Positions 1 through 62,707 of a stretch of DNA of 62,707 bases are shown piece by piece. The stretch lies in contig NIVC01003017.1 in assembly GCA_002269645.1 (NCBI GenBank), positions 1 through 62,707 of the forward strand. The letters are read 5' to 3'. The stretch comes from Macrostomum lignano (lineage: Eukaryota). How positions within the stretch are numbered: position 1 is the stretch's first letter; the number at the start of each line of letters is the position of its first letter. A model generated the notes under the pieces. It made no database searches, was not told the DNA's origin, and worked only from the letters and a program-made list of their open reading frames with translations. A program made the translations under genes and the position numbers.

Positions 1-3000
1 TGTTTAAATATGAAAATTAAATTCACAGCATTCAAGAAAAGATTTTCATACTTTTAGCTTTCTGCAAAATTGTGCTCATTTTGGAGTTCAATGGGGTTCG
101 ACCGACCCCCCAATAGTTGGTGGGGGGGGGTTCAATTTCTAGCTGCACTGCGTATTGGAAGGGGGGTCGGTTGCTGTGTATTTGAGGGTTGATTTAGATT
201 GCGCAATCTTTTTGTTAACTTTAACTGAGGCTGATACTGACTGCCTGAGAAATAAGTTGCGCAATTTAATTGGTTCAATGTTTTTACGGGCGCGCTTTCA
301 ACACGCAGCTGTCAACCCTAACCCTAACCCTAACCAATGAATTCTGAGAGCTGGGCTGTTTGACGGAGAAATTTCGATTTAGTCCAGTTTCACGGAGAGG
401 ATTTCTATTTCGCGGAGAATATTTCGATGGTGTTCAGTTTCACGGAGAGGATTTCGATAGTGTTCAGTTTCACGGAGACGATTTCTGTTGCGCGGAGAGG
501 TGTTAAAAAATGGGATTCCGCTGATGGAGTTCAGGGAATGGAATTCCGCTGATTGGAGTTCTTCCCCTTTCTTCTCCGAAGGAGGAGTTGGCTCGTCTTA
601 ATACTAAAACTGGTGCGTTGTTTGTCTGTGTGTGTGTGTGTTTGTTGGATAATCCTCCTAGAATACTTGCAAGTCAGCGTTGAAACTTATGTGGGAAAAC
701 TGCAAATTTTCCGAGGATGGCTTTCTTAATACTAAAACTGGTGCGTTGTTTGTCTGTGTGTGTGTGTGTTTGTTGGATAACTCCTCCTAGAATACTTGCA
801 AGTCAGCGTTGAAACTTATGTGGGAAAACTGCAAATTTTCCGAGGATGGCTTTAGGCTGTTTTAATCTTTTATTTTTACATTTTAAGATCCCTAAAAAAG
901 CAGAAAACGGCAATTCTGACCTTTGATAATCTTAATTGTACCCTCTTTCTGCTCGGAGCTGAAAATTTGCATGAATTTTGAGTGATTACGCAACAACTTT
1001 TTCCTATCTCGGCAGTGTATTTTCTCTCCAGTGGGGGGATGGGGGCGTTCTCAGTGGCGGCGTGTGTACACTTGGACCCTGGCTCACTGGCTGACTGTAT
1101 AGATAATTGCGCAATGATTTGGCTACTGATAAGTTTTCTTGCCTCTCAATGGGCAGCCCTGTGTATTTGTTGGACATTGAAATTCAATGCATCAGCTAGC
1201 AAGCAGGTAGTTAACGTACACTCGATACTTCAATGCTATAAATCAGACAGTTTCAAACGCTAACTGCTCTTCGAGTTCTAAATGTTAAGAGAAGAGACTT
1301 ATACTGCTGAATAGATCTTGCAACACTGAGTTCGAGGATATAAATTGTTTGCTTTAAATAGAAAAACTAAAAGCACAGCATCAAAAAAACTATTTCCAGA
1401 CTTTTAGCTTTCTGCAAAGATTGTACTCATTTTGGGTTCAATGGGCGTTCGACGACCCCCCAACAGTTGGGGGTTCAATTTCTAACTGCCACTGCGTAGT
1501 GGAAGGGGGTCGGCGCTGTGTACTGGAGGGTTGATTTAGATTGCGCAAACTTTTTGTTAACTTGAACTGAGACTGATACTGACTGACTGTGAAATCGGTT
1601 GCGCCATCAATTTGTTTTATTATCTGTGCCTTTCAATAGGCTGCCCTGTGAAGTTTTGGACATTGAAATTCAATGCATAAACTTGCGAGCCTCTTTAGCA
1701 GGCAGTGAACGTACACTCGATATTTCAATGCTTTAAATCAGAAAGTTTCAAACGCAAACTGTTGCTCGAGTTTCTAACTTTGATAGGAGAAACTTATATT
1801 GCTGGAAAGATCTTGCAACGCTGAGTTCGGGGATATAATTTGTTATCTTTAAATATGAAAAGAAAAAGCACAGCATTTAAAAAAACTATTTCCATGCTTT
1901 TAATTTTCTGCAAAATTGTTCTCAGTTTTGCGAGACGTAATAGATAAAGTTGGGGGGGAGGGTTCAACTTCTCACTGCTGCTGTGTATTGGAGGGTTGAT
2001 TTAGATTGCGCAATGTTTTTGTTAACTTTAACTGAGACTGATACTGACTGACTGAGAAATCGGTTGCGCAATGAATTGATTCAATTAGTTCAATATTTTT
2101 ATCAGTGCCTTTTAACACGAAGCTGTGCGTAGTTCTAACCCTAACCCTAACCCTAACCTAACCAATGAATCTGGAGAGTTGAGTTGTTTGACGGAAAAAA
2201 TCGATTGAGTCCAGTTTAGCGGAGACGATTTCAATGTTTTAATTTTGACGGAGAGGATTTCTGTTTGGTGGAGAGGATTTCTATTTCTCGGAGGGGATTT
2301 TGATGAATGTCAGTTTCACGGAGAGGTGTTTGATGGAGTTCTCTTTACGGAGAAGATTTCGATGATGTTCAGTTTCGCGGAGAGGAGTTGGATGATGGGA
2401 TTCAGGGAATGGCATTTCAGGGAATGGAGTACCGGTGATGGGAATTCTTCCCCTTTCTCCTCCAGAGGAGGAGTTGGCCTCGTCTCTTAATACTAAAAGT
2501 GGTGCGTTGTTTGTCTGTATGTATGTCAGTTCGATAACTCCTCCTAGAATACTTGCAACTCAGCGTTGAAACTTATGTGGGAAAACTGCAAATTTTCCGA
2601 GGATGGCTTTAGGCTATTTTAATCTTTTATTTTTACATTTTAAGATCCCTAAAAAGCAGAAAACGGCAATTCTGACCTTTGATAATCTTAATTGTCCTCT
2701 CTTTCCGCTCGGAGCTGAAAATTTGCATGAATTTTGAGTGATTACGCAACAACTTTTTCCTATCTCGGCAGTGTATTTTCTCTCCAGTGGGGGGATGGGG
2801 GCGTTCTCAGTGGCGGCGTGTGTACACTTGGACCCTGGCTCACTGGCTGACTGTATAGATAATTGCGCAATGATTTGGCTACTGATAAGTTTTCTTGCCT
2901 CTCAATGGGCAGCCCTGTGTATTTGTTGGACATTGAAATTCAATGCATCAGCTAGCAAGCAGGTAGTTAACGTACACTCGATACTTCAATGCTATAAATC

Positions 3001-6000
3001 AGACATAATGTTCTAAATGTTCTAAATGTTAAGAGAAGAGACTTATACTGCTGAATAGATCTTGCAACACTGAGTTCGAGGATATAAATTGTTTGCTTTA
3101 AATAGAAAAACTAAAAGCACAGCATCAAAAAAACTATTTCCAGACTTTTAGCTTTCTGCAAAGATTGTACTCATTTTGGGGTTCAATGGGCGTTCGACCG
3201 ACCCCCCAACAGTTGGGGGTTCAATTTCTAACTGCCACTGCGTAGTGGAAGGGGGTCGGGCGCTGTGTACTGGAGGGTTGATTTAGATTGCGCAAACTTT
3301 TTGTTAACTTGAACTGAGACTGATACTGACTGACTGTGAAATCGGTTGCGCCATCAATTTGTTTTATTATCTGTGCCTTTCAATAGGCTGCCCTGTGAAG
3401 TTTTGGACATTGAAATTCAATGCATAAACTTGCGAGCCTCTTTAGCAGGCAGTGAACGTACACTCGATATTTCAATGCTTTAAATCAGAAAGTTTCAAAC
3501 GCAAACTGTTGCTCGAGTTTCTAACTTTGATAGGAGAAACTTATATTGCTGGAAAGATCTTGCAACGCTGAGTTCGGGGATATAATTTGTTATCTTTAAA
3601 TATGAAAAGAAAAATCACAGCATTTAAAAAAACTATTTCCATGCTTTTAATTTTCTGCAAAAATTGTTCTCAGTTTTGCGAGACGTAATAGATAAAGTTG
3701 GGGGGGAGGGTTCAACTTCTCACTGCTGCTGTGTATTGGAGGGTTGATTTAGATTGCGCAATGTTTTGTTAACTTTAACTGAGACTGATACTGACTGACT
3801 GAGAAATCGGTTGCGCAATGAATTGATTCAATTAGTTCAATATTTTTATCAGTGCCTTTTAACACGAAGCTGTGCGTAGTTCTAACCCTAACCCTAACCC
3901 TAACCCTAACCAATGAATCTGGAGAGTTGAGTTGTTTGACGGAAAAAATCGATTGAGTCCAGTTTAGCGGAGACGATTTCAATGTTTTAATTTTGACGGA
4001 GAGGATTTCTGTTTGGTGGAGAGGATTTCTATTTCTCGGAGGGGATTTTGATGAATGTCAGTTTCACGGAGAGGTGTTTGATGGAGTTCTCTTTTACGGA
4101 GAAGATTTCGATGATGTTCAGTTTCGCGGAGAGGAGTTGGATGATGGGATTCAGGGAATGGCATTTCAGGGAATGGAGTACCGGTGATGGGAATTCTTCC
4201 CCTTTCTCCTCCAGAGGAGGAGTTGGCCTCGTATATACTAAAGTTGACGCGTTGTTTGTCTGTCTGTCTGTGTGTCTGTCTGTCATTTCGACAACTCCTC
4301 CTTGAATAGTGGCAACTCAGCGTTGAAACTTATATGGGAAGATTGGAAATTATCCGAGGTCGGCTATAGGCTATTTTAATTCTGAAATTTTAATTTCTAA
4401 GATCCTCAAAAAAGCAGAAAACTTGAATATTGACCTTTGATAATCTTAATTGTCCCCTCTTTCTGCTTGGAGCTGAAAATTTGCATGAATTTCAAGTGAT
4501 TGCGCCACAACTTTTCCCTATCTCTGCAGTGTATTTTCTCTCCAGTGGGGGATGGGGCGTTCTAAATGGCTGCCTGTGTACAATCGGACCCTGGCTCACT
4601 GGCTGACTGTATAGACAATTGCGCAAAGATTTGTGTTCTAATTTTCAATAGGCAGCCCTGTGATTTTGTTGAACCTTGAAATTCAATGCATAAACTTGCG
4701 GGCCTCTTTAGCAGGCAGTGAACGTACAATCGATATTTCAATGCTTTAAATCAGAAAGTTTCAAACGCAAACTGTTGCTCGAGTTTTAAACTTTGAGAGG
4801 AGAGACTTATATTGCTGGAAAGATCTTGCAACGCTGAGTTCGGGATGTAAGTTGTTTGCTTTAAATATAAAAAGAAAAAGCACAGCATTTAAAAAACTAT
4901 TTCCATACTTTTAACTTTCTGCAAAAATCGTACTCAGTTTTGCGAGACGTAATAGATAAAGTTGGGGGAGGGTTCAACTTCTCACTGCTGCTGTGTATTG
5001 GAGTGTTGATTTAGATTGCGCAATGTTTTTGTTAACTTTAACTGCGACTGATACTGACTGACTGTGAAATCGGTTGCGCAATGAATTGATTCAATTAGTT
5101 CAATATTTTTATCAGTGCCTTTTAACACGAAGCTGTGCGTTCTAACCCTAACCCTAACCCTAACCAATGAATCCGGAGAGTTGAGTTGTTTGACGGCAAA
5201 AAATTCGATTGAGTCCAGTTTAGTGGAGACGATTTCAATGTTTTAATTTTGACGGAGAGGATTTCTGTTTCGTGGAGAGGATTTCGATGGTGTTCAGTTT
5301 CACGGAGAGGATTTCGATGATGTTCAGCTTCACGGAGAGGATTTCTGTTTCGCGGAGATAAGTTATGATTGATTTCTGTTTTATGGAGACGATTTTGATG
5401 GATTTAAGTTTCAAGGAGAGGATTTCGAAGGAGTCCAGTTTCACGGAGAGGATTTCGATGGTTTTCAGTTGCACGGACAGGATTTCTGCTTCGCGGAGAG
5501 GATCTTGATGGATTTGGCATCTTCAATCAGTCAGAGAAGAGAGTAAAGAGAAGAATGAAAAGAGAAGAGAGATGAGATGATAGTAAACAGAGTAGAAATG
5601 AGTGGAGAGATTAGACATGACAGATGGGAGAGAAGAGGGTAGTAAGGCGGGAACGAAGGAAGAAAGAAGAGAAGAGGAGAGAGGAGATGAAGGGAGAGGA
5701 TATGAGAGAGGAGATATGAGATAGCAGAGAGGAGACAGGACAGAGAAGAAAAGAGGGATAAGAGCGCACAGAGGCAATAGAAGAGAGGAAAGAGAGGAGA
5801 GAGGTGAGAGGTGAGAGGAGAGAGATGAAAGATCAGAGATCAGAGATTTAAGAGAAGAAAGTAGTGAGGAGAAAGAAGAGGGTAAAGATGAGAGTGCAGA
5901 GAGGAGAGAAACGAGAGGAGACAGGTGGTAGAAAGGAGTGTAAAAAACAGGAGATAAGAAAGGAGAGGGTGAGAGTGAGAGCATATAGGAAAGTGTAAAA

Positions 6001-6744
6001 GGGGAGCAGAGGAGAGAGAATAGATAAGTGAGTAGAGAAGAGATATGAGAGAGGAGAGATTAGAGATTAGAGAAGAGATGAGGGAGATAAGAGGAGAGAA
6101 GAGAGAATGGAGAGGAGAGAAAAGAGAGGCGAGGAGACAGGTGATGCAGTAGAAAGGAGGGAAGAAAGATGGGAGATAAGAAAGGAGAGGGTGAGAGCGT
6201 ATAAGAGATACGAGAAATGAGAGCAGAGAGAAGAGAGAAAAGGGAAGAGAGAAAGTAGAGCGGAGACGATAGATAAGTGAGTAGAGATGAGATATGAGAG
6301 AGGAGAGAAAAGGGGAGAGATAAGAGAGAAGATAGGAGAGTAGACAGGAGAGGATACAGACGAAAGACGAGGGAGAAGAGATAAATAAGGGAGTAGAGAT
6401 GAGAAAAGAGAGAGAAGAGATAAGCGAGAAGAGTAGGAATAGAGGAGAGAGAGAAGCGAGAGAAGGGAGAGAGGAGGGAGAGGAGGAGATGAAAGATCAG
6501 AGATGAGAGAGATGAAAGTGTAAAGAGGAGTAATTAGTGAGGAGAAAGAAGAGAGTAAAAATAAAAATCAGAGCGCAGGGCGCAAGAGATGAGAGATGGG
6601 AGTTGATAGATTGTAGAGGATTTGGAAATGATTTGGAAGATGGGATTCAATTCATGGAATTTCAGCTGATAGGAGTTCTTCCCCTTCAGAATTCCGGTGA
6701 TGGGAGTTCTTCCCCTTTCTCCTCCGAAGGAGGAGTTCCACTCG
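1..6744 (+). mobile_element. Tandem head-to-tail array of non-autonomous Helitron units (partial unit 1-595; duplicated 5' end 596-723; units 724-2482, 2483-4231, 4232-6744)
   Basis: Period is ~1750 bp (identical ORF starts at 982/2738 and 2245/3993). Each unit starts TC/TA-(T)ATACTAAAA followed by (GTCT/GT)n. Each ends in a CTCCTCC-nnn-GGAGGAG hairpin ~9 nt before CTCG, which directly abuts the next 5' end. The same termini bracket the RepHel element. Confidence 0.75.
5525..6610 (+). repeat. ~1.1 kb purine-rich (A/G) low-complexity tract inside the third Helitron unit
   Basis: The plus strand is almost entirely GA/GGA/AGA motifs, with an internal partial duplication. It explains why this unit is 2.5 kb rather than 1.75 kb. 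Confidence 0.9.
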
Positions 6745-8122
6745 TCTTAATACTAAAAGTGGTGCGTTGTTTGTCTGTATGTATGTCAGTTCGATAACTC
6801 CTCCTAGAATACTTGCAACTCAGCGTTGAAACTTATATGGGAAAACTGCAAATTTTCCGAGGATGGCTTTAGGCTATTTTAATCTTTCATTTTTTAATTT
6901 TAAGATCCCTAAAAAAGCAGAAAGCAGCAATTCTGACCTTTGATAATCTTATTTGTCCCCTCTTTCTGCTCGAAGCTGAAAAAATGTATCAATTTTGAGT
7001 GATTGCGCCACAACTTTCTCCTATCTCGGCAGTGCATTTTCTCTCCAGTGGGGGGATGGTCGCGTTCTCAGTGGCTGCGTGTGTACAATCGGACCCTGGC
7101 TGAAAAAATAAATTTCACTTAACTGCACATCGGCCAAATTGAACTGTGCGTATTTTGTGGGTTGGTGGGTGGGTAGGAAGCGCAATTATATGGCTACTGG
7201 GTCGAAATTCAATTGGTTTTATATTCAGAAAGACAAGCCTTTCAACTGACTGCCCCTGTGTATTTGTTGCACAGTGAAATTCAATGCATATAACTGATAC
7301 TGACTAACTGAGAAATGGATTGCGCCATCAATTTGCCTTTCAAAAGGCTGCCCCTGTGTAATAGCTGGGCAGTGAAATTCAATAAAAACTTGCGAGCCTC
7401 TTTAGCAGGCAGTGAATGTACACTCGATATTTCAATGCTTTAAATTACACAGTTTCAAACGCTAACTGCTCACAGCGACTTGCTCAACTGCTCAACTGCT
7501 CTTCGAGTTTTAAACTTTAAGAGGAGAGATTTATATTGCTGGAAAGAACTTGCAACGCTGAGTTCAGGGATATAAGTTGTTTGCTTTAAATATGAAAACT
7601 AAAAGCACAGCATTCAAAAAACAATTTCCATACTTTTAACTTTCTTCAGAGTGCACTCATTATGGGGGTTCAATGGGGGTTTGATCGACCCCCCAACAGT
7701 GTGGGGGAGGGCGGTTCAACTTTTAATTGCCACTGCGTATTGGAAGGGGGTCAGTCGCTGTGTATTGGATGGTTGATTTAGATTGCGCGATCATTTTAAT
7801 TGATACTCTTACTGACTGACTAAGAAATCGATTGCGCTATTCAATATTGGGGGAGGCAGGGTTGGGGGCTTAAGTTATTTTTTATTGACAAAAGATAATG
7901 TACATTGGGCTTCTACTTACACTGGGCCCTTACTTAACGTTGTGATTTTTCAATTCAGTTTCATTTATTTCGATATCATAATAGAATTCTCACCAATCGT
8001 CCGATCTTCCTATTTCTATACTTTTGCTTATTTCTGCCCTTTGCTTCTTGCTTTTTGCCTGTGTGCTATTCGCCATTTGCTTATATTTATTTATTTTTAT
8101 ATTATAACTTAAACTTATTATA

Positions 8123-11100
8123 ATGCCAAAACGTGGTCGTGGAAGCCTTTCCCGCTCTACACGCGCTGCATCGAATGCCAAGAGGCGCAGGGCGTCCGAG
8201 ACACCTGATGAGCGGGCAGCGCGCGTTGAGCGGGAGCGGCAGCATAAGGCCGAGAGCCGCGAGGGTGAGGGCGATGTGGAGCGCCAGCATCGCCTTGAGT
8301 CAAACCGACTGCGTGCAGCCGGATGCCGCGAGGTTGAAGACGAAGTTGAGCGCCAGCATCGCCTTGAGTCAAATCGACTGCGTGCAGCCGAAAGCCGTGA
8401 TGATGAAGACGAGGCGGAGCGCCAGCGTCGACTCGACCACGACCGGCTGCGTTCTGCCGAAGGTCGGCAAGCCGAAGACGAGGCCGTCCATCAGCATCGT
8501 CTGGAGGCGCAGCGGCAGCGCCAGAGCAAGAATCGTGCGGTTGAGTCCGCGGTAGACCACGACCGCCGACTACATGCACAGGCAGAGAGGCGCCGAGACA
8601 GGTAGGGTTGTTATATATTTTATTCTGCTATCCTTATGCTCAGCTGCTCATTCTTTAGGATTATTATACTAACTGCATGTACGTCTGCTCTTTATTTCAT
8701 TGCCACAGACTGTTGGAGCTGGCACACCAGCCACATGTGCTCGGTCGCATGGACCGCCAATGCCTTCACTGCAGCGCGCTACGCTGGAAGGACGAGCCAG
8801 CTAGCATTTGCTGCCATGCAGGAAAGGTGAGTTAAAATTTTCAACATTAGTTTATTTAAATTGCTGCCTCATTGATGCTTTTTTATACCGATCATTACTT
8901 TATAAAATCAATATTGTACAAAGCCTCTGACCATCAATAGATTCAAAGACAATTGCGTGATTTGCTGCAGCCCGTTTCAACATAAAGCTACTTGAGTCTT
9001 TTTTCATTTCCCTGACAGACCGTCCTGGAGCAGCGCCGAGACCCGCCTGATGTTCTGAAGCGACTGCTGACTGGCGAGCATCCGTTCAGCCCGCAGTTCC
9101 TGAAGGACATCAGGAAGTACAACGGCGCGCTCCACATGACCTCGCTTGGTTCCAGGCAGCGTGAGCAGCCCGGGTGGAACCCGAGCTTCATCCTCCATGG
9201 TCAGATGCACCATCGCATTGGCAGCCTGTTGCCAGACCCGGGGGATGCGGCCAGGTTCTGCCAGGTCTTCTTTGTGGACCAAGAGCTGCAGAACAGACTG
9301 CAATGGACGGCTGGTCTCAACGACACTTTGCTGCGGGAGCTGCAAGCTGTTCTGCATGACTGCAACAGCTACGTGCGCAGCCTCAAGTCCGCAGTCGACT
9401 TGCTGCGCAGCGACCCGCAATTGCAGAGCGCCAGGGTCGTCATCAACCCCGATGCCCGCCCATCTGGGGAGCATGTCCGACGCTTCAACTTGCCCGAGTG
9501 CAGTGAGGTCGGCATCCTGACGGACCTTGGCGATGCTGATGGCGTAGTTCAGGCGCAATGGCGGAGCGTGGTTTTGCGTCTGAGAGGTGGTGGTAAGTAC
9601 TTTAAGCGCCTTAAAAGACTTAAAATTTGGGTTGCATTGCAAAGTCAGATAATAGACACATTCTCGGCTATTCAAGTGTACATTTTTCTTGCATTTGAAC
9701 TGCATTCACAGGCCTCCAGGAGATCTCTGAGACCCATCGCTCCTACGATCCGTTGGAGTACGTGCTGCTGCTTCCGTACGGCGAGGACGGCTGGCACATT
9801 GGGCTCAAGAAGGATCGAGGCATCACCATGATGAAGTACTACGCCTACTTGATCCAGGTGCGACCAGGCCAGTTCAACAGCCTGCTGTACGGTCGCCGGC
9901 TCTTCCAGCAGTACCTGGTGGACCAGGCTGCCAAGATCGAGTCGGAGCGACTTACGTACATCCGGCAGCACCAAACGGATCTGGTGTCTGAAAGTCTTCG
10001 GGGTCTCCGAGACGCGCTGCACGAGGACGACGGCAGGCCGGAGGAAGTCGGGAAGCGTGTCATTCTTACTTCCAGCTACGTGGGAGGTCCACGGTACCGT
10101 CTGGAGCGTCAGCAGGATGCCATGGCGTATGTTCACGCCTTTGGCCGCCCAGACCTGTTTCTGACGATGACATGCAACCCGAAGTGGCCGGAAATTCTGG
10201 CCGAGCTGCTTCCGGGCCAGACTGCCGTCGATCGGCCGGACATCACCGCCCGGGTGTTCGAGCTGAAGAAGAAGGCCTTCTTAAACAGGCTGAAGAGTCT
10301 GTTTGGAGATACTCTGGCTCGAGTCTGCTCGCTGGAGTACCAGAAGCGAGGCAAGTGTACTTTTTAGCTTTAAACTGTAGCATTAACTGTTGGCTCCATA
10401 ACTTCGTAAATTTCAATAAAATTATTGATTATCAATTATCAATAAATTTTATCCACAACCAGGTCTTCCCCACGTGCACGCGCTGCTGTGGCTGGCGAAC
10501 AAGCTGAAGCCGGATCAGTACGACGCCGTCATCAGCGCGGAGATCCCGGACCCTGTCGCCGACGCCGACCTGCATCAGCTGGTGGCGGAGAACATGCTGC
10601 ACGGTCCCTGTGGACAGCAGCTCAATTCTGCCGCGGCGTGCATGGAGAAAGGCAGGTGCAGCAAGCGCTACCCGAGGGAGTTCCTGGCCGCCACGAAGGT
10701 CGAGGAGGATGGCTACCCGCATTACTGCCGCAGATCCGTCGAGATGGGCGGCTTCACGGTGACGAAGCTCGCAAAGCTGCGCGGCGGTCAGAGGGTGATG
10801 TTCACCTTTGACAACCGCTGGGTGGTGCCGTACTGCCCAGCGCTGCTGCGCGAGTTTCGCTGTCACCTGAATGTCGAGATCTGCGCGACAGTTCGGGCCA
10901 TCAAGTACGTGGTGAAGTACATCACCAAGGGTAGCGACATGGCAGCATACCAGATCCGCAAGGAGTCGGCGGCTGCTGCGAATGCCAGCGCTGATTCGGC
11001 CACTGAAGGACCACTGGCGATCGCCGGTCCGTCCACGTCGACTGGGACTGCTGCTGCTGCTGCTGCGACTTCCGCAAAGCGACACAAGATCGACGAGATC

Positions 11101-13795
11101 GACGAATACCTACTGGGCAGGTTCATCGGTCCAATGGAGGCAGTTAACACCATCCTGGGCTTCGAGGTGCACAGCCGATACCCCCCTGTGATCAGGCTCG
11201 CGGTTCATCTTAAGGACGAGCAGCGAGTTTTTTTCACAGACGAGACGGCTCAGGCTATTGCTGCTACGCCCAAGGCCACAACTTTGACCGCCTTCTTCGA
11301 TGTGAGTTTTGCAGACAGAGTGCAATTTGTTCAATTTTTGCTCCTTCCTGTTCCTAAACGCCCAGTTTCCTGTTCCTACCCGCCCAGCTTTGTCGCCATG
11401 ACGAAATCGCCCGAGGTCTGCTGTACCAGGAGGTGCCCCGGCACTTCACCTGGGACCCCAGGGCGCACCAGTGGCATCGCGCAGGTCGCGGTCGAGTCGC
11501 TGCTGATCAGCCAGCCGATGTTCTGACGACCAGCAACATCGGCCGCATCTACACAGTCAGTCCTCGGATGGGCGACTGTTTCTACCTGCGCCTGCTGCTG
11601 GTGAATGTGCGCGGCCCGACTTCGTTCGAGGCTCTGCGCACTGTTGATGGAGTCCTGTTGCCGACCTTCAAGGCCGCCTGCCAGGCTCGCGGACTGCTGG
11701 AGGATGACAGGCACTGGCAGCTGTGCCTGTCCGAAGCTGCCCAGACGCGGATGCCTGCTGCTCTGCGCCGACTTTTTGCCGCAATTTTGGCGCACGGCGA
11801 TCCCAGCGACCCCGCGAAGCTCTGGGAGGAGTTTTCCCGCGAGATGGCTGGCGACCTGCTGCACCAGGGCTTGAGCGCCGAGGCTGCTATGGCCGAAGTT
11901 CTGCGGTCGCTGCAGAAGCGGCTGGAGCGGATGGGCGGATCCGAGCTGTCTGCCTACGGCCTTCCCGAACCACTGGCAGAAGCGGATCAAGTAAATGAAC
12001 TCACTGCTATGCACGTAGTGCAGTATGTACTCACTGCATATGCACGTAGTGCTATGCAGTTTTTAACCTTTAATAGCTTACTGATTACAGCTTCTTCTCA
12101 ATATCCAGACTCGGCTTCTTTCTGATTGCCTGCCGACGCTGCAAGAAGCTGCTGAGCTGCAGTCTGAAGTGGATGCGCTGGTCGCTACCCTGACTGACGA
12201 GCAGCGAGCTGTCTTCGAGGCCGTGCAGTCCAATCTGACGGCCGGCGGCGGCGGGCTGCATTTCATTGACGCTCCTGGCGGCACAGGCAAGACGTTCCTG
12301 CTCACGCTTCTGCTGAAGTCGGTTCGAGCAAGGCGTCAAATTGCTGTTGCCGTCGCGTCATCGGGCATCGCGGCGACTATTCTTCCCGGAGGTCGAACCG
12401 CCCACTCGATGTGAGTTTTGTGTCTGCATAAATCATTTTATAAACTGTTAGTTTTTAAGCACAGAAAGTCATGCCTAATTTATCATCACAATAGACCATC
12501 CTCGCGATACCTGCCTGCAGGTTCAAGATCCCCGTCTGCGCTGTACGGCAGGACAGCGCCTTCTGCTCCATCGGCAGGCGGAGCAAACTGGCGGAGATTC
12601 TGCGGAACGCCCGCCTCATCGTGTGGGACGAGGCTCCGATGACGCACCGCAAAGACCTCGAGATCGTCGAGCGTTCTCTGCGTGATTTGCTGCACGGTGG
12701 GCAGCCGTTCGGGGGAGCGCTGCTGGTGCTGGCTGGCGACTTTCGCCAGTTGCTTGCTGTTGTGCCCGGAGGGACGCAGGCCAACACGATCGAAGCCTGC
12801 CTGAATCGGTCGGTGCTGTGGCGGCACTTCCGGCAGCACCAGCTCACAAGGAATCTGCGGCTGGAGGGCGGCTCGGCTCTCCAAAGCTACGCAGATTTTC
12901 TTATGCAGGTGAGAATCTATGGAGTTTCTATGCTCTAATTAAGCATGAAAATTGTAGAAAAAAATTGTAAAATTTCTACTCAATAAAAATTAAAATTTCT
13001 ACTCATTCCACTTTTCACTGTCAGGTTGGCAACGGGGAGCTGCCAGAGGACGTTGAGGGCATGGTCTCCTTGCCTAGCGAGATCCTTCTGCCCGAGGACA
13101 CAACCACTGAGCAGCTCATCCGGCACGTTTACCCGTCCTTTGAGCCGAGTGCGCAGCGTGACCAGATGTTCGCGGAGCGGAGCATCCTGGCGCCACTCAA
13201 CAGGACGGTGGACGAGGCCAACGCCGCCTGCTTAGCGCTCTTTCCCGGTGAGAGCCGAGTCTACCTGTCGGTCGACTCGATTCCGAATGACGACACGGCA
13301 GCCACCAATTTTCCGCCGGAGCTGCTGAACCGGCTGGACCCCAGCGGTATGTCGCATCACCGACTGGAGCTGAAGGTCGGCATGCCGGTCGTCATGATGA
13401 GGAATCTGGACCCACCGCTGCTGTGCAATGGGACTCGGCTGCTGCTGCGCGAACTGCGTGACAACGTCCTGCTCGCGGAGGTCGCCACTGGCATCTACCG
13501 TGGGCGGCAGGTGTTCATCCCGCGGATTCCGCAGGAGCCGAGTCCGACCGAGATCCCGTTCGTTTTCCGCCGTCTGCAGTTCCCGATCCGGCCGTGCTTC
13601 GCCATGACCATCCACAAGAGCCAGGGCCAGTCGCTGGGCACCTACGCTGTCGACCTGACGACAGCTTGCTTTCAGCATGGCCAGCTCTACGTGGCTCTGA
13701 GTCGTGCGCGGAGTGCCGATGGCGTTAAAGTTCGGGCTCCAGGCGGACGTACGAGAAACATCGTGTTGCGTCAGCTTATCGGCAAGCAGAACTAA
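8123..13795 (+). CDS. Helitron RepHel transposase (HUH Rep + PIF1-like SF1 helicase), 9 exons, ~1570 aa, apparently intact
   Basis: Exons 8123-8601, 8709-8826, 9019-9592, 9712-10350, 10463-11301, 11388-11990, 12109-12410, 12521-12908 and 13025-13795 join in frame (4713 nt). Features: N-terminal charged repeats; Zn motif CLHCSALRWKDEPASICC; Rep motifs PDLFLTMTCNPKW, EYQKRGLPHVH and KYVVKYITKG; helicase motifs DAPGGTGKT, VWDEAPM, GDFRQLL, FAMTIHKSQGQS and HGQLYVALSR. Confidence 0.95.
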
Positions 13796-13867
13796 CTATT
13801 ATCTGAACTGAACTGAATCATAGGCAGGATGAAAGAATATATAGGTTTGAGTGACATATTAGAAGAG

Positions 13868-14130
13868 TGAGTGGCAAATTATGAGAGTGAGTGACAAATT
13901 ATGAGAGTGAGTGACAAATTATGAGAGTGAGTGGCAAATTATGAGAGTGAGTGACGAATTATGAGAGTGAGTGACAAATTATGAGAGTGAGTGACAAATT
14001 ATGAGAGTGAGTGGCAAATTATGAGAGTGAGTGACAAATTATGAGAGTGAGTGGCAAATTATGAGAGTGAGTGACAAATTATGAGAGTGAGTGGCAAATT
14101 ATGAGAGTGAGTGACGAATTATGAGAGAAT
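13868..14130 (+). repeat. 20-bp minisatellite (AGAGTGAGTGACAAATTATG)n, ~13 copies, degenerating to ~14440
   Basis: Direct contiguous tandem copies just downstream of the RepHel stop. Confidence 0.95.
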
Positions 14131-15773
14131 TGAAAAATTTTGAGAGTGAGTAAGTGACAAATTATGAGACCGAGTAACAAATTATTAGTGAGTGAGTGAA
14201 TGAAAAATGTTAAGAGAGAGTGACAAATTATGATAGCGAGTTGGTGAAAAATTATGCGAAGGAGTCATTAATCATGAGTGGGAGTGAAAAATTATGAGTG
14301 ACAAATTTCAGTGCGATAATACTTAAGAGGGTGCAAATTCAGGCTGTCAAATTGAGTGTGACGAATTATGAGTCTGATAAAATATGAGTCATAAATTATG
14401 AGAGTGCCAAATTGAGAGTGTCGCAAATTATAAGTGATAAATTTTTAACAAAAACGATTAGGTGGTGGCAAAATTGTTTCTTGACAGAGTTGCTAAATGA
14501 ATTTCATACACGGGGGGAGCTTTTAAGAATGCTCAGGCTCCTATCAATTTAGATTCAATTGCCATACTTATTTTTTCTGAATCTTTTTAATGTACAAAGT
14601 GGCCGTTCGTAATTATTTTTGTTAAGCTCTATATTTTATTACATTTGTTAGTATTTATTTATTTATTTAATATTGTCAGTTCAGTTATCCGGTTTCTTCC
14701 ACTGCTTTCCACTTTCTCTTCACCTTTACTTGCACCCCTATTATAATACAAATGCATTTGCTTATTAAAAAATATATGCCATACCGTACTCGGGGTGCGC
14801 AGGATTCTGAATACAAACAAGGCTGTCAATCATAGGCTATTAGTAACAAGCAATAAGTAATAGAAAGGCATAAAATTCACATGAATTTAAACTTAACAAG
14901 TACTTAGCCAAAGAGACTATCCCATTTATTCGATCGTTTCCTGCGTACCCCCCAATGATGTCTTTGAATTAGTTATTTATATTCAACAGCGGCGAAGGAA
15001 CTCGAGTACGAGTATTCAGCTAGCTGTGAAAGGAACGCAGCAACATCAGTACTTGAAGAAGTCAAGAAGTTATAACTCAGTGCAGCTATACAAAGTAGTT
15101 TTGGTACTTCTTCCACCATTTTCACTAAGATGTACAGTGCCTGCGTGACTGCTATAGCTGACGGGCAGCCAATCAGTTTTGCACATTTAAACTGCCTTAT
15201 AGTGCAGCGGCAGAGAATGAGTAGCCAACCAGCTGTTATAGAATGAATTCATTTAATTAATGATTTGCGCAACATCTATCACAGACTTTAGATTATCACA
15301 ACTTTAGACTGACGACGAACTCTAAGCTCTAAACAGAGAATGCCATAGCAGATCATTTTAAGCTGCAATCGCACCCTAACGCTGAATCATATTTCTTTAG
15401 TCGGCAGTGAGCACTTGAATTTAACACTATTGAGACTGCCAAACCCAGAACCGCAACCCCAGACATTGTACTCTAGACTTAAAGCTCGCTTAAAAGTTTA
15501 GCCAATCAAAAACATTTTCAGTAAGCTTACCATTAATGTGAAATCTGTAACTTTTGAGCGACCAAAATCGACTGTGTTGCGCAACATTTAAAGTCAAATT
15601 GAAAGGTTTCAGTTCAAATGAATCTAATTAAATTGTGAGACTCTCTACACCAGCTTATATACAATTTATTCACTCACCAATGCAGGTGCTAAGTCTTTTG
15701 AGAACTGGAATAAATCCATCTGGCAGACACCTCACCAAACCAAATAACACCAGTTCTCACCCCAAACCGCGCC

Positions 15774-15813
15774 TATAAATACAAGATCGCAAACTCAGCC
15801 CCAATTATCAGTT
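15774..15813 (+). promoter_or_regulatory. Possible core promoter (TATAAA plus Inr-like TCAGTT) for the 149-aa ORF
   Basis: TATAAATA at 15774, TCAGTT at 15808 and ATG at 15858. The spacing is slightly longer than canonical. Confidence 0.35.
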
Positions 15814-15857
15814 ATCAATCGACAGTCAACTGTACGAGTATTGCATATAAGTCAAAA

Positions 15858-16307
15858 ATGTCCAAGTCAACACAGTCCGACAACAACCTGGAGAAATTCG
15901 AAAGACTGCAGAAAGCCATGGAGCAGCACTTCAGTTTGTTCGTGAGAAAAACATCTGAAATGCTTCAGGAGGAGCACAAATCGGCACAACATGAAGCAAA
16001 GCTCAAGTCCTCCCTCGAAGAAGTTGTAATGGAGCAACGACAGCAGCTGGAGCACTACAAGAAGCGACTGGCAGACACCGAAGCCGAACTGGAGAGCAAG
16101 AAGAAGGAGTGCGACCGCTTGGCTGCCTTCCTGCAAGACGAGGACGCTGCTTTGCTCGCCTGCGTCGAAGACACCGCTTCGGGCCAGCCACCTGCGAAGC
16201 GACTCTGCAGTCGGGACGACGGCTCTGCTCAGCACCCGGACGGACCGGCTGTAGAGCCGCAGCCCGGAGCGGACTCGGCGAAGGCGAGCGAAACAGACAA
16301 AGTATAA
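15858..16307 (+). CDS. Helitron cargo ORF, 149 aa, predicted coiled-coil, unknown function
   Basis: Intronless ATG-to-TAA ORF with heptad-like E/K/Q/L content and GC-rich codons. It has a basic PPAKR patch and an AATAAA at ~16471. Confidence 0.55.
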   Translation: MSKSTQSDNNLEKFERLQKAMEQHFSLFVRKTSEMLQEEHKSAQHEAKLKSSLEEVVMEQRQQLEHYKKRLADTEAELESKKKECDRLAAFLQDEDAALLACVEDTASGQPPAKRLCSRDDGSAQHPDGPAVEPQPGADSAKASETDKV

Positions 16308-16508
16308 CAGACTAACTATTCTATTTACTAAATATCTGTAATTAACTTATATTTTCTGCTGGAATTCTGACTGCTTATAGATACCCATCAGCTAGAAAAA
16401 ACAAGTAATCATCTACATCTTAGACACTTAAAATTTTAAAACTTGCAAAATATAATTTAACAAATTAAAAATAAAAATGTCTTCTCTTGCAGTCGGGTAA
16501 CCAAGCAG

Positions 16509-16890
16509 TCACATTCCTTCTCCTTGCACTCCCAGTTCGTATTCGTGTTTGCCAGTAGCTTCAAGTACTTTCAGCTGCTTTCTTTGCTCTGTTACAATTT
16601 CTTTCGAGATGGACTTGATCTTTGCTTCCTGTTGTGCCCTTTTATACTCGGCAACAGTCGAAAGTTCCACAAGTACAAATCCGGTGTAGTTAGACAACTT
16701 CTCATTTAAAATGCACAGTAAAATGTGAATACAAATATCTTTGCTTGGCGGGTGGATCTTTTGACTTTTGTTGGGTATAATTGCTTCTCCTGATCATTCA
16801 GATGTTATTCTTGCGCTCAAACTGTAAGTGCCCTCTGTGGCTTTCTGCAGCTTTTCGATTTCTTCAAGTTGTTTTTGGACTGTGTTGACT
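16509..16890 (-). pseudogene. Degenerate inverted copy/copies of the 149-aa cargo ORF
   Basis: Minus-strand AEYKRAQQEAKIKSISKEIVTEQRKQL matches EEHKSAQHEAKLKSSLEEVVMEQRQQL. The reverse complement of 16800-16890 (gtcaacacagtcc...gaaaagctgcagaaagcc) matches 15865-15960. Stops and frameshifts are present. Confidence 0.7.
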
Positions 16891-17536
16891 AATAAAATAT
16901 ACTGTAAATATGTCTTTGCTTATTTTTATGCCTTTAATTGCATTGCAATATTTGCCTCGCTTATGTCCATGAAAGTGCAGTTTTTTCATGCAATTAAAAA
17001 AACATTAAGTTACTACATGTGCCAAACTTAAGCTTCAAAGCTAGGATTCTATAGGGGATGGAGTTCTAACTGAGCACAGATTGTACTCATTTTTGGGATA
17101 GGTCAAATATAAAGTTAAGGTGTTCAATTTCTAACTGCCAATGTGCATTGGAGGGTTGATTTACATTGCGTAACTTTATATTAAAGTTAAGTGAGACTGA
17201 TACTGACTGACTGAGATAACGATTGCGCCATCTATTGTTCAATTTGTTTTATCATCAGTGCCTTTCAAAAGGCAGCCATGTGTATTAACCGGGGGGGGGG
17301 GGTTGCTGAGTATCGGCGGGGAGTGTGCATTGGAGGGTTAATTTAGATTGAGTAATCATTTGTTCACATAATTGAAACTGTTGCCGACTGCCTAAGAAAT
17401 TGATTATGTCAACCGCTTCGTGAGACTTTTACTGAAACTGAGTTGGGTCATGGGATTCAGCTGATGGAGTTCAGGGATTTGAATTCCGGTGATGGGAGTT
17501 CTTCCCCTTTCTCCTCCAGCGGAGGAGTTGGCCTCG

Positions 17537-17562
17537 TATATACTAAAATTGGTCTGTCTGTG

Positions 17563-17595
<33 letters not shown>

Positions 17596-20500
17596 GTGAT
17601 CGATTAGAGAAAAAATGGCTGGACCGATTTTGTTCAAACTTGCACTGTTCGATCAGAAATTTTCCCGTGACTGTACATGCATCGCGGCTAAGAAATTGCT
17701 CGATGCTAAAGGCATTAAATATTCGAAAAACATGCTTTTTTGCAAAGGTCAAGCAAACTTTTCGACTTGAAATGCATTGTAAGAATGCTAGAGAAAAAAC
17801 TGACTGGTTGAATTCTGGTTCTGAAATAGATTGCATCATCACTGAATTGTAACTCCGACTTGAATTGAAAATGCAGTGTGGAAGCGTAGCACCAGACTTG
17901 ATTTAAATTGCGTAACCATATTGTTAACTGATACTGACTGACTGAGAAACTGATTATGTCATAACTGCTTCGTGTGATTTACTCTATGCTTGGATTTTAA
18001 ACTGTTGAATTATATATATATATAAGTGCAAAATTTGATGTTATCAAAAAGATGAGAACTAGCCTAGAGGTGAACAGACTGAACTGCTAAATGCAGCGAC
18101 GATGGTTCGAATTTTCATAGAGTATAATTTTTTTAATTAAAGCTTTTCAACGTCAGGAAAACTAAAAGACTTTTTAAAAAGAAGCGTCATGTAAAAATCA
18201 TAGTAGCGTCATGTAAAAAATCGTAGAAGCGTCATATAAAAAATTATAGAAGCGTCATATAAAAATCATAGATGCGTCATTTAAAAAATCATAGAAGCAT
18301 CATATAAAAATCATAGATGCGTCATTTAAAAAACCATAGAAGCATCATGTAAACAATCATAGAAGCGTCATTTAAAAAATCATAGAAGCATCATATAAAA
18401 ATCATAGATGCGTCATTTAAAAAATCATAGAAGCATCATGTAAACAATCATAGAAGCGTCATTTAAAAAAATCATAGAAGCGTCATATAAAAATCATAGA
18501 TGCGTCATTTAAAAAATCATGGAAGCGTCATGTAAACAATCATAGAAGCGTCATGTGAAAATCATAGAAGCGTCACGTAAAGAATCATAGAAGCGTCATG
18601 TAAACAATCATAGAAGCGTCATGTAAACAATCATAGAAGCGTCATGTAAAAAATCATAGAAGCGTCATGTAAACAATTATAGAAGCGTCATGTAAAAAAA
18701 TCATAGAAGCGTCATGTAAACAATCATAGAAGCGTCATGTAAACAATCATAGAAGCGTCATGTAAACAATCATAGAAGCGTCATGTAAAAAATCGTAGAA
18801 GCGTCATTTAAAAAATCATAGAAGCGTCATGCAAAAATCATAGATGCGTCATTTAAAAAATCATGGAAGCGTCATGTAAACAATCATAGAAGCGTCATGT
18901 AAAAAATCATAGAAGCGTCATATAAAAATCATAGATGCATCATTTAAAAAAATCATAGAAGCGTCATATAAAAAATCATAGAAGCGTCATGTAAAAATCA
19001 TAGAAGCGTCATGTAAACAACCATAGAAGCGTCATGTAAAAAATCATAGAAGAGTCATGTAAACAATCATAGAAGCGTCATGTAAGCAATCATAGAAGCG
19101 TCATGTAAACAATCATAGAAGCGTCATGTAAACAATCATAGAAGCGTCATGTAAGCAATCATAAAAGCATCATGTAAACAATCATAGAAGCGTCATGTAA
19201 ACAATCACAGAAGCGTCATGAAAAAATCATAGAAGCGTCATGTAAACAATCATAGAAGCGTCATGTAAACAATCATAGAAGCGTCATGTAAAAAAATCAT
19301 AGTAGCGTCATGTAAACAATCATAGAAGCCTCATGTAAAGAATCATAGAAGCGTCATGTAAAAAAATCATAGATGCGTCATTTAAAAAATCATAGAAGCA
19401 TCATGTAAACAATCATAGAAGCGTCATTTAAAAAAATCATAGAAGCGTCATATAAAAATCATAGATGCGTCATTTAAAAAATCATAGAAGCGTCATGTGA
19501 AAATCATAAAAGCGTCACGTAAAGAATCATAGAAGCGTCATGTAAACAATCATAGAAGCGTCATGTAAACAATCATAGAAGCGTCATGTAAACAATCATA
19601 GAAGCGTCATGTAAAAAATCATAGAAGCGTCATGTAAACAATCATATAAGCGTCATGTAAACAATCATAGAAGCGTCATTTAAAAAATCATAGAAGCGTC
19701 ATGTAAACAAACGATGCTTCTATGATTTTTCACATGACGCTTCTATGATTTTTTACATGACGCTTCTATGATTTTTACATTTATGTAATTTATGTAAAAA
19801 ATCATAGAAGCGTCATGTAAAAAATCATAGAAGCATCGTGTAAACAATCATAGAAGCGTCATGTAAAAAATCATAGAAGCGTCATGTAAAAAATCATAGA
19901 AGCGTCATCTAAAACATCATAAAAGCGTCATGTAAAAAATCGTAGAAGCGTCATTTAAAAAATCATAGAAGCGTCATATAAACAATCATAGAAGCGCCAT
20001 GTAAACAATCATAGAAGCGCCATGTAAAAATCATAGAAGCATCGTGTAAACAATCATAGAAGCGTCATGTAAAAAATCGTAAGAGCGTAATATAAAAATC
20101 ATAGAAGCGTCATTTAAAAAATCATAGAAGCGTCATGTAAACAATCATAGAAGCGTCATGTTAAAAATCATAGAAGCGTCATGTAAAAAATCATAGAAGC
20201 GTCATGTAAACAATCATAGAAGCGTCATTTTAAAAATCATAGAAGCGTCATGTTAAAAATCATATAAGCGTCATGTAAACAATCATCGAAGCGTCATCTA
20301 AAAATCATAGAAGCGTCATGTAAAAAATCATAGAATCATCATGAAAAAATCATAGAAGCGTCATTTAAAAACTAATGAAAGTGTCATTTAAAAAATTAAG
20401 AAGCATCATAGTAGAATAAAAGAAGCGTCATGTCAGACATGAAAGGTGTCATGGAAAAATTAAATGCAGCTATAATGCTGTGCTGGGGAGAAAAACTGAG

Positions 20501-21517
20501 ACGTCAAGGCTCTCAGAGAATAACTGAGATTACGGGGGGGGGGGTTTCTGAGATGTCAAAGCAAAAGTCAGAAGCTAATTCAAAGTTCATGTACTTTACT
20601 CAATTTTTTTTATTGCATTCTTTGTTGGCTCGCCACGGGAGGCGCTGATAGAAGAAGAGTCATGTAAAAAATAAAAGTAGCACTATGTATACATAAAAGA
20701 AAAGTCATGTCGAAGTTAAAAGATTCATTTGGGAATTGCTACGATGTCAAAGCTAGGTGGAAATCGTTATAGTGCTGTGATTCTTAAAGAAGGAATCACT
20801 AAAATGTCAAGGCTTAGGGGAGAAGAATTGCTGAGATTTCAAGGCTTTATGTTGGGTTAAAGTTAGGTTTAGGTCAGGTGTGGGTTGAGGGTTATATTTT
20901 ATCGAGTTTCAAGGTTAGCAGGGGATTTTTCAGATTTCAAGGTTTATGGGCGCCATCGCTGACATGTTAAGGCTTACGGGGGGAATAGCTGAGATGTCAA
21001 GGCTCACGGGGTATAAATGAGATTTCAAGGCTAAAGTCAGAAGCTACATGTAGTTTATTGAAAACTTTTTATTACATTATTTGATGCCTCCTCAGGGGAG
21101 GGATCGCTGATTAAAAAAGCGTAATGTAAAAAATAAAAGAAGCTTCATGTCGAAGTTAAGATATTCATTTGGGAATCCCTACGATGTCGAGGCTTGCAGG
21201 GAATCGCTATAATGCTGTAGTAGTGCTATAATGACTCTTAAAGAGAATTACTGAAATTTCAATGCTTTAGGGTTAGGTTAGGGTTAGGGTTAGAAGGTTG
21301 ACAGATATTTTTAGATTTCCAAGGCTTATTGGGGGCATGGCTGAGATGTCAAGGGGGGAAGTTGATATGTTAAAGCTTGTGGGGGGGGAATTACTGACAT
21401 GTCAAGGCTTACAAGGTTTGATAGGAGATTTTTTAAGATTTCAAGGATACATGTAGCTTATTAAAAAAACGTGTATTGCATTTCTTTGGCTCCCCAACGG
21501 GGGGCGTAGATTGCTAG
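17537..21517 (+). mobile_element. Further non-autonomous Helitron-like unit carrying a satellite; probable 3' end of the array
   Basis: Starts TATATACTAAAA plus (TCTG/TCTA)n immediately after the CTCG junction. Ends with a GC hairpin (GCTCCCC-AAC-GGGGGGC, ~21489-21505) and a canonical CTAG at 21514-21517, followed by T. Confidence 0.5.
18180..20430 (+). repeat. ~23-bp satellite (AATCATAGAAGCGTCATGTAAAC)n, roughly 95 copies, with a short internal inversion at 19711-19780
   Basis: Contiguous tandem units of 22-24 bp; the length varies with the A-run. Confidence 0.97.
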
Positions 21518-21869
21518 TCTTAACTAGATTCGATCTCTACTTTGCATTTTTCTTAATTATTCCTTTTTAAGCTAAGCATTGCCATTGGCCAATTCGATCA
21601 ATTCGAAGCTGGAAGCAGACAAAGCTGCATCAGCATTGCCTGGCAGCCGGCAGTCGCAACATGCAGGATCCTACAACATGTTCTAGGCGAGGAGAAGGTG
21701 AAGGGGCAGGTGAGTTTTGCCACTCTGTTAATGTAAAAAATCAATTATTTTCTTACCAATATTTGAAGTGGAAAAATTTTAAACCTTCAACTCGAAATGT
21801 GTAACTAATTCAGTTTTAATTAATACGTAATAACACCCGCCCACCCCGAGTCCGTACACCAACCCTGAC

Positions 21870-22075
21870 TCTGCACACCCCCGTCCTCGACTCTGCACAC
21901 CCCCTCCTCGACTCTGCACACCCCCTCCTCGACTCCGCACACCCCCTCCTCGACTCTGCACATCCCTTCCTCGACTCCGCACACCCCCTCCTCGACTCTG
22001 CACATCCCTTCCTCGACTCCGGACACCCCACCTCGACTCTGGACACCCCACCTCGACTTCGCACACCTCTGCACA
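21870..22075 (+). repeat. 21-bp minisatellite (CCTCGACTCTGCACACCCCCT)n, ~10 copies
   Basis: Direct tandem copies upstream of pPolB. Confidence 0.9.
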
Positions 22076-22173
22076 CCTATATCGATTGTATACATCCAAA
22101 AACACCCTCCTCGATTCTGCATACAGACATAGATTATTATGAATAGCTAATTGAGCTGGATTTATAAGCAATC

Positions 22174-25100
22174 ATGAGATTCTCAGTTTATGTTTCTCGA
22201 TTTTCACTATCTTATCTCTCGATTTTATTTTTAGGGTCTTCATGTGTTATCTCCTTGGTGAACAGTGCCCACGATGATGTACTGCAGATTCATCGCTTCA
22301 CCCCAACAGCTGACATTGATCCATTCGAGTTTCTAGACCTGGTCAAACATGCGGTTCTGCAGTATCTCGAAGTTCGTCTTGACTCCTTTGACAACTGTTC
22401 GCTAAGAGCACAAATTAAGCTAAACGTGCGCATGATTCGGGTGCAGGCAGCAGAAGCAGTCAATGTTGAAAACAAATGGATGAGTACAAATCTTTGTATG
22501 CTGGTTGATGTGCAGGAATTTGATGACTGGTGGAGGCAGCAATTTGCAGAGTTAGAGCAGAGAGTAGACGTGTACAACGCTAATGGCAGTGGATGGGCCA
22601 TTGACAAAATAAATTTCTTCGACCTTTGCTCTGCCCTCGCTGTTCGAACTCCCTACTATTCGGGGCATGCGGCTGGGTTTAGTTTGCCGACTGCGCTTTT
22701 TCAAAAGAAGGCCGTCATTTCTCCTCCTAGCAGCGGTGAAAATTGCTTTGTTTACGCGTGCCTTGCCTTTCTTCACAAAGATCACTGCCGTATTAAGAAG
22801 TCAGCTCAACGAGAATCCTCGTACACCGAATGGCTAGATGAGATTAACATTACGGGACTGAGTCTGCCGATCAATTTGTACGATCTGTCTGCTGTCGAGG
22901 AATTGAATCCAACCCTTTGCTTCACTGTTTTCACCTGGGAGAATGAAGCTGCTGAAGTCCTCCGACAGCCAAGCGCAGCTACCATGAGAGGACGAACAGT
23001 TGTCCTGCTGATGTTTCTTCCACCATCCACGAACGAGAACTCAGCTGGTGGTCATTGGTGTGCTGTCTCGAACATCAACAGATTGCTGAACAGTAAAGCC
23101 CACCTGTACCAGCGAAAGTGGTGTGAGCGATGTCTGCTGTCATTTCACACTAGCAAGGCGTTCGATGAGCACTGTGAAGATGTCTGTGAGCCTGGTGGGA
23201 TTTTTGTTCAGGAAGAACTTCCGGATGAAGATCACAATGTACTTCGGTTTACGGCGTGGGAAAAGACAATCAGCCCACCATTCATTGTGTACGCCGACTT
23301 CGAGGCATTGAATGCACCTCACACAGGGCAGCAGACTGAAGCTGGTTCGAGCACTGTAAAGCTGACAGAGCATGTTGCCGTTGCTGCTGGTTACTTGGTG
23401 GTGCACCGAGCAGGCCTCACAGGGTTATCACCTATAGGAGTCGACAATGATGTTAACATATTTGTGAGTGAAAATCCGAAAAAGTGTGTTTCTGACTTCT
23501 TGCAGTCCCTTGAACAGCTAGCTCGAGAGGTTTATGGCTGGAACACGGAGTTCAGTCATCAGACGGCTATTAGAACGGAGGCTGCAAAGCAACGCTTCCG
23601 CGACGCTATATCGTGTCACTATACTGCGGAAGCGGCTTTGATAGTGAAAGCGGAAAGCACTGGGATCATGATCACCTCAGTGGCGAATTCCGAGGTGCAG
23701 CCTGTGCTCAGTGCAACATGCAGGCTCGTCTAAAAAGGCGCTTTCTTCCTGTGGTTTTCCACAATCTAAAAGGCTATGACCTTCATCTCATTATGTCAAC
23801 GGCTTTGGATTTCATGGATGGATGGAGGATTTCGGTTATTCCACAGAATCCTGAGCAGTTTGTTTCAATGAAAGTTGACTTCAAAATCGATGAGTACGAG
23901 AGGGGAGGAAAGACTAAGCCATTGTTCTTATCTTTACCATTCAATTCATTGATTCTAACCAATTTCTCAACGCCAGCTTGGCTCAGCTGATCAAGAACCT
24001 GCCAGAAGAAGAGTGCACCATCACTAGCCTGCTAAAAAGTAAGTTTCCACTGTTGTCTCCAGAAGTTTTATTCAGAAAATGCACTTTTCCGTACGACTAC
24101 TTAACCAATTCAAATGTCCTTGAGGATACCGAGCTGCCAAGTAAAGAACAATTCTACAACGTTCTGACTAAAAGCCACTGCAGTGATGAGGATTACAGGC
24201 ATGCACAGAAAGCATGGCACGAATTCCAAGTTAAAACGCTGAAAGAGTACATGCTATGCTACCTTGAGCTTGACATTCGGCAGCTCGCCGATGTCTTTGA
24301 AAATAATCGCAAGCTCAGCCTTCGTGATGATGGCCTTGATCCGGTGCATTTCGTTTCAACCCCGGGATTATCTTTTGCTTCAGCACTGAAGTCTCTCAAA
24401 TCCAGAATCGAGCTGATTACGGATTCGCAAATGTATGCAACATTCGAGCGCGGTATTCGCGGTGGCATGTCATTTGTGAACATACACAGAGTGTCAGCCA
24501 ACTCTCCAGATATTAGAAAAAATTTGGAAGCAGCTGACAATCAGACTATCTGCAATGACAATGATGATGATGATGATGACTGTCACGACGAGGGCGCTGA
24601 TCAAGCTGTTCCTACCGAGCTTCTAGCAGTAGATGCTAACAACCTTTACGGTCAAGCTCTTACCATGAACTTACCTGCAAATGGATTTCGCTGGCTTTCC
24701 GAAGATGAGCTACAGCTGTGGACCGAGGATCGTATCCGAGGGCTCAAAATCTCAGATCCAATTGCTTATCTGCTCGATGTCGATCTTCTATATCCAGCAG
24801 AGATACATTCCACCACTGAAGATTTGCCTTTTGCACCAGAAAAAGAAGCACCAAAATTCAAAGAATTTCCTGCCTACATGCAACAGCTTTGGAGGCAGAT
24901 TACTAGAGACAAAGCAGCCTATCGTTCGGCAGAAAAACTTCTGCTCACCTGCCATGACAAGCAGAGTTATGTGCTTCATTCGGCCATCTTGGCATTCTAC
25001 TTGAGCCATGGAATGAAAATCAAACGAATTAATCGAATGATTGAGTACAAACAGGAGCCGATATTTGCTGACTATGTTAACATGAACAGCGTGAAAAGAG

Positions 25101-26014
25101 CTGCTGCGACAAACAGCTTCGAGAAAGACTACTACAAACTAAAAAACAATGCACTCTTCGGAAAAACAATGGAAAACGTGCGTAAGCGACGTGACATTCG
25201 GATTTGCACCAACACTGCAAAAGCAAAGGTGCTGGCTTCAAAACCATCCATTAAGAACTTTATCATAATTACCGACTCACTGAGCATAATTGAATTCCAG
25301 AAGACTAAGGTCAAGCTTGATCGTCCGATTTTTATTGGCCAGTGTGTTCTTGACTATTCGAAGCTAATCATGTACGAGTTATTCTACGACAAATTGAAGC
25401 CTTGGCTTGAGCAAGAGGGTGCCCGTGTTCGGCTCTGTGGTGGAGACACCGACTCGCTCTTTCTTTGCATTCAGAATATGGATGTGCAGTCGGAAGTTCT
25501 TCCACTGCTAAAAGCAAAGAAACTCCTTGACACTTCCAACTATTCACCTGAGCACCCGCTGTTCTCAAATGAATTGAAAGCTCGCCTCGGTTGCATCAAG
25601 GACGAAGGAGCTGGAGCTCGCTATCTCGAATGGTTGCTTTTGAGACCAAAGCTGTATTCCTTTCTCGCTAGCACTGCAGCTGCTGAAAAGAAAAAAGCCA
25701 AAGGCATTCAAGGATGTGTCGTCAAGAAGGAGATTGCGCATAGTGATTACTTGAGAGTCTTCAATGATCTGAGTAGCATGTCCGTCATCATCCACAGGAT
25801 CGCTAGCATCCAACACAGACTATTCACGCTGCAGCAGCGAAAGTGTGCCTTAAGCATTTGGGAGGACAAGCGCGCTTGGCTTGCACCGAACTACAGTCTC
25901 CCGTTTGGCCATTTTCAACTTCTTCATCCGGAGTCGTCGCAGCTGCAACAGCACGTGAATGCTACAGCCTCCCGAAAGCGGCGCCGGGAAGAAGATCACG
26001 AATTTAATAAGTGA
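22174..26014 (+). CDS. Protein-primed family B DNA polymerase (pPolB), split by two frameshifts (~23618, ~23935)
   Basis: N-terminal GSGW motif; ExoI IVYADFEAL; EndoVII-like DHDHLSGEFRGAACAQCN; FHNLKGYD; FIDSNQFLNASLAQL (restored across the shift); polymerase motifs DANNLYG, KLKNNALFGK and GDTDSL. Confidence 0.95.
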
Positions 26015-26743
26015 CTGAGTATAGCTTTTTATCACACGGCCTCTACACATTTTATTCTGAATATTTAGTCTTTGGTTTCTTCAAACATATATTCGCCTTT
26101 ATCTGTTTAAATTATATGCTGTCTCAATTTTGCTATCTCAGATAGAAGAAGTTGAAGCAATTTGCCTCCCCTGTTTCACCGTAATTTTAGTGTCTTTTTG
26201 AACTTTTTGTCTGAAGTCTTAATGCTAGCTATTAATTTATCAGTAATTTTATTTCAGTACCTTGTAACTGCACGATTTCTACTCGTAATATTAAATTGCA
26301 AAGTCAGTAAATTTAATGTATTGAAATTTTTATTGCTGAGTTTTATGTTCATTTATTACTTTTTTAACATGATGCTAAAACATTTCTTCGCATTGCTTTT
26401 GTTGAAATTTCTTGCCTATACTAGTAATTTTGCGGTCCAGTTACATGTATGAGTGTCAGTCGAGTTTGATTAATTAATTTCTTCATTCACGTGTATCAAT
26501 CTAAGCAATTTCGCTTTTGGCAGAACCTTTTTGGAATGGGTTCTATGCCCTCTTTCTGTTTTTGTGAGGGGAGAGATCTGATTACGCGTTTTAGCTCCCA
26601 TTTTTCAATTATTCTATGCTCATTTCACCTTTAATTTTTAAGTTAAAACTTATTTTTTAAAATAAAAATAAATAATTTAAAGATGCCGTTTTCCGTAATG
26701 AATTTACGCAAACATTCAAGAACAAACGGAACACACTTTTTGT

Positions 26744-27853
26744 TTATTTTTGATAGGTGATAAACTGGCTGATTAAACTATGCAACGTAGAAATGTCGAA
26801 GCGCAACATGCTCATAGATTTTGCTCCACTAAGAACAAAAGAACCAGTATGAAATAACAGGCATTTACAATAACGTAATGTAGAAATTAGAGCAGAGAAC
26901 GACTCGGGCTCATACTCAGCGTAAGACAGTATGCCAGAGGCAGCAAGATTTGCGAGGGACAAAGCATTGCAGAAGTTAAATTTACCATGAGCAGTAATAG
27001 TTTTAATCCGAACACAAATGGCTTGAGGAGGCAGCAGTTGAGCTGGCACTCTCCGATGCAGCATAGCCACGAAGCGACGGGCAGCCCTTTTGGCGTCTGC
27101 GTGGGTCTTGGCACCGCAGATGCTCAGTTGCCCAGTAGGGTAGAGTAGCAGAGTCACTCTGGGACTCCGCATCCGCTTGATGAGCACCCGGGGCCAGACG
27201 GGCCGGTAGATCACATGAGCCATGCTGAGAGCCAGTTCCCGTAGAGGTAGCTGAGCGCCCTGCCACCATCCAGCCTCAGATCTACTCCGCCAACCAGATT
27301 GGTCACTCTTAGGGCTGTAGCTGGTGGGCTCATTTCGATCGTCAACTTCTTCACCAAATCTGCTTCTGCCAACTTTACTGCTCGTGTGCCACGGACACTG
27401 CTCGCTTCTTAAGTTGATGCAGAACTTTGGCTTAAGCCAACTGTAGTGCAGCAACGAATTTCTCACTGCACAGCCAGTATCTGAATCTTCAGTCGAGGGT
27501 GCTCCCAAATCTTCTAGGTTATAAACCTGTCTACCAAGCAGCTCAGTCAGGAAAATAGACTTCCTTTCCCCATTTGTCCAGATCGGACCACTGGCAATCC
27601 TCAGAATGTCTTCCGCCAGTTTCATGTACGGACGGGTTCCATCATTCCACTTAAACTGGTGCAGACTCTTTGATAGCTGTCTGTAGCAAACTCGCATGTC
27701 AGGTGAGACTCTCTCCCATGGATACGGAGGTGCGTACACATGGTGAGCAATGCGGTAGCTTCCCGCTCTGACTTGAACAACTGCCAACTCCTTCACAACA
27801 AATTTTTTGCTTGTGCTGTTGCACGGGAATCCTTGGAAGTCAATGTAGTTCAT
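26744..27853 (-). CDS. 369-aa ORF: N-terminal RNase H-fold/DEDD-like domain of the type seen in Mavericks, plus C-terminal TATA-binding protein (TBP)-like domain
   Basis: N-terminus [28 protein letters not shown]. C-terminal residues ~200-365: [45 protein letters not shown] and [14 protein letters not shown] align to TBP [45 protein letters not shown] and LIFVSGKVVLTGAK. Confidence 0.85.
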   Translation of the reverse strand: [369 protein letters not shown]

Positions 27854-27881
27854 GATGCAGCTTTCCCTCGAAATTTCGGAG

Positions 27882-28573
27882 TCAGTCCACCTTCTTATAT
27901 ACTTTTCTTCCGGGCAGTTTCAGCCAGGCTGTGTTGCTCCCGTACCCCTTGACTAGACTCGCCTGTTCTTTCTCCAGTTCACTCCCTCTGCTGGTTGCCA
28001 TTTTCTTTTTAACTGATTTACCAACAGCAGAAGGCGGAACATTAAGCTTTTTCTGCTGCAGCAAATCGATGAACTCGTTCCACCCAACTGGTTCACGCTC
28101 ACATGACAAATCCCTCACTGCGTGCTGAATCAAGTCCAGTATGTTTGAGGAAGGGATTGAAGTGCCTGTGATTTCCACCTCCCGTTTTCACAAACTCGAA
28201 TCAACTCTGGATTGGTGGACAGGATCGTCCATAGACTGCGAGCCCTGGTTTTGAATTTCTGTGGCACCGACTTGCTGATCTTCTCTTCCCAGGTGTTCAT
28301 CTGGGGTGTCTCTGTTTTCATCAACTTGGCTTCAGTATTTCGTGATCCTTCTTTTCCAGCGTGCTTGCGCTTGGCCAGCAAACTTTGAATTGCACTTTGA
28401 TACATGGCGGTTTTCACATCTTCTGGATAATCCTCGGCATACAAGATATCATCGCATTTCTTCTGAGCCTGCTTCAAGTCAGCGTCAGTGCTAGTCTCAT
28501 TTGGCTTAAAATTCTGCACCAACATCTCATACTCTGTTTTAGGAATCAGAACCATTTCTGAAAATTTGTTCAT
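27882..28573 (-). CDS. Conserved uncharacterised Maverick protein (~230 aa), one frameshift at ~28180
   Basis: EMVLIP..KKCDDIL..K...Y; SVPQKFKTRARSL; after restoring one G: GEVEITGTSIPSSNILDLI..PVGWNEF..L..NVP..VG. This pattern is typical of a recurrent Maverick ORF. Confidence 0.65.
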
Positions 28574-28877
28574 TTTGCTTCTTCTTCTTTACCAGCTTAA
28601 GCAGAATCGGGAGTATTTTAATGAAGCCAGCCTTTAACAAGTCTATCTTTCTTCTCTGCTGAGTAATTTTTCGAATTATCTCTTTTGACTTTGCAAGAAC
28701 AGCTTTTTCATCGATCGAAAACGATAAATTGTTTTGTAAGAGATTATGGCAGGCCTCAACAAGAAAATAACGCACTTCTTTTGGACAATTTTTTATCAAC
28801 AGCCGCTTGAAGCGCACGGTATATTTAGGTGACGCAAGAACCGCAAAAAGACTTGCATGTGAATCAAACACTTCCAT
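28539..28877 (-). CDS. Small basic conserved Maverick protein (112 aa)
   Basis: E.CHNLL.NN..F....K..L...K..IRKI....GFIKILPILL pattern, located next to the ATPase as in other Mavericks. Confidence 0.6.
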   Translation of the reverse strand: MEVFDSHASLFAVLASPKYTVRFKRLLIKNCPKEVRYFLVEACHNLLQNNLSFSIDEKAVLAKSKEIIRKITQQRRKIDLLKAGFIKILPILLKLVKKKKQNEQIFRNGSDS

Positions 28878-28919
28878 AGCGATTAAAACAATAGCCGATA
28901 AAAAACAAGCTTCACTTTC

Positions 28920-29601
28920 TTAAGCAAATACAAGATGGGGTCGCTGGTTGGGCAGAATTCTGGCCCGCACTCGCAGCTCATCGGGAGTTGATGGGTGAAA
29001 GTCTAGGAACAGGTAGGCTCCCCTGTTCTGCGCGGTCACGTGCTTGAACACTGACAGCAGAAAGCCGGGCTTCTCTGTAAAGCACTGCCTGCCCAGTGCT
29101 GCAATCTGCAGCTGGTCTCGGGGGTTTTTCAAGATAGCTAAATACATTACATTCAAGCTCATTGTTCGCGACTCTTTTCCCTTGAAAAATATATTCTGAG
29201 TCAGCATCGCCAAAAAGCACGGCAAGTGATGTGCGATTCCCCGTGAAAAAATTTCGCATTGAAGCAGAATTTGAAGTTTCCTCTTTTAAGTCATCGAAAA
29301 CAACCAGGTCATTGGGCCTAAGTGCTGCCTCGATGTTGGTGGGAAATCCCTGGCGCAGCTGCACACCTAGGCTGCTCAGTTCTGCATGGCCTGCCTGTGA
29401 GATCCCATAGTACCACAGAACTCTGCCAGGCTTCACATCAAACATGACGTCTCTGTACTGGATCAGGTGTTTGACAAAGGTTGTTTTTCCTGCATTGGTG
29501 GGCCCGCAGACAATCATGCAGCTTCCCTGCCTGAGGCGGATATCGTAGCAAACTCGCTTTTCTCCCATGTCTAATGCATAAATATTAGAAATCACGGACA
29601 T
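28920..29601 (-). CDS. A32/FtsK-HerA-type DNA packaging ATPase, one frameshift at ~29240
   Basis: Walker A GPTNAGKT and Walker B LVVFDDL, then (other frame) HHL..LTQNIF..SRTMSLN..KNPRD..QI..LGRQ..YLFLDFHP. Confidence 0.92.
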
Positions 29602-30079
29602 CTTTTTCTTAAGTTGGCTTCAAACCTCTGTAAGATTCTATCATTCAAATGATTTTTTTCATTAGAGTGCAAACTCTTTAAAATACCCTCAAATGACCGA
29701 TTGATCAGCAACTTTTGATAAGCAAAATAGATGCAAAACACTCCGCATTTATTAGAGTTAGCACATTGAAATCTGTTTTTATTGCTTCGGAGATAAAAGC
29801 CAGTTGTTTTAATCTCTCGAAACAAATTATAAACCACAGATAAAATTTCAGGTTCCCAGCCGAGGGAGTTGAACAGCTCAATGCAATTTCCTTGCCCAGC
29901 ATAGCACACCACCCAATGACCAAATGAGCCATTGTGCTGTAGTAGGATAAACACAAACTTGTTTTCAAAGGGAATTGATCGATATTTTCTATGTATTTCT
30001 ATGAATGTAAAGTAATGATGAGGAATTTTCGGCAAGACAAAAATTTTCTGGCGAGATGGAGTAGTTGAATTGCTTCCAT
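29592..30079 (-). CDS. Adenain-like cysteine maturation protease, probable frameshift near the N-terminus
   Basis: GHWV, ELFNSLG (usually FDS) and Q..NSNKCGVFCIYF. The likely ATG at 30079 lies just after the MCP stop at 30085. Confidence 0.85.
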
Positions 30080-30084
30080 GCCAG

Positions 30085-31360
30085 TTAAGAGGAATAGTCC
30101 AGCAAAAGCTCCCGGTGCTTGGTGACCTCAATCAGCGAGTCATACAGGCACAGAGCGATCAGGGACACCGTTTCGTCCAGAGCCTGTCGGAAGCGAATCT
30201 CCAGCCGCAGGTTGCCCTCCTTCTGTCCGTACCACAGAGCCGCTCCCTCGGGTGTGAGATCGAATGCTGGTAGAGCTGGTAGAAGAGCTGGTAGGGAATC
30301 CACGGAACCGAGTTTGTGTGGCTTGCAGATTGACAGCTTTTCAGGTAGTGCAAGTATTCTCTTACAAAGGAATTGTTTTCAGGTGTGAAGGCGCCGTGGC
30401 ACACGGTTTCTCCACCTTTCTTTAGAGCCAATCGGCTAAGGTTGAAGCTCTGGAACTGGAACGGGCTCGCGTGATGATGACCGTTGAATGCACGGTGGCT
30501 CACGAAGGCCAGCATGATGAACTTCGGCAATTTTCCATGAGTGAATCCTTCAATGTTTTTAGATTGAATGCCCTGGGGTAGGATGAAGTTCTGCATTTCA
30601 GTTCGCTCGATGGGATACAGTGCATTTTGGTTTGTCAGCCCCTGCTCGTGGGCCAGGCTGATGTGGGGCACCACTTTGACTCGGCGAAGATGCAAAATGC
30701 AGTGAGAGATTTCCATGCGGTATGCCGCGTTGTTTGCATTCGGGCTTCTGATGGCAAAGGCCCCATCGCTGGGCACCAGTTTGATGTGCAAGTGCAGATT
30801 GTTTAGCAGAAACATTGGGCACTGGAAAACATCGCTGAAGAGCGGCCCCGCATACTCCATCCATCGGGATTCCCTGTGGCTCTCCGTGTGCTCTTCAGCT
30901 GCCGAGTCCGGCTCCAGGAAGCCAGCAGGGTAAAGTTTTAGTTGCTGGGCATCGATGAGCTCATTAGTGCTTTGAAGTACGCATGGTAGGGATAGAGCTG
31001 GTCTCCACCAGACACCACTCGCTGGTTAATGCTCACAATTACATCTGAGAAGGCTGTAGACAGAACAAAGTTTTCTGGGTGCACATCACTGTCTCTGCGC
31101 TCGGTGATGATGCCATCTCCATCTCGAACATCCTCCCTCAGCAAACCCCCATCCAGTCTCACAAGGCGGCAGCGAATATAAAGAAAAGAATTCAGCAGAT
31201 CTGTGTATTCATCGGCAGATTGGTGACAGTCAAATTCAATGGGGGAGTTTGCAGTAATGGAATTTACTGGGTGAATATCAACATAAGTAGCTTTTTCAAT
31301 GCAGGTTTGTAGAACGGGCGTCTTAAATAAATCAAGTCTGGGATTGAATCCGTAAGCCAT
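30085..31360 (-). CDS. Double jelly-roll major capsid protein, split over three ORFs (31360-30938, 30860-30159, 30303-30085)
   Basis: LDLF..P..QT.IE....IHPVNS....PIEF......YTDL; L.SDVF......NNL.L.IKL; ALYPIERTE; LPKFI..AFVS..AFNG...SPF.F; C-terminal GNLRLEIRF..AL..TVS. Confidence 0.9.
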
Positions 31361-31362
31361 GT

Positions 31363-31752
31363 CTATGACAGAGAGTCGAGCACGCGTTTCACAGTTTTCT
31401 TGCTGACTTTTCGCTTTCGCTTTCCTCCGCCTGCTGCATTCTTCTTTGCTTTCGTCTTCCTATTCTTAAGCTTTTTCCTACTAGCCTTGCTTGGATTTCT
31501 TTCATTGCACCTCTTATTGGTGCGATCTCTACCAGTTGCCTTTCGGGTGTACTTCTTCTTCTTCAATCGTTTCGGACTTGCTTCAGTATTTCTTTTGCGC
31601 CTGACATTGCTATGCGTTGAGAATGATGATGTAGCCGCTGGAGGAGGCTGGTATGTCATGATCCCCGGAAAGCTCCCACAGCCATAGAGTGCAGGCTTTT
31701 CGTGTCCTGTCCTCACCCCCGAATATTGCTGGATCAGCTGCTGGTAGTTCAT
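31363..31752 (-). CDS. Arg/Lys-rich putative core (DNA-condensing) protein
   Basis: The likely start MNYQQ at 31752 overlaps the penton stop (ATGA). N-terminal Y..Y.G/LYGCGS glycine motifs and a very basic C-terminus. Lies directly upstream of MCP. Confidence 0.55.
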   Translation of the reverse strand: MNYQQLIQQYSGVRTGHEKPALYGCGSFPGIMTYQPPPAATSSFSTHSNVRRKRNTEASPKRLKKKKYTRKATGRDRTNKRCNERNPSKASRKKLKNRKTKAKKNAAGGGKRKRKVSKKTVKRVLDSLS

Positions 31753-32575
31753 TGAATGCGTTTCTCCCGAATCTGAACTGTGAGCAGAACAGGGCTGAGT
31801 GTCTGGGCAATCAGTGGGCAACCATAGATGTCACGCAGCTGAACTCGAATGCTGTGAAGAAGACTGATTCGTTGAATCGGCAAGAATATTGTTTTCTTAA
31901 ATATTTTTGTTTGATAGTTGCCCCATTCAATGCCGGCTTTCATTCCAACTGTTCTCAACAGGGAGCCCAAGTTGCAATTAGTTGACTCAACGATACTGCA
32001 GTGCACATTGATTAAGCTGGTGCGCGGGCAGCCAATGCAGTGCTCGGACACGCGGCTCCCTGGCTGGATTTTCACAGCCTGGTTTCCAAATCCCAGCCAA
32101 TGCAGAATTTTGCTGGATGGAAGAAACAGCTCTGCTCTCGCAGTGTTGTTGTGCACCACAGTTCGTGAGTTGCGGATTTCGAACTTCATACCGAATTCCC
32201 TGTTGCCACTACGCCCCATCAGGCCGGACTCATCAGCCTCCATCTCAGACTCCCTGTCACTCATTGCATCAAAGAATAGCGAATCAGAGTTGGCCAGCAG
32301 CTCATTCAGGCGCTCCACCAGCTCCTCCACTCTAGCAAAGCGTCCGGGTTGAAGAACCAGGGCCTCATGCTCTCTTCCATCTGAGACAGTGAAGCAGTAA
32401 GGCTCGTCAACATTGAACCATGCAGCAGGCAGATGGATTTCAGCCAGACCTGCCTCATAGCCACATTTCGATCCAAGTAAATAGGTGAAGGCAGGTAAAA
32501 ATTAAAGTCACTAGGAGTACCTTCAGCATGCTCACTGTTAATCAAAATAGTTCGCATTATAATGATAAACTTCAT
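31749..32575 (-). CDS. Single jelly-roll minor capsid (penton) protein, one frameshift at ~32320
   Basis: N-terminal INS....GTPSDF...LPSPIYL; C-terminal INVHCSIV......LLRTV.......F....F.PI......IRVQLRDIYG.PL......LTVQI. Confidence 0.75.
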
Positions 32576-32594
32576 GATGAGGGATGTGCCAAAG

Positions 32595-33665
32595 CTAAAC
32601 CTTTCTTAAGTCTTTTTCATCCACCCAGCCTGTCCAGTCGTAGCCGGCCCACTTCACCAGATAGCGAATCTTTCCCTTCCGCTTCTCCGTTTCCAGGATC
32701 TTCTCAATCACATACAGGCGCTGTGAGTCCGGCACCGCCTGCAGCTCATGCTCATGAAAGAGACCCCGGATCTCCTCACCCTTCATGTCCCTAATCTTGT
32801 ACATGTACGGATAGTGCTTCGGTGCCCTACATACTACAGTGTACACCTCCTCACTCCAGTTGGCCTTGTATCCTTTGCGGAATAGCCTGGGTGCATTGGA
32901 AATTCTCACTGACTGCTTTTCACTGAATTTGGGCTTCTTTGGCTTCTTCACAGTCTCAATGGCTCTTCCATTGTAAAGGTTCATCCAGACCTCAGTCTCA
33001 TTCTCTTTGCATACGCTAGTCGGTGCCATTTTGATGCTTCTGTGGTAAGTGCTGTTGTACGACTTGACCAGCTTTGGCAACACATCAACCCAATGCAAAG
33101 TGCTCTTGTGGGTGAAATATCGCCACATTTTGTTTTTCAAAGTTCTATTCCACCTCTCTATGATGGCTGCTTTTTGCTCACTATTAGTGGGGAATGCCAA
33201 AATTCCCTTGCTTATACAGAACTCCCGAAAATTGGTATTGATGAACTCTTTTCCTTGATCCGTGCGGACTGTGCGTGGCTGGCGCTTTGAGCACCTCAGG
33301 ATACTCTCGAATGCGAACTTGACTTCCGCAGCTGATTTGTTTTTTAGAGGCCTGGCCCAACCAGATTTAGAGAGGACATCTATACATGTGAGAATATACT
33401 TATAGCCGTTATTGTATTTTGCAAATGGTATCATCTCAACCAGGTCAAGTTCCCACTGATCATCAATAGCCCTAACAATGATTGGTGCCATAGGATAGCG
33501 TCTCCTAGCTTGCTTGTGCAGTGTGTACACAGGCTGCTCAGTCAGCCATTGTCCGATGCTCTTTTTAGATTCACGATTATCCTGTGTTTTCTTGAGCTCG
33601 TGCAGAAGCTTTGAGACACCCGAGAAACTGGCAGGCTGAGCAGGGTTGTAGTAGATCTTTTCCAT
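32595..33665 (-). CDS. Retroviral-like (rve) integrase with C-terminal chromodomain-like tail, intact
   Basis: YYNP..PASFSG; QWELDLVEM; CIDVLSK; RTDQGKEF; IIERWNRTLK; KGYKANWSEE; IEKIL......RYLVKWAGY. Confidence 0.95.
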   Translation of the reverse strand: MEKIYYNPAQPASFSGVSKLLHELKKTQDNRESKKSIGQWLTEQPVYTLHKQARRRYPMAPIIVRAIDDQWELDLVEMIPFAKYNNGYKYILTCIDVLSKSGWARPLKNKSAAEVKFAFESILRCSKRQPRTVRTDQGKEFINTNFREFCISKGILAFPTNSEQKAAIIERWNRTLKNKMWRYFTHKSTLHWVDVLPKLVKSYNSTYHRSIKMAPTSVCKENETEVWMNLYNGRAIETVKKPKKPKFSEKQSVRISNAPRLFRKGYKANWSEEVYTVVCRAPKHYPYMYKIRDMKGEEIRGLFHEHELQAVPDSQRLYVIEKILETEKRKGKIRYLVKWAGYDWTGWVDEKDLRKV

Positions 33666-33724
33666 TATCAAAATCAAGCTGAATGAAAGCCTGCAAAACA
33701 AATTTTTTAAAGTTCTTCTTTTCG

Positions 33725-33857
33725 CGGCTTGCTCATTGAGCCACTGTTCAATGCTCTTTCAATTTTTATGCCCACCCTCTTCTCCAACTTGATGCAGCAG
33801 CTTTGAGCAAACTGAAAAACTAGCTGGTTGGCCAGGAGCAAAGTAATTTTTTTCCAT
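33725..33857 (-). pseudogene. Degenerate second copy of the integrase N-terminus
   Basis: MEKNYFAPGQPASFSVCSKLLHQV...SIEQWLNEQ versus MEKIYYNPAQPASFSGVSKLLHEL...SIGQWLTEQ. Confidence 0.7.
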
Positions 33858-34118
33858 TTTCTCAAGAAACAAAAGTCAACAGTCTAATTTTCTCTTAAGC
33901 ACAAGAACAAAGGAAAACAATTTTTTTTATGAAAAGAAGCTTTTATATTTTTCAGCCGATAAGAAACAATAAGTTGCATGATTTTCTCAAATGGAGAGAC
34001 TTAATTAAGTTTTCTGGATAAATGAGCAATGTTAATTATAGAAATTGTTAAATGAGCCAATTTAAGTCTGTCACCAATCATCAAAGTTCTTCAAAGCACT
34101 TCTTATTATTCTTCTTCT

Positions 34119-34861
34119 TCACTCCTCATCCTCATTGAGGCGCAGTCTTATGGCATTCTGCCTGCGCAGCGGATATGGCTGCTTGCGCTTCCTGACGTTC
34201 TCGACCGCAGCTGCTTCAGCCCGGAAGCGATACCAGACTGGGTCCTGCAGCAAATCCGAATCCTGCTTTGGGATAAAGCCAGCTGCAGCACTTGTCACCG
34301 GTAGAGGCGTTGATGTGACCACTTCATCGTCGATGCGCAGAGTGCTTGATTGGACGCCCTCATCCTCAGTCTTCACAAGCCGCACGATGTCGTCCTTGTT
34401 GCTGTTGTCATCATCATCACCGTTGCTCTCGCTCGAAGATCCCGACTCCAGCTCATACACATCAGAAATTTGGCGTGGGGCAGACAGCTGCTCGTCGATC
34501 CATGCAGCCTGCTCCCACAGTTTTCGCCACAGAGCTGGTGCCAAAGCCACAGTGTTTCGCTTCAAAAATTCTTCGCAACAATCTTCTGGAAGCCGTCTTA
34601 GCCAGATGATGCCGTTCTTAACCTCAAAAAACTTATCAAAACCGAGTTTGATGATCCTCTGTTGCCCGCCTAGGGCCGCCTTCACGAGAGTTCGCTTCAG
34701 TCTTTCAACTTCTCCCATTGTCGGATGTTGAGGTTAAATCCGGGAACGCCAGGTTTTAAACTTGCTGTGCTGCCATGTCGATAAAATTTCCGAATCGCAA
34801 TAAACTGTACTCCTTCATACTCTTGTACTTGAAGTTTGTAGCCTTCTCCAATATCGACCAT
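34119..34861 (-). CDS. Tandem PC4/Sub1 (p15 coactivator, ssDNA-binding) domain protein (~247 aa if one missing A at ~34702 is restored)
   Basis: Unlisted 54-aa ORF 34861-34697 (MVDIGEGYKLQVQEYEGVQFIAIRKFYRHGSTASLKPGVPGFNLNIRQWEKLKD) aligns to the PC4 C-terminal domain. ORF 34718-34119 holds a second, more diverged PC4 repeat (IKLGFDKFFEV..IIWLRR..TVALAPALWRKLWEQAAWIDEQL) and an acidic/basic tail. Confidence 0.85.
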
Positions 34862-35497
34862 TATTAATTAGTTATTACGATGTAACGGAGCGAGAATTTC
34901 AATTTTTTTTATTATTTGTGAAAACAAATTTTCTGGTTTATATACAAATATCTCCTATGTAAACACATGCGGCTATGTATTCACATTACCCCTATGGGAC
35001 ACAGGTGCCTATGTACTCTCATTAGGAGTCTAAGGAATTCCCATGGCTTTGCCTGCGGCAGAGTTGAGCTATGCAAACACATAGGCGCCCTTCTGATCCG
35101 GACCCACGGAATTTCCGTGGCTTTCCCTGCGGCAGAGTTGTGTTATCCTCTACTACTCATATAAAAAGCTTTATTCACTAGGCTTTAATTTCTATTCATG
35201 TATTATACACATTGCTTCAAATAGCAAAAAGGCCACTAAAACCATAGACACATGCATTCAAAGCGGCCTTTTAGAATTCTGCCAATATTTGCAAGTGTAA
35301 CGTCCTGTGTTCTTAAGTAGTCCTTGGTGTGCACGTCTTCCGATTGGACAGTGTTCACTGTGTGCTCGCTAGGTTTGACAGTGTCACGAGATAAGGTATC
35401 GGCGACCACTTTCTTGGCTCCCGGGATGTGAATGATGTCGATCACATATTCTGAGATAGTGGCCAACTGGCGCTGCTGCCGATCGGATAGGCGCTCC

Positions 35498-38400
35498 CAG
35501 GCAAGCCTCTTTGTTCGCTTCGCTCACCAGGAAGCGACACTCACATGGCCCCTCCCCACCTCCTCTACAAGTTTAGTCTCGTTTTGGGAACTTGGGAAGC
35601 AAAAAATTTTTGTCCTTCGTTTACTGTACACTGAATTACTCATATATTTTCTATGCTATGCCTATATCTTCTCGTGCAGGATATCATTTAGGCAGCAAAA
35701 AACAACTGATATCAACTCACTCTCTGAGCAATTCTCTGATTTTCTAAACTCTAATTTTTTTATCGAACATTTATTTGCATAATACATCGATTGAGGATAC
35801 AAGTGCTGTGTTCCAGCTTGTGTTACTAATTTGCCTCGGTATAAGAAGGACCCGACTGTTTCCATCCACAAGAATATTCTATTGAGAATCTGGATCTGCT
35901 GAACAAGTGGATCGCTACAATTCCTCTACAATGGACTGAGGCCGAGCTGTGTAAGCTGCGGTCCGACTTAAGTCACAACTATCGGGTTTGCTCTCTGCAT
36001 TTTCCAGGTAAGTTTTTTGTGACTGTCTCTGCGGATTCCAACCCAAATCACAAAAGGCCGGCATCTGACGATCCATCGACTGCTACTTCTAAGCTGAAAA
36101 ACCGGCGTCTGACAGATGATGCTGTGCCGTGCATCTTCCCGAATGTTGCACCCTACTTGAGCAAGGCCGTCCAGGAAGAGAGGCAAACGGTTTGTACATC
36201 GGCTGAGAGCCGTCGAGAGAACGACATTCAGCGTTGCGAGGTAGATCTCTGAAGGTGATCACCTCAGAGATCACCTTGAATCTTTTCAAGGTGATCTCTG
36301 AATCGAGGTTAACCTTTTTTACAACTAGAATGTCCGGTGCCGGCAACTTGGAGATCGCCACATCGCTGAATGTTGGCCAAGAGCTGCTGTTTGAGGTCAC
36401 AGTTGGTGGTGATAAGCAAGCCTTTTTTGCTGGAGATCTGGTAGCTGATGGCAGTCTTAAACCTTTGCCCAACTTGAAAACATCCTAGCTAGGCTAAAAA
36501 ATGTCCGTTTGGAAGATTGCCGGCATGGTTATGAGGAGCACCTCTTACTAGCTCAGGAGGCAGTCACGAAAGCTGTCACCGACTTGTCAGCTAAGATTGA
36601 AGTCAAGAGTGATCAAGAGCTGGATACATCCATTGAGGAGGCTGCTTTTGCTAAACTGAATTTTCTTGTCGAGCAGCTAAGCTTTTCGAGTTTGAAGAAG
36701 GGGAAGCTCCAGCGAGCTACTTGCTTTTTCATACTTGTTGCAGCGCCACAGCCCATCAGCGTACAATTTCACTCGGAAATCCAACATAGTCAGCCTCCCA
36801 AGTGTTAGGCATCTGCAGAGGCTTTCTTCCGGATTGAGCAATGACCCTGACATCAAGGCTACCGAAGATTATCTTAAGCTAAAAGTTTACAGCCTGCCTG
36901 AGTCTGAGAGGGTAGTGCTTCTTGCAATCGACGAAATTTATTCGTCGAAGCGAATGGAATTCAGTGGAGGCAAGATATTTGGCACTGACTCAGAAACCGA
37001 TGAGCTCGCCAAAACTGTGTGCGCTTTTTTGATCAAGTCGCTGCATGGAGACTTCCAGGAAGCAATTTCTCTTATTCCAAAAAGTAGGCTTAGTGCTCTG
37101 GACTTGCAAAATCACCTCTCTGACTGCCTTGCTCTGCTTGATCGGGTTCACCTGAATCCAGTGGTGTGCATTGTTGACAACAATGCAGTGAATAGGAGCC
37201 TCTTTCAAGGTCTTCTATGCAAAGGCAAGCTGCAATCATCAAGTCCAAATCCGGTGTCTGGCGAGCCGCTGTTCCTTCTCTTCGACCCTGTACACAACTT
37301 TAAGAACATCTTGAACAATTGGATTTCGAGCCAGGTGTTCCGATTTCCGGACTTCACCGATCCCCAAAAAATCCAAACAGCAGATTTTCGCGATTTGCAC
37401 AAACTTCATGAGCAAGAACTTGGGCAACCAGCTCGGATCGCCTTTCAACTGAACACAATGTCCTTGAATCCAACGAACCTGGAGAAGACTAATGTTCAGC
37501 ACGCAGCCAGCATCTTCAGCGAGTCTACTGTAGAAGCAGCAAAGTTCTACAATTTTTCCTCTGGCTTGGTAGCTTTCCTAGCGCTCATTCTTAACATGTG
37601 GACGATCTGGAATGTCAAGACCACTAGGAAAGCGAAGGAAAAGCGGCTTCCCGACGCCGCTCCGCTGGTGCCAAACGATCACCGCCTCGACAAGCTGCGC
37701 CAGTTTGCCGATTTCTTCCAACGTTGGGAGGATTCGAAGTTGCCCGGCTTGACTGCTCCCACTTTCCTTGCCGTTAAGTCCTGCTGTCTCACTCTTGCTG
37801 ATCTTTCCGAGCACCTTTTCTCTAGGTATTTATTTCCCTCTGTTTTGACAGGTAGGATAGTCAGTGACTGGATCGAGTGGCGCTTTGGTCGCTACCGCCA
37901 GTTTCACGGAGGCAACTATTTTGTTTCTGTCCGGCAGATCCTTCAAGCCGAGAAGAAAATTCGCGTTTCCAGCCTGCTTCAGTTTCATGGCCTTGGACTG
38001 AAAGATTTAAAAATTCTTGACCAGGCGAGTTCGTCCGAGTTGTTTAATCCACTCTTATCCGTGAAGCTTCCAGGTCTCCAGCATCTTGACGCCGCTCTTA
38101 CATCTAGTGACCGAAACATTGTTCCTATCTTGGTGGCTACGTGTCTAAAGCTCTATGCGGCCAGCTGAAGTGCACTGACTGCAAGAATCTTCTACTTACT
38201 AACGATTACTTGGAGTTTATTGCGGAAGAGGACTGTGCTGACGGCTTTGCCCTGATTCAAATGCGTGACCGAGGCGGTCTTAAGTGCCCCAGCACTTTGC
38301 GGATCTTAATTCCTGCAGTCCGGATTTATCTAAAGAATTTTGTCAATGAGACAAACGATGAGAAGGCGAAGAACTGCAGAAGGTGACGAATCGTAAGGCG

Positions 38401-38730
38401 TCCAAGCTTTCCAGCAAGAGTTCGAGTTAGCTGTTTAATATGCGTTTTAATGAGGGAAGCTCAGATTTTAAGCCGAGATTAATTTTTTGTGCATAATATT
38501 TAATGATGATTTTAATATTTTTCAGTTTCATTTATTTGTTGTATAATTTGTAATTGCAGCCTTTTATTTTCCAAATAAACACGTATCAATTTATACACTT
38601 TTTTCATACTGAGCGCACTGAAATAAGTGGGCTCTCAGGTAGTCTGGGGAAGAAAAACGAGACCCAACTTGTATAGGCACGATTTCAGTGTCGCTTCCTG
38701 GTGAGCGAAGCGAACAAAGAGGCTTCCCTG
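35498..38730 (+). mobile_element. P-superfamily (THAP9-like) DNA transposon, 3233 bp, 44-bp TIRs, 7-bp TSD GCGCTCC
   Basis: TIRs 35498-35541 and 38687-38730 (CAGG[C/G]AAGCCTCTTTGTTCGCTTCGCTCACCAGGAAGCGACACT, 1 mismatch). GCGCTCC occurs at 35491-35497 and 38731-38737. Confidence 0.93.
35795..38386 (+). pseudogene. THAP-domain P-element-like transposase, frameshifted
   Basis: THAP: YKCCVPAC..W..RVCSLHF..AVPCIF. Catalytic region: LAIDEIY, VDNNAVN, FDPVHNFKN and SDWIEWRFGRYRQ..GGNY. Several frame breaks and no obvious ATG. Confidence 0.85.
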
Positions 38731-40049
38731 GCGCTCCTTATTGCTGTTGAATGCACCGACTAACGGCTTGTGGTCGCTAAACACGGTCGTGGGGTGGTCG
38801 TGAATGATGTTTCGCCATGTCTTGACGGCGGCAAACACGCCTAGAAGTTCACGGTCGAACGCGCTGTTTGCCGTTTCCGCTTTGGTGAGTTTCCGTGAAT
38901 AGAACGCAATGGGGACCGAATCGCCGTCTATATTTTGGTGCAAACTGGCGCACAATGCGAACGAGCTGGCGTCCGACGTGATGGTAAATGAACCAGTTGG
39001 GGTCGGAAAGGCGAAAGTTACCGCTGCCGCTAGGCTATCCTTGTCCTTGTCCTTGTATGGCCATTCGACCTCCTAGGAGGCATGCCATTCATTGGCTTTG
39101 AGTCGGTTCCGCGGTGCAGACTTTCCAGTGTCTTGCTATATTTGCCTTCGAGATGCTCTTGCTGCAGCCTGGGCAAGCAATCTTCCGCTAGGCTATCCTG
39201 GAGCTCTCGGAAGGCGGCGTCATGTTCTGCTTGCCAATGATAATCGATTTCGGTGAGCGATCGCAGCGGTTGCACAATGCTTGCGTATTTCGGAATATGG
39301 CTCTGGTAGAAACCGAACATGCTGAGAACGCGCTGAAGGCTCTTGAAGTCTGCTGGAGGTGAAAGCTGTCACAGCGCTTCCACGCGGGATGGTAGTGGCT
39401 GGACTCCGTCTTTGGAGACTAAATGACCGAGAAATTCGATGCTACTCTGAAAGAACTGGTATTTTGCGGGTTGAACTTGGAGCCCCTCTTTGTGTAGGCG
39501 TTGCAGCACGATCTGAATGTCGTTGTGATGGTCTGCCTCTGACTTGCTGTGAATCAGTATATCGTCAACGCATGTGATGACACAGGTCAGGTCTCGAAAC
39601 AGCGAATCGATGAAGCGTTGAAATGTGCTGCCGGCGTTGCACAACCCGAATGGCATCCGGACGTATTCAAAAGAGCCGAATGGCGTGCAGGTTGCTGTTT
39701 TGGAAATATCCTCCTCGGCAACTGGTATGAAATGGTAGGCCTTGACCAAGTCCAATCTGCTAAACACGCTGCTGCCACGAAGTTGGTGGTGAAAATTCTG
39801 GATATGCGGAAGTGGGTACCTATCGGGCACCGTCATGCTGTTCAATGGAAACAAACATTTTGATGTCTTGCAACGATATGGTATGGCCAATGTGTTACTC
39901 AACTTTTTTGATTAAAAAGTATAAAATTCTCATCTCGCTAAAGCATTTTTCGTCGAAAATCGGCCTTCAACTATTTTTCCACGAATCGTGAGTTTTACGT
40001 CCTCTTATATGCTAGTGGTCCTTGGTTCTGAGGACTGGACTTCTGTGCT

Positions 40050-40570
40050 GGATTATTTAATGAACAATCCGTCTGCAAGTGTGCGTGAAATGGCAAGTGC
40101 TTGTGGCATCCACAACTCATCTGTGTGTCGCACTCCGCAACACGAGGAGTACTCAAAGATTGTGCAATGAGCTCGGCGACAGTAAGTTAAAGGAATTTGA
40201 CGCCACTGCCAATGTTTAACCTTTCATCAAGCAGCAGTCCATGGATTGAGGTCCAAAGGGATGCCATCCACACCAAAAGGCAATGAAGTCGGCATGGACG
40301 CAGAATATCATGTGCACTGTTTGGTTTGATGGTGAACTACCTGCCACAAGATCAGACGATTAACGCTGATTACATCATTAGTCAGCTTCATCGCCTGTGC
40401 GATGCCGTTCTGAGCAAGCGGCGCATCATGCGCCAGAGGCCCTTCATCCTCTGGGACAATGCCCGTGCTCATGCTGCTGCTCGCACTGAAGCCAAAGTGG
40501 AAGAACTCGGTTTTCGGCTTCTCAACCATCCAGTGTACAGCCCACAGAGAGAGAGCGAAAAAGGGCACGA
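40050..40570 (+). pseudogene. Mariner-type (Tc1/mariner) transposase relic
   Basis: HTH-like PSASVREMASACGIHNSSV; IMCTVWFD; TINADY; LWDNARAH; LLNHPVYSP; truncated before the third Asp. Confidence 0.8.
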
Positions 40571-41207
40571 TTGCACAACATTACTGTAAGTAGCAGTTCA
40601 GTATTTTGGTTTCTTTTATGCCAAGACAGGGCACTTTTAAAATGACGTGCTGTGGTGTTTATTAAGATCACTGCCTCATTTCTCACAGAACTCAGCAAAT
40701 GTTGACATTAAAGAATTTGTGAAATCAAAAAAATTCAAGCGCTGGTGATTCAGACAGAAAGGTAAACGACACATTTAAGTAACTACTGTGTCAGATGTTC
40801 CGACTGTGTACACAACCAAGCACAACCTGTCGGATGTTTGATAAGTTTATCTTTTGTGGTTCACTTTATTGGCTGTTGACTCAAATCCAATACAAATTTA
40901 CACGTTCGAGTCAAAGTCAGCAAAACAGAGGTGATTGGTTGGCTGTTCGAAAGAAAAAGTATCGGTCCACATCGACGAATCACATTCAGAAAGATACTCT
41001 TTTCTGAATGCTGAAGTTTAGCTCCTCAAATACATGTAGCAGGGTGGCTTAGAAGTCATTCAAACTCACCTGCTTTTTCTGGAGCAAAACAGCATACCTT
41101 ATCAGAGCATGGTTTCTAAGAATTATTTTGAAATTTATTTTCTGCGTAAGTGATAGCTTCTTTTCATTTCTTTATTTAGTCTAATGTAAAATGCATTACA
41201 CTGTTTC

Positions 41208-41765
41208 CAGTGCTCACTCACTAGTGCTCAGTGTGAGTTCAGTCACGCTATGAAATGCATTCCAGTGCTCACTCACTAGTGCTCAGTGTGAGTTCAGTCA
41301 CGCTATGAAATGCATTCCAGTGCTCACTCACTAGTGCTCAGTGTGAGTTCAGTCACACTATGAAATGCATTCCAGTGCTCACTCACTAGTGCTCAGTGTG
41401 AGTTCAGTCACACAATGAAATGCATTCCAGTGCTCACTCACTAGTGCTCAGTGTGAGTTCAGTCACGCTATGAAATGCATTCCAGTGCTCACTCACTAGT
41501 GCTCAGTGTGAGTTCAGTCACGCTATGAAATGCATTCCAGTGCTCACTCACTAGTGCTCAGTGTGAGTTCAATCACACTATGAAATGCATTCCAGTGCTC
41601 ACTCACTAGTGCTCAGTGTGAATTCAGTCACGCTATGAAATGCATTCCAGTGCTCACTCACTAGTGCTCAGTGTGAGTTCAGTCACGCTATGAAATGCAT
41701 TCCAGTGCTCACTCACTAGTGCTCAGTGTGAGTTCAGTCACGCTATGAAATGCATTCCAGTGCTC
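41208..41765 (+). repeat. 55-bp tandem repeat, ~10 copies, whose last copy supplies the start codon of the downstream gene
   Basis: Unit CAGTGCTCACTCACTAGTGCTCAGTGTGAGTTCAGTCACGCTATGAAATGCATTC, with ATGs at 41250 + 55n up to 41745. Confidence 0.97.
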
Positions 41766-44012
41766 GTGCAGCTGCTCAGTCTGAGTCCTGTCTGGTCGCA
41801 AGCGGCCTGTCCCTCAGCACCGGTCAGTGTGCAGTACAAGCCAGCAGATGAGCTGCTGCTCAATGACACTCTGAGCCACTGCGTGTCGGTGTTGGGCGAG
41901 TCGGAGAGCCTGCAGAGCTGCCTCATGAAGTCCGGCCGCCGGAACGCATCTGGCGCGGTGCTGCAGGGCGGCGTCTGTTTTGCAGTGCAGCTGCGGCCGT
42001 CATCGGAGCCGAACGGGTGCGGCACTGTGTGGAACTTCACGGCTGGAGCGGGGCACCGGGTGTTCCTGGCCTCCGACTTCCTCAAGCGGCTGCCAGCCAG
42101 CGTTCGCAGCTTCAGTCGCTCAATTGCAGGTGAGTCATTTCGCTGAGCACTCACGGTTGAGGAGGGTGAAAGTTGCTGCGATTGTCCAAGTGTACTAAAA
42201 AGTGAAAAAAACGCTAACTGTTTCTATTCTCAATTACCCCAGCTAATGCTAGCACCAATTTTACAGCTGGGTGAATTAAAGCAATGCAGAGTCATGTGAC
42301 TTGCTCAAGGACACAAATTGCTCCCAGTGGGTCGAGAATCGAACCCACGACCCTTCGGTCTTTGAGTCCAATGCTCCAACCTCTAGGCCACAACCCCCTT
42401 AAGCATAAACTCTAGTGTGCATAGGTTCATGTTTAGCTCACATGCAGTGTTCAGAATATTCAAAGGCCGCATTCAACCTCTGCAGCCGGTTCCGTCAGCA
42501 GCTTCTCCGTCCCGCTGACCGGCTGCTACGCCATCGCTGCTCAGAGCGGCTCAGGCGGCTCAGTCCCGTCCCCGCCGTCGGAGTTCTCGCCGTCAGTCGG
42601 TGGCAGCGGCGTTCAGCTGTCCGGCAAGTTCCAGCTGGCGGCCAAAGCGGCTTTGAGCGTCGCCGTCGGCGGATCGGGCGGCAACGGTCGGGACTTCAGC
42701 GGCGCCGGCGGCGGCGGGGGCTCCTTCGTGTACTCGAGCGGCGGCGGCACGCTGTACCTGGCAGCCGGTGGCGGCGGCGGCGCCACTGCGGGAGTCGACG
42801 GTGAGCGATCGTTGAAATATTTCTTTTGCAGTTCCATGTGGTTCCTCTCTACCGATTGTGAATATAAAGAGACTCCTATACTAAATAATTACGCCACCAT
42901 CGATTGAGCAACCAAATCACTCCGTGTTCAAATGCGACGAAAAAATTAACAAACCAAGTAATCTCTAAACTTTCACTTCTTTTAGTGAGAGCGAGCCACC
43001 TCGATTTTCAATTCCCAAGCTGTGTTTGGTGTGCCCCGTGATGCTGCTGTACAATCTTGACAAAGGATATAAGCCACATACAAGTAAATCATTAACGGGG
43101 ACAGTCCAAGGTCAACGAGTAATGCATGTAAGCTTAGCGGTCGGTAATCCCATCCGACTCTCGCGTCTCAGGACCCTGCATTCGATTCCGCCTGCGAAAC
43201 ATTAATTTCTGGTTTCTGCGCGATAATTAGCGATTTGCACTCACAAGGGCCAATGTAGTGCACGCGCTAAGGCTGCAACTAAATGCTTTCTGTCCCTAGT
43301 TTCCCGACGCTCTTCGCAAAATCGCTTGAGTCTTTGAGTTTTGTGTTCAATTCACAACGATTTTCCTAAATATTTATTTTGAAGAAAAGCGAACAGTAAT
43401 CATGAACGTGGCCAAATTTTATTTGACGTTCTAGTTACAGCATACATTAATAGCATTACTTTTACTGGTTGGAAACCATTCTCTGTAGGATCGTCTGGCC
43501 AGCCGAGTAGCCAAAGCGGCACCAACGCAATGAAGCACTCAGACGCCAGTAGCGGAGGCGGCAGCGGAGGCACGGGCGGAAATGGCGGCACTCATGACGC
43601 TGGTTCGAAAAGCTACAACGGCGGCTGCGGCGCTGGATGGCTTGGCAAGTCGGTCAGCGCATCTGGCAGCGGCAGTGACGGACGTCACGGCGGCGGCCTG
43701 TCGGAGGGCTGGATCGGCGGAGCCGGTGGAAGCAGCGCTGGTGGTCGGGACGGAGGCGCCGGCGGCTTTGGCGGCGGAGGAGGTGGCGGCGGTTCTGGAA
43801 GTATATTGCTCACATTGCTGTTGTCCACTGGCGGAGCCTCAGGCGGCGGCGGCGGCTACAGCGGAGGCGGCGCCGGTCTGTCAAAGCTGTGGGCCGGCGG
43901 CGGCGGCGGGAGTTTCTGCGGCGGAGTCGGCTGCGTTGCCTCGGCGTCTGTGAACAGCACGGACGGCTGGGCCTCCGTGACCCTCGTCAGCGTCGAGGGC
44001 TGCGGGCATTAG
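41745..44012 (+). CDS. Secreted protein with signal peptide, degenerate Cys-containing (PAN/apple-like) N-domain and ALK/LTK-type glycine-rich domain; 3 exons, ~407 aa
   Basis: Exons 41745-42129, 42486-42800 and 43489-44012 join in frame with GT-AG introns. Motifs FSVPLTGCYAIAAQSGSGG, GGSGVQLSGKFQL, VAVGGSGG, GGGGGSFVY, GGCGAGW, GGFGGGG and GGGYSGG match the ALK/LTK GRD pattern. No TM or kinase is seen before the stop. Confidence 0.75.
42233..42398 (-). mobile_element. tRNA-derived SINE (intron 1 of the glycine-rich gene)
   Basis: The reverse complement has A box TGGCCTAGAGG and B box GGTTCGATTC, then a CORE-like tgtgtccttgagcaagt...cccagctgtaaaat. Homologous to the copies at 50.4 kb and 53.6 kb. 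Confidence 0.75.
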
Positions 44013-46689
44013 ATGAGTGATAAGCTTGGTTCGCACAAGCTGCATTATTCTTGGAACTCATAATTTCAAATTTTAATCTCGTTTTTGTTTAGTCTTTTGA
44101 CTCTGTAGTTGATGAGTAACATTTATTTCGAGTATTTGTATTAGTTACCGGCTACAGTGAAACAGCCCTAGAGGACATTCTGTTTCTCAAACTTAGCAGA
44201 TCTTGTCTCTGTGCCATTCTTAGCAGATCTTCTCAATCCGCTCGCGGTTCTTGCAGAATTTTCTAAGATGGGAGGTACATTTGTTTTGTTATTCATTTGG
44301 CTAAAGTGTTCCAGCTGAACTATATTTTATTTTATGACAAAATGGGACAATAAATTTCAGAAAAATGCGATTCGAAGCTTTAAAAAATATAAAAGCTAAG
44401 ATCTTGTACGATGTAGCAAGTCGCCCAGATCTGTTAAGTTTACCTAAGTAACTCGTATTATTATAGCAAAGATCTTGCACTTTCTTGCAAGTACTTGCGC
44501 AGCAACCCAAGAAGATAGATAAGATCTGCTAAGAATCAACAAGTCAATGTCTTCTAGGGAGGTACATGTACCTTGTTTGAAATCCAAACAAAGATATCTG
44601 CACCACTTTCTGAACAAATGAATTTGTATGTAGGCCTATTTTTATTGATGCTAATGTAGAAAAATGCTTTTATCAAGAACCAAGAACCAAAATGGGGGTA
44701 ATTGGTTAAATTATAGAATAACGAGTTATTAAAAATGGATAAAATCCTAAAATTTTTAACAATTGAATATAATTACCCCCGGTTTACTCGTATATATTAA
44801 ATCCATTTTCACTTAAATTTGTGTGTAAAAACTCTAAATTTTCTTATATTGTTGTATTTTTAGCAGTCCATTGTTATATACTATTCTTTTTTCATTTTAT
44901 ATATGTTGTGATTACTTACATGTCGCAATTTAATAAAGAACCATTAATGTTGTACATGTACGTACGAAGGTTGCAGGCCGCGTAGAAATTTAGCCCAATA
45001 GACTGAGATGATTGATTGAATTGATTGAGATATTATGATTACTGTGCACTGATTAATTCAAATGAGAATATTAAAACTTCTTGTTAATTATTAATTATTA
45101 ATGAAATACTACTAATTTTAATTTGTTTTCTATTTTCTGTGCACATATTTCCATAACATACGTGAAAAAATACAAAACGCGAATGTTACGCCGCAACGCA
45201 ACGGTTATCACAGGTACGGTCTACGCTTGTACAATTATTTTTTGTTATTTTTTATTTTTTGCTTGTTTTTTTTAAATTTATAACATGCATCGGAAAGTCT
45301 GTTTTGAAAGTTTTAAAATTTAGTTAATCTATCCAAAAATACACATGTATTTTATTGCCTTTTTAAGCCAAGTAGGTTTTGTTACACTTTTGCAAGTGGT
45401 TCAATGCCTTATAAGATTGAATTTGTAAACGTAGCTGTAAAAATATTAGCGGCGTTGTAGGCCGTTTCTTATAGCTATATTGATCTCCCTAGCTAACACC
45501 GACTCGATCGCGCTTTTTATGGCTTTAGAAATGACCTTCGCTTTAGCAGACGGATCGCATTAGCGTTGTATAAAAAAGGTAACGGGCACCTAGGAAAGGA
45601 ACGCATTTGCGTTTTACACACACTGAGAGGCATAATTTTAGGCTTATTAATTAATTCTCAGCATTCATGCAGCGGTGTCGCATTGCAGGATCAACTCGAC
45701 TCTGCATGTGATACTGCATGCAGGGGATGGAAAATTTAGCCTTTGCTTTTAACACAATTGTTGCATAGCTAGGGAAGAAAGTTTTTCCTCCGGAAATTTG
45801 CTTCATCTGAATGCGATTGGAGTTTTACATGTAGCGCATATACTAAAAGCTTTGCCATTAGTCGTCAGCATTTAGCAACTCTCTCCTAATGCTGTTTTAT
45901 ACGAGAGCCTCTATTATGCAGAATTGTACGAGTACTATATAGCTAGCTATTAGTTTAACAGTAGAATTTCTTAATTTTCCCATTTGCTTAATAGCCACAT
46001 GTGATGTTACTTCAGTATGCCATAGCAGCCATGCTGATAGAGACATATATTAGTAAAAATATTCAATAATCACGGTCAAAATTTCTCCTTAAATACACTG
46101 CAATCGGTTGTTGTCTTAGTCTAGATCGTATACTGAGAATCATTAGTTGGGTACGGCTGGAAAACAACAAGTTTACAGAAACAGATAAATTGTGACTAGG
46201 TAGCTGTGTAGGTTTTACTATAGCTTCGTGACTCCGCCTTCTCGATCTTTTACGAATGTCATCCTCGTATTGTCGTTATACGTCGAATTGCTGTAGGGAA
46301 ACGCCGCCCGCCCAACTCTCACCAGTTCTTACCCGCTACGCCGCTATTCCCTTCAATTCCGCTCGCCAATACTTCCGCATCAACCGACGCTCCCCACATC
46401 CACACCGGCACCATTATTTGCCTTCTATACGATGTTGCACATCTATACGAGTCTCGCAACCGCGCCGTAACAAAATAACCGCCACGACGTCGTCAGCTCC
46501 AGGCCCATCATTTCGATGGCCACTGCAGCGCTTGAAAGGCTTACTTATAAGCGCCAGGTAAACCCGACGGTCGCTGATGCTGGGACGTCGACGATTGCTG
46601 GTTGTACAAGTGGCCCGACCCTCTACACCTAATGTTACAGCTGACTGAATGACTGTCTGACTGTCTGACTGTAAATGTTGGTCACCTTT

Positions 46690-48047
46690 GCAGGCTGCAG
46701 AGAAGGCAGCGGAACGCACTCGGGCGGAAGGCCATGAGGAGACTGGCGCCGCCGCGTCACCAACTGCGTCACCATTGCTCCTCTGACCCTCCGGTCAGAC
46801 CTGCCCTGCGACTTTCGGCTCCGAGCGACCAGCTCTACCGACCACCAAAGCAGCAGCCACGGCGCTATTATCGCGCTCTGTCGGACACCCGCGTGAAGCG
46901 TCAATTCGCGGGTGTCTTCGTTGGCGCACTTGGAGCCCAGCGCGAGGCGGAGTATTCCGACATCAGCAGCGCCGTTAGAGCCGCTGCGGAGCAGACGGTC
47001 CTGCTGATGAGGCCGGCGCAGAAATCGCTGCCTGTCTGGCAGAGCGACCCGACCATCAGACAGGCGCACTCAACGTCGAGCGACTGCGCATAAACCGGCG
47101 GCCGGTTTGAACGTCTTTTAGACGAGCGGCAGCAAGCCACCGTCGACGACGCCCTCCAGTCCATCACTGCAGCTGGCCCCGAATCGAAGAGCCATGCAGT
47201 GTGTTGAGAGCCGCGCTTCCCTTCGTCCTTCGAGTCTACCGAATTCCGCAGCAGCTAATCGACGCTGTCATGTCGCTGTATTGCTATACTCAAGCTGCTG
47301 TGGTGACGGCGGACAGCCTGCCTGACCTGTTTGACACTTCATCAAGAATTCTGCAAAGCGTCACGCTAGCGCCGCTCCTCTTTGCGCTGCTTGGACTGAG
47401 CGCTTTGAATCGCACTCCCCTCGGCCGACAACGGCTTCCTGCTGAGCAGAAGCATCGATCGCCGCTCAGATAACCGCCTGAGCGTGCTTGGCTACGCCGA
47501 CGACCTCGCCCTCCTGTCCTCGTCCGCTGAAGGCGCCCAGCGCCAGATCAACAGACTGGTCGAAGTGGCATCGAGCGTCGGTCTGGTTGTCAACACGTTG
47601 AAGACCGAGGTGCTGACTGTGCCGGCCGAAATCCCAGCGGACCTAACGTGCCGCGGCGCAGACGGGCAGACGACCAAGCTCGCATGCTTCCAGCGGCTCA
47701 CCTACCTCGGCGGTCTGGTGCCTCACGTGGAGAGGAGGACCTCCGGTGGCGCAGAGGACTTGCCTGGGCGGCCTTTCGTTCGATCCGGGCCGTCGTCCAA
47801 TTCGAAGCGCTGCCTGACCGCCAGAGGGCTCGGCTGTGGCAGGCGGTGGTCGAAACCGTCCTGCTCTACGACGCCGAGATGTGGACGCTGACGGCGTGGA
47901 CTGCCTGCTGTGCGACGCTGGAGCGCCCGACACTGCCAACGGAGCGGACTTCGTTCGCTCCTGCAGGCTCTGCGGCGCGCCATCTGACGCGCCCTGCCCT
48001 AACTGTGACTGCATGCGGGGTCGCGTATTTTGTTGTTGTTGTTGTTG
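46690..48047 (+). pseudogene. Internally deleted non-LTR retrotransposon (RTE-like) RT relic ending in (GTT)n
   Basis: LRVYRIP..LI.AV.SLY..T.A.V; ILQSVTLAPLLF; GYADDLALL; NTLKTEVL; TYLGG; AWAAF; frameshifts; TTGTTG tail at 48029-48047. Confidence 0.8.
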
Positions 48048-49779
48048 TGCAGATCTGTCAACCCGTGCCGCCAAATGCAAGTGTCAGTAAGATTTACGAA
48101 TTTACATGTACACATTTAGTCTTGTGAGATTACATCATTTACATGTACGAGCGTACGTACCTCTACATTACGTTTAATTACCCTATTAAATTAATGCAAA
48201 TTATTGCATAGCCTCATTTTACAACAGCTCATTTTTTAGCTTTTTAAATGTGCAACTATACTTCCCCTTGCTGTAATTACATTGTATACTCGAAATTTTA
48301 CAATCGAATGGAGTCGACTCCATCACTATCGAATTAAAATTTCAGAATTACAATCGAAATATTACTATATATTAACGTTTTCAGAGAAACTTCCCCTATT
48401 ATAATAGAGGACCCCGACAGACGGTATTACCTGCTGGTCGGATATTGGAACGTGAATTAGGATTCAAGCGCGGCAATTTAAATTCCAAGAATAACTGCAC
48501 CGAACTTTTAAATAGGGTCCTAGGTCCTTTGATCAGTTTTACGTTGGCCTAAAAGGCTATTTGCTTGAGCCAAATTTACTAAGTTACTTTATTCAAATCT
48601 AAAATTAATTCAGTCTCCACCAACCGGGCTAAAACTTACTAAAAGAAACCTCAAACCTCCAATCATCAAACCCACTCGGCCTGAGAATGCTTCGTAAATG
48701 CTACATGTATGTATTTTATTTTTAATAGCCTGTGGAGCCACCGTGCAAATCAGTCAGTCAATCAGTCAATACAAATAGGCCTAGGCCTACTCGTAATAAT
48801 AATATTAGGGCCTACTAATAGAATAGTTAGTACATTATCACTTTTACTAGTACTAGGCCTCCTGCTAGCAATTTATTAAATTTGTTTGGCTTGTGTGCTG
48901 CTTTTTGTGCTTTTTGCAATAATGTAGAAATTTAGATATAGTATAAGTCAGCTTTTATATTCCTAGCCATAAGAGTAGTGGTTTTCTATAGGTATATCTA
49001 TAACTACCTATTGCCTATTGTAATTTATACCTTATACCAATTTTACTAATTACTATATTGGTAGTTGCAATTTTATCTCAATTATCATGCCTACATTTAT
49101 AGTTGAAAACTACCAAAATTTACCACAAAGTATAAACTACATTTGTTCTCTTAATTTTATCAAACTAAATTACATGTAAATAATCTTTTTATCTATATAA
49201 ATTTTGTCTTAGATATTTTGTCTAATAGCTTTTTTGTATGTTCTTAGAGCCTATTTTACAATGCAACACATTTACCTATACTTACTGATTTAGAGTTCAG
49301 ATGATTGCTTAAAAAGTATATATTATCCAACAAATTATTTTATATGACTGTGCTCTTGGTAAATGGTGGTAGTAACTTTAACTACCTTAAAAAGATTAAT
49401 TTAAGCCTTGTAATGAAGTAGGCAATAGCTACTGCGTGCAGACTTGAAATTGTATTTGTAGAGAGCAAAAAGTTCTTACAAGTGTCTGCATACAAACAGG
49501 TTAAAAAGGCCAACGCGCTAGTTAGTCAGTCAACCCCAACCCCCATGTAGCTCAGGCTGGGTGGGCAAACCCCCACCCCTAATCTCCAGGGTTGGTGATG
49601 CATAGATGCGGCGTGATGTGCAGGTGGGTGCAAAGGCACCTAAATGGCCATCTTCATGTGCACTTGCACTTGTCTGCCACAGTAATCTAATAAGTATTGC
49701 TACAAATTTCAAAATGATTGAATTATATTTTTCAGTTGATAACAAAGTGTACATCTATACAAATTGAATTGATTTTATA

Positions 49780-52700
49780 ATGCGAATATCAGCTGGCAAG
49801 ATAATTAAAGGCTTGGCCTGTGTAAGCATGCTATGGTTTTCGCTGTCACTATGGTATAGCATATCGCAAAAAAATCAACAGTCAGCTTCAATGGACGATG
49901 CTAGCTCATCTGAGCTGGAGTCGTTGAATTCTGGTATAAAGCGTCTTCTAGTGCCCAGAGTGAGTGGTCTGCACTACCATCCACTTGTTGGCGGGTCTGG
50001 CAATGCCAGCGGCAGGTCCGCTGCTAACTCAGACTGGTCCTATGGAGATCCAATGCAAGAGAAGCGACAACTCAGGGAATGGCGCTCATCTGAAAAGCAC
50101 TATTGCTCACATAATTTGCTCACTGTCCCAGCCGGTTTTGCCCGCCTGAAAGGTGGAGTTATTGTCGATTCTAGCAAAGGCGCTGGTCGAAAAGGTGGCG
50201 AAGAGATCTCTGAGGTGAATCTCATTTTTTTAATATTTCAAAACCATTACAATCTACATGTTTTTTTGTTCTTGTTAAATCAAGGTAAAAGTGCTTATTC
50301 TACTACTGAAAAAGTAGCTGAATTATTAATCTCTAAAAAATAAATACATAATTTGATTATATACACCTGTCCTATTAGGCTGATTTGCAACCGACAACTC
50401 AGCCACAGGTATTCAGTAGTAAAGCTGTTCAGTCCAAGATCTGAGGGGTCTGGGTCGCCACACACACCCTCAACTACCCCAGCTAATGCTGGCACCCATT
50501 TTTAAGCTGGGTGAACTGAAGCAATGCAGAGTAAAGTGTCTTGTTCAAGGACACAAATTGCTCCGAGTGGGTTGAGAATCCTTTCAGTCGGGAGTCCGAC
50601 GCTCTAATCACTAGGCTAAAACCCTAAAAATTAGTTTCAAGCTACTTAGTAACAGTAGTTTGTAAGTATATTCTTACCGAGATTTATTTAAATCGTTTAC
50701 AAAAATCATGCGAAATTCAGTTTTTATTATACCGCTTCTCAACAGGTGCTCAACCAGTCCGAGAACTCAGAATACTGGACCCTCAAACCGGGCGCATTCC
50801 GCGTCGTCTGTCCAGAGAAACAGCCTGGCATTCAGCTAAAAGATTTTGTTGGCGCATTCCAAAATCCGAAATCGCATCTGAATCTGGTTTACCTGCCCGG
50901 CAGCACTACAATTAGCGAGTCTGAACTGCATCAGCTGCAATCCGATACCCAAACTAAATCTCAACTGGCAGGGCCTGTGCTAGCCATTACCCGATACGAA
51001 TATGCTAATCTGTATCACACTATGACGGACTTCTATAATGCATTTGTTGCCTGCGTCTATTATGGTATTGATCCGGCTAATGCTACAGTGCTCATTGTTG
51101 ATGGCCATCCTAAAGGCTCGTTGGACGGTATCTGGTCCACTTTGTTTGGTCGGGTTGTACGAATTGGCGAGCTCAAGTCTTTACAGGTTGGTTTTTACCT
51201 GCTCGTGTAGATATATTAATAGATTTGAGATCAGTAATGAGTGGCTGTTTCCATGGATTTGAGATCAGCAATGAGTGGCTGTTTCCATGGATTTGAGATC
51301 CGCAATGAGTGGCTGTTTCCATAGATTTGAGGTCAGCAATGAGTGGCTGTTTCCATAGATTTGAGATCAGCAATAAGTGGCTGTTTCCATAGATTTGAGA
51401 TCAGCAATGAGTGGCTGTTTCCATGGATTTGAGATGGATTTGAGATCAGCTATAAGTGGCTGTTTCCATGGATTTGAGATCAGCAATAAGTGGCTGTTTC
51501 CATAGATTTGAGATCAGCAATGAGTGGCTGTTTCCATAGATTTGAGATCAGCAATAAGTGGCTGTTTCCATAGATTTGAGATCAGCAATGAGTGGCTGTT
51601 TCCATGGATTTGAGATGGATTTGAGATCAGCTATAAGTGGCTGTTTCCATGGATTTGAGATCAGCAATAAGTGGCTGTTTTCATGGATTTGACATCAGCA
51701 ATGAGTGGCTGTTTCCATGGATTTGAGATCAGCAATGAGTGGCTGTTTCCATGGATTTGAGATCAATGAGTGGCTGTTTCCATGGATTTGAGATCAGCAA
51801 TAAGTGGCTGTTTCCATGGATTTGACATCAGCAATGAGTGGCTGTTTCCATGGATTTGAGATCAGCAATGAGTGGCTGTTTCCATGGATTTGAGATTGTT
51901 GTAAAAATAACAATTAAGAAAGAGCAAGGTGCTCGGGCCAGTGGCCTCCTGACTGATTTATATTTGCTGTCTAGCTGGGCAGTCTACAAGTACGTAGCCG
52001 CCCTCACAAGTGCGTACATAGGAAAAGACTGACGGAGAGGGTGGTTATAGGCTAATAATAAAAATCGATAATAGAGTTAACCACTCCACTAGCATGCATG
52101 CACCAAAGAACGCGACAGAGATCAATGAGTGGCTGTTTCCATGGATTTAGATGGATTTGTTTCATATCTTATTAAAGTTTGAGTTATTAGCCCTCATAAG
52201 CATAAACCTCACAAGTGGCCTGATTCCACCGCAGGTTGTGGACGACCTGATCTGGGTGATGATGAGTTACGACGCGCCGCTGCACCAGCACAACCGGCCG
52301 AGTTTGCCGCTGCACGAGCCGTTCCGAAGATTCTTCCTGTCCCGCCACGGATTGCCGTTTGCCGACACTGTTGGGGGCGCGGCGGCGTCTTCGCTGGCTG
52401 GCCGCAACTGCACCGGCCTGCGCCTGTTGTTTGTCTGGCGCCGCAACTACGTGGCGCATCCGAGGAATCCGCACGGCAGCGTTGTACGAAAAATCGCTAA
52501 CGAGGAGCAGCTGCTGGCTGAGGCTCAGACCGCGTTTTCTAAATTGCATTTGCGCGTGTCCAGCGCGGCACTGGAGAATATGGACTTTAGACAGCAGCTG
52601 AAACTTATTTCTGGCGTTCAGGTGCGAATCTATTGTCTGATTCATGCGAAGAGCGGAGAGGCAGATTCAAGACCTGAGGAAGAAGAGCGGAGAGGCAGAT

Positions 52701-53324
52701 TCAAGACCTGAGTGAGAAGAGCGGAGAGGCAGATTCAAGTCCTGAGTGAGAAGAGCGGAGAGGCAGATTCAAGGACTGAGTGAGAAGAGCGGAGAGGCAG
52801 ATTCAAGGACTGAGTGAGAAGAGCGGAGAGGCAGATTCAAGGACTGAGTGAGAAGAGCGGAGAGGCAGATTCAAGTCTTGAGTGAGAAGAGCGGAGAGGC
52901 AGATTCAAGTCTTGAGTGAGAAGAGCGGAGAGGCAGATTTAAGTCTTGAGTGAGGAGAGCGGAGAGGCAGATTTAAGTCTTGAGGGAGAAGAGCGGAGAG
53001 GCAGATTCAAGGGCCAACTGGGAAGTCAATAGCAAAGCCTCACCAATAAACCGCCTTCAGATTCTGGCCGGCATGCACGGAGCGGCGCTGTCGCATACGC
53101 TGTTTCTACCGCCGGGCTCGGCTCTGATGGAGCTGTACCCGAACTACTGGAGCCCGGGCAACATTCACTTCCGAGCCATGGCTCGCTGGCGCGGCTTGGC
53201 CTACGATCGCTGGGTGAATTCTGACCCGGCTAACGAGCTGCCGGATCATAAAACTCGTGTGCCACAAGGCGTTGTAACCCGCCTACTAAACAATTTGCTT
53301 CTCCAGATGGGCTGCTCAATCTAG
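49780..53324 (+). CDS. Type II membrane glycosyltransferase family 61 (EOGT/xylosyltransferase-like), 4 exons, ~508 aa
   Basis: Exons 49780-50214, 50746-51186, 52235-52621 and 53061-53324, all phase 0 with GT-AG introns. N-terminal TM helix; TRYEYANLYHTMTDFYN; LFVWRRNY; RKIANE; MDFRQQL; GMHGAALSHTLFLPPGSALMELYP. Confidence 0.88.
50375..50624 (-). mobile_element. tRNA-derived SINE copy (intron 1 of the GT61 gene), B box partly deleted
   Basis: The reverse complement tagcctagtgattagagcgtcggactcccgactgaaagg...ggagcaatttgtgtccttgaacaagacact...cccagcttaaaaatgggt matches the other two copies. Confidence 0.7.
51222..51895 (+). repeat. 34-bp minisatellite (ATGGATTTGAGATCAGCAATGAGTGGCTGTTTCC)n, ~20 copies, GT61 intron 2
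   Basis: Contiguous tandem copies; an orphan partial copy lies at ~52120-52150. Confidence 0.95.
52645..53012 (+). repeat. 34-bp minisatellite (TGAGTGAGAAGAGCGGAGAGGCAGATTCAAGNNC)n, ~11 copies, GT61 intron 3
   Basis: Contiguous tandem copies with period 34 (e.g. 52681 to 52715). Confidence 0.95.
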
Positions 53325-53550
53325 CAGGTGTTGCTCATCGCAATCCGGAAAGCCCGTCTTATGCTGCAGAGCCACGAAATAGTGTATAGAAAACAACTAA
53401 TAGATCGATAAATTAAAAATACACGATCGATTTATAACTACTTTACGGAGCATTTTCTTTATACTTTACTTATAGTAAAAGTAGTAGAATATTACACGTA
53501 TAAAATTAATTGCAAAATAAACTCATATATAATCTACTATGAAGTAGTAA

Positions 53551-53790
53551 GAGGTTGTGGCCTAGCGGTTAGAGCGTCGGACTCACGACTGAAAGGTTGG
53601 GGGTTCGAATCTCGACCCACTCGGAGCAATTTGTTCTTGAGAAAGACACTTGACTCTGCATTGCATTGTGTGTGTGTCGACCGGGGGGGGGGGTCCCAGT
53701 CCTTGGACTGAACAGCCATACGCAGCCTTCAGATGCGCCGCGCAATAGCTGGGACTGCTGAGCTGTCGGTTGCACATCTCCCCGTCAGGG
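53551..53790 (+). mobile_element. tRNA-derived SINE copy
   Basis: A box TGGCCTAGCGG and B box GGTTCGAATC; the body is shared with the other copies (cttggactgaacagc, gctgtcggttgca). Confidence 0.75.
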
Positions 53791-54913
53791 CAGGTGCTTT
53801 CAAAATGTTCAAAACATCTACTATTACTAGAAATTTCTAGTCAGTTAGTGTTTAAATATGCGAGTACTACTACAAATATACCTGCTTTCATATTTTGACC
53901 CAGCTATTTTCACTTAGTGGCTCAGATCAGTCAATTCAAAAAGGAATCCTTTGCTTTCTATAATTCTTTTTAAAGCCAAACTTTTATCTTGTGAATATAC
54001 AAGAAGAATTATTGAATGAATAAGTTTACTTTTATGAATTATTTTGCTTATAATATTTAATTTTAGGCTTATTATTACAAATGATTTTTATCTACTAATT
54101 ATCACACAAGTTATTCTATGTATGAAGTATTTCCTGTATTTTGACCCTGTTAATTAATAGTACAAGACCTTAAGTAAGGTATGGTATTAATCGTTATAAT
54201 AAGTAGATAAACACAGCTTGTGAGAGAAGATTTTGCTTCTCTTATGCCATTGGTGCAAGGAAAATGGTCGACAAAAATTGAATAGTCTCATTTGCTATTT
54301 TTGTTTCAACTGAAATTCGCTGAACAATTTTTTTCCTCACAGATTTCTCAAGTCGCTAATCTCTCTAATGCTGATTGTTGCCGAGTCAAAAATTATTGTT
54401 GGTAAATTTAATAATTAAATATTTTTCAATTATTCTCTTGTGCCTTATAAAATGGTTCATTTCTTCTATTTAAGCTTAATTCAAGGCTAAAATTGTTTTT
54501 CAGTGTTCTCTTCAATTTATTTTCTGTACTCTAATATAATATCCATAAGGAATGCCAGACACTTCTAGTTTTGAGTGGCATTGACATTGTACAGTATGGT
54601 ATGCAAAACTGCTTTTAAAAGCTTAGCAAATGTTCTTTTCCATGAATATTCAGTGGAACACTCACAAAACACAAAATAACAAACAAAATCTCCAGTATAT
54701 CAATATCAGTACATATGCCCCATAAACTATAAATATTTAACATAATAAGCAAAGAACTTAATTCTCTGCAACTCTCCCTCTGCAAAGCTTCCACTTGCTC
54801 TGGCACCAAACTATCTTGACACCAAACTGTCTGGCTTCCTCCGTAAGAAAAGTATATTTTTGTATATTATCTTGCTCATGCTTTAAATCTACTCTCGTAA
54901 CGAGGCTTACTGG

Positions 54914-56130
54914 TGTTATGCCGTGGCTTTCGCCTGAGATAGAACAAGGATTTCCCTGGGTGGTCGGGTAGGTCTTGTTATCCCACCGCTGCCACCAGTG
55001 TAATGGCTGTGCCTACTGCTTCCTCTGTCTGTCCTCGCTATCTAGCACGGCCGGTAGCTGGCCTGAGTGGTCTAGCACTATGGTCCGAAATAACCCCTCT
55101 TAGTCTCCACTGAGTACAGTTAGATAATAACCGAGTATTGGTAGTTGGGTTGCTGCCACCTTGTAGGTCTACAGGTGATATCCTCGACAGGTTACCCCTA
55201 GGTAGGCCTACTGATAAGTAGAAAATAAATAAGACAAACAAGTCAGTTAAACGTTTATTAATGTGAGTAACGGTCACAGGCCGATCCTAAAATATCGTTT
55301 AATAGCTCAACTGGTGTCGCAGTAACAAGTCCCAACCCTATTAGGTGTCACTGATGTTGCCCAACAGCGTAGGTTGTAGGCCACGAGACCAGGTCCAGAC
55401 GGTGTCGAAGGTCTGGCGAGCTGATGACACAAAGACCTGCGGCAATCTTAATGAGCAAATGGCAGCTGCAACAAGGATTTGTTAGCAGGTTATCCCTAGG
55501 AAAAGCGTCTAGCGATCTGCCTAAGCTAGTTCGTCTAGGAAAAGCATCTAGGAATACTAGCCTTTGCTCGAAGCCAAGCAGGCGGTCTCCGAGAGGATGG
55601 TCTCTTTGGGCCTTCACCTACTCCGTATTTATACTAAATTTCGGGGGTCTCAGGGCCAATGGGAAGCTCAGAGGCAGTTCCGTGGCAGATCCCATGGCAG
55701 TTCCGTGAACTACCCGGAGCCAGGAGCGATCTTGGAGATGTCCATAAGACATCTGCCTCATCATGCAGCCTCCGCATGGCCTGCTGGTACACTGCTTGCA
55801 TGTTGCGGCATGCAAGGAGTGCACCAAGACCCCACGAGAGCCTACCCCGGGCGGAGAGCTATGCTCTCACTCCCGCTGACTAAAAGCCTGTACTAAAGGA
55901 GAAATATCCCACTGACTAATGTTTCTATTTTTAGCCCATTGCAGACTGCGCCAGGGGGAGAGGGGGAGAGATTTCTCTCCCTGTCCCGCGACAGCTGCAC
56001 ACCTGAGCCTGCACAAGGAAGAAGGGGAAAGGACAGCCCTATGCCCAGCTCCCACTGCTGCAGCCCAAGCACTAACTGACTAAAGGGGGATCCCAGGAGC
56101 AGCCTATGCTAGCTACGCTGGATCACCACA
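54914..56130 (-). repeat. 3' LTR (TGT...ACA, ~1217 bp), preceded by G-rich PPT-like GGTGGGGTGGG at 56131-56141
   Basis: The minus strand reads GGTGGGGTGGG|TGTGGTGATCC ... GGCATAACA. Its end matches the 16 bp of 5' LTR visible at 62692-62707. Confidence 0.7.
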
Positions 56131-56337
56131 CCCACCCCACCTGAAAAAGAAGAAGCGACACCAGGAGGTTCTTCATCAAGTAAGGTAAGTCAATGTATTT
56201 AATAAGTCATGTAGGTATCAATTAGAGAAAGGCCATAGGCCAATACACAGAAGCTGATAGTTATACTGAAAGGCCTGAGCCAATACGCCTGTGAGGCCAT
56301 ATGCCCCACAATGAGCTACTGTAGACGAGCGTCTCCA

Positions 56338-57170
56338 TTAATGGGCCGGCCTCGCCGTATTCAGCAGAGCGAGGGCCTCGGCTGATAGGGCCGGCATGCG
56401 GCCGAGATCTTGAGCTGCTCTGCGTACTGCGGCCTCCAACGCCACGGCGTAATGCCGATATGGCATGAGCAAAGAGCGCGTTCTCGTGAAGGCTTCGTTG
56501 ATGAGGGCGCGCCGCTCATCCTCGGCCATAGCCTTTAGTGCAATGGTTTGCGGTGTGGACCAGGCCGTTACTTCTCCGGTATACGCGGCTTTCAGCAGAA
56601 TGGCCGCGATCATCTGCTTGATAGGCTCCCTGGCCGGCTGCGACTGGCTGCTACAGGCCGTCCCGCCACTGCTGGCCGGTGCCACCTTGCTAGGAGGGGA
56701 GCGGCTTCGCCCTCCCAGCCTTTCCAAGGCCGTCGGCCGTCCAGCGGGCTGCCAGTTGGCCGCGCGCTGCCGGGAGCGACTCCTCGATGGTCCTGCCGCT
56801 GCCCGGCCTCTGGCCGGGGCTTCTCCAACAGGGCCGTCTTCCTAGGGGTTGGCTCTGTTTGAGGCCCGGCCACAGCCTGGACGTTCGTGTCGACTCGCAA
56901 TAATGTACGGCGGGTAATGCCGATGGGCGCTGTAACCGGCGGGCCAGACGGTATTGGCGTTGGCTGGGTCTTCACCCGCCCTTCATCGGGACGCGGTGAT
57001 GATGACTCGATCGGCTCGAAAGAGTCGTTCGAAGCTGACAGAGAGAGCTGCTGCTCTAGAGGCATCTCGTCCTCGCTCATGATGGTGCTGGAATGCGGAA
57101 AGAAGCGCCTTATTGAAGAGGCGAGCGCATCCCTGATCCTAGCAACATAAGATTTAGCTCTAGGATTCAT
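56338..57170 (-). CDS. Extra ORF3 between pol and the 3' LTR (two overlapping ORFs 57170-56610 and 56727-56338, probably one frameshifted gene), unknown function
   Basis: ATG 3 nt after the pol stop; Pro/Ser-rich disordered N-part and an Ala/Arg-rich helical C-part; no signal peptide or TM. Confidence 0.45.
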
Positions 57171-57172
57171 TA

Positions 57173-60100
57173 TTAGTCTATCTGGGGCTCGGCGGTCTCT
57201 CCGCGGGCGCTCAGCAACAGGCTGAGGGTCCGGGGCACCGCTTCGGGCTGTTCTATGTCCCTAGGTGTTTCAGGTTGCTCATGAACAGCTACCCCATTTT
57301 TATTCATTTCAGGTTCGGCGACTTCTGGGATCGCTGCTAGTGCTGCGGCCGGACGCAGAAAGTAGCGCGGAGCCCAGTCGTTATTATCGTCATCGAGCTC
57401 GTCAACGTCATCGGCGACTTCGCCGGTATTCTGAGAGGCAGTGGTTTCTATGGCAACGCGAGGCTTACGCGGCGGCCCAGCACGGTGCTCAGCTGCCCGG
57501 CCAGCTGGCTCTGGATAGTCAGCTTGCGGAACCGGTAGCATATTGCGACGGTGCACCACCAACTCCTCTCGACGAGCCCTAGGATTCCGGAGGCGAGGTC
57601 TGATCTTGTAGACAACTTCTCCTTTGCGCTCTACTACTTCATACACAGCCTTGCGCGGTCTGTGAAATTTCTGCGCTTCCCAAGACTGATCTAAGACTGG
57701 ATTGTTCAAGAAGACTAGGTCACCCGGTGAGAGCTGCTTGGCCTTCGGGCGATTCTCATAATGTTCATCGCGAAGTTCTTGATGCAGCTTCACACGGTCC
57801 TGGGCTAACTTATTAGCTTCCTCTAGTCTCTTCTGGAAGTCTTGGACGTACGTTGGCAAGTCCGGATATTCAGGTGGGACCCGAAGCTCATTATCAATGG
57901 GCATCCGGAATTCTCTTCCAAAGACCAAGAAGTAGGGCGTAAACCCTGTAACCGGGTGAACGCTAGATCGCAGAGCGATCATGCATGCTGGGAGGAAGGT
58001 ATCCCAATCTTGGTGATTCTTCTCCAGCAAGCACGTGAGTACACTCTTGATTGTCTTGTTGAGATTTTCCACCTGGCCATTCGAACTAGGATTATACGGC
58101 GTTGTAGTCGTGTGCCTAATGCCGTACAGCTCACAAAACTTCTTAAAGTCCTTTCCAGTGAAATTCGTTCCTTGGTCGGTGTGCAGCCACGCTGGTACAC
58201 CGTACTCCGGAAACAATCTTTCCTGAAGAATCTTGACTACGGTCTTGGTCTTCTGGTTCCGCATAGGGAACGCAAAAGGGTATTTTGAAGTAGCATCGCA
58301 TAGCGTCAGAATATAGCGGTGGCCAGCTCGCGAAGGCTGCGAGATTGGGCCGACAACGTCGCAGTGTAGCCGCCCCATCACTTCACAGACTGGGAAACTC
58401 TGCACAGGCACGGCTTCGCGACGGCGAGTCTTGCTCTCCAGGCAAACTCGACATCGGGCCACGTAGGCCTTAACCGCTTTGCTCAAAGACGGCCTCCAAA
58501 ACCTTTGTCTAACCCGAAGATAGGTCTTAGTTTCGCCAAGGTGTCCACTCAAGGGAGCATCATGGAGCTCTTTGAACACCTGGTCATCTAGACTCTTCGG
58601 CAGCACAATGCGCGGTGGACGGTCTGCTATGTCTTCATCGTAGACGAGCAGGTTGTCTACTAGCCGCAACATCTCAAAGTAGCCTAGTAGGTTGCGCGTA
58701 TCCCTACTAAGACGTAGTCGGGCGTCAAAGGACGGCTTGGGCGAACTAGTCGCTAAAAGATTTCTGACGAACTCAATGTCCGGGTCCTTCTGCTGCTCGA
58801 GGAGCAGTTGGTCTCGCTTCAGAGGTTCGGACAGAAAATCACTAAGCAGAACACGACAGCGTGGAGGAACATCCTCACTAACGCTACGGTTCGCTGATTC
58901 CGTTATTGAAGCAGATAATGGCCTTGCTGCGTCGTCGGTCCGGATTCCTGCGGTCAGGTCACCTGAGACACGAGGGCGAACAGCTTCTATGGCCGTAGGT
59001 GCGGTAGTGTGGCGTCCAACTGGGGCAAAGTCCACAGCTAAACCAGCAACCTTGGCTGCCCATTCTGAGCGGCGGTCCACTGAGGGACAACATGTCACAT
59101 CAGTCTGGCAGACAGCCTCGGACGCTCCAGCCGAACAACGGTTCACTGAGGAACAACATGTTGAGTCGGCAGAAACGGCCGCAATAACGGGTGTCGGACA
59201 TCGGTCCACTGAGGGACAACATGATGAGCCGGCGACGGCAATACGAGATCCCTGCGAGGCAGAACTGCTGGATGTTACTTGGTCGGCGTCTTCGACTAAT
59301 CCGAGGGCTGAGGGTACAGTGGCCTCATTTTCTGTCTGGTTGGGTGTCCGTGCTCCAGGACGACAGTCATCGAACTCCGGACCGTCCGGCTTTCTTGATA
59401 AGCTGTCTGCGTTCTGGTGCAAACTTCCCTTCCGATGAATGACAGCAAAGTCGAATTCACTTAGCCGTTCGACCCAACGACCCAGGATCCCTTCGGCTTC
59501 AGTCTGGCGAATGAGCCAAAGCAGAGCCCTGTGATCTGTTCTAACCTCAAATCTCTTGCCGATTAAGTAGTAACGAAAGTGCCTCATCGAGTCAACAACG
59601 GCCAAAAGCTCACGCTTGGTGTTGTTGTACCTCGTTTCAGGCTCGCGCAATTTCCGACTAAAATAGGCAACAGGCCGCTCCGCACCATCGGATTGGCGCT
59701 GGCCTAAACAGGCGCCGATTCGGAAACCTGAGGCATCACAATCCAGGACGAAGACTGTGTCTGGGTCTGTGTTGTACTCTGGGTACGCGAGGACCTCAGT
59801 AGAGCACAGCTTCTTCTTGAGCTCATCGAAAGCTTTCGAGTGTTGCTCTGTCCATAGCCCCTTGAACCCAACAAGGTTCTTCCGAGTCAATTGATGCAAC
59901 GGGGCAGCAATTTCGGCGTAATTCTTAACGAATTTGGCATAGTAGTTACAGAGACCTAGAAAGCTCTGCAGCTGCTTGACTGTCTGAGGACGCGGCCAGT
60001 CTAGTATCTGCTGTACCTTGTCTTCATTAGTCCTAATGCCTCGTCTATCGACTACATGTCCGAGATAGTGCAACTCTGTCTTAAACAGATGGCATTTGCG

Positions 60101-61600
60101 TGGCTTTAGCTTAAGATTGGCTTCAATGAGCCGCCTGAACATTTCGCGAAGATGTTCGAGGTGCTCCTCGAAGGCAATACTATGAATGACAATGTCATCC
60201 ATGTATCCTAAAGCGAACTTAGTGATACCGTCTAGCAGCATATTGATGCATCGCTGGAAGGCTCCAGGGCTATCGCGAAGCCCCATAGGCAAGACGTTGA
60301 ACTCAAACTGACCTCGATTGATCACTGAGAAGGCTGTGCGAAAACGATCCTCTTCACGCAACGGGATCTGATAAAATCCTTGAGCAAGATCCAAGCTGCT
60401 GAACCATTGAGATCCACGGAGACATGCAAACGTCTCCTGGATAGATGGCAACGGATACGGGCGATATTCGCATCTCTCATTCAGCTCGCGATAGTCATGG
60501 ACTATGCGGACAGATTTGTCCTTCTTAGGCACTACTAAGATAGGAGAGCTGTAGCTTGAATAAGATGGCCTGATCAAGCCCTTCTCTAGCATCTCATCTA
60601 GCAGCTGATTGACCTGCTCTTGCAGGTGCGGGGGGACCCTGCGAGCTGGGATCCTAACTGGAGTCTCGTCCCGCATGACGATCTGATGGGTCACCAGGTG
60701 AGTCAGACCGTGATCAAGAGTGTGCGTGGAGAACGCATTACGCGACTCTCTGATCAGCTCTCGAACCTGGGACTTCTGGTCCTCCGTGATCGAATCGCCT
60801 ATCTCTATCTCATTGATCCAATCGTCACTGGCTGCATTTATGTTATCGTCTAGGTGCAACTTGCGCACAGGTGTTGCTTTCAGTTCTGGATAGTACTCGA
60901 GGTCTTGCGTTCGGAGCGGTGTGGCAAGGCCCACCAAGGCTCCTTTGGCTATATTAACTGGAAAGTTGTTAGGATTAACAACTTCCATGCAGCCTTTGCC
61001 TTCATGCATCGTTACCAATGCTGCAGATGCGCGGACCTGGAAAGCCCAGCGCGGAGTCCAGATCTGAGTGGTTCAACCACTGCTGGCACTCCATAATTCG
61101 ATTCTTTGCCACGTGCCAGTTGCACAGATATGAGGCCAGAACTTCGAGCAGGAATCTGATGTTTTCCGGCAACATAGACTCTGCACGAGGTTGGCTCACG
61201 GCGCGTATAGCGCACGGGTACACAAGTACCAGTAGTGAGGGTAAGCATTCCTGTCTGGAACTCCAAGGTCCGACAGTGCTTCCTCATAAAATCAATGCCT
61301 AGGAGATTCTCCTGATCGCCGCTTACAATGTAGAATTCAGCTTCAGCTGAGAAATCTCCGAAGACAACATCAAGCATAACCTTACGGTTAGCTGTAATTC
61401 AGAACCATCATAGGTTAGAATACGATCAGAATAAGTAGGCGTAACTACGCATGCATGTGCAGTACTGCGCGATAACAATCGCCAAGTAGAAAGGCCCATC
61501 AGGTTCAGTCTGCTCCCGCTGTCGAGAAGCAAGGGAACCTGTTGGCCGAAAATAAGCGCAGTTACATAAGGATCAGCACCAGAGTTATATACATTATTTA
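57173..61600 (-). CDS. Gypsy pol (aspartic protease, RT, RNase H, integrase); protease region broken by two single-base frame breaks (~61385, ~61045)
   Basis: LLLDSGS; LLGIDF; LDLAQGFYQI; MPMGLRDSP; GYMDDIVI; CDASG..IGA; TDHRAL; NADSLSR; HDAPLSGH..C..C; HCDVVGP; TDQGTNF; NGQVENLN. RT-IN is uninterrupted for 1281 aa. Confidence 0.95.
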
Positions 61601-62607
61601 CAAAAGAAGAGTCTACGGTATCGCCAGACTCTCCAGACTGCTTTAGTGCGACTTCGGGGTTGGCCCTGGAGAGGGTCCTGGTTGGCAACCCCCGCCCGGA
61701 CGTTTCCCGGCTTCTGAGCCTTGAACTTAGGACAGTCAGGCCTCTTGTGGCCTGGTTTACCGCACTCGTGGCACACAATGCCTTGCAGCCTATCTCTGAC
61801 AGGTGCGGCTGGCGTCTGCTTGAGAAGCTGCTCAAGCATCTGCTGCTGCTTCTGCAGAACCTCATTCTGATGCCTGATTAGATTCTTAAGCTCATCGTCC
61901 TGTCGGGGAACCGTAGCTTTGTCCCCACCAAGGCTGCGACAGGGTGCGTCTTTGCTGCGGGCAGCAAGCTCACGCGCTGTCTCGATGCGCTTGAAGGCGA
62001 ACTTGGCGTCCTGTAGAGTCTCTGGACGACCCCAGTACAGCCGTTCTCTCGCCTCAATTGTAGTTCTGACACCTTTCAGGAACTGATCAACAAGTTCTGA
62101 TTCGAGCTGAGCTGGCAAGAGATAAGGATAAGCGAGTTCTCCGAGTTCGCGGAGAGCATCTGCAAACTCGTCAATGTCCTCGTTCTTGCGCTGAGTTCGG
62201 CAGCGGAAATCTTCTCGGAATTCCTGTGAGCCGCCTCTCTTTGAGAATCTCTCAATCAGCGCTTCCTTAAACTCTTCGTACTCCAGATGGTCTGGCAAGT
62301 TCAGGCGCAGGACCGAAGCATACGCCGTGTGCACGTCAAGGTTGGCGAGCAACTCCGCCTTCCTGTGGCAGGCACGAATGTCTTCGGTATCGCAGCGAAG
62401 ATCGAAGGCTTTGATCCACGTGCGGATGTCTTGGGATGGCGTGTATTTAGCCATCTTGACATGCTGCCTGACTTGGCCTATACCAAGCTGGCGCTCCAGT
62501 GCATCAGCGAGACGATCAAGACGTTCGCCTAGTACCGGTTCCTCAGCTCCTGCTCCAGCACCATCGTCAGGTGGTGCCATTGAAGCACGACTGCTGGCAA
62601 TAGACAT
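61594..62607 (-). CDS. gag: Gypsy gag with CCHC zinc knuckle
   Basis: CHECGKPGHKRPDC; WIKAFD..C; RTQRKNEDIDEFADALRELGELAYP; DQFLKG. Confidence 0.9.
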   Translation of the reverse strand: MSIASSRASMAPPDDGAGAGAEEPVLGERLDRLADALERQLGIGQVRQHVKMAKYTPSQDIRTWIKAFDLRCDTEDIRACHRKAELLANLDVHTAYASVLRLNLPDHLEYEEFKEALIERFSKRGGSQEFREDFRCRTQRKNEDIDEFADALRELGELAYPYLLPAQLESELVDQFLKGVRTTIEARERLYWGRPETLQDAKFAFKRIETARELAARSKDAPCRSLGGDKATVPRQDDELKNLIRHQNEVLQKQQQMLEQLLKQTPAAPVRDRLQGIVCHECGKPGHKRPDCPKFKAQKPGNVRAGVANQDPLQGQPRSRTKAVWRVWRYRRLFFCK

Positions 62608-62672
62608 TGCTATGATTACTAAGTGAGACTAAGACGTAGGTGGACGAAGGATTGACGTGGTCGTTTTACCGG

Positions 62673-62690
62673 ATCCCACCGCTGCCACCA
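62673..62690 (-). other. Primer-binding site complementary to the tRNA-Leu 3' end
   Basis: TGGTGGCAGCGGTGGGAT lies 1 nt after the LTR end. It is complementary to ...AUCCCACCGCUGCCACCA, the 3' end of animal tRNA-Leu(AAG/UAG). Confidence 0.85.
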
Positions 62691-62707
62691 GTGTTATGCC
62701 GTGGCTC

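What the first reader, a model, noticed from the sequence alone, without database searches (positions are those of the whole stretch)
26744..27333. Maverick/Polinton virus encodes a TATA-binding protein (TBP) fold
Seen: residues ~200-365 of ORF 27853-26744 reproduce both TBP pseudo-repeats. [17 protein letters not shown] ~ [40 protein letters not shown] ~ [23 protein letters not shown]; AARRF ~ [15 protein letters not shown] ~ [24 protein letters not shown] ~ LIFVSGKVVLTGAK. Of the four DNA-intercalating Phe, the two C-repeat ones are kept, one N-repeat Phe is Tyr and one is lost. The missing first strand is present one frame away: ATG at 27333 gives MSPPATALRVTNLVGGVDL ~ PQLQNIVSTVNL, with the DNA-contacting Asn. 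Established: TBP homologs occur in large NCLDVs, but TBP is not in the core Maverick gene set (pPolB, INT, ATPase, PRO, MCP, mCP). I do not recall a TBP in a Maverick, though I cannot check the literature. Inference: a divergent virus-encoded TBP could redirect host Pol II to viral promoters with altered specificity, or act as a dominant-negative TBP/TFIIB decoy.
Basis: partly seen in the sequence, partly recalled or inferred. Interest (0 to 1): 0.92.

Follow-up and report, generated by a model that had tools for sequence, protein, structure and literature searches.

The report
Maverick virus carries its own TBP
A virus-like jumping element in a flatworm genome carries its own altered copy of TBP, the protein that starts transcription, and many of its particle-building genes sit behind an altered TATA box that this protein may read.

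Summary
Confirmed, with one correction. The TBP fold is real: Pfam TBP E 2e-23; a sister copy's natural 196-aa ORF folds at pLDDT 90 and matches solved TBPs (Z 19.7). The 369-aa ORF is not the normal gene. It is a fusion made by a frame break near 27260 in this copy; 13 of the 14 closest sisters keep a separate TBP gene. The gene is a stable part of two Maverick families (TBPs about 33% identical), is under purifying selection, is only 26-29% identical to host TBP, and so is no recent retrocopy. It keeps both TFIIB-side glutamates but has a remodelled DNA face. A box, YWTAAGA, precedes most integrase, packaging and putative capsid genes in both families. Best reading: a viral TBP that switches on late genes, working like herpesvirus ORF24. 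Binding and expression are not shown. TBP is only a figure label for related viruses of non-animal hosts in the one paper found. This scan noted Polinton TBPs in two other genomes before, one with a promoter box; that note gave me the lead.

The parts
21518..35163 (.). Maverick/Polinton copy (family A); left end with about 2.7 kb and the left TIR is absent
   Evidence: 97-99% identical to sister copies over this span; sisters run on to a second TIR
26744..27333 (-). TBP gene (196 codons in sisters); frame broken near 27260 in this copy
   Evidence: fold of a sister's natural ORF
27003..27853 (-). Upstream conserved Maverick ORF (about 173-aa domain; DEDD-type nuclease look is recalled, Maelstrom-like lead at 0.88). 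In sisters its frame stays open over the first TBP repeat (283 aa)
26743..26748 (-). Poly(A)-type hexamer overlapping the TBP stop codon
   Evidence: a like hexamer lies within 40 nt of the stop in 7 of 8 copies examined
27407..27413 (-). YWTAAGA box, 80 nt before the TBP ATG
27893..27899 (-). Box 46 nt before the upstream ORF; overlaps a canonical TATAWAW
28918..28924 (-). Box 47 nt before the 112-aa ORF
29607..29613 (-). Box about 50 nt before the packaging ATPase start of sisters
31321..31327 (-). Box match inside the putative major capsid gene; not assigned to a gene start
31464..31470 (-). Box 110 nt before the putative major capsid gene
31895..31901 (-). Box 149 nt before the basic 129-aa ORF
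32604..32610 (-). Box 35 nt before the putative minor capsid gene, inside the last integrase codons
33893..33899 (-). Box 234 nt before the integrase (41-42 nt in subfamilies L029 and L043)
34146..34152 (-). Box match in the PC4-like gene; not assigned to a gene start
22174..26014 (+). [quoted passage not shown]
   Evidence: sister protein is 44-54% identical to polymerases that hit PF03175
27882..28573 (-). 230-aa ORF of unknown function, broken near 28180
28539..28877 (-). 112-aa ORF of unknown function
28920..29562 (-). Packaging ATPase gene, broken in this copy
   Evidence: P-loop hits, weak Pox_A32 hit E 0.011 in a sister
29592..30079 (-). Cysteine protease gene, broken near 30000
   Evidence: sister hits Peptidase_C5 at E 0.003
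30080..31360 (-). Putative major capsid gene (about 427 aa in sisters), broken in this copy; label inferred from size, place and beta-rich prediction
   Evidence: fold not confirmed
31363..31752 (-). Basic 129-aa ORF (putative core protein; inferred)
31749..32575 (-). Putative minor capsid gene, broken near 32480; label inferred from place and size
32595..33665 (-). Retrovirus-type integrase with chromodomain
   Evidence: PF00665 E 9e-13, PF00385 E 9e-5
34119..34861 (-). PC4-like gene, broken near 34700
   Evidence: sister hits PF02229 at E 5e-7; family B homologue at E 3e-5
35003..35163 (.). Right terminal inverted repeat
   Evidence: 155-160-bp inverted pair at 98% identity in sisters

Best explanation
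The element encodes a working, minimal TBP (two repeats, no long N-terminal tail) that acts as its own late-gene switch. SHOWN: the TBP fold; a gene kept under purifying selection in two Maverick families; a remodelled DNA-binding face with the acidic stirrup kept; a shared YWTAAGA box before most integrase, packaging and putative capsid genes. INFERRED: host TBP and Pol II first transcribe genes behind ordinary TATA boxes (in family B this includes the TBP gene itself). The viral TBP then binds the variant box, which reads as a TATA box with C/T, A/T at positions 1-2 and G at position 6, and recruits host TFIIB and Pol II to the structural cassette. In family A the TBP gene has the variant box too, which would add positive feedback. 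The window's own copy is a broken member of this family.
For: Fold. Copies: 100 rows span at least 160 of 171 residues at 74-100% identity, 97 of them without a stop; 27 family B rows span at least 140 of 186 residues; 36 of 41 fetched loci have an uninterrupted ORF (loci were picked from the better hits). Selection: dN/dS 0.16-0.43 in 36 of 36 pairs among nine family A representatives. Same gene neighbour in both families. Residues in 15 Maverick-type TBPs (numbering checked against Table 1 of PMC12529657): N69, V71, L114, E186, E188, F190, F207 in 15 of 15; F116Y, T124C, N159T in 15 of 15; V122 to S/T, V161 to T/S and P191 to S/T/N in 15 of 15. P191 favours T at TATA position 1 (PMC12529657); the box has C or T there. 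Box within 160 nt of the start in 6 of 10 genes (L021), 8 of 11 (L029) and 5 of 8 (family B, L032); binomial P 0.004, 7e-6, 0.001. Its core is the top 5-mer in a search over all 5-mers: 20 of 29 upstream windows against 11 of 114 others, P 3e-10. In the window's element all 10 matches are on the cassette strand and none in the polymerase half. Family B has a canonical TATA box 53 nt before TBP, in the codons where family A has the variant box (aligned by eye). Three partial insect-type Maverick contigs without a TBP hit show canonical TATA boxes before ATPase and neighbours (read by eye). A PC4-like gene is present in both families.
Against: No binding, start-site or expression data. The box was chosen after looking at upstream regions, and L021 and L029 are related, so the P values are optimistic. 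A-rich words are enriched there too (P about 2e-5), and a composition-matched control is missing. The box is common in host DNA (43 in the window against 41 expected). In family B the total count is not above chance (8 against 4.7; 23 of 200 shuffles). It is absent before the protease and 230-aa genes, and its distance to the ATG runs from 19 to 149 nt. Some variants overlap canonical TATA boxes that host TBP could read. F99 and the basic residue at 120 are lost in 15 of 15, and that at 211 in family A, which could mean weak DNA binding. The TBP-less control is about one lineage of partial contigs from another host group. Capsid labels are unconfirmed.
Confidence: 0.6

Rival explanations
1. 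The viral TBP is a general helper. It binds ordinary and variant TATA boxes alike and raises element transcription where host TBP is scarce or locked in TFIID; the box is just a TATA variant that host TBP also reads.
For: Box variants overlap canonical TATAWAW at two promoters. The acidic stirrup is kept. Host TBP tolerates single TATA variants, including G at position 6 (titles of 1qn3-1qn7; degree of tolerance recalled).
Against: Six DNA-face positions are changed in every Maverick-type TBP of two families about 33% identical. The commonest box form departs from TATAAAA at three positions.
Confidence: 0.15
2. It is a decoy or dominant-negative TBP that binds host TFIIB, NC2, Mot1 or TAF1 and dampens host transcription; the box is read by another factor.
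For: E186 and E188 kept in 15 of 15, while F99, N159 and K120 are lost.
Against: The new DNA-face residues are themselves invariant, and N69, V71, L114, F190 and F207 are kept. A face that no longer binds DNA should drift. The basic helix-2 residues are not kept in family B.
Confidence: 0.12
3. The box is a late-start signal for the RNA polymerase of a helper virus, as virophage promoters are thought to be, and the TBP serves another end. The core resembles the baculovirus late motif (recalled).
For: The core fits that recalled motif; promoter motifs of virophages and PLVs are a published theme (search listing only).
Against: The box sits in register with a canonical TATA box at the homologous place in family B. 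No helper virus was looked for or seen.
Confidence: 0.06
4. It is a recently captured host TBP retrocopy or a non-functional passenger.
For: The window's own copy is broken. The donor cannot be fixed from the trees, where branches are long.
Against: 26-29% identity to the host TBP core, no closer than to a plant TBP; outside the canonical TBP clade (support 95); dN/dS below 0.45 in 36 of 36 pairs; present in two families and in unnamed datasets.
Confidence: 0.03

Closest known systems
Cellular TBP family (Pfam PF00352; host TBP P0161 and TRF2-like P0162)
   Same: Two-repeat saddle (TM about 0.8, Z up to 19.7, rmsd about 2 A over 175-180 residues); N69, V71, F190, F207, E186, E188 kept.
   Different: 26-29% identity to host TBP, lower scores to the TRF2-like protein; no long N-terminal tail; F99 lost, F116Y, V122S/T, T124C, N159T, V161T/S, P191S/T/N.
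Beta/gamma-herpesvirus late transcription (KSHV ORF24 TBP mimic, TATTWAA box; PMC12529657, passages and section 16 read)
   Same: A virus-encoded TBP-fold protein with a more polar DNA face, paired with a variant TATA box before late genes (pairing here is inferred).
   Different: ORF24 is a multi-domain mimic, keeps all four Phe and P191, lacks the acidic TFIIB-contact residues, binds Pol II itself and needs five partner proteins. The Maverick protein is a bare TBP with clear sequence homology that keeps the acidic residues; no such partners were found.
Mavericks/Polintons/adintoviruses (Starrett et al., PMC8502044 and 10.1101/697771)
   Same: TIRs, 6-bp target duplication, polymerase, integrase, ATPase, protease.
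   Different: TBP appears there only as a figure-legend label in the section on viruses of non-animal hosts (figures not visible). The section on other adintovirus genes does not list it.
TBP-like proteins of giant viruses (NCLDV)
   Same: Virus-encoded TBP fold (BFVD hits, best E 1.5e-10).
   Different: Structural matches are weaker than to cellular TBP (TM at most 0.73, rmsd 3.8 A or more, mostly 8-16% identity); many of these viruses have their own RNA polymerase (recalled), and no such gene was seen here.

Membership tests
TBP family (PF00352) | Two TBP repeats above the Pfam cut-off | tested here: met
   82-86 bits against 22.9, two stretches
TBP family (PF00352) | Saddle fold like solved TBPs | tested here: met
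   pLDDT 90; TM 0.81; Z 19.7, rmsd 2.3 over 179 residues, next unrelated Z 8.5
Canonical eukaryotic TBP (TBP/TRF1/TRF3) | Four intercalating Phe and two Asn | tested here: not met
   two Phe and one Asn kept
Canonical eukaryotic TBP (TBP/TRF1/TRF3) | Groups with canonical TBPs in a tree | tested here: not met
   outside the clade of 16 rows labelled canonical by similarity (support 95); long branches
Canonical eukaryotic TBP (TBP/TRF1/TRF3) | Acidic stirrup that contacts TFIIB | tested here: met
   E186 and E188 in 15 of 15; binding itself untested
TRF2/TLF | Closer to TRF2 than to TBP | tested here: not met
   25-45 bits to P0162 against 37-64 to P0161; apart in the tree
Maverick/Polinton | Terminal inverted repeats | tested here: met
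   155-160 bp in two sisters; window keeps the right one only
Maverick/Polinton | 6-bp target-site duplication | tested here: met
   6 of 6 letters in the C211 copy, if its right end is read 4 nt longer; 5 of 6 in C1113 (by eye)
Maverick/Polinton | Protein-primed family B polymerase | tested here: met
   PF03175 in L032 and L026; the window-type polymerase has no Pfam hit to it but is 44-54% identical to those
Maverick/Polinton | Retrovirus-type integrase | tested here: met
   PF00665
Maverick/Polinton | Packaging ATPase and adenovirus-type protease | tested here: inconclusive
   below-cut-off hits only: Pox_A32 E 0.011, Peptidase_C5 E 0.003
Maverick/Polinton | Double jelly-roll major capsid protein | tested here: inconclusive
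   model pLDDT 39, beta-rich; no PDB or profile match
Herpesvirus late pre-initiation complex | Multi-domain TBP mimic plus partner activators | tested here: not met
   the protein is 187-199 aa, TBP core only; no such families among 25 proteins scanned in Pfam
Herpesvirus late pre-initiation complex | Viral TBP binds a variant TATA box before late genes (works-like criterion) | not testable with these tools
   correlation only

The most novel reading that the evidence does not exclude
A widespread lineage of animal Mavericks runs a one-protein late-transcription switch: a long-captured TBP whose DNA face changed together with a private TATA variant and which uses host TFIIB and Pol II. It would be the smallest known viral TBP/promoter pair, arisen apart from herpesviruses, and the short metagenomic TBPs that share N159T (12 of 13) would be its relatives in other hosts.
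Probability: 0.45. Interest if true: 0.88.

Novelty: new variant of a known kind. Interest (0 to 1): 0.74.

Why it matters
How Mavericks time their genes is open: PMC11161782 has no hit for 'transcription' or 'promoter', and ten searches found no paper on a TBP or late promoter in animal Mavericks. A dedicated TBP plus a private box would mean that these elements have a staged, virus-like programme rather than passive transposon expression. It names a switch that can be knocked down and a box that can be mapped in a laboratory flatworm with over a hundred copies. It also offers natural TBP variants with a changed DNA face, a direct test of the TBP-TATA recognition code.

Tried and rejected
Expression: the run search listed 20 holders from 7 studies, none on record as RNA: 'no RNA holder listed', no evidence either way. 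No reads could be laid, so expression and whether the window's breaks are real or assembly errors stay open. Context of outside homologues: viral contigs gave no relative for family A, the capsid, or the short TBP clade; the metagenome scan gave 11 loci; the three best hold cellular-type TBPs (archaeal or eukaryotic look) and three more showed no Maverick genes; five were not examined. A TBP-less Maverick family in this genome as a control: none among 99 scored candidates. Capsid fold: model unusable, profile and PDB searches empty. Sigma-70 scan: nothing above chance, not relevant. Programmed frameshift making a nuclease-TBP fusion: rejected, since the four fused copies break at four different places, each losing part of the first repeat. 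A TBP-TFIIB complex prediction was not run: a pass would rest on likeness to solved structures. The composition-matched control for the box was not completed. Donor of the gene: trees unresolved; group labels were my own, by similarity; 64 of 161 rows were used. Literature searches. The supplement of PMC8502044 was held as one file of about 4 million characters, possibly cut, with no hit; figures and bioRxiv supplements could not be seen and may name more TBP-bearing viruses.

Full report
Observation. Residues 201 onward of ORF 27853-26744 match Pfam TBP in two stretches (E 2.7e-23) and solved TBPs at E about 1e-12. The first strand, with the Asn equal to yeast N69, starts at the ATG at 27333 in another frame.

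The ORF is a fusion particular to this copy. The genome gave 151 matches from 150 scored candidates of 219; 100 rows span at least 160 of 171 residues at 74-100% identity, 97 of them without a stop. All 14 closest sisters differ from the window by a gap at 27250-27260. Thirteen of them carry a separate 196-aa TBP ORF. The upstream ORF stays open over the first TBP repeat in another frame, so breaks there can fuse the two; three other fetched copies are fused, each at a different place. The window copy has about a dozen private indels and breaks in most genes. Whether these are decay or assembly errors is open.

The element. Window 21518-35163 is 97-99% identical to sister copies that run about 2.7 kb further to a second TIR. 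Sisters have 155-160-bp TIRs, and one has a 6-bp target duplication. Integrase is a firm Pfam hit; polymerase is firm through relatives; ATPase and protease hits are below cut-off; a PC4-like gene opens the cassette. The capsid labels are inferred from size and place; the fold test failed. Near-identical proteins are named Macrostomum lignano by their sources, so the host is most likely that flatworm.

A second family. Weak hits led to family B, with another gene order, a putative capsid 44% identical to family A, and a TBP 33-40% identical right after the same upstream gene. Twenty-seven rows span at least 140 of 186 residues. Relatives of both families exist in unnamed datasets (P0002-P0004, P0007, P0016, P0163-P0165); their context is unknown.

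The protein. A sister's natural ORF (P0008) folds at pLDDT 90 into the TBP saddle: TM 0.81, Z 19.7, rmsd 2.3 over 179 residues, next unrelated Z 8.5. Giant-virus TBPs match less well. Of 41 fetched loci, picked from the better hits, 36 have an uninterrupted ORF; dN/dS is 0.16-0.43 in 36 of 36 pairs among nine family A representatives, and 0.58 in the one close family B pair. Identity to the host TBP core is 26-29% for the genome's copies. In trees the Maverick-type TBPs form one group (0.97; 90) outside the canonical clade (95), on long branches; the donor is unresolved. The retrocopy reading is rejected.

Residues (11 family A and 4 family B type proteins; yeast numbers checked against Table 1 of PMC12529657). 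Kept in 15 of 15: N69, V71, L114, E186, E188, F190, F207. Changed in 15 of 15: F99 (Pro beside an invariant Trp in A, Leu in B), F116Y, K120Q/H, V122S/T, T124C, N159T, V161T/S, P191S/T/N. Of 133 other TBP-family rows, 129 have Asn at 159. The changes are themselves conserved, which fits a new specificity better than loss of binding; this is inference.

The box. YWTAAGA, mostly followed by A, lies within 160 nt of the start in 6 of 10 genes of L021, 8 of 11 of L029 and 5 of 8 of family B (binomial P 0.004, 7e-6, 0.001). Its core ranks first among all 5-mers: 20 of 29 upstream windows against 11 of 114 (P 3e-10). In the window's element all 10 matches are on the cassette strand and none in the polymerase half. 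The motif differs from the one in that note, and unlike it family A has the box before TBP itself (74-80 nt). Family B has a canonical TATA box 53 nt before TBP, in the codons where family A has the variant (by eye); this sets the register. Three partial insect-type Maverick contigs with no TBP hit show canonical TATA boxes before ATPase and neighbours (by eye; about one lineage).

Against the box. It was chosen after inspection; two of the three test sets are related; A-rich words are enriched too; a composition-matched control is missing; the whole window holds no more copies than chance (43 against 41); family B's total is not above chance; protease and 230-aa genes lack it; distances vary from 19 to 149 nt. 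No RNA evidence was obtained.

Mechanism. Most likely (0.6): host TBP starts genes behind ordinary TATA boxes, the viral TBP accumulates, binds the variant box and recruits host TFIIB and Pol II to the structural cassette. Fold, selection, residue pattern and box position are shown; binding, TFIIB use and timing are inferred. Rivals: general helper (0.15), decoy (0.12), helper-virus signal (0.06), passenger (0.03). That the gene is a functional, element-borne TBP of some kind I put above 0.9.

What is known. It works like the KSHV ORF24/TATTWAA system (PMC12529657; passages and section 16 read) but is not a member: ORF24 is a multi-domain mimic that lacks the acidic TFIIB-contact residues and needs partners. 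In Starrett et al. TBP is a figure-legend label in the section on viruses of non-animal hosts (10.1101/697771: passages and section 8; PMC8502044: passages, section 3.2 and one supplement file); I could not see which viruses. Term searches in PMC11161782 and PMC4642659 gave no TATA or TBP hit; PMC4028283 had no TATA hit; PMC12220804 had only an author name in its references. Ten library searches found no paper on a TBP or late promoter in animal Mavericks; subscription journals are mostly missing from that library. This scan has two earlier, unchecked notes on Polinton TBPs in other genomes.

Verdict. A real, conserved, virus-encoded TBP with a candidate private promoter box; the copy in the window is broken. 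New variant of a known kind; interest 0.74.

Noticed in passing
window 27003-27333; L007, L064-L072: The upstream ORF stays open in another frame across the whole first TBP repeat: 99 codons past the first strand in family A, 121 in family B, same offset. Stop-making third letters are avoided (0 of 17 chances in L007, 0 of 12 in L071; shuffle P 0.004 and 0.03, with the end point chosen after the fact). It may encode a real Ser/Gly/Arg-rich tail or block TBP translation from the longer message.
   Followed up: partly
TBP gene across family A (L007, L016, L064-L070): The first repeat is 76-100% identical between subfamilies, the second only 48-76% with near-saturated silent sites. The C100 copy has neighbours 94-97% identical to the window type but a polymerase only 45% identical: the cassette seems to swap polymerase modules at or near the TBP gene.
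   Followed up: partly
window 21518-35163: This copy has about a dozen small indels not seen in at least 3 of 4 sisters, with breaks in most genes: decay or assembly error.
   Followed up: partly
window 34119-34861; L031:8381-9067: A PC4-like gene in both families, at a different place in family B; a second transcription-related gene.
   Followed up: partly
P0125, P0053, P0043, P0090, P0122, P0132, P0033, P0026 and others: Short metagenomic TBPs that share N159T (12 of 13) and lie next to the Maverick TBPs in trees (0.93, only 71); contigs up to 18.8 kb exist but could not be read.
   Followed up: partly
window 18180-20433: A 23-bp satellite of about 99 copies lies left of the element; the same repeat lies near two other Maverick copies (L026, L031).
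   Followed up: no
window about 8100-13800: Broken Helitron (PF14214, Pif1 helicase).
   Followed up: no
window 36954-38168, 39369-39836, 56610-62607: A P-element-like transposase fragment, a reverse transcriptase fragment, and an LTR retrotransposon with a 1278-aa pol ORF.
   Followed up: no
L044, L045: Host TBP and a TRF2-like gene, each at three places in the genome and without introns in the core.
   Followed up: yes
L041:6351-7334: Sisters carry a 327-475-aa ORF near the left TIR that the window lacks; no Pfam hit.
   Followed up: no
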